UHGV virus genome: UHGV-1356101
Reading direction: 5' to 3' (one strand)
Origin: a virus
Length of the DNA: 37,233 nucleotides
Shown here: piece by piece, positions 1 to 37,233 of the stretch
Position numbering within the stretch: position 1 is the first letter of the stretch
Layout of the letters: every line of letters starts with the position of its first letter
Program-made: the position numbers and the translations under genes
The notes under the pieces: generated by a model
Told to the model about the DNA's origin: nothing
Databases searched by the model: none
The model's input: only the letters and a program-made list of their open reading frames with translations

Positions 1-294
1 ATCTGCAATCAAAGCCATCTGTTTTACGCCACCAAGCGTTGTTTTATTCGCCGCTGGAAGAGTGTATTTATTTGCCTGTGCTGCAATGCCATCTAATTTC
101 GTTTTGTCCTCTTTAGACATCAAACCATCTTTAGATCCGGCAACTGCATTAACGAGTTTTCCCTCGATCTCGCTGATTTTTCCGTCCTGCTGTATATTTT
201 TTGTATCATTTGCAGATACGCCGTTCTCAATGTTGTCCATTGCTGCTTCTGTAATTACTTCTCCGTCTTCCCAGTCTTTCTTTGTATATGCCAT
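1..294 (-). CDS. Small virion protein with a tail/head-fibre-like repeat motif (GLMSKEDKTKLDGI ... LPAANKTTLGGVK); N-terminal 98 codons. ATG at 294..292; runs off the left edge.
   Basis: Manual translation of the minus strand gives MAYTKKDWEDGEVITEAAMDN...GGVKQMALIAD with no stop up to position 1. RBS GGAGGT lies upstream (rc of 297..302). Position 1 is a codon boundary. The likely continuation is 37233..37144. Confidence 0.5.
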   Translation of the reverse strand, partial: MAYTKKDWEDGEVITEAAMDNIENGVSANDTKNIQQDGKISEIEGKLVNAVAGSKDGLMSKEDKTKLDGIAAQANKYTLPAANKTTLGGVKQMALIAD

Positions 295-306
295 AACTCA
301 TACCTC

Positions 307-392
307 CTATTTTGTTTTACCTACTTTTGCCTTTCCGACTTTCCCTCTGCCAACTAAGGCTACATCGTCAGAGGGAATTATTCCCCCGGTGT
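307..392 (-). promoter_or_regulatory. Putative -1 recoding element at the 3' end of the major capsid gene. G5 run at 383..387, stop codon in a hairpin loop, and a -1 frame ORF encoding ...GGIIPSDDVALVGRGKVGKAKVGKTK*.
   Basis: About 75 nt are roughly 80% identical to 35210..35298 at the 3' end of the major tail protein gene. The -1 frame ORF is in the supplied track (307..489). Substitutions between the two copies are mostly synonymous in the -1 frame. Confidence 0.5.
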
Positions 393-1556
393 GTATGTAA
401 TGTAGAATCCAGCGTCTGCATTCGTTTTCTTCACATCGTATCTTACAACTCCGGCAAGTAATTTTCCGTAAATCTGGTTGTCTACCCATTCAACGCTTGC
501 CTGCTTGCGGTCAAAAAATGTACAGAATGATTTTGCGTCACCAACAAAGCCTTTCAGTTCTCCAGCTTCTGCGATCATATCATCGTCCAGAACAACTACC
601 TCTTTGCCAGACAGTACTTTCCCACTTGCGGAAGTGATGGAATCTTGCAGTAGATATCTTCCGTTTTTGTCTTTCAGCTTGTCCAGCTCTGCGTAAAGGG
701 AAGAGGAAATGATGAATTTTACAGGATATACTTTTTTGATTTCTTTGTTTACCAAATCTTTCAGTCCGTCAAGACCTGTAACGCTTTTCGCTGTAGCGCT
801 CTTTAATACTGTTGCGATATCAGCATTTCTTGTGTTTCTTGACTGATCGTTGATTTCATCGCAGATCAGACCTGTTACATCATAGTCAGCGTCATCAATA
901 GCCTCCTGAGAAATCGGAATATATCCTCTTCTTGTTTCGATGCTATAGTCGATATTTGAGATTTTTGGTTTGGAAAGCTCTGGGTTCTGTTCCAGTTCTG
1001 CAACAGTAGACATTTTACTTCCAGATTTCGCAATTACTGGATATTTTCCAGATGAACTGTTTACGCTTACATTATTCACGTAATTTCCCAGATCCACTAC
1101 ATCTTCCGGCTTTTTCTGAACAGCCAGCATTTCTACCGGGATCAGGATCCCTGCATCTACTTCTTTAAAGCCCCCTTCTCTCACCTGCCCTTTTGATTTT
1201 ACAAATGAGTTAATCGCACTTCTCGTTTCTTCAATTTCTTCTTCATTTCTTCTACCCATGTCTTTTTTCTTCTCCCTTCTTTCCGGTGTTTTTTCATACT
1301 CCTTCATCTGCTCACGGAGTTCTGATAATTCGGTTTCCAATTTGCTTTTTCTCTCATTATGAGCATCATTCTCCTCAGTAAACTTTGTGATAGCATCGTC
1401 TACCAAAGAGCGATCTTCTTCGGTATTTGCTTCATTGATTGATTCTTCCAGTTCCTTTTCTCTTGTCTCAAAATCTGCGTCTTTTCCACGCATTTCTTCC
1501 AGTTCCTTTTCTTTGTCTGCGATCTGTTTCGCAAGCATTAACTGTCTTAAAGCCAT
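378..1556 (-). CDS. Major capsid protein, HK97 family, with an N-terminal coiled-coil delta/scaffold-like domain.
   Basis: 392 aa. It has a charged coiled-coil N-terminus followed by the HK97 fold region, and sits immediately after the prohead protease with a start/stop overlap. Confidence 0.9.
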   Translation of the reverse strand: MALRQLMLAKQIADKEKELEEMRGKDADFETREKELEESINEANTEEDRSLVDDAITKFTEENDAHNERKSKLETELSELREQMKEYEKTPERREKKKDMGRRNEEEIEETRSAINSFVKSKGQVREGGFKEVDAGILIPVEMLAVQKKPEDVVDLGNYVNNVSVNSSSGKYPVIAKSGSKMSTVAELEQNPELSKPKISNIDYSIETRRGYIPISQEAIDDADYDVTGLICDEINDQSRNTRNADIATVLKSATAKSVTGLDGLKDLVNKEIKKVYPVKFIISSSLYAELDKLKDKNGRYLLQDSITSASGKVLSGKEVVVLDDDMIAEAGELKGFVGDAKSFCTFFDRKQASVEWVDNQIYGKLLAGVVRYDVKKTNADAGFYITYTPGE

Positions 1557-2137
1557 TATTTTTCTCCTTTCAATCTCTTCGTGGCATTACTTCGCCACTG
1601 CACCAACTGTTTCTCCCGATACTGTTCCACCTGTGCATGTCTCGCCTGTACGCCCGTATCTTCATAAGCCGGGAATGTGCATACAGACACTTCGTGCAGA
1701 TCAACTTCTCGTATTGTCCATTTCACAGTGCCGTCATCTCTCCAATCGGTTTCTTCCCGAACTATATTGAATCCAAACGAGCACTGATCCACATCTCCAC
1801 GTCTCACCCTCTCATACAGGTTCATTGCGTCTGAATCATTTTCATTGATATCAATTTCGCCCCATAGACCTCTTGTATCGGTTCTCAGGCGTAAAGTTCC
1901 AACTTTTGTCCGTCCAAGTACAAGTGTGTCATCATGGTTTGTCAGAGCGCGGATGTCGTTGCTCATGGTATTTACAAACGCTTCTGGTGCGATTTCTTCG
2001 TAAGCTCCCGGCCACAACTCTGTTTCGGAATTAAAAACAGCAAAATAACCGGAAATTGTTTTTTTTCCGTCTTCCGCTTCTCTTGTTTCAAACTCCGCTT
2101 TCCACGATCTGGTTAAGTTTTCTTTTTTTCGCTCCAC
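1556..2137 (-). CDS. Prohead protease, HK97 family (S78/U35-like).
   Basis: 193 aa between the portal and capsid genes. Sequence is typical of phage prohead serine proteases. Confidence 0.85.
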   Translation of the reverse strand: MERKKENLTRSWKAEFETREAEDGKKTISGYFAVFNSETELWPGAYEEIAPEAFVNTMSNDIRALTNHDDTLVLGRTKVGTLRLRTDTRGLWGEIDINENDSDAMNLYERVRRGDVDQCSFGFNIVREETDWRDDGTVKWTIREVDLHEVSVCTFPAYEDTGVQARHAQVEQYREKQLVQWRSNATKRLKGEK

Positions 2138-3321
2138 TATTCATCACCTCCCCCGTTTAATTTCTTCTGCTCCCCGATCATGCCTTGCGGTATAAAGTTT
2201 TCGAGGATAATCAGATCATTCAATCCGTCCTTCGGAGAATCACCAATCAGATTCAGTACATCATTCCCTGTGTAGATCCCTCGGATATATAGGTTCATGC
2301 CGATTTCTGCAAGCTCTTTGGTGTCATAAGCCATCAAACTCTTTGAGTTGCATTTAAAGTACCAATGCGGGCTCTGAATCAAACCTTTCGTAAGTGTCTG
2401 TTGGAATACGTCCGCAATCGACTTCACTCGCGTACGGACAAAGTTGTTGTATTCATCCTTGTTAAAACTTCCGACCCCAAGAAAAAAAGGCGGCACATCC
2501 AACAGGGATGCTACCGTCCTCTTATCAATCTCGACCGATTCATTGATTGCGATATCCTTAAGGGATAGTGGTTTTACCTCTGATACTTCTAAAAACTCTG
2601 CTGGTATGATCCACGGCTCACCCGGTTTCGATTCTTTCAAATATTTTTCTTTAATTTGCTTTCTTCCGGCTTCATTTGCGAAATCTTCCGACATTGCATC
2701 TACCTTAACAATGACGTTTGGCATGTATTGACCGCTCATAAAAGATTTCTTAGTCGCATTCGCTTGTTTCAAGTTCGATGCAATATCTTTCAGAGCCAAC
2801 CTGTACCCGGTTCCCTTCCACGGATATTCCGGGTTCGGGTTGATTGCAAAGTGCAGCACTTCGCTTGGATCATATTCTTTGCTGCCGTAAATGATCTTAT
2901 ATCCCGTCAGCGTCTCTTCAAAACTTGTCATGGACGGCTTTAATGGAATTAATTCATCAATATAACCATCCCTCATCACCGGGAGCACAACTGCGTTCCC
3001 GTCACCCGGTAATAGCATCGAGTAAACAATGTTGTAAACCCACGCTTTTCTTGTCATCAGCGAATACGGATTAATGTCAATCTTTCGTGATAGCTCATTC
3101 TTAATCCGGATGTCTCCATGCGGACCATTCTCCATTAAATGGATTGTCATGCCAGAAACCAAATCGGCAATTTTCTGACACGCTGCCCGAATTTCAGGGT
3201 TCTGCGCCAGCGTTGTGTATCCTGACGGAAATAAAAAATCAGAGAACGTAGCTCCCTGATACACAAATACTTTATTCTGTGGTTCTGATCTAATACTCTT
3301 CTGCTTCTTTTTCTTTGCCAT
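2137..3321 (-). CDS. Portal protein, HK97 family.
   Basis: 394 aa, located after TerL and before the protease. Confidence 0.9.
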
Positions 3322-3330
3322 TTTAGCCTC

Positions 3331-3549
3331 CTATCCTTCGTCTTCTGCAAAAATCAGTCTCCCGTTTTCAGCTCTTCCAAGGCAAGTACATTTTCTGTCA
3401 ATAAAATCATCCTTATTTTTAGCGTGAGATATATCAGTCGTATGTTTGCAATTTCCACTACATTTCTCGCATCTTTTCCCATCACATAAATAAAGGATTT
3501 CGCATTCTGCTTTCACGCCCATTCTTTCTCCTACTCTCTCTTTAACCAT
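3331..3549 (-). CDS. Small Cys-rich hypothetical protein (CxxC x2, zinc-binding-like).
   Basis: 72 aa ORF between TerL and portal. It overlaps the TerL start by 19 nt. Confidence 0.3.
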   Translation of the reverse strand: MVKERVGERMGVKAECEILYLCDGKRCEKCSGNCKHTTDISHAKNKDDFIDRKCTCLGRAENGRLIFAEDEG

Positions 3550-5315
3550 TTATTTGCTGCATTTCCAAGTGCCATGTCAGTCAACATCTGGCAACACGAA
3601 AATACCCCTGCATCAAACAAGTCAATTCGTCTTACGCCGCCGTCTCCGTCTACCTTTTCGTACTGGATCATGTCATCCACTTTTTCAATCGCCCGTACAT
3701 TCTGTACGCAGTACTCAAAAGCATCCGAATGCAGGTAATAGAATTTCTTATTCTTTACTTTTACCTCAATATGTCGGAATCCCTCGGATTTTACATAGAA
3801 GTACTGTGGCTGATCTTGAATTTTAAATCCTGCTTTTTTCATTTTCAGGAAAAATTCACGTCCAAACTTCTTGTCGAATCCAACAATTTTGATTTTGAAT
3901 CCCATCTTTTTCATGGAGATAAACCAGTTCACAATGTCATCGGGAAGCACCGTAGCTGTATTACTCATCGTCAGCCATCCATCCTCTTCCCAACCAAACA
4001 GTGGGATACCATCTTCATCCGCTTTTTTAATTGCTGCTGCCCTTGGGAAGAAAGCGTGTGTAATACAGATATCCACGTCTTTATATGTTCCATAAATTGC
4101 ACCTGCAGTTAAATCGTGAAGTTTTGACAAATCAGCGCCGCCGTACCATGTGATTGGGAGCTTCGCCAGCTCTTCCAATGTCCAGCTATATTCATCATCG
4201 GATGATCTAAACTCGTTAATGTCAAAGTATGCATTCAGAGCATTTGTAAAGATATTCAGAGTTTTATTCAGGTACTCCGCCCTTAACTGCGGTTCATTCA
4301 TTGCCTGTGCTGCATCATCCAGCAACTCATCTACTGTAACAGTAACTCCAATTGACGGCGTACACATCTGTAGCACTTCCGGATCATCCAAAGTTGTAAT
4401 CTCGCCTTTGCTGTTTAAAACATTTCCTTCTTTATCCTGGTCTGCTTTGCAAATAAAAATAAAATAGGAATCATACGCTTTGTCTGTGATTGTTCCATTC
4501 AAAACGTCATGAAGAGTCTTAATCCTATTCGCAAGGAATCCGTCCGGAATGTCTCCAGCAGTAGATATACCAATCAACAATTTGTTTCGATATGCTTTCA
4601 TGGCGTTTTTCATCAATATATATTTTTTAGCCCCAGCTCTTTTCCAAGAATGCAGCTCGTCCAGAATCAGACAGTTACAGTTTAAAGAGTCTAATTTATC
4701 TTCCTGGTTGGCGATCGCATACATTTCAGCGGTACCGTCTCCGAAATCAATAGTGATGGAATGTTCTTGATTATTGTCTCGGATTCTAAGTTTATTAACA
4801 TCTCCGCGCAAGGTTTCAACGTTGTCCACTAAAAATCCAAAACTTTCCATGGTCTGCTTTACAGAGTTCGCAACGATGTATGTCTTCGCACCAGATCCTC
4901 TGTCCAGAATGCTTTTCGCCTCAGCAAGCGCAGCACTAAAGGATGTTTTCCCCTGTTTTCTTGGTAAAAAAATAAGCGCTTCGTTAAAACGCCTAATGTC
5001 TGTGCCTTTCCGGAAGAATCCAAACAAATTTACACATACAAACTTCTGCCAGTCCGTCAATAACATTGGAGTGCCTTTAAAACTGACTCCATTCTTATCC
5101 TCGCCCTGTACGTGGTGTACGGTTCCCTCAATCAAATCAATCACAAAATCGAATTGGTCACTACGGAAATCTAAATCATCACGTTCTAAGTCTGTCAGAA
5201 ACCTCTTACACGCAAGTACTCTGTCTATGTTTACTAATACTTTTTTACTTACGATATCCTCCGCATAGCGAACAGCCGTATCGAAATGCGGACTGTTAAT
5301 ACGGGATAAGTCCAT
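3531..5315 (-). CDS. terL: Terminase large subunit.
   Basis: 594 aa with a Walker A-like LPRKQGKTS motif and a nuclease C-terminal domain. It follows TerS. Confidence 0.9.
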   Translation of the reverse strand: MDLSRINSPHFDTAVRYAEDIVSKKVLVNIDRVLACKRFLTDLERDDLDFRSDQFDFVIDLIEGTVHHVQGEDKNGVSFKGTPMLLTDWQKFVCVNLFGFFRKGTDIRRFNEALIFLPRKQGKTSFSAALAEAKSILDRGSGAKTYIVANSVKQTMESFGFLVDNVETLRGDVNKLRIRDNNQEHSITIDFGDGTAEMYAIANQEDKLDSLNCNCLILDELHSWKRAGAKKYILMKNAMKAYRNKLLIGISTAGDIPDGFLANRIKTLHDVLNGTITDKAYDSYFIFICKADQDKEGNVLNSKGEITTLDDPEVLQMCTPSIGVTVTVDELLDDAAQAMNEPQLRAEYLNKTLNIFTNALNAYFDINEFRSSDDEYSWTLEELAKLPITWYGGADLSKLHDLTAGAIYGTYKDVDICITHAFFPRAAAIKKADEDGIPLFGWEEDGWLTMSNTATVLPDDIVNWFISMKKMGFKIKIVGFDKKFGREFFLKMKKAGFKIQDQPQYFYVKSEGFRHIEVKVKNKKFYYLHSDAFEYCVQNVRAIEKVDDMIQYEKVDGDGGVRRIDLFDAGVFSCCQMLTDMALGNAANKWLKRE

Positions 5316-5678
5316 TTACTTCCCCTGCTGTTTTTCCAGTAATAATGCAAATGCAGATTTCTCTTTTTTCGGCTGTTCAATCTCCGCATTGTACGTTTTC
5401 GCATTCAACATCAGTCTGTCAGAATACGTTCCGATGTCTTTCCGTAGATTTTCGAGACTCACGAGAATAGGGCTTTTTTTACCCCCGCTTTTCTCCGTGT
5501 CCAAAATCACTTCGTATCCAGACTCTTCAAATTGTTTGCTCAGCACATTGTACTGGTAAATCATATCTGCATAGATCTCAATCACCTGTTTATACTGCAC
5601 TTTGTAGGTTCCGAGCTCTTTCATGTATTTGACTGTTCTGTCGATGATTGTTTGCCTTTGCGGTATGTATCTTGCCAT
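5316..5678 (-). CDS. terS: Terminase small subunit (P27-like).
   Basis: 120 aa, immediately upstream of and abutting TerL. Sequence resembles the P27-family TerS. Confidence 0.65.
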   Translation of the reverse strand: MARYIPQRQTIIDRTVKYMKELGTYKVQYKQVIEIYADMIYQYNVLSKQFEESGYEVILDTEKSGGKKSPILVSLENLRKDIGTYSDRLMLNAKTYNAEIEQPKKEKSAFALLLEKQQGK

Positions 5679-5769
5679 CTATTCTCACCTCCTTATCTGC
5701 CGGAAAATTTATTTTCAGAATCCCGCGCCATTGGAAAGAGTCCTCTCTCCCGATTCTCCTGAGACATTT

Positions 5770-6057
5770 TTAATTCTCAAAAGGGAGGGGGGATACCTTG
5801 ATCTCGCTCAACTTCAAGCTTATTCCTTCTTTTTCTTTCATCAATTCCGATGTATAAATCGCAGATTCTTTTCTTTTCGTAACGATTTTTATAAAAATCT
5901 CTCCAAGTGGGGTTGATGTCACACTCCATTTATCATTAGCACCAACACCGATATCGACACACTTCTTTACTGCATCCCCCAATATCTCAGTTACTTCCGA
6001 GACGCTTCTATCTACTCGTCCACTCCACTCAAGTTCGTACATCTTGATTTCTTCCAT
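5770..6057 (-). CDS. Hypothetical protein.
   Basis: 95 aa ORF between HNH and TerS. Confidence 0.35.
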   Translation of the reverse strand: MEEIKMYELEWSGRVDRSVSEVTEILGDAVKKCVDIGVGANDKWSVTSTPLGEIFIKIVTKRKESAIYTSELMKEKEGISLKLSEIKVSPLPFEN

Positions 6058-6341
6058 GCTTCAAACTCCCTTCTTCTTTTCCTCTGCCAGTACAATCCAG
6101 CAGCTGTGACCTTACCTGTCTTCCTGTCGTGCATCCGATCATGTTGCGCAGTGGACATGCCGATAAGATTCCAGTCCACAAGTGCAAGCTCTGGATACTC
6201 TTCCAGAGGATAGATATGGTGTACTGTCGTAGCTTCCGCATACTTGCCGTATCTCTTAGACTCTTGACATTGATAGTTATCACGCCTTAATATGTTTTCT
6301 CTTTTCTTTTTCCACTTTCGGCTTTCGTAAAACTTTCCCAT
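6012..6341 (-). CDS. HNH endonuclease, packaging-associated.
   Basis: Carries the CQESKRYG...HHIYP...N...H HNH motif. It sits directly upstream of terS/terL, as in cos-type HK97-like phages. Confidence 0.85.
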   Translation of the reverse strand: MGKFYESRKWKKKRENILRRDNYQCQESKRYGKYAEATTVHHIYPLEEYPELALVDWNLIGMSTAQHDRMHDRKTGKVTAAGLYWQRKRRREFEAWKKSRCTNLSGVDE

Positions 6342-6348
6342 GCTTCCT

Positions 6349-6489
6349 CCCTTTGATCAGTTTTCCACAGTCTTTGCATCTCCATGTGTGCTCTGTGATA
6401 AAGCTGCCATCATTCTGCCTTGCAAGATCTGTACTGACATATTCTGTCTTACTATGCTTGCACAATATTTTTTTTTAATAACTCCCATG
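6349..6489 (-). CDS. Possible small ORF (46 aa) with a strong RBS. It is an alternative to the TTG-initiated track ORF 6280..6465.
   Basis: ATG at 6489..6487 is preceded by AAGGAG at 7-nt spacing. The protein is low-complexity. Confidence 0.2.
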
Positions 6490-6646
6490 CTTTTACTCCT
6501 TTGTAACATAATAAAAGCACCCATCTCTGGATGCTAAGAATTTAGGACTACTGCTGAAAGAATTAATAACGCCAACAAAAACCAAAATAACCAAATACAC
6601 AATCAAAATTTATAAGAAAAAGGAGGAACCTTGCAGTAGTCCACAA

Positions 6647-6719
6647 CGGGTATAGTAGGACTCGAACCTACGACAAATCGGTTAACAGCCGATCGCTCTA
6701 CCAACTGAGCTATACACCC
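6647..6719 (-). tRNA. tRNA-Asn (anticodon GTT), 73 nt, no encoded CCA.
   Basis: Manual cloverleaf: acceptor GGGTGTA/TATACCC, D arm GCTC-AGTTGGTA-GAGC, anticodon stem ATCGG/CCGAT with loop CTGTTAA, T arm GTAGG-TTCGAGT-CCTAC. Confidence 0.85.
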
Positions 6720-6918
6720 GTAGGATGCCTTTTACTGACATCCTTTACCCTATCCGCACTCGGGTACGCTGATTACACTAAATATAGATTGCTGAATCTA
6801 TTTTTGTTTGTTTTGCAGATCTGCGGATACCTGCGTTTTGGTACCATTTGCAATGTAAGTCCGGTGTGCACTCCCAGAACAGACCTCAGCTGTGCAGCCT
6901 GCATACTCACATCACAAA

Positions 6919-6989
6919 GCGGAGCACTTGGAATCGAACCAAGGACACAGGGCGCGACCCTGCGCATCTACCATTGATGCTATACTCCG
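6919..6989 (-). tRNA. Noncanonical tRNA-like gene (71 nt). Acceptor, D and T arms are canonical but the anticodon arm is aberrant. Anticodon is CGC if read as a 7-nt loop (GTCGCGC), but then position 26 is missing and the variable loop is only 3 nt; otherwise the loop is 5 nt (TCGCG).
   Basis: Acceptor CGGAGTA/TGCTCCG with discriminator C, D arm GCAT-CAATGGTAG-ATGC, T arm CTTGG-TTCGATT-CCAAG. No G3:U70 pair. Confidence 0.4.
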
Positions 6990-6995
6990 CATGAA

Positions 6996-7034
6996 AACAC
7001 CGCCAGACGAGAAAGGGTAAAGTCCGGCGGTGTT
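6996..7034 (-). terminator. Rho-independent-like hairpin (13-bp GC-rich stem, one mismatch) followed by TTTT, immediately upstream of the tRNA-like gene on the minus strand.
   Basis: Minus strand reads AACACCGCCGGAC-loop-GTCTGGCGGTGTT followed by TTCAT. Confidence 0.4.
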
Positions 7035-7104
7035 CCGAATGTTGTTTGGAAAGCTTTTGGAGTCTTTCTTCTAACTCCATGTTATACTATATATTATTTA
7101 AAGC

Positions 7105-7128
7105 GGACAATGTGGACAAAACGGACAA
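7105..7128. repeat. Three GGACAA direct repeats at 9-bp spacing, just 3' of the late activator gene.
   Basis: GGACAATGT GGACAAAAC GGACAAAC at 7105..7130. Confidence 0.5.
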
Positions 7129-7132
7129 ACTT

Positions 7133-7549
7133 CTATTTTTCTTTCATCCACCTCTGAAATTCTTTCCTTGCGCTTTCTCCTGTGCAATTCCCTTTCATCT
7201 TCGCAGCCACTTCATCCCATGTCAGTCCTTGCATCACCTTGAACCGGATAATCCGCTGCATCCTTACCGGAGCTTTATTGATTACTCGCTCCGCTTTTAC
7301 TTTGATCTGCTTTGCATTTCTTTTTCGTTCTTCCAGCAACCGTTCCTCTTCGTCTATGTTCACCGTGTTCTCTACACATCCATAGATATTAAAACTCTGC
7401 GGTTGGTACGGGAACTCTGGATTGCTGCCTGTCACCTTGTCCTGCACAAACGTCTTTCTTCTGTGCCGTCTGATATCTTCCTCTGTCTCTTTCACAAGTG
7501 CTTTCGCATCCATGTACTCATAGATTATATTCTTATCCACCTCAATCAC
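7133..7549 (-). CDS. Putative late-gene transcriptional activator (ArpU/RinA-like, sigma-70 region-4-type C-terminal HTH).
   Basis: 138 aa. The C-terminal ...RMQRIIRFKVMQGLTWDEVAAKM...ARKEFQRW resembles sigma region 4. It is the last early gene before the tRNAs and the packaging operon. Confidence 0.5.
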   Translation of the reverse strand: MIEVDKNIIYEYMDAKALVKETEEDIRRHRRKTFVQDKVTGSNPEFPYQPQSFNIYGCVENTVNIDEEERLLEERKRNAKQIKVKAERVINKAPVRMQRIIRFKVMQGLTWDEVAAKMKGNCTGESARKEFQRWMKEK

Positions 7550-7766
7550 CTCCCGGAATTGGCTTTTTGATGTTGTACTTGCTTGCTATGTATCCTATGG
7601 TGTCCGTATTTGTTCTGTCAGCCCTTTTAAAATCACAGGCAAAGGCTTTATGCCCCTGTTGCTTTAAAGCTGTCTCGCAGGGCTTTTTCGTTGCCATATC
7701 ATGTGCATCTATCTTTCGGATGACTCCTGCCGTCTCCTTTCTGCGCTTCATAGTCTCTCTTGTCAT
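7542..7766 (-). CDS. Hypothetical protein.
   Basis: 74 aa ORF in the minus-strand gene train. Confidence 0.3.
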   Translation of the reverse strand: MTRETMKRRKETAGVIRKIDAHDMATKKPCETALKQQGHKAFACDFKRADRTNTDTIGYIASKYNIKKPIPGGD

Positions 7767-8359
7767 TCCTGCATCACCTCAATTTTCTCTCCGGTCAGCT
7801 CTTCCAACTTCTTCCGCATTTCTTCCACAGTCATTTTCTTCGATTCGGTGCGTTCCCAAATGAGTTCAAGATTGTGGTCTTCCATGATACTGCTAATTTT
7901 TCCCATGCATTTAATCTTATATACTCTAACTATTTCCAAATCGCTTACCACACTTTTTAAGTTTTCGTTATAGTCTCCCAAATCCGCATATCCATCTTCG
8001 CCAGTCAAAAAGCCGCCTATAACAAGTCTTTTCCTGAAATAGTTATCATTATATTCGACCACCATTCCGTCTTTTAAATCCGCCTTTGTAAATTCTTTCT
8101 GCATGTAATCACTCCATTCTAAGATTTCATACCCATTGCTTTTATAGTACTGATACGGCGAAAACTCTCCTTTGATATAACATATTTCTTCTTCGCAGAA
8201 TTCGTAATTTGTCTCTTTCAGGTAGCTTTCGCCTGAACACCACTTCATTCCTTGCTTATGCATTCTTTCGCAAAAGTCTTTCGCTTCCTCTTCTGTCTTG
8301 CAGTGCACTGCAATCTTATTGTCTTTATTTTTAAATTCATTCCAATTAAATTTTTTCAT
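7763..8359 (-). CDS. Hypothetical protein.
   Basis: 198 aa ORF. Confidence 0.4.
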   Translation of the reverse strand: MKKFNWNEFKNKDNKIAVHCKTEEEAKDFCERMHKQGMKWCSGESYLKETNYEFCEEEICYIKGEFSPYQYYKSNGYEILEWSDYMQKEFTKADLKDGMVVEYNDNYFRKRLVIGGFLTGEDGYADLGDYNENLKSVVSDLEIVRVYKIKCMGKISSIMEDHNLELIWERTESKKMTVEEMRKKLEELTGEKIEVMQE

Positions 8360-8365
8360 ATTTTC

Positions 8366-8557
8366 TTACCTCACTATCTTCCGCACAATCCAATCTAAAA
8401 AAATCACAAACAACAGTATCGGGAAGCGTGCCGCTGCTAAATAATCCTCACACTCCAACTCCACATCTTCTTCCAATCCTGCCTTTAAAGTAATCACTGT
8501 TCCAAGCCCCAGGATGTAATACAGGGCTAGGAATGCGATTGTAATTAAAATGTCCAT
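8366..8557 (-). CDS. Small membrane protein. Start revised to 8557 (MDILITIAFLALYY...).
   Basis: An AGGAGG RBS sits 6 nt before the ATG at 8557..8555, and the ATG overlaps the upstream stop codon. Two hydrophobic segments. Confidence 0.45.
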   Translation of the reverse strand: MDILITIAFLALYYILGLGTVITLKAGLEEDVELECEDYLAAARFPILLFVIFLDWIVRKIVR

Positions 8558-8558
8558 G

Positions 8559-9134
8559 TTATTCCTCCTTGTATGGTTCTGGTAGTGGCATTTTATTGCA
8601 ATTGCTTTGTTTATTTTTATATTGTTCACTCATAGTAATCCAGGTGCAATTTTCAGGACAGTAATCTCCATTCACGTCTATTCTTTCGATTGTCAAATCT
8701 TCACTATATCCATTTTTCAAAGCCCACTCAAAAAAATTTTGTTTATTTTTCAACCACTCATCACATACTTTTATTCCTCTTCCGCCATAAGCATTGTAAT
8801 GGTCTGACTTTGTATAATAGCATCGTCCACACATTCCTTTATAAATCCTATAAAGTCTTGTACCAGTCATGCCGTGTGTTATATTTGATTCAGACATCTT
8901 TGATAGTGTCTGTTGGTTCAAACATCCACAAGAATGTCTTGTCTTTCTTTTCAAAACGTCAGTTGTTCTGTAAACATGATTACCGCAATCACATTCACAT
9001 TCCCATTTTGCATATCTGTTTTTAGAAATACCAACTTGTTTTATCGCTTTAAGCATATCGAACTTCATGCCTGTTAGATCTTTTACTTTTCCCATCGTTA
9101 TTCCTTTCTCATAGGTTCTGGTAGTGGCTGCCAT
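8559..9134 (-). CDS. Putative DNA-binding protein with zinc-ribbon motifs, a conserved YRIYKGMCGRCYY...YGGRGIKVCDEW motif, and a degenerate HNH_3-like segment (ERIDVNGDYCPENCTW). The C-terminus ends MPLPEPYKEE.
   Basis: Motif recognition only. The catalytic His of HNH_3 is absent. Confidence 0.4.
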   Translation of the reverse strand: MAATTRTYEKGITMGKVKDLTGMKFDMLKAIKQVGISKNRYAKWECECDCGNHVYRTTDVLKRKTRHSCGCLNQQTLSKMSESNITHGMTGTRLYRIYKGMCGRCYYTKSDHYNAYGGRGIKVCDEWLKNKQNFFEWALKNGYSEDLTIERIDVNGDYCPENCTWITMSEQYKNKQSNCNKMPLPEPYKEE

Positions 9135-9583
9135 GCTACAACCTTTTCATACCCCAATTCATCATTTGTTTTAAACACCGTATCAACGAATCCTAAACTT
9201 GTCGAATCGTAAATATCATGCCAAAATCCAAATCCATATTCACTATCATACTGGCAGAACATCGGCAAATCCTCTTCGTGATTTTCGACAATACACATAT
9301 AGAATCTCATATCATCATCTTCTGGCAATCTATCTTCTACTGAAATCCAGTCTTTATCTTTCTTCCCGTCTTCATATCCGATCTGATACAACTTTTTTCT
9401 GCTGCATTCTCCGCACTTCGGAACATCGTCCATGTGAGAACGGATGATTTTTCTTGCAATATACCATGCAGTAAAACTATCTATCGCAAAATGATGAATG
9501 CCTGCTGAATCTTCTATGTCGTCTATGTTTTCGTCAAATGCTTCTTTTATCTCTTCCAAGATCTTCTCTAGTACGTTCTCCAT
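9098..9583 (-). CDS. Phage protein with a DUF551-like C-terminus (...VVAWQPLPEPMRKE).
   Basis: 161 aa. The C-terminal WxPLPEP motif is typical of DUF551. Confidence 0.45.
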   Translation of the reverse strand: MENVLEKILEEIKEAFDENIDDIEDSAGIHHFAIDSFTAWYIARKIIRSHMDDVPKCGECSRKKLYQIGYEDGKKDKDWISVEDRLPEDDDMRFYMCIVENHEEDLPMFCQYDSEYGFGFWHDIYDSTSLGFVDTVFKTNDELGYEKVVAWQPLPEPMRKE

Positions 9584-9595
9584 TATTCCACTCTC

Positions 9596-9919
9596 CTAAA
9601 ATCCTATATCATCTAAGAAAAAACCAATTTCTTCTTCAAATTCTTCTTTTTCAATACCATAATCTTCAAGCATTTCTTCTAATGGAAATACTTCAGACAG
9701 TTTTTTCATTAAGTATTCTGCTATTCCCTCTGTATCATATTCTTCGACAATAGTATCTTTCTGTAAAGGTTGAATCATTCCATCTTTTAAATGATGTGCA
9801 AATTCGTCAGCTCCAATAATTATTTTATTCCCTTTTGGAATAATTACTTTTTCTCCAAACATCTTCTCTACTTCTATATCACAATTTGATGTTAGGATTT
9901 GACCTATTTTGTATTTCAT
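9596..9919 (-). CDS. Hypothetical acidic protein.
   Basis: 107 aa ORF. Confidence 0.35.
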   Translation of the reverse strand: MKYKIGQILTSNCDIEVEKMFGEKVIIPKGNKIIIGADEFAHHLKDGMIQPLQKDTIVEEYDTEGIAEYLMKKLSEVFPLEEMLEDYGIEKEEFEEEIGFFLDDIGF

Positions 9920-10146
9920 TTATTCCATCTCCTATTCCATGCTTCGATTGCATTTATTTTGCAAGTATTAATACTATTTAGTGCGTTGTCTGCATTTTGC
10001 ATACTAGGACAATATCCTTCTGCTTTTGCATAACATTTTTTGCATTCACACCAAATAGTCCAACCAACATTATTTTTTCTTTCCATTTTTATTCTTGCTT
10101 CTCCACCACAAAACGGGCATTTCTTTAATTCTTCCATGTTACTCAC
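9916..10146 (-). CDS. lar: Lar-family restriction alleviation protein.
   Basis: 76 aa. The CPFCGGEA...VWCECKKCYAKA...AIEAWNRR pattern is typical of the Lar family. Confidence 0.65.
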   Translation of the reverse strand: MSNMEELKKCPFCGGEARIKMERKNNVGWTIWCECKKCYAKAEGYCPSMQNADNALNSINTCKINAIEAWNRRWNK

Positions 10147-10456
10147 TCCAATCTAATCTCTGGCCACAATGATTGCAGCAATCAGAATCCCAATAACAAA
10201 ACATTTCTATATCTGCCATATTTCCAAACAGTCTTTTGCATCTAGGACACGACGCTTGTCCATTCCAGTTTTCTACTTTTTTCGGCAACTGCTTTTCTAG
10301 TGCTTCGATTGCTGTGCAATAAACTTCAATATCACTTTCCAAATAACTGTTATCTTGTTTCTGGAAAAATGCTTTATTGTGCCTTATCATTTCTCTTTTC
10401 GCATTAATCCCAACTTGAAGCCTTCCTATTGCTTCTCTAACTTTCTTCTCATCCAT
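10139..10456 (-). CDS. Zinc-ribbon small protein (C-terminal CPRC...CCNHC).
   Basis: 105 aa, overlapping its neighbours by a few nt (operon-like). Confidence 0.4.
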   Translation of the reverse strand: MDEKKVREAIGRLQVGINAKREMIRHNKAFFQKQDNSYLESDIEVYCTAIEALEKQLPKKVENWNGQASCPRCKRLFGNMADIEMFCYWDSDCCNHCGQRLDWSE

Positions 10457-10631
10457 CTAATTTTCCTCCCGTTATTTCCAACCATAAACCACTCTCTCCA
10501 TCTTTTTCGTAGAGAAAATCTGTCTCTATCCCGCAGACCGCCAATTCGGTCATTGTCCTCACGCAATCCTCTGCATCAGCGCATTTGATCGTGTCGCCTT
10601 TTCGCAAGCGCGTTTCTTCTGTTTTTGGCAT
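10449..10631 (-). CDS. Hypothetical small protein.
   Basis: 60 aa. Confidence 0.3.
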   Translation of the reverse strand: MPKTEETRLRKGDTIKCADAEDCVRTMTELAVCGIETDFLYEKDGESGLWLEITGGKLDG

Positions 10632-11014
10632 TAGTCATTCCTCCGTATCGTCATCTCGATTCCAATCTCATCTTTAATCATCCTCGTATATTCGTCCCAT
10701 GTTGCCATATCATCCACCAGACACTCTGCTTTCAGGTTCATCCGGTCGATAAATCTCTTGCACCGTTTCCCGGCAAAGCCGAACTCATCATGCAGCGTTG
10801 CAACTGCGATCACCATCATTGTGTCCAGTGTCATGTTTTTGATTTTCTCACAGGCAATGTTTAGTTCTTTTCTGGTTAATGCTGTATTTATTCCTGTGAT
10901 ATTCCGGAACTGGATTTCTTTTTCCAGTCCATCGATACCGTCTTTTTTTACAATCTCCCTTGCTAGAATCAATCCCTGTGATCTGCCAGCTGTATAATCA
11001 TCAACTTTTCCCAT
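10631..11014 (-). CDS. Hypothetical protein.
   Basis: 127 aa. Confidence 0.4.
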   Translation of the reverse strand: MGKVDDYTAGRSQGLILAREIVKKDGIDGLEKEIQFRNITGINTALTRKELNIACEKIKNMTLDTMMVIAVATLHDEFGFAGKRCKRFIDRMNLKAECLVDDMATWDEYTRMIKDEIGIEMTIRRND

Positions 11015-11258
11015 TTTTTCTCCTTAACTGCTTGCAAAGACCTTCCCACTCAGCCTCTTTGTTCCGCGTCCATCTTTTCGCTGCTCTTCTTTTCCGGATC
11101 CCGTTTTCATCCATGTACCGGATAAGATCATCTCTGGTAAATTCCGATCTCTGGATGTCATTCAAGACTTTATGGATATGCTCATCCGTGCATCCGAGTT
11201 TTACCATCTCTTCGATTTGGAACTGGTACGGATCCAGAAAGTGTGCTGGTCTACTCAT
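11001..11258 (-). CDS. Hypothetical basic protein, possibly DNA-binding.
   Basis: 85 aa. Confidence 0.35.
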   Translation of the reverse strand: MSRPAHFLDPYQFQIEEMVKLGCTDEHIHKVLNDIQRSEFTRDDLIRYMDENGIRKRRAAKRWTRNKEAEWEGLCKQLRRKNGKS

Positions 11259-11333
11259 TTTCCTTTCACCTTCTTCTTTCTCTTACTCTTTGTTCCGACA
11301 AATATATTTTTCGCTTTCCTCTCATAACTTCTC

Positions 11334-12065
11334 CTAACTAAAGCTTGCTTCCGGCTCTTCCTCTGGACATATTTCTCCATCTGCTTCCATTTCGTTTATG
11401 ATGATTTTCGTTCCCGCTCTTTGTAATCTCAGCAACAGCATGTCAAATTCATCAAGGTATCTCAACGACTTAATGTCTACACATCCCAAACTGTCAAGTG
11501 TATACTCTTTCTCAAAATCCCATTTCGATATCGGAATTTCCATATTCAATCCTTCATCGTGTTCGTTTTCGAAAATGATTACCGCCCTATGCAAGGAGCC
11601 CCAAGTAGGTCTTTCACGCTCTTCTATTAGCATCTCGCAACTGACCGATTCGTAGTATGGTCCATCGTCAAACTCCACTTCCAGACCAGTTGTACTGATC
11701 TTCTTTTCGCACATTGCAATCCATGCATCAAACAGATCAGTGACTTTCATTTCTTTTTCTTCCTGCTTGATTGATAATTCCTTAAAATTTTCCAGAATCT
11801 TTTTATTCTCGATACAAGCATCGGAATTTACGATTTCTGTAAGCACCGTATCCAACTTTGGAAGGTATTCCGAAAAATCATACTTCTCTATGTACGGCAC
11901 CATAACTTCGTCTATTTTTTTCTTCAGTGCACTTTCTACTTTTCCCCATCTAAACGCTGATTCTATTGCCGATTCTATCGATTCCTTGAATTTATTTCTG
12001 AGGATTTCCTTTACTTCTTCCTCGGAAAGGCACTCCTGTGCCATTTTAAATAATTCTTCTTTCAT
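11334..12065 (-). CDS. Hypothetical acidic protein downstream of the replisome organizer, in the position usually occupied by a helicase loader.
   Basis: 243 aa, no Walker A motif. Confidence 0.45.
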   Translation of the reverse strand: MKEELFKMAQECLSEEEVKEILRNKFKESIESAIESAFRWGKVESALKKKIDEVMVPYIEKYDFSEYLPKLDTVLTEIVNSDACIENKKILENFKELSIKQEEKEMKVTDLFDAWIAMCEKKISTTGLEVEFDDGPYYESVSCEMLIEERERPTWGSLHRAVIIFENEHDEGLNMEIPISKWDFEKEYTLDSLGCVDIKSLRYLDEFDMLLLRLQRAGTKIIINEMEADGEICPEEEPEASFS

Positions 12066-12076
12066 TTTGCTCCTCC

Positions 12077-12898
12077 TTAATTTGACTTCAACAGCTGTTC
12101 TTCCAGAGAGTCCATGTCGTATCCTCTGCGATCAAAGTTGTTATTATTTCTATGTGTCGGCTCTGATCTAACTGGCATTCTTCCCTTATCCTGTTCTTTG
12201 GATAGCCAGGAATTTATAAATCTTGCGATTCCTCTCTTTGTTTTTCTTCTCGCTTTATTGCTGTCTAGCCAAGATTTCATTTTTCTGAGTTCCTGCATCA
12301 CATCAACAGCAGGGAATAATTCACTCCACTCTGATACATTGTCTTCGTAAATCCAATGCTCTGTACCGTCATTCAACGATAGTGAGATGACTTTTTTCCG
12401 GTCTGGAGCTTCCGGCTCCGGACAAGTAGTATTTATACTACTCTTATCTATACTATCCTTACCTAACCTAACCTGGGTTTCCAGAGTGTCCACCGCTTGG
12501 TTGCCTCTTGGTTGACATGCGGTTGACAACTGGTTGACAGATGGTTGACAAGTGGGCGAAAGAACGTATTTTCCGTTCAAATTTTCCAATTTATTCAGTT
12601 CATCCAAACATCTTGTCTGTGTGTATCTATCTTTCCTGATCGAATTGTTTGTTTTCCAGTCAGAAATCACGATAACGCCACTTTCAAATGGAATGATAAA
12701 CCCTTTTGCGACCAGTATTTTCAAATCATCTTCCGCTGCTCCAACCATTCTCACGATTTGCTTCGGAGACGATACAAAGCCGTCATCATCAGCTTTCATG
12801 CCGAATTGTAAGTACAGAGCTTGAGTTGATGACGGCATTTCAACAAACTTATCTGTGCATACAACATCTGCCGAAAACATTCTTCTGTTCGCCATCAC
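12077..12898 (-). CDS. Phage replisome organizer / DnaD-like replication initiator. The N-terminal organizer domain is present, and the iteron origin lies inside the gene.
   Basis: N-terminus MMANRRMFSADVVCTDKFVEMPSSTQALYLQFGMKADDDGF matches the replisome-organizer N domain. An internal STACQP peptide repeat corresponds to the DNA iterons. Confidence 0.7.
   Translation of the reverse strand: MMANRRMFSADVVCTDKFVEMPSSTQALYLQFGMKADDDGFVSSPKQIVRMVGAAEDDLKILVAKGFIIPFESGVIVISDWKTNNSIRKDRYTQTRCLDELNKLENLNGKYVLSPTCQPSVNQLSTACQPRGNQAVDTLETQVRLGKDSIDKSSINTTCPEPEAPDRKKVISLSLNDGTEHWIYEDNVSEWSELFPAVDVMQELRKMKSWLDSNKARRKTKRGIARFINSWLSKEQDKGRMPVRSEPTHRNNNNFDRRGYDMDSLEEQLLKSN
12495..12554. repeat. Iterons: four GGTTGACA repeats plus one degenerate copy at 11-12-bp period, flanked by an A/T-rich stretch and an ACCTAACCTAACCT element (12421..12478). 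Putative ori inside the initiator gene.
   Basis: TTGGTTGCCTC TTGGTTGACATGC GGTTGACAAC TGGTTGACAGA TGGTTGACAAG. Confidence 0.6.
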
Positions 12899-13305
12899 TC
12901 ATCCTCCGCAATATAGACCACCACGCAAGGCGTGTCCGAATATGCCTTTTCAATTTCCAGACCGGTCACCTGCTTATCATCGGTGTATGCGACTCCGTTC
13001 AGTCCATCCAGAATGATTTTTGCGATATTATCCAAGTCCGGCTTCTTATTCGGCTTTATTTCGCCTTTTAATGCTTTTTCCTTATTCTTCTTAGACCAGC
13101 TCTCTGGAATCGGAAATTTCGCTAAAATTCGAACTCTCAGAGGGATGTCCGTGTAAAGCACGCCTATACTCTGCTTGTAAATCCTTGCAACTTCCTTTTC
13201 GTACTTTTTATTTTCTGGTGGCGTATATGTAATGACTTTAAATCCGGCTCTGCTGAATCTCGGTCTTGCTTTTCCAACCGGTTTGCCCGGAATTGTAATT
13301 ACCAT
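12895..13305 (-). CDS. rusA: Holliday junction resolvase RusA.
   Basis: 136 aa with GKPVGKARPRF...PDLDNIAKIILDGLNGVAYTDDKQV. Confidence 0.9.
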   Translation of the reverse strand: MVITIPGKPVGKARPRFSRAGFKVITYTPPENKKYEKEVARIYKQSIGVLYTDIPLRVRILAKFPIPESWSKKNKEKALKGEIKPNKKPDLDNIAKIILDGLNGVAYTDDKQVTGLEIEKAYSDTPCVVVYIAEDE

Positions 13306-13418
13306 TTATTCTCCTTTCTGCTCCCGGAATTACCGGGAGACAATGAATCTGGCTTACTTAAGGTATTTGTGACGTACTACACAGCAGCCATGAACGGGTT
13401 ACAATTTATAGCAAAGGT

Positions 13419-13778
13419 TTAACCCTTACTAACATAGTGAAATTCTTGCCGGAACTGTTCTTCTGTTCCGTAGTGCTGCAAATAATACTCCTTGCAGCGT
13501 TTTCTTAAGTATCGGTCAACTTTCGATGCATTCTCCCCTGCCCTTGTTCCGTTTGGATGCAGATCCGGTCTCAGTGGAGCAATAAATCCGTAATCTTCCG
13601 AAAGTTCAATTTCTCTCGATGTGTGGCTAAAAATATGATGACGCTCCACTCCGTAAACTCCTGTGTACATGCAGTGATCCATATCTTCTGTAAATATGCT
13701 CCACAGCTTCTTTGGTCTGCCGGATGCTCTTTGATGACCCTTTTTCTTTTTCTTTCGCTTCGGCTTGGGAAATGCCAT
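13419..13778 (-). CDS. NinG-like / HNH-like basic protein (Lys/Arg-rich N-terminus, ERHH motif).
   Basis: 119 aa between NinB-like and RusA. Similarity is weak; the call rests on position and motifs. Confidence 0.3.
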   Translation of the reverse strand: MAFPKPKRKKKKKGHQRASGRPKKLWSIFTEDMDHCMYTGVYGVERHHIFSHTSREIELSEDYGFIAPLRPDLHPNGTRAGENASKVDRYLRKRCKEYYLQHYGTEEQFRQEFHYVSKG

Positions 13779-13795
13779 GTCACTGTAATCAATGC

Positions 13796-14311
13796 TTATA
13801 ATTCAATCCCCCACAACTCTTTCATTTTGCGAATTTCATCCGGCGTATCTGTCGGAATACCAAGACTTTTGCACTCTTCAACCGCTCCATCTATCAACAT
13901 GCAAGCTTCGTTGGTATCGTATTCGCTCAATCCTTTCCAGCAGCGCAAAGTACAAACAGTAATGCACTCATTCTCCTTGTTCACAAACTCTTTCTTGTTC
14001 TGTACTTCTACAATCCGGTAACAAGCTCTTGCAAGATGCACCTGATCGGATGGAAGGCTTATAAAATCTGACGTCCCGTATATCCTTAAAAGATGCAAAT
14101 ACACATCGTTTTCAGTCTGTCCGTTTTTCATAACGCTGCGGAGTTCTTTTACCAGCGTCCAAAAGTATTTTCTTTGCTGATCTGTTTTTGATTCTTTGTG
14201 CAGAGCAATACTCACATCGACATCTTTATCGCAAATCGACTTTACCAATGATCTAATACTTTCTTTCACGTAGTTCGGCATCTGCACTCTACTTCTGATC
14301 CACACTGTCAT
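13796..14311 (-). CDS. ninB: NinB/Orf-family recombination protein.
   Basis: The KTDQQRKYFWTLVKEL region resembles lambda NinB SLDQNRKLWACL. 171 aa. Confidence 0.5.
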   Translation of the reverse strand: MTVWIRSRVQMPNYVKESIRSLVKSICDKDVDVSIALHKESKTDQQRKYFWTLVKELRSVMKNGQTENDVYLHLLRIYGTSDFISLPSDQVHLARACYRIVEVQNKKEFVNKENECITVCTLRCWKGLSEYDTNEACMLIDGAVEECKSLGIPTDTPDEIRKMKELWGIEL

Positions 14312-14891
14312 GCTTTGCCGCCTCCATTCTCGCTATAAAATCTTTGATTTGGCTATCTGTCACCTGTTCAATATTATCCAACCTATATACCTGCATAAAA
14401 TTCGCTTCTGAACATCTGCGCTTTTTCAGTTCGTTTCGCACTCGCTCCACTCTTTCAAATGGAGAATCGTACTTAGTTCTATCTGCCCAAAAGTACACGT
14501 CTGCTCCAATTCCAAGCTGCTTACAAGCTACAGAAATAGCGTCTGTTGTTGCCATTTTGTAACATTCATCGGAAACAAAAAGACCATTTCTTTCGTTTTG
14601 CGATAGCTTACTCCCCCCAGTTCCACAGATCGGTTGCGACCACTCACCATCTACCTTTATAAACAGTTCGATATCTACGAATGCAACTGTTTCACCTCCT
14701 GCCTGCTCCGTCCATTTCTTAACAGGCTTGTAAAACCAGCCAATGCCACACGGACCATATTCACTTGTAAGTACTTTGATTCTCCACATAGGGTTAATAT
14801 CCGTCATTCCGTTCAATCGACCGCCTTTAATCGGCTTCTTCGCTTCTTCCGGAACAACTCTCACCCTGTTATATAAATCCAAATTTCCCAT
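14289..14891 (-). CDS. Rad52/Sak-like single-strand annealing protein.
   Basis: Motifs PMWRIK, EYGPCGIGW and LGIGADVYFWA are Rad52/22-family hallmarks. Adjacent to Gp157. Confidence 0.65.
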   Translation of the reverse strand: MGNLDLYNRVRVVPEEAKKPIKGGRLNGMTDINPMWRIKVLTSEYGPCGIGWFYKPVKKWTEQAGGETVAFVDIELFIKVDGEWSQPICGTGGSKLSQNERNGLFVSDECYKMATTDAISVACKQLGIGADVYFWADRTKYDSPFERVERVRNELKKRRCSEANFMQVYRLDNIEQVTDSQIKDFIARMEAAKHDSVDQK

Positions 14892-14899
14892 GCTTACAC

Positions 14900-15364
14900 C
14901 TACCGGATCTGAATATTATTGTTCTGCACCAATACAACACCAGAGAGTTCAATTCCATCTTTCAGTGCCTTTTTCACCTTTGTTTTATCCACCTCTGGAT
15001 CAGTGAACTTCAAGTATTCTTCATCCAGTTTTGAAATGTCTTGCACCTCTACGCTCTCTGATTTTCGGTAGGAAATACTGACCCTTGCTGTCTTGAATTT
15101 TTCTCCGCACAAATATCCAGACAGGTATTCTTTCAAGTTTCTTGCCTTGTTTTCACATGATTTCTGGCGGTCAGCCAGTTTATTTTTCTCTGCCTTGATT
15201 GCTTCTGCATCAGATAAGAGGTTTTTGATCCAGAGAGCAATTCCCTCTACCTTTTTGTCAAAATCCATCTGTAGCTGTGCCAGCTTTTCCGGGTCGATAA
15301 TCTCGCCTGTTTCCTGATCTACACAATTTAAAATCTCTTCATCAATCTCGTATAATGTTGCCAT
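14900..15364 (-). CDS. Siphovirus Gp157-family protein.
   Basis: 154 aa, coiled-coil; a typical partner of Sak/Erf SSAP modules. Confidence 0.6.
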   Translation of the reverse strand: MATLYEIDEEILNCVDQETGEIIDPEKLAQLQMDFDKKVEGIALWIKNLLSDAEAIKAEKNKLADRQKSCENKARNLKEYLSGYLCGEKFKTARVSISYRKSESVEVQDISKLDEEYLKFTDPEVDKTKVKKALKDGIELSGVVLVQNNNIQIR

Positions 15365-15536
15365 TTGTTATCTCCTCCATAAAATCGCAATAATTTTGAT
15401 AATGTCTTCTCCGTACTTTAAAATATCTCTCACTCTCAACAACTTCTCGTTCCGTCATTTCTTCTTGCTCGGTATCTGTATAGCTAAGCATACTGTTCCT
15501 CCGTCTTGTCCACTGCCATTTCCAGCAATACCCCAA
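15342..15536 (-). CDS. Hypothetical small protein.
   Basis: 64 aa. Confidence 0.3.
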   Translation of the reverse strand: MGYCWKWQWTRRRNSMLSYTDTEQEEMTEREVVESERYFKVRRRHYQNYCDFMEEITNGNIIRD

Positions 15537-15753
15537 CTAAAATGATTGCATTATCCAGCTCCGCGTCTGTTTCGATACACTCACGCAAATCAAAATCACC
15601 AGACGAAAATCCGTTCTCACATGCATACAAAGTTATCCTATGTCCATAATTCGAAAAGTCGATTCCTACGTACGGGAATCCGTCTACACCCTTTCCGCGT
15701 TCATGAATCTCAAGAATTAAGTCTAAAAGTTCATGTATTTTCTTTCTATCCAT
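15484..15753 (-). CDS. Hypothetical protein.
   Basis: 89 aa. Confidence 0.35.
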   Translation of the reverse strand: MDRKKIHELLDLILEIHERGKGVDGFPYVGIDFSNYGHRITLYACENGFSSGDFDLRECIETDAELDNAIILVGVLLEMAVDKTEEQYA

Positions 15754-15840
15754 TGCTTATCCTCCTAAAATCTGTTACTATATTCTTGATTTTTTGTTAG
15801 AGTGCCTACGGCTCTCCAGCCTTTATGTAGGTGCTCATTT

Positions 15841-16026
15841 TTAATACCCAAACACCAACCACCATCCGATCAACGCCAGCACGAACCCGATCACGGATGC
15901 CGCGACCTTGTGCCAGTAAGGCTTGTCCTGCTCCGGCAACTCAACCGATACTGACCGGATATCCCAGCTATTTAATGTGTTGGGGTGGTGGTTGGTCTGG
16001 CAGTGGTAGGTTCCTTTAATTACCAT
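15841..16026 (-). CDS. Small membrane protein (C-terminal TM).
   Basis: 61 aa. Confidence 0.3.
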   Translation of the reverse strand: MVIKGTYHCQTNHHPNTLNSWDIRSVSVELPEQDKPYWHKVAASVIGFVLALIGWWLVFGY

Positions 16027-16201
16027 GCTTGTCCTCCCTTATTTTTACGGATCTCTTTCCGCGCTCTTCCAATCTGACGCGATAGTTCGTTAGATACGAG
16101 ATTGCGACTTGCTTCTGCTCCTCAGAATCACCGTCTATCTTTTCTACGGATTTCAGAGTCTGGATAAATTTCTCGATCTGATTTACTGTCAGTCTTTTCA
16201 C
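16016..16201 (-). CDS. Hypothetical small protein.
   Basis: 61 aa. Confidence 0.3.
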   Translation of the reverse strand: MKRLTVNQIEKFIQTLKSVEKIDGDSEEQKQVAISYLTNYRVRLEERGKRSVKIREDKHGN

Positions 16202-16205
16202 ATCG

Positions 16206-16445
16206 TCACTTCCTTTCCAATCTTTCTATCACTTCCTCCCGGCTCAGTCTGAAGAACTCAGCCACTTCGGAAATAGTAGCTTCATAGTGTTTCTTTACTG
16301 CCCCGGTCTTCCGCACGACTCCAAATGTCCAGATGTTGTGTCTCATGCGGTATCGTACTTCGTTCACGGAGCAACCGGTAATCTTTGCGATTTCCGCCGT
16401 TTTTAATGTTTCTTTTAATGCAATTGCGGTGTTCATTTTTATCAC
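16206..16445 (-). CDS. Small HTH DNA-binding protein (excisionase/MerR-like).
   Basis: 79 aa; AEIAKITGCSVNEVRYRM resembles an HTH. Confidence 0.4.
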   Translation of the reverse strand: MIKMNTAIALKETLKTAEIAKITGCSVNEVRYRMRHNIWTFGVVRKTGAVKKHYEATISEVAEFFRLSREEVIERLERK

Positions 16446-16478
16446 CTCACTTATGTATGCAGGTTGGATTGTCGTAAT

Positions 16479-16697
16479 TTATTTCTGGTCTGCTCCAAAT
16501 CTATCAGCCATCATTTTCACAGCATCCTCGACAAGCTTAATACTCATGTTGAACATCCTGTCTACCTCGTTTTGAGTAACGCTCATGTATTCCCTTGTAA
16601 TAATAATGCTTGTAACAACAGAAACCATGATCGAGCAGATAGTGCTTGCTATTACAATTTCCATGTTAGTCCCCCAATTCCACAACCAGCACACCAA
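16479..16697 (-). CDS. Small membrane protein.
   Basis: 72 aa. Confidence 0.3.
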   Translation of the reverse strand: MVCWLWNWGTNMEIVIASTICSIMVSVVTSIIITREYMSVTQNEVDRMFNMSIKLVEDAVKMMADRFGADQK

Positions 16698-17061
16698 TAA
16701 TGGTTCGTATTGTTTTCACAGGTTTTTCCAAAAATTTTGGGTCTTCTCCGGAAATGCTTCCAGGTTCATATATATTTACTGCCGTACCCATTTCTTTTTG
16801 ATATACAACTTTCACAAGTACTTCTTCTCCAATTACATTTGCCAAGTCCGCCAACCTCAATCCAGATGGCTTGTCCGCCTTAATAGTTCCAACTTTGATA
16901 TCGGACGGCTTATCGTCCTTACAAAAAACCCGAACATCCATATTTACTGTAAGTTCTGCGATATCATCTCTCTCTTTCTGTTCTAATTTGTATGATTTCA
17001 CGCATTTAAGTTTCTTGCCGTCCAAAATTACCCCGTTTTCTATTTTTACAGTGCTAAACAT
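16666..17061 (-). CDS. Hypothetical protein.
   Basis: 131 aa. Confidence 0.4.
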   Translation of the reverse strand: MFSTVKIENGVILDGKKLKCVKSYKLEQKERDDIAELTVNMDVRVFCKDDKPSDIKVGTIKADKPSGLRLADLANVIGEEVLVKVVYQKEMGTAVNIYEPGSISGEDPKFLEKPVKTIRTIIGVLVVELGD

Positions 17062-17075
17062 TGTGTTTTCCCTCC

Positions 17076-17438
17076 TTATTTAAATTCTGACTGAAGTACT
17101 TCTATCTTCGGAATCAGTTCTTCCAGAGATTGACTTATCTCCTGATCAGTACTCCGAGAATCCATGTAATAGTCATGGATAGTTGAATACTGTCTTGACA
17201 TATTCACAACTGAAAATGAAGCAAAAATCACAAAGACAACAAGCGTTACAAGCAGACAGAGGGTCTTATGTTTTAGGCTATCCACTTCTGTTTTAAGTTC
17301 TTCTGCCTCTTTTCTTAACGCATCAAACTCAATTTGATCCATTCTCTGCGATTGAGCATTGAACATCTTTCCTGTACGTTTTTCTGCTTCTTGAACGGGA
17401 TCCATTCCCGGTGTTCCCGGACTGCCACTCCAACACAT
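17076..17438 (-). CDS. Membrane-anchored coiled-coil protein (start probably internal).
   Basis: 120 aa with a coiled-coil then a TM helix. Confidence 0.4.
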   Translation of the reverse strand: MCWSGSPGTPGMDPVQEAEKRTGKMFNAQSQRMDQIEFDALRKEAEELKTEVDSLKHKTLCLLVTLVVFVIFASFSVVNMSRQYSTIHDYYMDSRSTDQEISQSLEELIPKIEVLQSEFK

Positions 17439-17459
17439 CCTCTTTTTCCTCCTTTTCTT

Positions 17460-18239
17460 CTATGCAACTCCGTATTTAATAGCCAGTTCTTTTACAATAG
17501 CCGTATATCCCTCAATCAGTTTCTTATCATCAGCAATCACATCAAGATAATTCAATTTGTCTCTTCTGGATTTGCAAACACCCTCATCTGCCATTCTCCT
17601 ACGCCTGTTCGTGAGTCTCTGTTTTACATTCACTCCCATGCGTTTTTCCAACAGCTGATAGGATTCCGCTCTTACATCTTGATAAGACTTGCTGTCTCCA
17701 CACTCCATACCGATTTTTCTCAAGATTCTTCCGGTATCTTCTCTCCATGATGTTGTATCGATTGCAACAACCTCACGGATGCTTTCAATCCGTTCTTCCA
17801 CGTGCTCAAGCTTCTCTGCCTGACGCTTCTGCTCAATTTCCAAGTTAATCATGACCTGTAACTGCGGTGAGAGTTCTTGTGTGGCAAGAGATGCCGCTTT
17901 GTATTTCTTTTCTACCCGGATGAAATATCTGCGTACTTGCTTTCCTTTTTCGTTCCGCTCAAGCATTGCCATTTCTTTGGCAGTATCCAGTTTGATTATG
18001 TATTCCTTCTGCGTTCCGCCGTTTACTAAATTTTTAGTAAGCGTATCAAAATCTTCTTTCTCGCAAGCATCTACGTCTCCAAGTCTATTTTTAACCCAAT
18101 CGTTAAATCTGCTTTTAACTCCAAGAACCTCATGCAGTTCTGAACCGTATACAACTTTTTCTCCTGTGCTTGTCTCGTATACTGGGACAAGTTCATTTTC
18201 AATTACTTTTAATTCGTTCATTGTTCGTCCTTTCATCAT
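17460..18239 (-). CDS. Phage antirepressor-like protein (AntA/AntB-type N-terminal domain) with a C-terminal coiled coil.
   Basis: SRFNDWVKNRL...YIIKLDTAKEMAMLERNEKGKQVRRYFIRVEKKY matches the AntA/AntB antirepressor N-domain pattern. Confidence 0.7.
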   Translation of the reverse strand: MMKGRTMNELKVIENELVPVYETSTGEKVVYGSELHEVLGVKSRFNDWVKNRLGDVDACEKEDFDTLTKNLVNGGTQKEYIIKLDTAKEMAMLERNEKGKQVRRYFIRVEKKYKAASLATQELSPQLQVMINLEIEQKRQAEKLEHVEERIESIREVVAIDTTSWREDTGRILRKIGMECGDSKSYQDVRAESYQLLEKRMGVNVKQRLTNRRRRMADEGVCKSRRDKLNYLDVIADDKKLIEGYTAIVKELAIKYGVA

Positions 18240-18445
18240 CTTGCTTTCTTTGTTTCTTTCAAAAATGCAGATGCAGCCATCGAAATAATCCCATCGATCT
18301 TTCCCTGTGCTCTTTCCGGAAGCTTATCCCAGTTCTCCGCAATCTTTTTAAAGTCCTCTAATCGTTTTTCTTCTTGCTTCTTTGTGATGTTTTCTGATGT
18401 TTCACTCATGTTCTCATCTCTTTCTTGTTGAATCTTTCTTGTCAT
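18236..18445 (-). CDS. Hypothetical small protein.
   Basis: 69 aa. Confidence 0.35.
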   Translation of the reverse strand: MTRKIQQERDENMSETSENITKKQEEKRLEDFKKIAENWDKLPERAQGKIDGIISMAASAFLKETKKAR

Positions 18446-18467
18446 TTGTTTCCTTATCTCCTATAAT
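18439..18467 (+). promoter_or_regulatory. Near-consensus sigma70-type promoter driving the plus-strand moron (-35 TTGTCA, 17-bp spacer, -10 TATAAT).
   Basis: TTGTCA at 18439..18444 and TATAAT at 18462..18467. Confidence 0.5.
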
Positions 18468-18517
18468 TTACCTACAGGCATCCGCCAATGCCGAGTATTT
18501 AAGAAAGGAGATCGACT

Positions 18518-18742
18518 ATGGTACTTAAATCTTTTGACGAATTTAAAAAATCGTTAACACAAGAAGATATCGACTATATCAACGGCGTTAATGATGAGGA
18601 TTATCCAACGCTTGAAACATCTCTTGGAGACCCTAATGCTTTTAACGAAATAGCCGGATTTATAGCTGGATTCAGTTTTAAAATGAACGTCCGTCTTCTT
18701 GAGTTGTATCACAAATGGCTTTCCGAACAGCTTGAGAAATAA
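18518..18742 (+). CDS. Moron-like small protein of unknown function, the only plus-strand gene in the early lytic block.
   Basis: 74 aa. RBS AAGGAG lies 8 nt upstream of the ATG, and the gene has its own consensus promoter. Confidence 0.5.
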   Translation: MVLKSFDEFKKSLTQEDIDYINGVNDEDYPTLETSLGDPNAFNEIAGFIAGFSFKMNVRLLELYHKWLSEQLEK

Positions 18743-18968
18743 TCTTTCCATTAAGCACAATATCGGAACTGAGCTCCTTGCTTTTTTTAATAGCTTGGAG
18801 TTCTTTTTCATTAGGACATCCACAATATTGACAATATTTGTTTGAACTGTGTATTAAATTTTTGCACCGAGAGCAGCGAATAAAATTTTCGTGTTTTAAT
18901 AAGTATTCGTTGCACTCTTCTTGTGTCATAATCACAGTGTCACCTACTTCATGTTCCGTGTATCCCAT
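18678..18968 (-). CDS. Zinc-ribbon small protein (CSRCKN...CQYCGC).
   Basis: 96 aa with an AGGAGGTG RBS. It overlaps the plus-strand moron 3' end by 65 nt, giving convergent transcription. Confidence 0.4.
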   Translation of the reverse strand: MGYTEHEVGDTVIMTQEECNEYLLKHENFIRCSRCKNLIHSSNKYCQYCGCPNEKELQAIKKSKELSSDIVLNGKIISQAVRKAICDTTQEDGRSF

Positions 18969-19003
18969 TCTCGCTCACCTCCTACTCCAAAAATACTCAA
19001 CAC

Positions 19004-19771
19004 TTACGCCAACGAATCTGTCGCAACCTCAAACAGTTCATTGAACGTGTCACTGTAATACAACGGCTGCACTTCTTTCTGATTATGAGGACTGACTGCA
19101 TTTTCACCGTATTTCAAACCTTTCTCTGTCAGTGATTTGAACTTCTTCACTCTTCCCTTACTTGACTGGCGTTCCTTTTCTTCCAAGATTCCGGCAGATA
19201 AAAGTTTCTTATTGAACTGCACCGCACTGATTCCGAGATTATTTTCTTTCAGCAGTGCTGTGAGCGACTTCATTTCCCGATTGCCGTTAAACTCATAATT
19301 CGGTAAGAACCCTGTTGGAATATGGTAAGAATCGTAGAAGCCTTTCAGCATCAGCAATTTGCTTGCATCGTTCATTCTTAACATGCTTGCTACCACTTCC
19401 AGTGATTCCACCTGTTCTTTTAACGGAATGCCTACGTACTGCGTCCCTTTTTCGATGAAGTCTTTCATCTTCTCGAATGCTTCAATATATGTAGCTGTGA
19501 AAATGACACCTTTCTTTCCGGTCATTTTGTTGGCGATCATGTCGCATCCTTTCTTTGTGCAGAGGTAACATGGTCTTACTTCTCCCTTTGAATCCGTGTA
19601 AGTTGATTCGATGAAGAAATCAACCAAAGCAAAATTGCTTTCGTTAAGATGTTTCATGTACCCTTTGATTTTTCTTATTAAATCTGAATGGTTCATTTGC
19701 ACCATCATTGCTACTTCTCTACTGTCAGTGAGTAGCTGACCGTTTTGTTCAAATACTGTTAAATTGTTCAT
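19004..19771 (-). CDS. Phage regulatory protein Rha / antirepressor (Rha N-domain plus a KilAC-like C-domain).
   Basis: N-terminus NNLTVFEQNGQLLTDSREVAMMVQMNHSDLIRKI is typical of the Rha family. Confidence 0.7.
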   Translation of the reverse strand: MNNLTVFEQNGQLLTDSREVAMMVQMNHSDLIRKIKGYMKHLNESNFALVDFFIESTYTDSKGEVRPCYLCTKKGCDMIANKMTGKKGVIFTATYIEAFEKMKDFIEKGTQYVGIPLKEQVESLEVVASMLRMNDASKLLMLKGFYDSYHIPTGFLPNYEFNGNREMKSLTALLKENNLGISAVQFNKKLLSAGILEEKERQSSKGRVKKFKSLTEKGLKYGENAVSPHNQKEVQPLYYSDTFNELFEVATDSLA

Positions 19772-19782
19772 TTTGTTCTCCT

Positions 19783-19986
19783 TTACAATTTCTTCGGTTT
19801 AATAAACTTGTCCGTATTCACTTCCAGTGCTCCACAGATCAACTCGTATTCTTCAAATTGCAATTTTCTATTTCCGTTTAATGATGAACAAAGCTTTTCT
19901 TTCGATATCCCTGTTTTTTGTGAAACAAAAACCTGCTTAATTCCTTTTTCATCCATGTAAGCCTTAATTCTTTCACCTACACACAT
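19783..19986 (-). CDS. Cro-like XRE-family HTH repressor. Start revised to the Met at 19986 (MCVGERIKAYM...).
   Basis: A GAGGTG RBS sits 8 nt upstream of the ATG at 19986. The HTH_XRE motif is present, and the gene is divergent from the CI-like gene. Confidence 0.7.
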   Translation of the reverse strand: MCVGERIKAYMDEKGIKQVFVSQKTGISKEKLCSSLNGNRKLQFEEYELICGALEVNTDKFIKPKKL

Positions 19987-20008
19987 TCTGTAATCACCTC
20001 TTTCGTTT

Positions 20009-20084
20009 TTCGATTCGTTCGAACTAATTTCATTATAACTTCGAAATATTCGAATGTCAACACTGAAATTTCGATTTTTTCGAA
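20009..20084. promoter_or_regulatory. Three 15-bp operators, TTCGA-N5-TCGAA: O1 20009..20023, O2 20040..20054, O3 20070..20084, with centres about 30-31 bp apart.
   Basis: Read directly from the sequence. O2 fills the spacer of the lytic promoter, and O3 abuts the -35 of the CI promoter. Confidence 0.55.
20032..20060 (-). promoter_or_regulatory. Early lytic promoter (consensus -35 TTGACA, 17-bp spacer, -10 TATAAT) reading toward cro.
   Basis: The minus strand reads TTGACA (20060..20055), then a 17-nt spacer, then TATAAT (20037..20032). Confidence 0.6.
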
Positions 20085-20093
20085 CTTTTTTTA

Positions 20094-20122
20094 TTGAAAA
20101 CATAATTTCCATGTGTTAATAT
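20094..20122 (+). promoter_or_regulatory. Promoter for the CI-like repressor operon (-35 TTGAAA, 17-bp spacer, extended -10 TGtTAATAT).
   Basis: Read directly from the sequence; an AAGGAGG RBS lies 7 nt before the cI ATG. Confidence 0.5.
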
Positions 20123-20145
20123 AGAAGATGCAAGGAGGAAACATA

Positions 20146-20490
20146 ATGAGTTTAGGAGAGAAAATAAAAGAATACAGAAAAAAGAAAAACATGACTCAAA
20201 AAGAACTTGCGAATTTAATAGGTGCAAAACATAATTCAATAAGCGATTGGGAAAACAACAAGAATAAACCAGACGCTGATACTATAGAAAGATTATGTGA
20301 AGTGCTTGAAATGATACCAAACGACTTTTTTGGAAATTATTCCAGAGAGGAAAGTGGAACATTAGTTGGACGGATAATGAAAGATCAAGAGATTATTAAT
20401 ATGATATCTTGTTACTATTCTTTAGACGAATCCGACAAGAAAGCCATAAAGCATCTTATCGAATCGCTTTCTAAAAAGGGTAAGCAATAG
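20146..20490 (+). CDS. CI-like XRE-family repressor. Start revised to the ATG at 20146 (MSLGEKIKEYRKKK...).
   Basis: HTH_XRE motif (NMTQKELANLIGAKHNSISDWEN). The upstream in-frame ATG at 20128 lies inside the RBS. Confidence 0.75.
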   Translation: MSLGEKIKEYRKKKNMTQKELANLIGAKHNSISDWENNKNKPDADTIERLCEVLEMIPNDFFGNYSREESGTLVGRIMKDQEIINMISCYYSLDESDKKAIKHLIESLSKKGKQ

Positions 20491-20503
20491 CCTACCCTTT
20501 AAG
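20473..20503. terminator. Hairpin AAAGGGTA-N10-TACCCTTT overlapping the cI stop codon. On the minus strand it is followed by TTTTT, so it acts as a terminator for the small convergent ORF and possibly in both directions.
   Basis: Read directly from the sequence. Confidence 0.4.
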
Positions 20504-20593
20504 AAACGATCTTATCACATAATAAAGATACTCTAATTTTGCAGTATTACTTATACCGTTGATAAGTTCGATAATCTTGCTTTTGTAATCCAT
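20492..20593 (-). CDS. Candidate 33-aa small ORF (MDYKSKIIELINGISNTAKLEYLYYVIRSFLKG) convergent with cI.
   Basis: An AGGGGGA RBS-like sequence sits 7 nt upstream of the ATG at 20593, and a terminator follows the stop codon. The ORF is too short for the supplied track. Confidence 0.25.
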   Translation of the reverse strand: MDYKSKIIELINGISNTAKLEYLYYVIRSFLKG

Positions 20594-20798
20594 TTTGCCA
20601 TCCCCCTAACTGCAAAAACACTTGTTCGAAATCCCTGAATATATAATACTATCTCAGTGGACAAAAATCAACATTTTATTCGAACATTTGTTCTTATATT
20701 TTATAAGGATTGATGGAAGATTTTAATTTAATATGGTATAACCGCTTCGGCGTTTATATATAAATTGTGGGTAAAGTACAGAGGAAAAGAGGTAAAGT

Positions 20799-21395
20799 AT
20801 GAAAAGAGAAACGAACGAAACGAAGATTTGCAAACATTGCAAAACAGAGATTCCAGCTGGGGCGAAAATTTGTCCAAATTGCCGTAAGAAACAGGGTGGA
20901 AAATTAAAATGGATTATCATTGCTGTTGTAGCAATCGGAATTATAGGTGCTGCTGCTGGTGGGAATGATGACTCTAGCACTGAAACTAAAAAAGCAAGTG
21001 CAGACGTGTCCGTGAAAGATTCGAACAAGGAGACAACTGAACCAACAAAAGAACAAGTAAATGAACCAGAGGAAAAAGAACCAGAAGTCCCTGTAGAGTA
21101 CAAGTCAGCGCTTAAAAAAGCTGAAAAATATAGTAATATGATGCACATGTCGAAACAAGGCATTTATGACCAGCTGACATCCGAATATGGAGAACAGTTC
21201 AGCCCAGAAGCCGCTCAGTATGCTGTTGACAATATGCAAGCAGATTGGAACGCTAACGCCCTTGAAAAAGCAAAATCATATCAAGAACAGATGTCTATGT
21301 CCCCAGAAGCGATCCGTGACCAGTTGACATCTGATAGTGGAGAAAAATTTACGCAAGAAGAAGCGGACTACGCTATAGCTAATTTACCACAATAA
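20799..21395 (+). CDS. ltp: Ltp-like superinfection-exclusion protein. It carries two Ltp repeat domains and is anchored by an N-terminal zinc ribbon plus TM helix rather than a lipobox.
   Basis: Two repeats, ALKKAEKYSNMMHMSKQGIYDQLTSEYGEQFSPEAAQYAVDNM and ALEKAKSYQEQMSMSPEAIRDQLTSDSGEKFTQEEADYAIANL. The N-terminus reads CKHCKTEIPAGAKICPNCRKK followed by a hydrophobic helix. It lies between cI and int. Confidence 0.75.
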   Translation: MKRETNETKICKHCKTEIPAGAKICPNCRKKQGGKLKWIIIAVVAIGIIGAAAGGNDDSSTETKKASADVSVKDSNKETTEPTKEQVNEPEEKEPEVPVEYKSALKKAEKYSNMMHMSKQGIYDQLTSEYGEQFSPEAAQYAVDNMQADWNANALEKAKSYQEQMSMSPEAIRDQLTSDSGEKFTQEEADYAIANLPQ

Positions 21396-21559
21396 AATAG
21401 AAAAACCGCCCCTGCGCCAACAGAGACGGTCTACATATCCGAAGATATGCTATTGAAATCCACGAATATTGTATCATCTTCGGAAACAGCTTGCAATCCA
21501 GAACATTTGTTCATGTGCTGGCTGTTATTTTTATACTTAATTTTAAAGGAGATGATTGT

Positions 21560-22714
21560 ATGGCCAAAAGAAAAAAGCATCCTCGTTTGCCCAATGGTTA
21601 CGGTCAGATACGCTTTCTCGGCAAAGGGCGCCGCAATCCTTACGGCGTTTACCCGCCAGCTAAAGAAGAATACGAAAACGGGCAAATGAAGCCACAGAAA
21701 GCAATATGCTATGTTTCTGACTGGATGATCGGCTTCGCAGTACTGACAGCATACAAAGCCGGCACCTATACTCCCGGCATGGAAAATGATATCCAGGTGG
21801 ATGACAAAAAGAATGCGGAGGATTTTATCCAGTCTCTGCTTGCAAATTATAATCAGGTGCAAGGAATTAAATCAAAGGAAGAGCCACAATTAACATTTGC
21901 GGAAGTATACCGGAAATTCAATGTTAAAAAGTTTGGGCATGAATACGATGCGAAAAAAGTAAAACGTACCAGCTTAGAATATACGCTACGCGCAGGATTC
22001 AAGAACTCTGCTGCCCTACACAACAGAATTTTCGCAGAGCTTGTTACAGACGATCTACAGGAAGTAATGGACGCTTGTCCACTCAGACACGCCAGCATAG
22101 AACACATCCAAAATCTATACTATCACATGTACAAGTATGCTATGGCAAACAATTTATGTACAAAAGATTATTCGTCTTATGTCGAAATCACACAGGATGA
22201 CGATGACGAGCATGGCATTCCATTTACTGATGAAGATTTGAAGAAATTGTGGGAAACAAAAGAAAATGAAGTGTCCGAGATGATTCTGATCATGTGCTAC
22301 TCCGGCTTTCGAATCTCTGAGTATAAGACTTTAGAAGTCCATTTGAAAGAACGTTATTTTTTGGGTGGTATCAAAACGGATGCTGGGAAAAACAGAACCG
22401 TTCCGATTTATTCCGGGATTTTAAATCTTGTAAAGCACAGGATAAAAGTACAGGGTTATATCCTGCCTGATAGAATCGATATATTCCGGGATAAGATGTA
22501 TGCGCAACTGTCCGCACTTGGAATTGAAAAGCATACTCCACATGATTGCCGGCACACATTTTCAAAATTGTGCGAAAAATATAAAGTCGCGGAGAATGAT
22601 CGAAAAAGAATGCTTGGACATAAGATAGGTGATATTACAAATGACACATATGGTCACCGGACATTGGAAGACTTAAGAAATGAGATTGAAAAAATAGAAA
22701 TCAATTTGTTGTAA
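21560..22714 (+). CDS. int: Tyrosine integrase (phage integrase family). Start revised to the ATG at 21560 (MAKRKKHPRLPNGYG...).
   Basis: An AAGGAG RBS lies 8 nt upstream. The C-terminal catalytic region reads HDCRHTF...LGH...TYGH. Confidence 0.9.
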   Translation: MAKRKKHPRLPNGYGQIRFLGKGRRNPYGVYPPAKEEYENGQMKPQKAICYVSDWMIGFAVLTAYKAGTYTPGMENDIQVDDKKNAEDFIQSLLANYNQVQGIKSKEEPQLTFAEVYRKFNVKKFGHEYDAKKVKRTSLEYTLRAGFKNSAALHNRIFAELVTDDLQEVMDACPLRHASIEHIQNLYYHMYKYAMANNLCTKDYSSYVEITQDDDDEHGIPFTDEDLKKLWETKENEVSEMILIMCYSGFRISEYKTLEVHLKERYFLGGIKTDAGKNRTVPIYSGILNLVKHRIKVQGYILPDRIDIFRDKMYAQLSALGIEKHTPHDCRHTFSKLCEKYKVAENDRKRMLGHKIGDITNDTYGHRTLEDLRNEIEKIEINLL

Positions 22715-22924
22715 GTGTGTTGTAAACGGTTCGATTATTCTACCTGAAATCAATTCTTTTTTGATTGCATTTTATTCGGCAAAAAGCCCGTGGTTGACAC
22801 GTTTTTTGAAGTTTTTGCGTCAACCACGGGAATCTTTGAAAATCAATAAATCTTAAGATTGCTTAAAGATTTAATAACGATTTTATAAGCTTTATCAATG
22901 TTTTTGTTGTAAGTGTGTTGTAAA
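22706..22924. repeat. Two perfect 21-bp direct repeats, TTGTTGTAAGTGTGTTGTAAA (22706..22726 and 22904..22924), bracketing the putative attP core. A 12-bp palindrome AATCTTAAGATT lies at 22849..22860.
   Basis: Read directly from the sequence. Copy 1 overlaps the int stop codon. Confidence 0.5.
22787..22835 (-). terminator. Minus-strand rho-independent terminator (12-bp stem CCCGTGGTTGAC/GTCAACCACGGG followed by CTTTTTG) downstream of the late/lysis operon.
   Basis: Read directly from the sequence. Confidence 0.5.
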
Positions 22925-22960
22925 TAGAATGTTTTTATTCAATAAGATTGATACAATATT

Positions 22961-22996
22961 CACCCCTCAGAGAGCTAATCTCCGAGGGGATTTTTA
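22961..22996 (+). terminator. Plus-strand terminator (CCCCTCAGAGA...TCTCCGAGGGG followed by ATTTTTATT) ending the int-side transcript. The two terminators are crossed around the attP core.
   Basis: Read directly from the sequence. Confidence 0.5.
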
Positions 22997-23800
22997 TTAA
23001 ATAGATGTGGTCTCTTTACTGTAAATTACCGACATGAGCCTTGCATACCATGGCGCTTTAGGACTCCACTTGTAACACGGCATGTCCTTACCATTGTTGT
23101 CCTTGTAAATCTGCTGGATGATTTTTAATTCGTCTGGATGACCCAATGTTATTACTTTTTGACCGTCAAAATAATACACTGCACCTTTTCCTTCTACTGT
23201 AAATAAACATTTCATCTCTTCTTCTCCTTCCTGTTCGATTCCTGTATTCTGTTTTTTTTGTTCGCTGCATGCAGACGCTCTACTGTCGATTGCCTTTGCA
23301 ATCAGCCCAGCAATTCCTTTTGTGCCTAAATTCCGATACCTTGCTACATCATCTGCGCCGGTGCAAAATAATGTCTCTACGATCATACCGGGCATATTAG
23401 ATGCATTCAGATCATGGTATCCCGAACTGTACTTTACACCACGGTTAGCAAATCCTTTATTTGCGAAATTCTGGCAGATGTTACTTGCGATCGTATTCAT
23501 GGTCTGGTTGGATGCATCGTATAACCACACCTCTGTGCCGCCAGCTGACGCCGCTCCTGCCGCATTCATGTGCAAGGTGACATAGATATCGCATCCCGCT
23601 CCATTCGCCTTATTTGTGCCGTCAGACAGCTCACCAGACACATTCGATGCGTTGGAGTTACAATCAATCACAGTGTGTCCGACAGCCTGCAACATCGGTA
23701 CAAGTTCGTTGTAGATCTTCCGCACTTCCGCCTGTTCATCGATCAGACCGATTGCACCTTTACAATTCGGGGAATGCCCTCCCCTTAAGCCAATTTTCAT
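22997..23800 (-). CDS. Endolysin: N-acetylmuramoyl-L-alanine amidase (Amidase_3 catalytic domain) with an acidic linker and a C-terminal putative cell-wall-binding domain.
   Basis: N-terminal amidase_3 pattern (GHSPNCKGA...DIYVTLHMNAAG...E). It follows the holin. Confidence 0.85.
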   Translation of the reverse strand: MKIGLRGGHSPNCKGAIGLIDEQAEVRKIYNELVPMLQAVGHTVIDCNSNASNVSGELSDGTNKANGAGCDIYVTLHMNAAGAASAGGTEVWLYDASNQTMNTIASNICQNFANKGFANRGVKYSSGYHDLNASNMPGMIVETLFCTGADDVARYRNLGTKGIAGLIAKAIDSRASACSEQKKQNTGIEQEGEEEMKCLFTVEGKGAVYYFDGQKVITLGHPDELKIIQQIYKDNNGKDMPCYKWSPKAPWYARLMSVIYSKETTSI

Positions 23801-23886
23801 TCTTTCTCTTCCTCCTGCTCTTCCGTTTCAAATGCTTTTTCCAGTTCCTCTACGGATACTCTGCCAAATTCGTTCTGTTCGCTCAT
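23797..23886 (-). CDS. Tiny acidic ORF (29 aa, MSEQNEFGRVSVEELEKAFETEEQEEEKE) between holin and endolysin.
   Basis: A GGAGGTG RBS precedes the ATG at 23886, and the stop overlaps the endolysin ATG (ATGA). Confidence 0.2.
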   Translation of the reverse strand: MSEQNEFGRVSVEELEKAFETEEQEEEKE

Positions 23887-23951
23887 GTTCTCACCTCCTA
23901 CCGTGCGATGTCGCACAACAAAAGAGAGCCTGTTTCCAAGCTCTCCTGAAT

Positions 23952-24200
23952 CTATTTATATGTAAGTGCCCTCTCCGAATCTCCTGTTCCAGGTGTTGTT
24001 GGGTCTACCACTACACCGAGGATCGCCAGCACTGCAAAGAGCGCATTGATTACGGTTAATAGCTTATCACCAAGGTCTCCAAGGTTGATGTTAAGCCCAA
24101 ACACTGCCGCAATTGCCTGTATCAACAGTAAGATTGCCGGGATCAGTGCAACCCAGAATGCCTTGTTTTTAATTCTTACAATCCAGTTAATCTTCTTCAT
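23952..24200 (-). CDS. Holin (SPP1/phiLC3-like class, two TM helices and a charged C-terminus).
   Basis: 82 aa with TM helices, located between XhlA and the endolysin. Confidence 0.75.
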   Translation of the reverse strand: MKKINWIVRIKNKAFWVALIPAILLLIQAIAAVFGLNINLGDLGDKLLTVINALFAVLAILGVVVDPTTPGTGDSERALTYK

Positions 24201-24213
24201 TTTTCATTCTCCT

Positions 24214-24495
24214 TTACAGATACATCGCTACTATTCCACCAATCACAGCTCCGATCAGTGCGGTTACTACTACGTCCCACCGTTTAGCCGGTGTCTGCTC
24301 AAGATGCGTCACCTTTGCGGTCAACTGCACAAGGGTCTGGTTCATAAATCCAACCTCCTTGGTCAACCCTACCATTTCTTGCGCCAGTTGATGTACCACA
24401 TTCACAACGTCCTCTGCTTCTTTCATTCGGTGTTTTAATGAGCCGATTTCTTTTCCGTGCTCTGCAAGTTTCACTTCTACTTCATTTTCTGTCAT
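24214..24495 (-). CDS. xhlA: XhlA-family haemolysin-like lysis protein. Start revised to MTENEV at 24495.
   Basis: A GGAGG RBS lies upstream. It has an N-terminal coiled coil and a C-terminal TM helix, as in XhlA. Confidence 0.65.
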   Translation of the reverse strand: MTENEVEVKLAEHGKEIGSLKHRMKEAEDVVNVVHQLAQEMVGLTKEVGFMNQTLVQLTAKVTHLEQTPAKRWDVVVTALIGAVIGGIVAMYL

Positions 24496-24569
24496 GTCTT
24501 TCCTCCGGTTTTTTTTAAGTATAAAAATAAGACCATTACGGTCTTGCCCTAATCTCCATATTCGTTCCT

Positions 24570-27500
24570 TTAGTCTTCCGTAATCCATGTGGTAGACAAA
24601 TGTCGCTCTGTCCAATTTGGATTATTGACATAGATTGTAATTCCACCGTCTTTGCCAATTAGATATCGACCGGTTCCAAAGATCGAGGAGCCGGACACCT
24701 CGTTGTAAGGTGTTCTGATGTCGAGCACCGGGCGATACCCAATAGGGATTCGCACCTCATCAAACGCTCCGAAACTTCCGCTGTTCGGAAACTGCGCAAG
24801 CATTGTGATCTTGCATGTTACCATAAATCCTCTTCTTTTTAGTTCCACGCGGATGTTATTATTGGAGTTTGCACTTGTATATGGACCTTTCACGGTACCG
24901 GAATCGTAATTGCGATACGCATATATGCTTATACGTGGGGATACAGAATTTCTTGCATATATCATTTCATCCTCAAACTGGATTGTCGTTGCTTTTCCCG
25001 TATTTTCATTTGTAAACATGATGTTTTGCAAGTTCACGCTCATAGTAGCTCGATCTGTTGTCGGAGCCTTACCGGAGAAAGCCAAATACGCATTACTCAA
25101 TGACGCAACATTTTCCACTGCTCCTTGCACGATTTTCTTGCTAATAATCTTTCCGGATGTAACATCGATAAGCATTGTTCCATTCTTATCCTTAATAAGT
25201 CCGGCTGTTACAGTTCCAAGATCTGCCGCTATCGCACTTAAAGTCTGTGCGTTTAAGTTATCAACAGAAATATAATGGATCACCCATTTACTTCCATCCC
25301 ACCGCTTGATCGGCTGACCGGAGGCTGTTTGCCATAACTGGCCAACTTCAGGATTCACCGGAGCCGCAGAAGATACAATTATGCCACTTGGCCCTGTAGC
25401 ACCGGTCGCTCCATTATCACCGTATACTCCGATGATACATGGTGCTGATTGATACGTGCTACCATTTGTATAGGTAACAACTTCATAATTCCACAGATAT
25501 TTTTTTGACGCCGTTATTGCTTGTACAGTTGTAGTCCATCCTGATGTGGACGCCGACACACCGCTTCCGCTTGCCGTTGCAAGATAATAATTCGTGATAG
25601 ATTTTATTCCGTTTCCAGTTACCCCTTGTGGCCCCTGGGGACCTGTTGCACCTGCATTCCCTTGAGGTCCTTGTGGACCGGTAGCTCCTGTTGCTCCTTT
25701 GTCTCCGTATATCCCGATTATTTTTGGTGTAGTGGTCGCTGTCGTATTATCTGTAAACGTAAATTTTTCATAGTTCCACAAGTATTTATTTGTTGCTGTC
25801 ATCGTCGGAACTGATGTACTCCAACCGCTTGACGCTGTTGTAATTCCTGTTTTTGCGGAAGAAATCAAATAATATTCTGTAATAGTTTTTATCCCTCTTC
25901 CTGATGTCCCCGCCGGCCCTTGTGGTCCATTATCACCTTGAGGTCCCGTTGCTCCCTGCGCGCCCTGTTTCGATTTCGAAACCGTAAACCGTCTTGTGAT
26001 AGAATTTCCGTTGTATGTTACTTTAATGTCAACCCATCCGTTATCCGTAGATAGAGCGGATACCTTGTAAGTACGTGTACTTAAATCCCATGTACCAGCA
26101 ATTCCGGAAGATTTTGTTACGGTGTAAGTAGCGACTTTTGAAACGTCCTGTGCGCCGTTGTAAACCTGCACTTTTGTAGAGCAATCTATAAAGTTTCCAC
26201 CGTTTCCGTTTGTGTCTGTTGCTACTGTTTGGGAATCGTTGGACAATGTTACTACTAAAGTTTCTATGTCCTCAGGAGCGGGAGACCAGTCTGTGGCTTT
26301 ATTACCCTTTTCAAGTTTGATATTTCGAATTCTCCATTTTTTACCCACTTCATTATTTGATAACATGAAATCTATTTTTCCATTTAAAGATGTAGATGGA
26401 TATTTTAATTTCAATGAATATTTTGCAGGCGTTTTGTTAATTGTTTGATTTTGATCTGGAGTACCAAAATCTGTTTCTAACAAAGCAGTTTCAGCAACAG
26501 TGTCTACCAGATACGCTTCGTAACTCACTATGTATTCAACATTTTTTTCTGGTATAAATTCTTGAACAAATCCAGACCATGTCCCACCAATCGTAACTTC
26601 ACACCATCCATTAACCATCTGGAGAGATTTTGTATTACTACCTTTAATCCAATGGTTAAAAGTATTAAACCCTGTGTTTAATAGTAAATTCCTACCGCCA
26701 ATCTCCAAATTATCCACATCCGTAAGCACAACAACACTCTGCGTATCCAAAGCATTTATAGTCACGTCTGCGCTGTAAAGCGTGCAACGGAGTATTTTCG
26801 CAGTTGCAGTCGGTGTATACTCCTTTGCACTTTCGTTCGCAGATGAGGTGTATTTCACGGAGTATGATGTTCCGTTGGTTGACTCTTCGATTTTAAATCT
26901 ACCATTATATGGTATCCTTGTCGCACTGTCTCCATCTCGATAAAACGACCGGAATGTTATTTTAGATGGTGTTAAAGCTCCGTCTGCACCTTTTTTAATA
27001 GCGGTATCGGACGCTTCCAGGATGTAGCTTCTTGAGTTTGTTCCGTCTTTTCCATTTTCGCCTTTGATTTTTGTCCATGCGTATTTCGTCGGGTCTGTAG
27101 AATCCGCTTGCGTGAAATCTGTATACTGTCCAATATAAAACTTCCCAGCGCTATTCGAAACATCAAACCCTGTCTTTCCATCTGCGCTGTTTGCGTAGGC
27201 GATATGTAAATAACTTGTTTTCCCATCTGCACCATTCTTACCAGCAATTCCCTGATCTCCTTTTACGCCTTGCGATCCTTTAAACTGCGACCAGGTATAT
27301 CTTGCAGGATCTGTAGAATCTTCCTGTACAAAGTCCACATAAGTTCCAATATAAGCAGACGGCGTCTCTGTCATCTGACTGAACGTTGTCGGCTTTGCCA
27401 CAGAAGAATACTTGATGTGGAAATAACTGGTCTTTCCATTCGCACCAGCTGTTCCAGGAATCCCCTGTTCGCCTTTTTCTCCTTGCAGCCCTTGTAGCCC

Positions 27501-29468
27501 ACGTTCCCCCTGTTCTCCTTTTATTTTTGTCCATGTATACTTCGTAGCATCTGTACTATCTGCCTGTGTATAATCCGTGTACTGCCCGATATAGAGCTTA
27601 TTTGTACCATCCGTGGTGGAAAATCCCGTCTTGCCATCTGCACTGTTTGCGTAGGCGATATGTAGATACGGGGTCTTTCCATCAGCTCCCGGCTTTCCGG
27701 GTGTTCCGATCGCCCCGTCTGTGCCTTTGATCTTACTCCATGCGTATTTTGTCGGGTCTGCGCTGTCATTTTGCGCAAAATCAACATACATTCCGATATA
27801 CTCCCTATTACTGTCGGACACGGAAAAATCTGTCCTACCGTCTGCGCTGTTCGCATAGGCGATGTGGGTGTACTGTGTTTTTCCGTCCTTCCCATCTTTT
27901 CCCGGGATTCCCTGATCCCCCTTTGGACCCTGTATACCATCCAATCCCGGAGCGCCTTGTGGTCCCGGAGGTCCCTGTTCGCCTTGCTCTCCTTTCTCAC
28001 CTTGCGGACCCTGTTCCCCGTCTTTTCCGTCCTCTCCATCCATTAAATCTGCAATCGTAACCTCGTAATACCCACGTTTTATCCCATTTTCCAAAGCCTC
28101 AAATGAGTACACTGCTTTTACATCCACATCAGATGCATTTACCGTCACACTCCGTCCGACATAAAACTCCCGTCCATCCTTACTCCACCGGAACTGCAGG
28201 TTGCTTGACACGTCTGTGCCGTTGTTGTAGGCGTAAGCAGTAAGAGTAGTGCTACCGATGCCATTTTTAAAGATAATGCCGTTGTTTGTTGAGATAGAGC
28301 AAGTATAAACCTTATTTTTATTAATAATGTCTTGCATCCTCTGTAATAAGCTGTCTGATATTTCCGATGTCAGCTCTTTGTAGTTTGTAAATACCGTCTT
28401 TGCTGTCTTTGGATTTGTAAGACTGCGCACCTGTTCGGACACTCTCGCCTGTAGATAAAGGACTGGTGTCCACTCCTGATCCTGCATCCTCACGGTGTCC
28501 CCGATGTTGGTGTCAAAATATCCATCCACCTCGTAGGTCACTACTGGTTCGGATGCTGTTTTAAGATCAGTCAGAGCCATGCTATAGAGCTTGTCCTTGC
28601 TGTCTGTATCGTACTCTTTTCGCATCAGGATATAAGCATCAGCCTTATTTACGATATTGGATGGGAACCGGTCTCTTGCCTGTGGTGCCCGGATGATTGC
28701 GCCGTCTGTAAAGTACTCGATATTCCCGTTCTCATCGTATTCTTTTTTGCCCAGTCCATTGATTGTCAGCCCGTCTTTCCCGGTCGGCTGGATGCATGTA
28801 TATAACTTTTCTGCATCCGTGGTCTTACGGATTCCGGTAATTCCTTTCCCGTACCGCAGTACAATGTCATTCCGGTATTCTCCGACTCCGCTGTCTGTAT
28901 CGGAGTGTTTCCGATATACATTTAGGACAATCTCTTTTAAAGAGTAGTCTCTGTTCAGTACTGTCTCAAATTCGATCTCCGCAGAAAAGACATTAGCCAG
29001 AGAAAATAGCCTCTTTAATACAGACGTTGTGCCTGTCCACTCATTGGTGATCCGTTTGTCAGACACCTCATTAAGCCCTAATTTTAGCGTTCTCTCTGCG
29101 TCAAACACGGCAAGGTACTCTTCAAAGCTCATTGCTTTTCCAGCTTTGTATTCCCCTGCATCCTCGTTGATTAACTCAAACGACAGCGACCATGCTGTGG
29201 CAGTAATTGTCTTCTCCGTCTGGTCGGTATTTACAATATTTAAGTAGTAAGATTTACCCTTGCGTGTAAATGCCACCTTGTTTCCAACTGTAACATGTTC
29301 TGCGTCTGGATGTTTGGCGTTTACCGTAAAAGTATAGGTATTCGCTGCTCCCTGTAAGTATTCGTGTAACTCATCATCCCAGTAGTGCATGGATTTTTTA
29401 TGTGCATTATCCATAAATGCTACTGGTGTGTTATTTGCGCTCAGAATCGCAATTCTAATACTGTTCAT
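24570..29468 (-). CDS. Tail-associated lysin / tail fibre (Tal-RBP fusion, 1632 aa). The N-terminus is a Prophage_tail/Tal domain. It is followed by collagen-like Gly-X-Y runs, four ~85-aa tandem modules, a CBM-like middle region, two further collagen plus ~90-aa modules, and a C-terminal receptor-binding head.
   Basis: N-terminus MNSIRIAILSANNTPVAFMDNAHKK...; Gly-X-Y tracts at about 27931..28045 and 25618..25700; repeated YxHIAYANSADGKTGF...YIGQYTDFTQADSTDPTKYAWTKIKG modules. Confidence 0.85.
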   Translation of the reverse strand: MNSIRIAILSANNTPVAFMDNAHKKSMHYWDDELHEYLQGAANTYTFTVNAKHPDAEHVTVGNKVAFTRKGKSYYLNIVNTDQTEKTITATAWSLSFELINEDAGEYKAGKAMSFEEYLAVFDAERTLKLGLNEVSDKRITNEWTGTTSVLKRLFSLANVFSAEIEFETVLNRDYSLKEIVLNVYRKHSDTDSGVGEYRNDIVLRYGKGITGIRKTTDAEKLYTCIQPTGKDGLTINGLGKKEYDENGNIEYFTDGAIIRAPQARDRFPSNIVNKADAYILMRKEYDTDSKDKLYSMALTDLKTASEPVVTYEVDGYFDTNIGDTVRMQDQEWTPVLYLQARVSEQVRSLTNPKTAKTVFTNYKELTSEISDSLLQRMQDIINKNKVYTCSISTNNGIIFKNGIGSTTLTAYAYNNGTDVSSNLQFRWSKDGREFYVGRSVTVNASDVDVKAVYSFEALENGIKRGYYEVTIADLMDGEDGKDGEQGPQGEKGEQGEQGPPGPQGAPGLDGIQGPKGDQGIPGKDGKDGKTQYTHIAYANSADGRTDFSVSDSNREYIGMYVDFAQNDSADPTKYAWSKIKGTDGAIGTPGKPGADGKTPYLHIAYANSADGKTGFSTTDGTNKLYIGQYTDYTQADSTDATKYTWTKIKGEQGERGLQGLQGEKGEQGIPGTAGANGKTSYFHIKYSSVAKPTTFSQMTETPSAYIGTYVDFVQEDSTDPARYTWSQFKGSQGVKGDQGIAGKNGADGKTSYLHIAYANSADGKTGFDVSNSAGKFYIGQYTDFTQADSTDPTKYAWTKIKGENGKDGTNSRSYILEASDTAIKKGADGALTPSKITFRSFYRDGDSATRIPYNGRFKIEESTNGTSYSVKYTSSANESAKEYTPTATAKILRCTLYSADVTINALDTQSVVVLTDVDNLEIGGRNLLLNTGFNTFNHWIKGSNTKSLQMVNGWCEVTIGGTWSGFVQEFIPEKNVEYIVSYEAYLVDTVAETALLETDFGTPDQNQTINKTPAKYSLKLKYPSTSLNGKIDFMLSNNEVGKKWRIRNIKLEKGNKATDWSPAPEDIETLVVTLSNDSQTVATDTNGNGGNFIDCSTKVQVYNGAQDVSKVATYTVTKSSGIAGTWDLSTRTYKVSALSTDNGWVDIKVTYNGNSITRRFTVSKSKQGAQGATGPQGDNGPQGPAGTSGRGIKTITEYYLISSAKTGITTASSGWSTSVPTMTATNKYLWNYEKFTFTDNTTATTTPKIIGIYGDKGATGATGPQGPQGNAGATGPQGPQGVTGNGIKSITNYYLATASGSGVSASTSGWTTTVQAITASKKYLWNYEVVTYTNGSTYQSAPCIIGVYGDNGATGATGPSGIIVSSAAPVNPEVGQLWQTASGQPIKRWDGSKWVIHYISVDNLNAQTLSAIAADLGTVTAGLIKDKNGTMLIDVTSGKIISKKIVQGAVENVASLSNAYLAFSGKAPTTDRATMSVNLQNIMFTNENTGKATTIQFEDEMIYARNSVSPRISIYAYRNYDSGTVKGPYTSANSNNNIRVELKRRGFMVTCKITMLAQFPNSGSFGAFDEVRIPIGYRPVLDIRTPYNEVSGSSIFGTGRYLIGKDGGITIYVNNPNWTERHLSTTWITED
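25300..25915. repeat. Two tandem ~270-bp coding repeats (collagen-like tract plus a GIKxITxYYL...LWNYE module) inside the fibre gene.
   Basis: Peptide repeats GDKGATGATGPQGPQG... and GDNGATGATGPSG; coordinates are approximate. Confidence 0.5.
27020..28045. repeat. Four tandem ~255-bp coding repeats plus collagen-like Gly-X-Y tracts inside the fibre gene.
   Basis: Peptide repeats of the form Y(T/L/F)HIAYANSADG...KIKG, recurring four times; coordinates are approximate. Confidence 0.55.
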
Positions 29469-30949
29469 TACAAGTAAACCTCCCGTATTTTCGCTTTAAT
29501 CTGGGGCGGCGGAGAGGAGAAAGAAGAGTAGCAGAACTGGACTTCCGTTGTCCCCGGTGGAACTTTTGGATAATTGGATCCATTAATCTCATCTCCCTTA
29601 GCCACCATCCCATTAACGTAGACCTTCGTACTCTCCCCGTCTATAGACACCACATCTCCGGCACGATACCGGTTTGGCACATCCTTATACTTATCGACAT
29701 TGTCCTTTCTGAATCGGATGCTTTTTAAATAATTGTGCGTGACGTACTGGTTTGTGAGGTTTCTGTCTCCCCACTGCCCGATCCAGATCTGGATTTTTTC
29801 GCATTCCATATCCTTAATCTCTGGTATGTTTCGCTCCATATAACTTCCATACCAGAAAATCCGCAGCTTTTCTCCCTCTTTTAAAAAGTCATTATGGCAT
29901 CCCATTTTTAGGTTAAACGGATTGCCCTCGTAGGCTGTCGGCTGGAATTCCTCTCGTCTGATTAAGGTGTTCCCTGGGGCAAACCACTCGATACGCGCCG
30001 TATTACCTGTGGCATCACTCTTGTTAATAGACATGGCGCATATCACCTTGTTATCCCCAGTCAGGAATGCAATAGTCTGTGCTCCCGTCTGTCCCATCAA
30101 TCCAGTCTCGAACCAGTGCTGCGTGTAACAGTAAAAGTTCTTTGCCCCACGTCTGCCCTCGCTGTCAACCGGGATAGTAAGCGTTCTCATTCCGCCGTTC
30201 CAGTACCCGGATGTGGATTGTCCACCTTTTAATGCCATGACGTTATATCCGGCAACATTCTTGACTTCGAGTGTTCCTTGTGTTGTGTTTTCCGGATTTT
30301 GATAGGATGTACCGTGATCGTCTTGAAACAAGCCGTAACCGTTAAACAGTTCTTCGGACGCTTCGTAATTCTCTCCGTCCGCCTCTTCCTGTTTTCCGAG
30401 CTGGATCACTCCATACTGGCTCACAAGTCCGATAAATCCGTTTTCGTGCTGGTGCGTGATCTCATAGTCCACGTCACACCATTCGGTGCCGTTGTTTTGG
30501 ATGGTGATGGTCTGGTATCCGTCTTTTTGTACTCCGTCAAAGGAGAATTCTGCGGTAGAGTATGCTACTCCGTCCGGAATGAGCCATGTGATTGTGCCAG
30601 TGCTGTACATATCATCCTCTCCCAGCACCGGTTCCCCATCCACGATTGCTTCATAGTAAATGCTTGGTTCGTCAGAAAAAATCAGTCTCTTTGGTTCTTT
30701 ACTATACAGAATTTCTGACATTTTTCTGCGGAACTCACTGAGTTCCCTTGCCGTAGAGTTTGAAATACGAAACTCCATTACAATCTGTTTTGGAGAGTAC
30801 GTGGAATGCGTAAACTCTCCTCCATTTACATTTTCAATGCTCCTTGTATTATTTGTGATGGAAGGTGATAAGTTCCGGTCAAGTCTTGTAATCTTAACCG
30901 GAATATCCACGCCTCCATAGGTTGCTTTAAGCAAGCCCAACTCTCTCAC
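29468..30949 (-). CDS. Distal tail protein (Dit) with a long C-terminal/insert extension (evolved Dit, likely carbohydrate-binding).
   Basis: 493 aa between the tape measure and Tal genes, with a Dit-like N-terminal ~120 aa. Confidence 0.7.
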   Translation of the reverse strand: MRELGLLKATYGGVDIPVKITRLDRNLSPSITNNTRSIENVNGGEFTHSTYSPKQIVMEFRISNSTARELSEFRRKMSEILYSKEPKRLIFSDEPSIYYEAIVDGEPVLGEDDMYSTGTITWLIPDGVAYSTAEFSFDGVQKDGYQTITIQNNGTEWCDVDYEITHQHENGFIGLVSQYGVIQLGKQEEADGENYEASEELFNGYGLFQDDHGTSYQNPENTTQGTLEVKNVAGYNVMALKGGQSTSGYWNGGMRTLTIPVDSEGRRGAKNFYCYTQHWFETGLMGQTGAQTIAFLTGDNKVICAMSINKSDATGNTARIEWFAPGNTLIRREEFQPTAYEGNPFNLKMGCHNDFLKEGEKLRIFWYGSYMERNIPEIKDMECEKIQIWIGQWGDRNLTNQYVTHNYLKSIRFRKDNVDKYKDVPNRYRAGDVVSIDGESTKVYVNGMVAKGDEINGSNYPKVPPGTTEVQFCYSSFSSPPPQIKAKIREVYL

Positions 30950-33900
30950 CTCCTAATAGTTTCTCGAAATCATCCATCTTTTTTATCATCGGTCTTGCAT
31001 ATCCAACCGTCTGCTGTGCGACAACTCTTCCGTCCAGCGTCGTTGTCAGATTGATATTTAGATTAATATCCTTTTCGCCCATAATCTCCAAGATTGATTC
31101 CTTAATATAGCCTTTTAACGATCTCAGCGGCGTGATTGCTTCTGCTTCTCTTTCCGCAGCACCACCGATTCCTCCCGACGGCATCTGGAATAATGCTGGC
31201 TTCGTAAGGATTCCACCATCTTTAAACCATTTCACGTCCAACATCGGCAGACTCGGTAATAGATCGGACAAATTGATATCTCCAATGCCATTCTCGTACC
31301 CAACTCCACGATAAGCTGCTGCAAGGCTTCCGTACGTAGACACTGCGTATCGAATGGATGCAAGCATATTAGATAGTGGATCGTAGATGTTTTTATCGTA
31401 TCCGGGCATTGCATAGGCTCTAAATGTCGGGTCAATGACCTGCATAAGTCCCTTGGATGGCGTCCCATTAATCGCATTGATATCCCAGTTGTTAATCGCA
31501 TTCGGATTTCCACCGGATTCTGTCTGCATCTGGTATAACAGACGTTCCAAGTTCGCTTCGGAATACTGTCCAGTCATCTGTAATGCCCTTGTGGCTAACG
31601 TTCTCCACTGCTCTACTCCTGCACTTGGATTGTAGTTTACATGTGACTGAGTATCAAATATCCCTTTTACAAAACCAACAACGCTATCAAATACTGTATT
31701 GACAGCACCTTTTGCAACGGATATCCACGGTTCAAACGCTCCCGTTAAATCCGTAAATTTATCAATTGCAATCTGCACGATCTTACTTGGATGCGTGATA
31801 TAATCCCATACATTTCCCGTAAAGTCTTTTACAGTATCCCAGACACCACCGAAAAACTCACCGATTCCACTTGCAAAATGCGGAAGTTCTTCCAGAAAAC
31901 TCTTTGTTTGGTTGGCTGGCATGATTTTCGTTCCTTTTTCCAGTGGCAGAACTACATCTCTTCCTTCTGGAATAAATGGTTTTCCATGTGGTGGAACGAT
32001 CATTTCTTTGTATGTAGAGCCTTTCTGGTCGTTTACGATACCTAGCGTGTCTTTTGGAATGCCACCAGTTCCTCTTGCAAACTTCGGGACTTCCCACAAT
32101 GCAAATTGCTTGTCTGACCCAACTTTGTCGAGCACCCAGTTCACGCCGTTAATCACGCCGTTTACCGCACCACCTATTGGTTTCACAATTGCGTTTGCGA
32201 TTTCTTTCACAATTCCGCCAAGCGTATCCTTGAGCCTGTTAAAACCGTCTTTTATAAATTCCCAAACGGATGAAAAAGCGTCCATAGCTTTCTCTTTGAT
32301 TGAATCCCAAATTCCACCGAGCGTGCCCTTAATGCTGTTCCAGATTACAGTTGCAGTATCCTTGATTCCATTCCAGATACCGGAAAAGAAATTTGCTACA
32401 GGAATAAAAATGGAGCTTGCAGTGTCTTTTATCCAATTCCACGCTTTTTCGAGTGCGAATTTAATCACTTCCCAAACTGTATATATCACAGCGTAGATCG
32501 CATACATCACTGCACCGATTGTTCCCTCAATGAATTTTAGTGGTCCTTCTATGACGTCATAGATCTGCTCCCAGATATCAGCAAAGAAATCCTTAATGCC
32601 GTTCCACACTCCCTGGATTTTTTCCGATATAGAGTCCCATAATCCAGACATCCAATCTTTAAATGCATTCCATTTTTTGGACAGCCAGTCTGTGATATCT
32701 CCCCAGTTTTTTATTACTGCCACAACTGCTGCAACCACTGCAATAATTCCGGCAATAATTCCGGCTACTGGTAATAGCACTCCTGTCAAAAATGCCATTG
32801 CACCTCCAGCCGCTGCTATTCCACCAGCTACAACCGCAAGAATCGGCAGTAATTGCGAAATTACAATTGCAATCCCACCGATTACGACTATAATAGTCTT
32901 GCTTGTTTCAGAAAGACCGCTAAACCACTTTGCAACTTTCTGAATTATAGGAACAAGTGTTTCAAGGATTGGGGCTAATGCTTCTGAAATGGCACTCCCA
33001 AACTCAGCCATAGCCAACTTTACGTTATTTAGCGCAACCGTTTCTTCGTCAATCGGGTCTAAAGTATTGCTGAAAGTCGTTTCCACAGTCCCCTGACTGT
33101 CTGAGGCAGCGCCTCCTAGGTCGTTCAGGTTTAGAACCCCTCTTTGGATGGCATCTACCATCCTCACAGCACCTTTTGTTCCGAATACCTCGGCGGCGGC
33201 GTTTAATGCTTCCGTCTGGTCAGTCGCATTCAAAATTTTATCCTGCGTTTCTGCCAAACCGTCAGTGAGTGATTTCCCGTCTTTTGCATAATTTACCGCT
33301 GCCTTTGATAAGCTGCTTAATGCGGCAGACCCGTCTACTCCTGCCTGCTCAAATGCCCCCAACAGCTTTACTGAGTCCGAGAAACTCAATCCCAATTCTT
33401 GCAGCTGCGGTGCTCCTTCAATCGCTTTCTGAAATAGATCGTCTACAGATACGCCCGTGTCTTGCGCTGTTTTTGCAACATCATCAAGTACGCTGTCTAG
33501 ATCATCACTCGACATGTGGAATACGCTAATCGCCTGTTTTGCATTTTGCGTTGATGCTACCACATCGGATCCAGTAATTTCCGAAAACTTCAACATTTTT
33601 TCAGATGCATGTTGTAATTTTTCATCGGTGAACCCGAACTGCGTATTCATCTCCCCAATTACTTTTCCGATGTTTTCAAGGTTGTCTATCGGAAGGCTGG
33701 ACGCAATGCTTTTATAGACATTATCCATTCCTTCAGCAAGCTTCCCTGTAGCACCTGTCGCTGTTATGATTGCATCAGATCCGGCATCTACCTCATTAAA
33801 TGCTTCTTTTGCGTTGTCACTAAACTCTTTTATCTTCTGCCCTGCATCTGCTATGATTTCAGCGGCTTGCATCATGTTTCCTGCAACAATTCCTTTTCCG

Positions 33901-34586
33901 ATACCGTCCAGTGCTTCTCCTGCCTCACCTGAATTCTTCTTCATCTCGTTCAGGTCGTTGTTCACTTCATCAATACTCGCCCCGTCATCTACCTTATTCA
34001 ATGTAGCTTTCATCTTTGACAGGTCAGTTTCTGCCCCAAGCGCTTTTTTTCCTATTTTGTTGAGTGCAACAGTCAGATCGTCACTGTTTGCAGTTCCATT
34101 TTTTATAGCATTTGTCAGCCTTGTGCCGAGCACGTCCTGAAAATCATCTAGGGACTTTCCGGTTGCTTCAAACAGCGTCTGCAACTGCTTCGTGCTTTCT
34201 TTTAGGGATTTCTGCTCAGTCTCCATTCGACTAATCTGCGTGGTGTAAGATTTTAAATCCTGTTCCGTCTTCGCAATTTCCCTCTGAAATTCTCGGTATT
34301 CTTCCGCTCCGATGTCACCAGATTTGAACTTCTTTTCTACTTCTCCCTGTGCCTGCTTTAAGGCTTCCAGCTTTTCCTTGGTATTTTCGACCTGTTTACT
34401 TAATAACTCCTGTTTCTGTGCAAGCAACTGCGTATTCTTCGGGTCAAATTTTAATAATTTATTTACAGAGCTTAATTCGCTACCAAGACTTTTTGATGTA
34501 TCTTCCGCGGATTTTAAAGCTTTGCTGAGCGCCGTTGTATCCGCACCGAATTTTATTGTGATTCCTTTTATTTTCTTATTCGCCAC
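30927..34586 (-). CDS. Tape measure protein (GTG start) with a C-terminal soluble lytic transglycosylase domain.
   Basis: 1219 aa with an N-terminal coiled coil and a Gly/Ala/Ile-rich TM core. The SLT motif ...MQTESGGNPNAINNW...SKGLMQVIDPTF lies at about 31300..31640. Confidence 0.9.
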   Translation of the reverse strand: MANKKIKGITIKFGADTTALSKALKSAEDTSKSLGSELSSVNKLLKFDPKNTQLLAQKQELLSKQVENTKEKLEALKQAQGEVEKKFKSGDIGAEEYREFQREIAKTEQDLKSYTTQISRMETEQKSLKESTKQLQTLFEATGKSLDDFQDVLGTRLTNAIKNGTANSDDLTVALNKIGKKALGAETDLSKMKATLNKVDDGASIDEVNNDLNEMKKNSGEAGEALDGIGKGIVAGNMMQAAEIIADAGQKIKEFSDNAKEAFNEVDAGSDAIITATGATGKLAEGMDNVYKSIASSLPIDNLENIGKVIGEMNTQFGFTDEKLQHASEKMLKFSEITGSDVVASTQNAKQAISVFHMSSDDLDSVLDDVAKTAQDTGVSVDDLFQKAIEGAPQLQELGLSFSDSVKLLGAFEQAGVDGSAALSSLSKAAVNYAKDGKSLTDGLAETQDKILNATDQTEALNAAAEVFGTKGAVRMVDAIQRGVLNLNDLGGAASDSQGTVETTFSNTLDPIDEETVALNNVKLAMAEFGSAISEALAPILETLVPIIQKVAKWFSGLSETSKTIIVVIGGIAIVISQLLPILAVVAGGIAAAGGAMAFLTGVLLPVAGIIAGIIAVVAAVVAVIKNWGDITDWLSKKWNAFKDWMSGLWDSISEKIQGVWNGIKDFFADIWEQIYDVIEGPLKFIEGTIGAVMYAIYAVIYTVWEVIKFALEKAWNWIKDTASSIFIPVANFFSGIWNGIKDTATVIWNSIKGTLGGIWDSIKEKAMDAFSSVWEFIKDGFNRLKDTLGGIVKEIANAIVKPIGGAVNGVINGVNWVLDKVGSDKQFALWEVPKFARGTGGIPKDTLGIVNDQKGSTYKEMIVPPHGKPFIPEGRDVVLPLEKGTKIMPANQTKSFLEELPHFASGIGEFFGGVWDTVKDFTGNVWDYITHPSKIVQIAIDKFTDLTGAFEPWISVAKGAVNTVFDSVVGFVKGIFDTQSHVNYNPSAGVEQWRTLATRALQMTGQYSEANLERLLYQMQTESGGNPNAINNWDINAINGTPSKGLMQVIDPTFRAYAMPGYDKNIYDPLSNMLASIRYAVSTYGSLAAAYRGVGYENGIGDINLSDLLPSLPMLDVKWFKDGGILTKPALFQMPSGGIGGAAEREAEAITPLRSLKGYIKESILEIMGEKDINLNINLTTTLDGRVVAQQTVGYARPMIKKMDDFEKLLGGERVGLA

Positions 34587-34598
34587 TCTCTCACCTCT

Positions 34599-35179
34599 TT
34601 AAAAATTATCAAAATCTTCCTGTGTTGCTTTTCTAGCAGTCGTCTTTTCATCTTTTTTCTGGTTGTCGATATACTCTTGTACATAGTCCAGACAGTCACC
34701 GATCGTCATTTCTTCCATATCTTCGCTGGTTAATCCAACCTGTCGACAAACATAAAAAAAAGACTCATTTGTGAACGGTTCGCCACTCGATGAATCTTTA
34801 TCACTTATTTTTTTTTACTTGTTGGCATGGTATCTGTAAGTAAATCTTTTACCTCTCCCATAATCTCATTGAGTGGGAATACCTCAAATCCGTCCAACCA
34901 CTCCAGTGGATCCTGGATAGTCCTGTCTGCCGTTTTTGCCATTGTCCAGATAATGTCGTAAAACACCTCCATGTCCATGTGATCCAGCGATGCAAAAGAG
35001 ATATCCTGTATTCCAAGATTCCTTTTCGTTCCTTTTCCAAACACTTTCGCTACTTTCATCAGGTCTGCAAAATAATCTCTTCCAAACTGCGCTTTATATC
35101 TCTTCGGCAACGCTGCTGTTGATTTTAATTTCACTTGTTTTTCGTCAATGTAAATTGTTTTTTCCATAACATCCTCCAC
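34599..35179 (-). CDS. Tail assembly chaperone G/GT-type pair. The 0-frame product spans 34805..35179 (probable start at the second Met, 35167). A -1 frameshift on the A9 run (rc of 34808..34816) extends translation by about 70 aa to the stop at 34599.
   Basis: The gene ends ...AGT AAA AAA AAA TAA. The -1 frame then reads ISDKDSSSGEPFTNESFFYVCRQVGLTSEDMEEMTIGDCLDYVQEYIDNQKKDEKTTARKATQEDFDNF*. Position between the major tail protein and tape measure is the canonical gpG/gpGT site. Confidence 0.6.
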
Positions 35180-35209
35180 TTTTTCTATTTGGGCAGATCA
35201 CTCCGCCCT

Positions 35210-35298
35210 TTATTTCGCTTTACCTACTTTTGCCTTTCCAACTTTCCCCCTGCCTACCAAGGCGAGGTCTTCAGGGGGTGCTATTCCCCCGATTTTTC
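35210..35298 (-). promoter_or_regulatory. Putative -1 recoding element at the 3' end of the major tail protein gene. G5 run at 35286..35290, stop codon in a hairpin loop, and a -1 frame encoding ...GGIAPPEDLALVGRGKVGKAKVGKAK*.
   Basis: Paralogous to 307..392. The manual -1 frame translation is open from the TGA just upstream of the slip site to the TAA at 35210..35212. Confidence 0.5.
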
Positions 35299-35850
35299 AT
35301 ATACTGTTGTATACCAAGAGTTATATGTTGCTTCGTCAACTCCTGCTGCTGTGGATGCTTTAACTAAGTTGTCTGTCGGTCTCGGACTTGCCACAAGCGA
35401 AAGTTCTGTTGTGTTCGGTTCTCCACTGTCTTTTGTTGTACTTCCGACAGATGGTCTGTTTACAGAGCAGTAATAAAAGAGGTGTCTTGTCGCCTTGACA
35501 TCTCCCTGAAATTCGAACATCAGTGCGATATTTGCCACCTGTGCGTCAGAGTTTTCGAGAATCACACCTTTTTCTGTTTTCTCCTCTTTTAACACTTCTG
35601 TCCGGAATTCTTCCGGTACTCTTGCAAGCGTAAGTGTACCCTCGTATCCCTGATTATTTGCGTTGGTGTAATAATCAATATCATCTGCTTTAAACCGAAT
35701 CAGGTCGCCGCTCTTGTCGAATGTGATGCTTACCGCACCCGGCAATTTCTTCGGTGCACCGTACGTGATTTTTCCACTCTCACCCACTGTAACAACAGCG
35801 TAATAACAGTTTCTCAAGCCAAATTCCACTTTGTTTTCTTTTTCTGCCAT
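35281..35850 (-). CDS. Major tail protein (phi13/TP901-like family).
   Basis: 189 aa, located upstream of the chaperone and tape measure genes. Confidence 0.8.
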   Translation of the reverse strand: MAEKENKVEFGLRNCYYAVVTVGESGKITYGAPKKLPGAVSITFDKSGDLIRFKADDIDYYTNANNQGYEGTLTLARVPEEFRTEVLKEEKTEKGVILENSDAQVANIALMFEFQGDVKATRHLFYYCSVNRPSVGSTTKDSGEPNTTELSLVASPRPTDNLVKASTAAGVDEATYNSWYTTVYEKSGE

Positions 35851-35862
35851 GTTCTTTACCTC

Positions 35863-36180
35863 CTATATTTCAATTTCATATGCTTTCAAATACATATTTT
35901 CAGATTCTAAAAAACTCTCGTACGATTCATACGGGAGTTCATTACTGTTTAATAGTTCCTTTACTTTTTTCTCTAACTGCAAGTCTTTCTGATCCGTGTA
36001 TACCTCAATCGTGACGGCGTATCCCTCGTAATACACGGTGTCATCCGCATAAAATCCGATATCCTCGTCCACATAGTATACGATGTACGGTAATTCTGGT
36101 ACTTGACCGACTGCAAAACAACGATACGCAATCGGAAGATTGAGTGATTTTAACTTGTCTTTTAATTCTGGCAATATCAT
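35863..36180 (-). CDS. Tail completion / tail terminator-like protein.
   Basis: 105 aa, positioned between the gp10-like gene and the major tail protein. Confidence 0.4.
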   Translation of the reverse strand: MILPELKDKLKSLNLPIAYRCFAVGQVPELPYIVYYVDEDIGFYADDTVYYEGYAVTIEVYTDQKDLQLEKKVKELLNSNELPYESYESFLESENMYLKAYEIEI

Positions 36181-36181
36181 T

Positions 36182-36562
36182 TCACAGTCTCCTTTCCAAT
36201 TCTTCTACATACTCTTTTATGCATTCCTGTTCCACTTCTTCGATATGCGGATATGCTCGTACTTCACCGATTTTTCTCCCACCACGTTTCAACTGGTGTC
36301 CTTTTTCCAGTAAATGTGCTATGCGGTATGTTGGAGATTTATTGTACACCGTTATTCCATATTTATCGGTCGTTCTCGTCCAGTTCTTTGCATAAGTACC
36401 GCCATTCTTGCTCTTTGGACTATTTTCTCTTAGTTTTTTCGCAGCTTTTCCGGACACTTCCATTGCGACTTTCTGTGTGGTTTCTTTTACTTCTTCCGTG
36501 TATTCTTCAATCTGCCGCATAATTTCTCTTGCGAGTTTGTCAGCACTTATGCTTTCGCTCAT
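36182..36562 (-). CDS. HK97 gp10-family head-tail joining protein.
   Basis: 126 aa with a gp10-like pattern, in the head-tail joining position. Confidence 0.5.
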   Translation of the reverse strand: MSESISADKLAREIMRQIEEYTEEVKETTQKVAMEVSGKAAKKLRENSPKSKNGGTYAKNWTRTTDKYGITVYNKSPTYRIAHLLEKGHQLKRGGRKIGEVRAYPHIEEVEQECIKEYVEELERRL

Positions 36563-36870
36563 TTTTCAATCCTTTCCGTACAGGTCAGTTCCAACTCTTC
36601 CATGCTGATCTGATACGTTTTCACCACTTTCAGTTTCTTTCCGTGGAATCGGATATACCTCTGTCCTCCATATTCATAAGGATGCACGATCAAAATCTCT
36701 GAAATTTCCATGTTGTTCTGTCCAGCAAGGTAGAACTCATTTCTGGACACTTGCTCTTTACAGCACCAGATCTCCTGTTCCGTTTCAATCGGTACTTGCT
36801 GACCGAGTTCGTCCTCTTCATACCCGTTGGAAGATATCAATACTACTTTTTCATCCCATGTTCGATTCAT
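36559..36870 (-). CDS. Head closure / head-tail adaptor protein.
   Basis: 103 aa, positioned after the gp6-like connector. Confidence 0.5.
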   Translation of the reverse strand: MNRTWDEKVVLISSNGYEEDELGQQVPIETEQEIWCCKEQVSRNEFYLAGQNNMEISEILIVHPYEYGGQRYIRFHGKKLKVVKTYQISMEELELTCTERIEK

Positions 36871-37138
36871 TCTGCACCGCCTTAATCATCAGATTGTTCA
36901 ACCGAAACCGTATACTTCTTGGAATCACACCGTCTTCTGGATGATTGTACTTCCACGTAGCCCAATCCAGCACAAACAGGATGTGGTCATATCTCTCTTC
37001 CGTGATGCGAACGCCGTGTACATTTTTGCATTCGTCAAGAATACCATCTATGATCGCATAAAGGACGGAATCCCTACTATCTGTAGAGATTCCAAGTCTG
37101 TCTTTTAATAGTTGCAATACAATCACTCTCATAAGCAT
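36851..37138 (-). CDS. gp6-like head-tail connector protein (start likely the second ATG, 37132).
   Basis: The DSVLYAIIDGILDECKN segment is typical of the gp6-like connector family. An AAGGAG RBS lies 7 nt before the second ATG. Confidence 0.55.
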   Translation of the reverse strand: MLMRVIVLQLLKDRLGISTDSRDSVLYAIIDGILDECKNVHGVRITEERYDHILFVLDWATWKYNHPEDGVIPRSIRFRLNNLMIKAVQNESNMG

Positions 37139-37143
37139 ACTCC

Positions 37144-37233
37144 TTATGAATTCGCCATGATCCCCTGTTTTTCCATCTCCGCAAGAATCTCATTGATTTT
37201 ATTTTTCAGGTCAGTTGTTGTTTCTGTGGACAA
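37144..37233 (-). CDS. C-terminal 29 codons (...LSTETTTDLKNKINEILAEMEKQGIMANS*) of an ORF entering from the right edge; the likely 3' end of the gene starting at 294.
   Basis: The frame is open from 37233 to the TAA at 37146..37144, and 37233 is a codon boundary. Confidence 0.45.
   Translation of the reverse strand: MSTETTTDLKNKINEILAEMEKQGIMANS

What the first reader, a model, noticed from the sequence alone, without database searches (positions are those of the whole stretch)
1..294. Window ends join in-frame, indicating a complete circular (excised or virion-permuted) phage genome
A minus-strand ORF starts at 294 (RBS GGAGGT) and is open through position 1, which is a codon boundary. A minus-strand frame entering at 37233, also a codon boundary, is open for 29 codons to the TAA at 37146..37144. 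Joined, they give a 127-aa protein with a fibre-like GLMSKEDKTKLDGI motif, sitting between the capsid gene and the gp6-like connector. Consistent with this, the integrase and attP candidate are internal, with the endolysin on one side and cI/ltp on the other, which is the non-integrated arrangement. No host-like genes flank the phage.
Basis: seen in the sequence. Interest (0 to 1): 0.6.

Follow-up and report, generated by a model that had tools for sequence, protein, structure and literature searches.

The report
Complete circular gut phage genome
The two ends of this 37-kb sequence are neighbours on a circle, so it is one complete copy of a temperate phage closely related to known Ruminococcus gnavus phages; this is a bookkeeping feature of the assembly, not new biology.

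Summary
On the minus strand, 294..1 (98 codons) and 37233..37144 (29 codons plus TAA) join in frame into a 127-aa protein. An open frame alone is weak evidence (chance about 0.37); homology settles it. The joined protein matches 127-aa proteins at up to 96% identity with no gap at the join. It completes the Pfam head-fibre profile to its last position. Twenty-six fetched loci cross the join in one ungapped alignment. These include a 37,234-nt contig (Logan SRR9161587_23) that is 100% identical but cut at window 5741.

The window is one full turn of a temperate siphophage. It shares 74% of its positions with Ruminococcus gnavus phage phiRg519T2 and has the same gene order all the way round. It is in the excised form: the 19-nt core AAATCTTAAGATTGCTTAA (22848..22866) lies between the integrase and the endolysin. 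The same core occurs at prophage-host junctions and in four empty bacterial sites.

"Virion-permuted" is the less likely option, because an HNH-terS-terL-portal-protease-capsid module points to packaging with fixed cohesive ends. The break inside the head-fibre gene is arbitrary.

Ordinary: a new member of a known phage group. Low interest.

The parts
1..294 (-). 5' part of the head-fibre gene (codons 1-98; ATG at 294..292)
   Evidence: Translation. Alone it matches Pfam PF11133 at 58.1 bits, profile positions 194-249 only.
37144..37233 (-). 3' part of the head-fibre gene (codons 99-127 plus TAA at 37146..37144)
   Evidence: Translation. Joined to 1..294 it extends the PF11133 match to profile position 277/277 at 69.9 bits. 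Homologues are colinear across the join.
302..307 (-). Ribosome-binding site GGAGGT, 7 nt upstream of the head-fibre ATG
   Evidence: Read directly from the sequence.
378..1556 (-). Major capsid protein (HK97 fold family)
   Evidence: phrog_10 at 2e-56 and PF05065 at 81 bits. In other contigs the identical protein sits next to a head-fibre gene and then the connector.
36851..37138 (-). Head-tail connector (gp6-like), 95 aa
   Evidence: phrog_2550 at 3e-24. PF05135 scores 17.2 bits, below its cut-off. The equivalent gene gp7 of phiRg519T2 is annotated as head-tail connector.
21560..22714 (+). Tyrosine integrase, 384 aa (ATG at 21560)
   Evidence: PF00589 at 31.2 bits against a cut-off of 27.1. 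Start codon chosen. The identical protein lies at the edge of prophages in long contigs and chromosomes.
22848..22866 (.). attP core AAATCTTAAGATTGCTTAA (possibly also the T at 22847)
   Evidence: Integrase-side prophage junctions lose homology to the window after 22866. Endolysin-side junctions L041 and L046 keep homology down to the core. The rebuilt attB is present in four empty sites.
22997..23800 (-). Endolysin (N-acetylmuramoyl-L-alanine amidase)
   Evidence: PF01520 at 77 bits.
20799..21395 (+). Ltp-type surface lipoprotein (a gene slot that varies between relatives, next to the integrase)
   Evidence: PF07553 at 170 bits. Relatives carry other genes in this position.
20128..20490 (+). 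cI-like HTH repressor
   Evidence: PF01381 at 54.7 bits.
6012..6341 (-). HNH endonuclease of the packaging module
   Evidence: phrog_119 at 1.9e-23. PDB 5h0m, an HNH endonuclease, at 1e-6.
5679..5769 (-). Conserved non-coding block upstream of terS; candidate cos region (inferred)
   Evidence: Near-invariant in 15 distinct relatives, even where the neighbouring ORF has diverged. Logan contig SRR9161587_23 ends at window 5741, inside this block.
5316..5678 (-). Small terminase (Terminase_4 / P27 family)
   Evidence: phrog_361 at 1.8e-29 and PF05119 at 40.5 bits.
3531..5315 (-). Large terminase
   Evidence: phrog_9 at 8e-116, plus PF03354 and PF20441. 66% identical to the terminase of Lactococcus phage bIL285.

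Best explanation
The window is one complete turn of the circular map of a temperate siphophage of Ruminococcus (Mediterraneibacter) gnavus. The assembler or database cut it open at an arbitrary point inside the small head-fibre gene, so position 37233 is physically followed by position 1. The DNA is in the excised (attP) configuration: the integrase arm and the endolysin arm are joined at a 19-nt core. In lysogens that same core flanks the prophage.

Shown here: the join is contiguous, the genome is complete, and attP, attL, attR and attB are related as expected.

Inferred: the phage packages unit-length DNA from concatemers at a fixed cos site just upstream of terS, using an HK97-like HNH + TerS + TerL machine. 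The circular assembly would then come from annealed or ligated cohesive ends, from concatemers, or from the replicative circle, not from circular permutation. I put this sub-claim at about 0.65.
For: The join rebuilds a real gene.
- The 127-aa product matches 127-aa proteins at 86-96% identity over 100% of its length, with no gap at the join.
- PF11133 is completed to its final position only when the two parts are joined.
- A profile of the family aligns across the join to solved head-fibre proteins of phi29 (3qc7, 6qvk) and of another phage (7qof, deposited as 'head fiber dimer/trimer protein').

Other DNA crosses the join.
- 26 fetched loci give a single ungapped alignment across it. Three are 100% identical over the 600-nt test sequence and come from three different runs (L001, L004, L006).
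- An IMG/VR contig carries the exact 50-nt junction.
- The same circle exists cut elsewhere. Logan SRR9161587_23 is 37,234 nt, and 29,978 nt of it were read. Those are 100% identical to the window at a constant offset, run through 37233|1, and end at window 5741.

Completeness.
- The window is colinear around the whole circle with phiRg519T2 (36,865 bp, deposited as circular): 78.5% aligns and 74% of positions are identical.
- Isolated relatives are 36.5-37.8 kb (PMC10072058).

Excised state.
- The core is identical in attP, attR (L020, L026), attL (L041, L046) and four empty attB sites whose two flanks match the attL and attR host flanks at 95-100%.
- Short contigs from four other runs also span endolysin-attP-integrase at 100% identity.
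- The experimentally determined attP core of phiRgPS6 is a related sequence (PMC10072058).

Cos inference.
- An HNH endonuclease lies upstream of terS, followed by Terminase_4 terS, TerL, portal, S78 protease and an HK97-family capsid.
- In HK97 the HNH protein GP74 promotes cos cleavage (PMC9410871).
- The intergenic block upstream of terS is conserved.
Against: No reads were available, so neither physical circularity nor the virion ends were observed directly.

The source of the window is unknown. If it comes from run SRR9161587, the Logan contig is a second assembly of the same reads and not independent data. The other crossing contigs and the isolated phages are independent.

The first 7,256 nt of the Logan record could not be fetched. 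Its length differs from the window's by 1 nt.

The cos inference rests on gene content only. TerL has no detectable sequence match to any solved terminase, HK97 included. The R. gnavus phage paper says nothing about genome ends.

The host is inferred from isolated relatives and not from an identified genome: both scans of reference genomes for attB or attR found nothing.
Confidence: 0.88

Rival explanations
1. The genome is complete, as above, but the phage packages by the headful mechanism. Virion DNA would then be terminally redundant and circularly permuted, and that is why it assembles as a circle.
For: Circular assemblies are typical of permuted genomes. The ends carry no terminal repeat, and nothing here measures the DNA ends. 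A mosaic relative with the same replication genes carries a different packaging module with a Terminase_6N large terminase (L064).
Against: This window carries an HNH endonuclease next to a Terminase_4 terS and its TerL, followed by portal, S78 protease and an HK97-type capsid. That arrangement is associated with cos packaging (PMC9410871). There is a strongly conserved non-coding block where a cos site would lie. More distant TerL relatives (about 25-27% identity) are Paenibacillus larvae and Staphylococcus aureus siphophages. From memory, these groups include cos packagers; their packaging type was not checked here.
Confidence: 0.1
2. The circle is an assembly artefact. Two related, co-resident mosaic phages share the head-fibre and connector region, and the assembler closed a path through that shared repeat, producing a chimeric or falsely circular contig.
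For: The family is highly mosaic and abundant. Two related prophages can sit about 40 kb apart on one scaffold (L039/L040 and L042/L043). A recombination boundary lies only about 66 nt from the window start.
Against: The map is a single, non-redundant turn, colinear with an isolated phage of nearly the same size. A contig cut elsewhere is 100% identical over the 29,978 nt read. Contigs from other runs are 100% identical across the join (L001, L004) and across attP. No gene is duplicated or missing.
Confidence: 0.03
3. The window is a piece of an integrated prophage, and the in-frame fit of its ends is coincidence.
For: An open 29-codon frame has a chance probability of about 0.37.
Against: attP is intact and internal, and there are no host genes. 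Integrated relatives switch to host DNA at 22848..22866, not at the window ends. Homology across the join is at E = 2e-68.
Confidence: 0.01

Closest known systems
Ruminococcus phage phiRg519T2 (MT980838.1) and its relatives phiRgPS_6, phiRg507T2_2, phiRg507T2_3 and phiRM10, isolated on R. gnavus ATCC 29149 (Buttimer et al. 2023, PMC10072058)
   Same: Same gene order all the way round the circle and similar size (36.5-37.8 kb against 37.2 kb). A 3-kb query spanning the join matches phiRg519T2 at 97.5% over capsid, head fibre and connector. Same tyrosine integrase next to the endolysin. Two tRNA genes (Ala, Asn) in the same position. attP in the same intergenic position, with a related core.
   Different: Only 78.5% of the window aligns to phiRg519T2, and 74% of positions are identical. 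That suggests genus-level, not species-level, relatedness. The differences are: head fibre 127 aa against 118 aa with a different N-terminal part; one 1632-aa tail fibre against two genes; Ltp in place of gp22; a different replication and late-early gene set; and a different attP core from the one determined for phiRgPS6 (tcttaagcatttttaagattt).
Phi29 head fibre gp8.5 (Pfam PF11133; PDB 3qc7, 6qvk) and the head-fibre proteins deposited under PDB 7qof
   Same: The C-terminal module, roughly YTLPAAxxxTLGGVKQ...LkxxGIM, aligns at E = 3.8e-9 to 2.7e-6. The Pfam score of 69.9 bits is well above the 24.6 cut-off. The gene sits directly after the capsid gene.
   Different: It is only 127 aa and matches only profile positions 197-277 of 277. 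The N-terminal and stalk parts of gp8.5 have no counterpart here. Whether the protein decorates the capsid was not tested.
HK97-type cos packaging module (HNH gp74, TerS, TerL, portal, protease, capsid)
   Same: Same set and order of gene families: HNH endonuclease, small terminase, large terminase, portal, S78 prohead protease, HK97-family capsid.
   Different: No detectable sequence similarity between this TerL and any solved terminase. A 95-aa ORF of unknown function sits between the HNH gene and terS. The cohesive ends are not determined.

Membership tests
Complete, circularly closed phage genome assembly | Joining the ends restores an intact gene that has full-length homologues | tested here: met
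   127-aa product; 127-aa homologues at 86-96% identity over 100% of the length, with no gap at residues 98|99. The Pfam profile is completed to position 277/277.
Complete, circularly closed phage genome assembly | Other sequences cross the junction without insertion or deletion | tested here: met
   26 loci give a single ungapped alignment across 37233|1. L001, L004 and L006 are 100% identical over 600 nt. An IMG/VR contig holds the exact 50-mer.
Complete, circularly closed phage genome assembly | A differently linearised copy of the same length exists | tested here: met
   Logan SRR9161587_23 is 37,234 nt. The 29,978 nt read are 100% identical at a constant offset of 5,740, and the contig ends at window 5741. 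The remaining 7,256 nt could not be fetched.
Complete, circularly closed phage genome assembly | One non-redundant turn containing all essential modules, colinear with isolated relatives | tested here: met
   Colinear with phiRg519T2 around the whole circle. Packaging, head, tail, lysis, lysogeny and replication modules are all present.
Complete, circularly closed phage genome assembly | Reads or read pairs span the junction at even coverage | not testable with these tools
   No read data are available.
R. gnavus temperate siphophages (phiRg group, PMC10072058) | Genus-level nucleotide similarity to an isolated member | tested here: met
   74% of window positions are identical to phiRg519T2 and 78.5% align. 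From memory, the usual genus threshold is about 70%.
R. gnavus temperate siphophages (phiRg group, PMC10072058) | Shared tyrosine integrase and attP between integrase and endolysin | tested here: met
   The integrase-endolysin region is 96.3% identical to phiRg519T2. The attP core is mapped. A related core was shown experimentally for phiRgPS6.
R. gnavus temperate siphophages (phiRg group, PMC10072058) | Host is R. gnavus | tested here: inconclusive
   The host is inferred from the isolated relatives. Contigs carrying attB are unnamed human-gut metagenome contigs. Reference-genome scans for attB and attR found nothing.
Phage_head_fibr (PF11133, phi29 gp8.5-like) | Score above the Pfam gathering threshold | tested here: met
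   69.9 bits against 24.6.
Phage_head_fibr (PF11133, phi29 gp8.5-like) | Full gp8.5 architecture (N-terminal base and stalk as well as the C-terminal part) | tested here: not met
   Only profile positions 197-277 are matched, and the protein is 127 aa. It shares the C-terminal module only.
Phage_head_fibr (PF11133, phi29 gp8.5-like) | The protein is attached to the capsid surface | not testable with these tools
   Needs virion proteomics or cryo-EM.
HK97-like cos packaging | HNH endonuclease gene next to the terminase genes | tested here: met
   6012..6341 (-): phrog_119 at 1.9e-23 and PDB 5h0m at 1e-6. It lies 334 nt upstream of the terS start, with one ORF in between.
HK97-like cos packaging | TerL related to terminases with known cos packaging | tested here: inconclusive
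   No hit to any solved terminase. The closest named relatives are bIL285 and streptococcal prophages at 57-66% identity, whose packaging mode I could not document.
HK97-like cos packaging | Fixed cohesive ends on virion DNA | not testable with these tools
   Needs reads or virion DNA.
Tyrosine-integrase site-specific integration (attP x attB) | An identical core in attP, attL, attR and attB, with the flanks exchanged as expected | tested here: met
Tyrosine-integrase site-specific integration (attP x attB) | Both ends of a single prophage carrying this integrase and this core | not tested
   The attL and attR examples come from different contigs. No single contig holding both ends was fetched.

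The most novel reading that the evidence does not exclude
The conserved non-coding block at 5679..5769, where one assembly of this genome ends (window 5741), is the physical cos site of the R. gnavus phiRg phage group, whose genome ends have not been described. Separately, the small head-fibre gene split by the window ends is a swappable cassette. It is 48-133 aa long in relatives with the same capsid, has a recombination boundary about 66 nt into the window, and some versions carry collagen-like repeats. It could tune how the capsid sticks to mucus in the niche of a mucin-degrading host.
Probability: 0.3. Interest if true: 0.3.

Novelty: new member of a known kind. Interest (0 to 1): 0.1.

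Why it matters
In practice this means three things. The window can be treated as a complete genome. The head-fibre gene should be annotated across the coordinate origin and not reported as two truncated ORFs. The genome should be rotated to start upstream of terS, as the isolated relatives are.

It adds an uncultured, genus-level relative to the R. gnavus phage group. It also gives that relative a precisely mapped attP and attB pair. The integration site lies between a glycosyltransferase gene and a response-regulator gene and differs from the core published for phiRgPS6.

No new mechanism is involved.

Tried and rejected
- Four look-ups failed to return the first 7.2 kb of Logan contig SRR9161587_23, so its other end was not read. 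A fifth used the wrong start codon.
- The rebuilt attB, and a pattern covering both attB and attR, found nothing in the reference-genome collection. The host species therefore could not be named from a genome record.
- The exact attP 43-mer is absent from IMG/VR, so the window itself is not in that collection.
- A full-text search for the run accession found no paper, so I could not establish whether the sample was a virus-particle preparation.
- TerL against solved structures gave no hit. A literature search for the cohesive ends of bIL285 found nothing.
- The 173-aa plus-strand ORF that also crosses the join (37112..400) has no family match and a Ser/Phe/Cys-rich composition. I rejected it as an antisense shadow of the head-fibre gene.
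- ORF continuity alone was rejected as evidence, because its chance probability is about 0.37.
- Structure prediction of the head fibre was not run, because the sequence-level matches to solved head fibres were already sufficient.

Full report
**1. The observation**

On the minus strand an ATG at 294..292 is preceded by GGAGGT (302..307) with a 7-nt spacer. The frame stays open for 98 codons to position 1, which is a codon boundary. The minus-strand frame that enters at 37233 is open for 29 codons to the TAA at 37146..37144. Joined, they give a 127-aa protein containing GLMSKEDKTKLDGI. The two ends share no overlap of 8 nt or more.

An open frame across the join is weak evidence by itself: 37% of random 29-codon stretches on this gene-dense strand have no stop.

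**2. Is the join real?**

Homology says yes, in four ways.

- The joined protein finds more than 1,000 homologues. The best two dozen are almost all exactly 127 aa, 86-96% identical over 100% of the query (E down to 2e-68). In the alignment the residues on either side of the join (MALIAD|LSTET) are conserved with no gap.
- Pfam PF11133 (head fibre protein) scores 69.9 bits, with the match running from residue 47 to 125 and ending at the last profile position, 277/277. The first 98 residues alone score 58.1 bits and stop at profile position 249. The 29-residue tail alone is undetectable. So the tail supplied by the other end of the window is the missing end of the domain, in the right register.
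- A profile of the family aligns across the join to solved head-fibre proteins: 7qof (deposited as head fiber dimer and trimer proteins, E = 3.8e-9) and phi29 gp8.5 (3qc7 at 8e-7; 6qvk at 2.7e-6).
- At the DNA level, a 600-nt test sequence (the last 300 nt plus the first 300 nt) gives a single ungapped alignment across the join in 26 fetched loci. These include metagenome contigs from several studies, two IMG/VR contigs and an isolated phage. Three loci from three different runs are 100% identical over all 600 nt (L001, L004, L006). An IMG/VR contig contains the exact 50-nt junction.

**3. The same circle, cut elsewhere**

Logan contig SRR9161587_23 is 37,234 nt, against 37,233 nt for the window. 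Two stretches of it were fetched, together 29,978 nt. Both are 100.000% identical to the window at a constant offset (record position = window position − 5,740). One stretch runs from window 5741 down through 1 and on through 37233 to 27611. So that contig crosses the window's ends, and the window crosses that contig's end at 5741.

I could not fetch the first 7,256 nt of the record, and the 1-nt difference in length is unexplained. If the window comes from the same run, this is a second assembly of the same reads and not independent data. The evidence in section 2 is independent.

**4. What the genome is**

Nearly all genes are on the minus strand. In transcription order they are:

| Gene | Coordinates |
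|---|---|
| HNH endonuclease | 6012..6341 |
| 95-aa ORF | 5770..6057 |
| terS | 5316..5678 |
| terL | 3531..5315 |
| portal | 2137..3321 |
| S78 prohead protease | 1556..2137 |
| HK97-family capsid | 378..1556 |
| head fibre | 294..1 + 37233..37144 |
| connector and neck proteins | 35863..37138 |
| major tail protein | 35281..35850 |
| tape measure | 30927..34586 |
| distal tail protein (Dit) | 29468..30949 |
| 1632-aa tail fibre with collagen repeats | 24570..29468 |
| holin | 23952..24200 |
| amidase endolysin | 22997..23800 |

On the plus strand lie the integrase (21560..22714), Ltp (20799..21395) and a cI-like repressor (20128..20490). Back on the minus strand come a cro-like gene, Rha and AntA antirepressors, a recombination module (Gam-like; the neighbouring genes correspond to phiRg519T2 genes annotated Rad52-type, NinB, NinG) with RusA, a DnaD-like helicase loader, small ORFs, a RinA-like activator and two tRNA genes (Asn, Ala).

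A 3-kb query spanning the join hits five phages isolated on R. gnavus ATCC 29149. The best is phiRg519T2 (MT980838.1; 36,865 bp, deposited as circular) at 97.5%. Its gp5 capsid, gp6 'head fiber protein' and gp7 connector lie under the match. The whole window is colinear with phiRg519T2 around the circle: 78.5% aligns and 74% of positions are identical. The paper describing these phages reports siphoviruses of 36.5-37.8 kb with a shared tyrosine integrase, and notes that head- and tail-fibre proteins are not conserved among them (PMC10072058).

The window is therefore one complete, non-redundant genome of a genus-level relative.

**5. Excised or integrated?**

The identical 384-aa integrase is found in hundreds of contig sets, including two chromosome-sized records. 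There it is always followed by bacterial genes. In ten such loci, homology to the window stops at 22866-22869. On the other side, two prophage ends (L041, L046) keep homology from the endolysin down to the same 19 nt and then switch to bacterial DNA.

The core AAATCTTAAGATTGCTTAA (22848..22866) is thus shared by attP, attL and attR. The predicted empty site (left host flank + core + right host flank) occurs exactly in four human-gut metagenome contigs. In those, the two host flanks (glycosyltransferase side and response-regulator side) are directly adjacent. The window carries the phage-phage junction, so it is the excised form.

Short contigs from four other runs of the same accession series span endolysin-attP-integrase at 100% identity. 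The attP core determined experimentally for phiRgPS6 (tcttaagcatttttaagattt) is a related sequence.

One caveat: my attL and attR examples come from different contigs.

**6. Permuted or cos?**

This cannot be settled without reads, but gene content favours cos. An HNH endonuclease (phrog_119 at 1.9e-23; PDB 5h0m at 1e-6) lies just upstream of a Terminase_4 terS and its TerL. Portal, S78 protease and an HK97-type capsid follow. This is the HK97 arrangement, in which the HNH protein promotes cos cleavage (PMC9410871).

The 91-nt gap between the 95-aa ORF and terS contains a block that is almost invariant in 15 distinct relatives, even where the neighbouring ORF has diverged. The Logan contig ends inside it, at 5741. 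I treat this as a candidate cos site and not as a finding.

Against over-reading it: TerL has no detectable match to any solved terminase, and the packaging mode of its closest named relatives (bIL285 at 66%, streptococcal prophages at 57-60%) could not be documented.

**7. Rivals**

- Headful packaging with circular permutation remains possible (about 0.1).
- False circularisation through a shared mosaic segment is unlikely (about 0.03). The map is a single turn colinear with an isolate, and contigs from other runs are identical across both the join and attP.
- A prophage fragment with a chance in-frame fit is excluded.

**8. Verdict**

The feature is an ordinary consequence of writing a circular genome as a line, and the break falls inside a small head-fibre gene. 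The phage is a new, uncultured member of a described group. Interest is low. The only mildly new items are the mapped attP/attB pair, the candidate cos block, and the cassette-like variability of the head-fibre gene.

Noticed in passing
window 5679..5769 (minus strand), contig end at 5741: The non-coding block ATCCCCCCTCCCTTTTGAGAATTAAAAATGTCTCAGGAGAATCGGGAGAGAGGACTCTTTCCAAT upstream of terS is almost invariant in 15 distinct relatives, even where the adjacent ORF has diverged. One assembly of this genome (Logan SRR9161587_23) ends inside it. It is a candidate cos site.
   Followed up: partly
window 1..294 and 37144..37233; boundary near window 66: The head-fibre gene is mosaic. 20 of the 26 alignments that cross the join stop at about window 66, so the C-terminal ~50 residues are shared while the N-terminal part is swapped. 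Relatives, many with the same capsid protein, carry versions of 48-133 aa, some with collagen-like repeats.
   Followed up: partly
L020-L028, L023 and L029, downstream of the integrase: The identical integrase protein sits next to three different bacterial flanks, with slightly different sequences in the second half of the core (…CTTAAGATTGCTTAAG…, …CTTAAGATTATTTAAA…, …CTTAAGAATCTTTAAG…). This suggests either several integration sites or host strain differences.
   Followed up: no
window 20799..21395 (+): The slot between the repressor and the integrase holds an Ltp-type lipoprotein here. Relatives with the same integrase carry DUF4429/SHOCT, an RNase_T-type exonuclease, DUF5067 or other genes there, so it is a variable accessory-gene slot.
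   Followed up: no
L064 (GCA_037374585.1, JAXYMD010000016.1): The same recombination and replication genes as the window are joined to a different packaging and head module (GP3_package, Terminase_6N, Phage_min_cap2, scaffold) and to a serine recombinase in place of the tyrosine integrase. This is large-scale module exchange.
   Followed up: no
L039/L040 (one 311-kb scaffold) and L042/L043 (one 338-kb scaffold): Two related prophages with the identical holin lie about 40-45 kb apart on the same bacterial scaffold. One is next to LrgA/LrgB and the other next to a serine recombinase. This is polylysogeny by relatives, which is a risk for chimeric assemblies.
   Followed up: no
window 3331..3522 (-): A 63-aa ORF between terL and portal is present in the window and in some relatives, but absent in others that have otherwise identical neighbours (for example L002, L010, L057).
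   Followed up: no
window 6646..6720 and 6918..6990 (-): tRNA-Asn(GTT) and tRNA-Ala(CGC) lie between the RinA-like activator and the HNH gene, in the same position as in phiRg519T2.
   Followed up: no
window 37112..37233 + 1..400 (+): A 173-aa ORF antisense to the head-fibre gene also crosses the join. It has a Ser/Phe/Cys-rich composition and no Pfam match. It is most likely a shadow ORF.
   Followed up: yes

What the first reader, a model, noticed from the sequence alone, without database searches (positions are those of the whole stretch)
6919..7034. Noncanonical 71-nt tRNA-like gene preceded by a strong hairpin, next to a canonical tRNA-Asn, in the late region
The element has perfect acceptor (7 bp, discriminator C), D and T arms (T loop TTCGATT), so it is clearly tRNA-derived. 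Only 20 nt separate the D stem from the T stem. Either the anticodon loop is 5 nt (TCGCG) on a CAGGG/CCCTG stem, or it is a 7-nt loop GTCGCGC (anticodon CGC) with no position 26 and a 3-nt variable loop. It lacks G3:U70, so alanine identity is not expected even if the anticodon is CGC. It could be a decaying tRNA, a processing or structural RNA, or a tRNA with unusual decoding. A 13-bp GC hairpin plus TTTT (6996..7034) sits just upstream on the same strand, separating it from the late activator gene.
Basis: seen in the sequence. Interest (0 to 1): 0.55.

Follow-up and report, generated by a model that had tools for sequence, protein, structure and literature searches.

The report
Non-decoding tRNA mimic in phage late leader
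The "tRNA-Ala" annotated in these Ruminococcus gnavus gut phages is probably not a working alanine tRNA; it belongs to a conserved family of tRNA look-alikes that keep the acceptor and elbow half but have a stunted or missing anticodon arm, and it most likely serves as a cutting signal in the late transcript.

Summary
On the minus strand, 6918-6990 folds as a tRNA-like cloverleaf, 3 nt after a conserved terminator-like hairpin (6996-7034). It lies between the late activator gene rinA and a canonical tRNA-Asn.

ARAGORN calls it tRNA-Ala(cgc), and GenBank annotates it that way in three phages, two of them about 97% identical to the window here. It fails Rfam's tRNA threshold, lacks G3:U70, has an 8-bp acceptor stem, no position 26 and a 3-nt variable loop.

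In about 88 distinct related phage loci the same slot is always occupied by a tRNA-like element:
- A "maxi" of 71-73 nt, whose anticodon region is a variable 15-17-nt stub. Five forms were seen in these 88 loci and seven in all; none has a canonical loop except as one possible drawing of the window's form.
- A "mini" of 44-45 nt, with no anticodon arm at all.

Acceptor, T and D-like stems stay 96-99% paired with compensatory changes. T-loop positions 54-58 and the GG of the D loop never vary. No relative carries a normal tRNA in this slot.

Best reading: a non-decoding tRNA "top-half" mimic, cut out by tRNA-processing enzymes and punctuating the late leader. No processing step has been tested.

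Rivals are a trans-acting decoy, a pseudogene and an odd decoder.

The parts
6918..6990 (-). tRNA-like element, 'maxi' form class A, 73 nt. G1 = 6990, C72 = 6919, discriminator U = 6918.
   Evidence: ARAGORN calls it tRNA-Ala(cgc). It is below the Rfam tRNA threshold, with tRNA-Sec at 28.3 bits. The cloverleaf is the MFE fold, z = -4.4. Across 19 variants 98.8% of cells are paired.
6983..6990 (-). Acceptor stem 5' strand (GCGGAGUA). It pairs with 6919-6926 (UGCUCCGC), giving 8 bp including U7:G66.
   Evidence: Read from the sequence. All 8 pairs are kept in 19 variants, with C2:G71 alternating with U2:G71.
6964..6980 (-). D arm: 5-bp stem GCAUC/GAUGC, 7-nt loop AAUGGUA with G18 G19.
   Evidence: The evolutionary path A-U, then A:C, then G-C is seen at one pair (L315).
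6947..6963 (-). Stub 'anticodon' arm GCAGGGUCGCGCCCUGU. The 4-bp base is conserved and the top varies. It can be drawn as 5 bp plus the loop GUCGCGC (anticodon CGC), or as 6-7 bp plus a 3-5-nt loop.
   Evidence: Relatives carry 15-, 16- and 17-nt versions. A30-U42 becomes G-C between class A and class B.
6944..6946 (-). 3-nt variable loop GUC. There is no position-26 nucleotide between the D stem and the stub stem.
   Evidence: Read from the sequence. Invariant in all maxi variants.
6927..6943 (-). T arm: CUUGG / UUCGAUU / CCAAG, with G53:C61.
   Evidence: U-A, U:G and C-G all occur at pair 49:63. The T loop is invariant.
6991..7034 (-). Terminator-like leader hairpin: 13 bp (7022-7034 with 6996-7008), 13-nt C/U-rich loop, followed by UUUUCAU, which is the 5' leader of the tRNA-like element.
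   Evidence: Fold at z = -4.9. It is conserved in all related loci, with pair-preserving changes in L044.
7081..7128 (-). Putative RinA-dependent late promoter. Three TTGTCC repeats lie at 7123-7128, 7114-7119 and 7105-7110, and a -10-like TATAAC at 7081-7086.
   Evidence: The repeat sequence covaries perfectly with the RinA C-terminal helix in 65 loci. This places the hairpin and the tRNA-like element in the late leader; that step is an inference.
7133..7549 (-). rinA-type late transcriptional activator gene.
   Evidence: GenBank homologues are annotated as RinA family. It matches phrog_36, transcriptional regulator, E = 1.8e-12.
6848..6917 (-). Long hairpin that starts directly after the discriminator (trailer UUGUGAUGUGAGU pairs with ACUUACAUUGCAA).
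   Evidence: Fold. Related loci carry alternative hairpin cassettes at this position.
6646..6720 (-). Canonical tRNA-Asn(GUU), the genuine tRNA of the unit.
   Evidence: ARAGORN. Rfam tRNA 73.6 bits. In relatives it is replaced by Ile(UAU), Lys(UUU) or Trp(CCA).

Best explanation
The element is a tRNA-derived structured RNA that no longer decodes. It keeps what the tRNA-maturation machinery recognises:
- a coaxial acceptor/T helix;
- a canonical T loop;
- a GG-containing D loop that can close the elbow;
- a U at position -1;
- a U discriminator followed by a UUGUG trailer.

Its anticodon arm is a short, variable stub, and in sister phages it is absent altogether.

It is transcribed from the RinA-dependent late promoter as part of a long structured leader, in this order: promoter, terminator-like hairpin, tRNA-like element, long hairpin, conserved spacer, genuine tRNA, then the HNH, terminase and head genes.

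I propose it works as a tRNA-punctuation element. RNase P would cut at its 5' end, 6-11 nt after the upstream terminator hairpin. Read-through transcripts would then gain essentially the same hairpin-protected 3' end that termination would give. RNase Z, or an equivalent 3' activity, would cut after the discriminator and free the downstream hairpin and spacer RNA. The small tRNA-like RNA would be released and probably receive a CCA tail.

Shown here: the structure, its conservation by compensatory change, its constant position, and its non-canonical anticodon region.

Inferred here: transcription from the RinA promoter, every processing step, and the benefit to the phage.
For: **Structure is real and tRNA-like.**
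- The cloverleaf is the MFE fold.
- It is detected by ARAGORN, but not by Rfam tRNA at threshold.

**The slot is always filled by a tRNA-like element, never a normal tRNA.**
- Among 88 distinct loci, 52 carry a maxi and 36 a mini.
- No canonical-length relative appears in 56 viral plus 53 metagenome hits to the maxi's T arm and acceptor.

**Two forms with little shared sequence beyond the invariant T-loop core keep the same top half.**
- Mini: 14 pairs, 96.3% of cells paired, compared with 55% or less when partners are slid. Five pairs have changes on both sides, matched by 0 of 500 shuffles.
- Maxi: 22 pairs, 98.8% paired, 3 pairs with compensatory changes.
- By my hand count from the variants, about 16 stem substitutions preserve pairing and 3 break it. 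The binomial p is 7e-6 against a neutral expectation of one third.

**Conservation follows tRNA rules.**
- T-loop positions 54-58 (UUCGA) are invariant and positions 59-60 vary.
- G53:C61 and the GG of the D loop are invariant.

**The anticodon region is the least constrained part.**
- The arm is 15, 16 or 17 nt long. Loops lack U33 in classes B and C. A stem mismatch occurs in L046. The arm is absent in the mini.
- ARAGORN calls none of classes B, C or the mini.

**Processing-type flanks.**
- Position -1 is U in 42 of 44 variants and the discriminator is U in 43 of 44.
- The trailer UUGUG is the same as after the neighbouring genuine tRNAs.

**Constant position behind a terminator-like hairpin.**
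- The element follows at least five different hairpins, 6-11 nt from stem to G1, as I measured from the contexts printed. This includes relatives with a HicAB insertion or a different activator.

**Other points.**
- Maxi and mini alternate in backgrounds whose RinA is 98% identical.
- The element lies in the late leader: the RinA boxes covary with the RinA recognition helix.
- The ORF running through it is not conserved in frame.
Against: - **No expression or processing data.** Every enzymatic step is inferred.
- **The genuine tRNA already separates the leader.** It lies 200 nt downstream and must itself be cut by RNase P and a 3' nuclease. A second handle is therefore not obviously needed merely to separate the leader from the mRNA.
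- **Flanks are equally conserved.** Within the maxi group the flanking leader is as conserved as the element. Conservation alone is uninformative, and the case rests on covariation and on two alternative forms.
- **The phages are closely related.** The number of independent substitutions is modest, and several hairpin contexts share their 3' arm (GGTGCTTTTTCTT), so they may not be independent.
- **Narrow distribution.** Apart from one 91%-identical RinA locus that carries the mini (L130), the 73 more distant RinA loci in Lachnospiraceae prophages carry an ordinary tRNA, two irregular tRNAs, or nothing in this position, not this element.
- **Class A can still be drawn as a decoder.** A 5-bp stem with a 7-nt loop having U33 and G37 is possible, so decoding by that one form is not formally excluded.
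Confidence: 0.45

Rival explanations
1. Trans-acting tRNA mimic. The excised RNA, tailed with CCA, is itself the product. It would act as an uncleavable decoy or sponge for a host factor that binds the tRNA top half, such as a tRNA-targeting defence nuclease or toxin or a tRNA-modifying enzyme. Alternatively it could be a minihelix charged by an anticodon-independent synthetase for use off the ribosome.
For: - Only the top half is conserved. That is the part bound by most tRNA-handling proteins.
- The locus is unusually polymorphic among otherwise near-identical phages: the maxi classes and two mini subtypes. This is compatible with an arms race.
- The adjacent genuine tRNA is a swappable cassette of Asn, Lys, Ile or Trp. 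From general knowledge, tRNA-Lys and tRNA-Asn are known targets of anticodon nucleases.
- The maxi acceptor end (G1:C72, C2:G71, G3:C70, U73) matches the acceptor identity set described for bacterial tRNA-Gly. This match is from general knowledge and was not tested.
Against: - No partner protein or defence system was identified.
- A decoy does not explain the constant position 6-11 nt behind a terminator hairpin.
- The mini and maxi acceptor stems differ, so a single specific synthetase or nuclease partner is not obvious.
- No expression data exist.
Confidence: 0.2
2. Decaying tRNA pseudogene. A once-functional phage tRNA lost its anticodon arm through indels, and the remnant persists only because the phages diverged recently.
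For: - Indels and mismatches occur in the anticodon region: L046, L051, classes B and C.
- L106 is a deletion chimera with tRNA-Asn.
- Irregular tRNAs also occur after rinA in more distant prophages, L171 and L196.
- The flanks are as conserved as the element.
Against: - Damage is confined to the anticodon arm. Stems elsewhere change almost only by pair-preserving or compensatory substitutions, about 16 against 3 by my hand count, binomial p = 7e-6.
- Both forms, which share little sequence beyond the T-loop core, keep the T loop, the GG and the stems.
- Every one of 88 distinct loci retains an element.
- The D-stem A:C mismatch is repaired to G-C in L315.
Confidence: 0.15
3. Functional but architecturally odd decoder. 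Class A would be a real tRNA with an 8-bp acceptor stem, 5-bp D stem, no position 26, a 5-bp anticodon stem and a 7-nt loop. It would read GCG with anticodon CGC, as GenBank annotates it, or would insert another amino acid at GCG.
For: - ARAGORN calls it tRNA-Ala(cgc).
- The loop GUCGCGC has U33 and G37.
- A 5-bp D stem plus a 5-bp anticodon stem gives the canonical 10 stacked layers. This is my own reading of the sequence.
- GCG is used at 15 per 1000 codons in this phage.
Against: - It has neither G3:U70 nor A73, so alanine charging is not expected.
- It falls below the Rfam tRNA threshold.
- The MFE fold closes the loop to 3 nt.
- Common sister alleles have 4-bp stems with G33, 6-nt loops or no arm at all, yet occupy the same slot.
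- Charging with any other amino acid would cause mistranslation at a frequent codon.
Confidence: 0.07
4. DNA-level element. The tRNA-like sequence would act as a recombination or insertion hotspot that marks a module boundary where cassettes are exchanged, or as part of the packaging site.
For: - The region is a mosaic junction. Upstream modules, HicAB insertions, spacer hairpins and the genuine tRNA are all exchanged around it.
- L106 shows recombination between T-loop sequences.
Against: - G:U intermediates occur on the transcribed strand. They would be C:A on the other strand, which points to selection on RNA rather than on a DNA cruciform.
- The integrase gene is 14 kb away.
- Conservation that follows tRNA T-loop rules is not expected for a DNA site.
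Confidence: 0.08

Closest known systems
mascRNA / MEN-beta tRNA-like elements of mammalian MALAT1 and NEAT1
   Same: Both are tRNA-like cloverleaves with a reduced anticodon arm, embedded in a longer transcript directly after a 3'-end-protecting structure. In the mammalian case RNase P cleavage creates the upstream RNA's 3' end, and RNase Z plus CCA addition release a small non-decoding RNA. That is the mechanism proposed here.
   Different: The mammalian elements are eukaryotic nuclear RNAs with no sequence relation to this one, and no Rfam match was found at E <= 10. Here the upstream structure is an intrinsic-terminator-like hairpin rather than a triple helix. A form lacking the anticodon arm entirely also exists. 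Processing has not been tested.
Murine gammaherpesvirus 68 vtRNA-hairpin units (TMERs)
   Same: These are virus-encoded tRNA-like RNAs that are not aminoacylated. They are directly followed by stem-loops, and tRNase Z cutting after the tRNA-like part releases the downstream hairpin RNA. Here a roughly 70-nt hairpin also starts immediately after the discriminator.
   Different: The herpesvirus units use Pol III promoters that lie inside the vtRNA, and their hairpins are pre-miRNAs. The element here sits in a bacterial Pol transcript, and any function of its hairpin is unknown.
Phage regulatory RNAs matured by RNase P (P4 CI RNA, P1/P7 C4 RNA, phi80 M3 RNA)
   Same: These are phage-encoded non-tRNA transcripts whose acceptor/T-like fold makes them RNase P substrates. 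This is from general knowledge.
   Different: Those RNAs act as antisense or immunity RNAs with defined targets. No complementary target beyond chance was found for the stub arm or the hairpin loop here. There is no sequence similarity.
tRNA-like domain of tmRNA
   Same: It consists of an acceptor stem, a T arm and a D-loop analogue, with no anticodon arm. That is the same top-half design as the mini.
   Different: ARAGORN makes no tmRNA call. There is no G3:U70 and no tag reading frame. Here the two halves are contiguous, joined by 2 nt, rather than separated by about 300 nt.
Irregular and pseudo-tRNAs (allo-tRNAs with 8/4 or 9/3 helices, tRNA-Sec 8/5, B. cereus tRNA-Other)
   Same: These also have a non-7/5 acceptor/T geometry; the maxi is 8/5 and gives a partial tRNA-Sec model hit of 28.3 bits. 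They are found in Clostridia and phages, and some are proposed to be charged but not used in translation (PMC5389517).
   Different: Allo-tRNAs and tRNA-Sec have long variable arms and canonical anticodon loops. This element has a 3-nt variable loop and a stub arm or none.
Mitochondrial tRNA punctuation
   Same: tRNA or tRNA-like folds between functional RNAs serve as RNase P and RNase Z cleavage signals in a polycistronic transcript.
   Different: Mitochondrial tRNAs still decode and lose their D or T arms, not the anticodon arm. Here the reduction is the reverse.

Membership tests
Canonical elongator tRNA (Rfam RF00005) | Covariance-model score at or above the gathering threshold (29 bits) | tested here: not met
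   Only tRNA-Asn passes at the gathering threshold. At E <= 10 the best clan hit for 6919-6990 is tRNA-Sec at 28.3 bits, and the tRNA model scores lower.
Canonical elongator tRNA (Rfam RF00005) | 7-bp acceptor stem, position 26, 5-bp anticodon stem with a 7-nt loop (U33, R37), and a 4-5-nt or long variable region | tested here: not met
   The acceptor stem is 8 bp, there is no position 26, and the variable loop is 3 nt. A 5-bp stem with a 7-nt loop can be drawn only for class A. Classes B and C have 4-bp stems with G33, L051 has a 6-nt loop, and the mini has no arm.
Canonical elongator tRNA (Rfam RF00005) | Elbow residues: U8, A14, G18 G19, T-loop U54 U55 C56 R57 A58, and G53:C61 | tested here: met
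   All are present in the window. The T-loop core, G53:C61 and the GG are invariant in all maxi and mini variants.
tRNA-Ala (as annotated in MT980836, MT980837 and MT980838) | G3:U70 wobble pair in the acceptor stem (the major AlaRS determinant), with A73 | tested here: not met
   Position 3:70 is G:C under either numbering. The only G:U is U7:G66, in the wrong orientation and place. The discriminator is U, or C under the alternative numbering.
tRNA-Sec (Rfam RF01852) | 13-bp acceptor/T helix (8/5 in bacteria) | tested here: met
   The element has an 8-bp acceptor stem and a 5-bp T stem.
tRNA-Sec (Rfam RF01852) | Long variable arm, UCA anticodon, and a score at or above the gathering threshold (47 bits) | tested here: not met
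   The variable loop is 3 nt, the anticodon is not UCA, and the score is 28.3 bits.
tRNA-His | Extra G-1 paired with C73 | tested here: inconclusive
   G6990:C6919 could be read as G-1:C73. However, alignment of the trailers with the mini and the genuine tRNAs favours G1:C72 plus U73.
tRNA-His | GUG anticodon in a canonical loop | tested here: not met
   No variant contains GUG in the loop.
tmRNA | tRNA-like domain with G3:U70, plus a tag-peptide reading frame and pseudoknots | tested here: not met
   ARAGORN finds no tmRNA in the window or in related loci. Rfam gives no tmRNA hit at E <= 10.
tRNA-like processing mimics (mascRNA type) | tRNA-like fold with a reduced anticodon arm, embedded in a longer transcript next to a 3'-end-stabilising structure | tested here: met
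   Fold and covariation support the tRNA-like structure. The element lies 6-11 nt behind terminator-like hairpins. It sits downstream of the RinA-box promoter.
tRNA-like processing mimics (mascRNA type) | Cleavage by RNase P at the 5' end and RNase Z at the 3' end, followed by CCA addition | not testable with these tools
   This needs RNA-end mapping or in vitro cleavage assays. Only circumstantial features are available: U at -1, a U discriminator and the shared UUGUG trailer.
Decaying tRNA pseudogene | Neutral decay: stem-breaking substitutions at the neutral rate, lesions in any arm, and loss in some lineages | tested here: not met
   96-99% of cells are paired and 8 pairs carry compensatory changes. 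About 16 stem substitutions preserve pairing and 3 break it (hand count), p = 7e-6. All 88 distinct loci keep an element.

The most novel reading that the evidence does not exclude
These gut phages would have evolved a natural "top-half tRNA": an acceptor/T minihelix with an elbow and a stub or absent anticodon arm. It would be cut out and CCA-tailed by host enzymes. It would then act in trans, for example as an uncleavable decoy that soaks up a tRNA-targeting defence nuclease or toxin while the adjacent swappable genuine tRNA replaces the cleaved host tRNA. Alternatively it would be an aminoacylated minihelix used off the ribosome.
Probability: 0.15. Interest if true: 0.8.

Novelty: new variant of a known kind. 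Interest (0 to 1): 0.55.

Why it matters
**Annotation.** At least three GenBank phage genomes annotate this element as tRNA-Ala, which is very probably wrong. Automated ARAGORN annotation of the related metagenomic contigs would give the same call. The 45-nt sister form is not annotated at all, and in RG-TP1 it is covered by a spurious "hypothetical protein" CDS.

**Biology.** The locus gives a compact natural experiment. The same slot holds either a stub-armed or an arm-less tRNA mimic, both under selection for pairing. That says the acceptor/T/elbow half of tRNA is sufficient for whatever the phage needs. If the processing model is right, this is a bacterial-virus counterpart of mascRNA and the herpesvirus vtRNA units. 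It would be a simple, transplantable RNase P / RNase Z handle for Firmicutes. If the trans-acting model is right, it would be a new kind of phage counter-measure built from half a tRNA.

**Late regulation.** The element also draws attention to an unexplained design in these prevalent Ruminococcus gnavus phages: a RinA-dependent promoter followed within about 40 nt by a strong terminator.

Tried and rejected
- **Known RNA family.** Rfam with permissive thresholds on the window and on two mini-bearing loci gave nothing above chance except the partial tRNA-Sec hit and terminator look-alikes such as LhrC.
- **Antisense regulator.** The reverse complement of the stub arm matches only itself. The hairpin-loop complement gives 7 hits against 6.6 expected. 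One 8-nt match next to tRNA-Asn (6743-6750) is not conserved in L041.
- **Small protein.** An ORF from ATG 7080 runs through the hairpin and the element. In L041 a 1-nt indel shifts its frame, and the ATG probably lies upstream of the transcription start. I rejected it.
- **Wider distribution.** A covariance model of the mini and a strict T-arm/acceptor scan were run on 74 RinA-linked Lachnospiraceae prophage loci. They found the element only in the one locus whose RinA is 91% identical. More distant loci carry ordinary or occasionally irregular tRNAs there.
- **Parent tRNA.** The mini's T-arm/3'-acceptor 22-mer also occurs in ordinary Thr(UGU), Tyr, Ser and Met tRNAs of unrelated large viral contigs. 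It looks like a generic tRNA half, and no parent could be assigned.
- **Codon usage.** GCG is common in the phage. This neither supports nor excludes decoding.
- **Conservation against flanks.** Within the maxi group the whole leader is equally conserved, so this test was uninformative.
- **Literature.** The two R. gnavus phage papers only count tRNAs found by ARAGORN or tRNAscan-SE. I found no description of this element.
Full report
**What the window is.** The 37.2-kb window is a temperate siphophage of Ruminococcus (Mediterraneibacter) gnavus. The kilobase around the finding is 97% identical to phiRg507T2_3 and phiRg519T2 (MT980837, MT980838) and 90% identical to phiRg507T2_2 (MT980836). 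All three records annotate a "RinA family transcriptional activator", a tRNA-Ala and a tRNA-Asn there. The published descriptions only count tRNA genes found by ARAGORN or tRNAscan-SE. The gene order on the minus strand is:
- rinA (7133-7549; phrog_36 transcriptional regulator);
- the finding;
- tRNA-Asn (6646-6720);
- an HNH endonuclease (6012-6341);
- small terminase, large terminase and portal.

**Checking the observation.**
- ARAGORN calls 6918-6990 tRNA-Ala(cgc).
- Rfam's tRNA model does not reach threshold. The best clan match is tRNA-Sec at 28.3 bits, against a threshold of 47, because of the 8/5 acceptor/T helix.
- The minimum-energy fold is a cloverleaf: 8-bp acceptor stem, 5-bp D stem, a tightly closed "anticodon" helix, 3-nt variable loop and 5-bp T stem. 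Its z-score is -4.4.
- A strict search for a T arm flanked by a complementary acceptor finds only this element and tRNA-Asn in the whole window.
- The upstream 13-bp hairpin with its U tract is real and very stable (z = -4.9).
- G3:U70 is absent, so the GenBank label "tRNA-Ala" is not supported.

**What related phages carry.** Exact-pattern scans of IMG/VR, GenBank phages and a RinA-based locus search gave 129 loci, which reduce to 88 distinct 330-nt contexts. Every one has a tRNA-like element directly after the hairpin, in one of two architectures.

*Maxi form (52 contexts).* This is the window's body, with an anticodon region that varies:
- GCAGGGUCGCGCCCUGU (class A, the window's form, 36 contexts);
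- GCGGGGUAUCGCCGC (class B, 12 contexts);
- GCAGGGUCUCGCUGU (class C);
- a 16-nt version, a version with a stem mismatch, and hybrids.

Only class A is called by ARAGORN. Classes B and C have 4-bp stems and loops with G at position 33.

*Mini form (36 contexts).* This is a 44-45-nt element built from:
- a 6-bp acceptor stem;
- a 2-3-bp D-like hairpin whose loop contains GG;
- a 2-nt linker;
- a canonical T arm.

It has no anticodon arm or variable loop at all.

A metagenome scan (53 contigs) and a viral scan (56 contigs) with the maxi's T arm and acceptor found no canonical-length version.

**Evidence for selection on structure.**
- On 21 distinct mini sequences, 14 pairs are 96.3% paired, against 55% or less for slid partners. 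Five pairs have changes on both sides: acceptor C2-G71 to U-A, D-like G-C to A-U and U-A to C-G, and T-stem G-C to G:U to A-U at two positions. No shuffle out of 500 reaches this.
- On 19 distinct maxi sequences, 22 pairs are 98.8% paired. There are compensatory changes in the D stem (A-U to A:C to G-C), the base of the stub arm (A-U to G-C) and the T stem (U-A to U:G to C-G).
- Counting events roughly by hand, 16 stem substitutions preserve pairing and 3 break it. The binomial p is 7e-6 if one third of neutral changes would preserve pairing.
- Variation follows tRNA rules. T-loop positions 54-58 never vary while 59-60 do. G53:C61 and the D-loop GG are invariant.
- G:U intermediates on this strand indicate selection on the RNA.

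One caveat applies. Within the maxi group the whole leader is equally conserved. The argument therefore rests on covariation and on two alternative sequences keeping one fold, not on conservation as such.

**Context.**
- *Late promoter.* Three TTGTCC repeats directly after the rinA stop codon (7105-7128) lie upstream of a -10-like TATAAC (7081-7086). Across 65 loci the repeat sequence covaries perfectly with the RinA C-terminal helix: TTGTCC with ...GESARKEF..., TTGTTC with ...GDSARMEF..., and TT(A/T)TTTC with ...KDSVRMEF.... I infer that this is the RinA-dependent late promoter, so the hairpin and the tRNA-like element lie in the late leader.
- *ORF.* The ORF that starts at ATG 7080 and runs through the element is frame-shifted in a relative and is not a gene.
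- *Genuine tRNA.* About 200 nt downstream every locus has a genuine tRNA that is a swappable cassette: Asn, Ile(UAU), Lys(UUU) or Trp. Its type is independent of whether the tRNA-like element is maxi or mini.
- *Alternation.* Maxi and mini alternate in phages whose RinA is 98% identical.
- *Upstream hairpins.* The mini also occurs behind other terminator-like hairpins: that of a second activator type with its own promoter (L218), those of inserted genes including a HicAB pair (L117, L228), and others. In all cases 6-11 nt separate the stem from G1, as I measured from the printed contexts.
- *Flanks.* Position -1 is U in 42 of 44 variants and the discriminator is U in 43 of 44. The trailer UUGUG is the one found after the genuine tRNAs.
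- *Downstream hairpin.* A roughly 70-nt hairpin begins right after the discriminator.

**Interpretation.** The common denominator of all forms is the tRNA top half: the acceptor/T helix plus the elbow. From general knowledge, this is what RNase P, RNase Z and the CCA-adding enzyme recognise. What decoding needs is absent or unconstrained.

I therefore read the element as a non-decoding tRNA mimic that serves as a processing (punctuation) signal in the late leader. RNase P would cut 5' of G1, which gives read-through transcripts the same hairpin-protected 3' end that termination would give. A 3' endonuclease would cut after the discriminator, freeing the downstream hairpin and spacer RNA. A small tRNA-like RNA would be released. 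This parallels mascRNA on MALAT1 and the vtRNA-hairpin units of murine gammaherpesvirus 68.

I hold the non-decoding, structure-selected part with about 0.8 confidence and the specific processing role with about 0.45. The genuine tRNA downstream already provides cleavage sites, so the specific benefit of a second handle is not explained.

**Rivals.** A trans-acting decoy or charged minihelix (0.2) would fit the striking allelic diversity and the neighbouring cassette of nuclease-target-type tRNAs, but it has no direct support. A plain pseudogene (0.15) is disfavoured by the covariation and by universal retention. A functional tRNA(CGC) (0.07) is disfavoured by the missing alanine identity, the sub-threshold score and the sister alleles. 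A DNA-level site (0.08) is disfavoured by the G:U intermediates and the tRNA-rule conservation.

**Distribution and novelty.** The family is restricted to R. gnavus-type phages. In 74 Lachnospiraceae prophage loci with RinA homologues of 31-91% identity, only the closest one has it. It matches no Rfam family, and I found no description of it in the literature searched. It is best classed as a new variant of a known kind, namely tRNA-like processing mimics and pseudo-tRNAs. No expression data exist, and RNA-end mapping in induced cells is the decisive experiment.

Noticed in passing
window 7081-7128 (- strand), with rinA 7133-7549: Three 9-nt-spaced TTGTCC repeats after the rinA stop codon covary perfectly with the RinA C-terminal helix across 65 loci: TTGTCC with GESARKEF, TTGTTC with GDSARMEF, and TT(A/T)TTTC with KDSVRMEF. 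This looks like a matched operator and recognition-helix specificity swap that defines the late promoter.
   Followed up: partly
window 6991-7075 (- strand); also L117 and L218: The late promoter is followed within about 40 nt by a strong intrinsic-terminator-like hairpin. Relatives with inserted genes have a second terminator before the late genes. Late transcription must therefore read through terminators, an arrangement like lambda PR'-tR'. What provides read-through is unknown.
   Followed up: partly
window 6646-6720; L041 2333-2406; L046 9490-9563; other loci: The genuine tRNA downstream of the mimic is a swappable cassette: Asn(GUU), Ile(UAU), Lys(UUU) or Trp(CCA). Its flanks are nearly identical, and its type is independent of the maxi or mini type.
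   Followed up: partly
L117 3040-3880 (also L096, L228, L230): An insertion of about 850 nt sits between the leader hairpin and the mini. It carries its own TTGACA...TATAAT promoter, a HicA-like 57-aa ORF, a HicB-like 134-aa ORF and its own terminator.
   Followed up: partly
L106, about 100 nt after the leader hairpin: This is a deletion chimera. The 5' part of a mini is fused through the shared GGTTCGA T-loop sequence to the 3' part of tRNA-Asn, removing the spacer. The resulting acceptor strands cannot pair.
   Followed up: no
window 6721-6917 (- strand): The 197-nt spacer is highly structured (z = -2.7). Its first ~70 nt form a long hairpin that exists as several alternative cassettes in relatives. 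Its last ~130 nt are almost invariant in all loci. They include the repeats GCAGGUAUCC/GCAGAUCUGC and hairpins that abut tRNA-Asn. This part could be a functional RNA or a DNA site such as cos.
   Followed up: partly
window 6516-6535 (- strand): A second terminator-like hairpin with a U tract follows tRNA-Asn and precedes a small ORF and the HNH endonuclease gene.
   Followed up: no
L042 (RG-TP1, PQ571303) 2012-2155; MT980836, MT980837 and MT980838: These look like annotation errors. RG-TP1 gp15, a "hypothetical protein", is an ORF laid over the leader hairpin and the mini. The three phiRg records label the maxi as tRNA-Ala although it lacks G3:U70.
   Followed up: yes
L191 3096-3168, L196 3096-3169, L200 3095-3167: More distant Blautia and Ruminococcus prophages carry, right after rinA, tRNAs with the same acceptor/D/T body (CGGAACA...UGUUCCG-A) but different anticodon arms. 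These are Ile(UAU), Val(UAC), and a broken-stem "Glu(UUC)". L171 has another irregular tRNA. Anticodon-arm remodelling seems common at this phage position.
   Followed up: no
window 6743-6750 and 7014-7021 (- strand): The leader-hairpin loop CUUUACCC is complementary to GGGUAAAG just 5' of tRNA-Asn. The loop differs in L041, so this is probably chance.
   Followed up: partly
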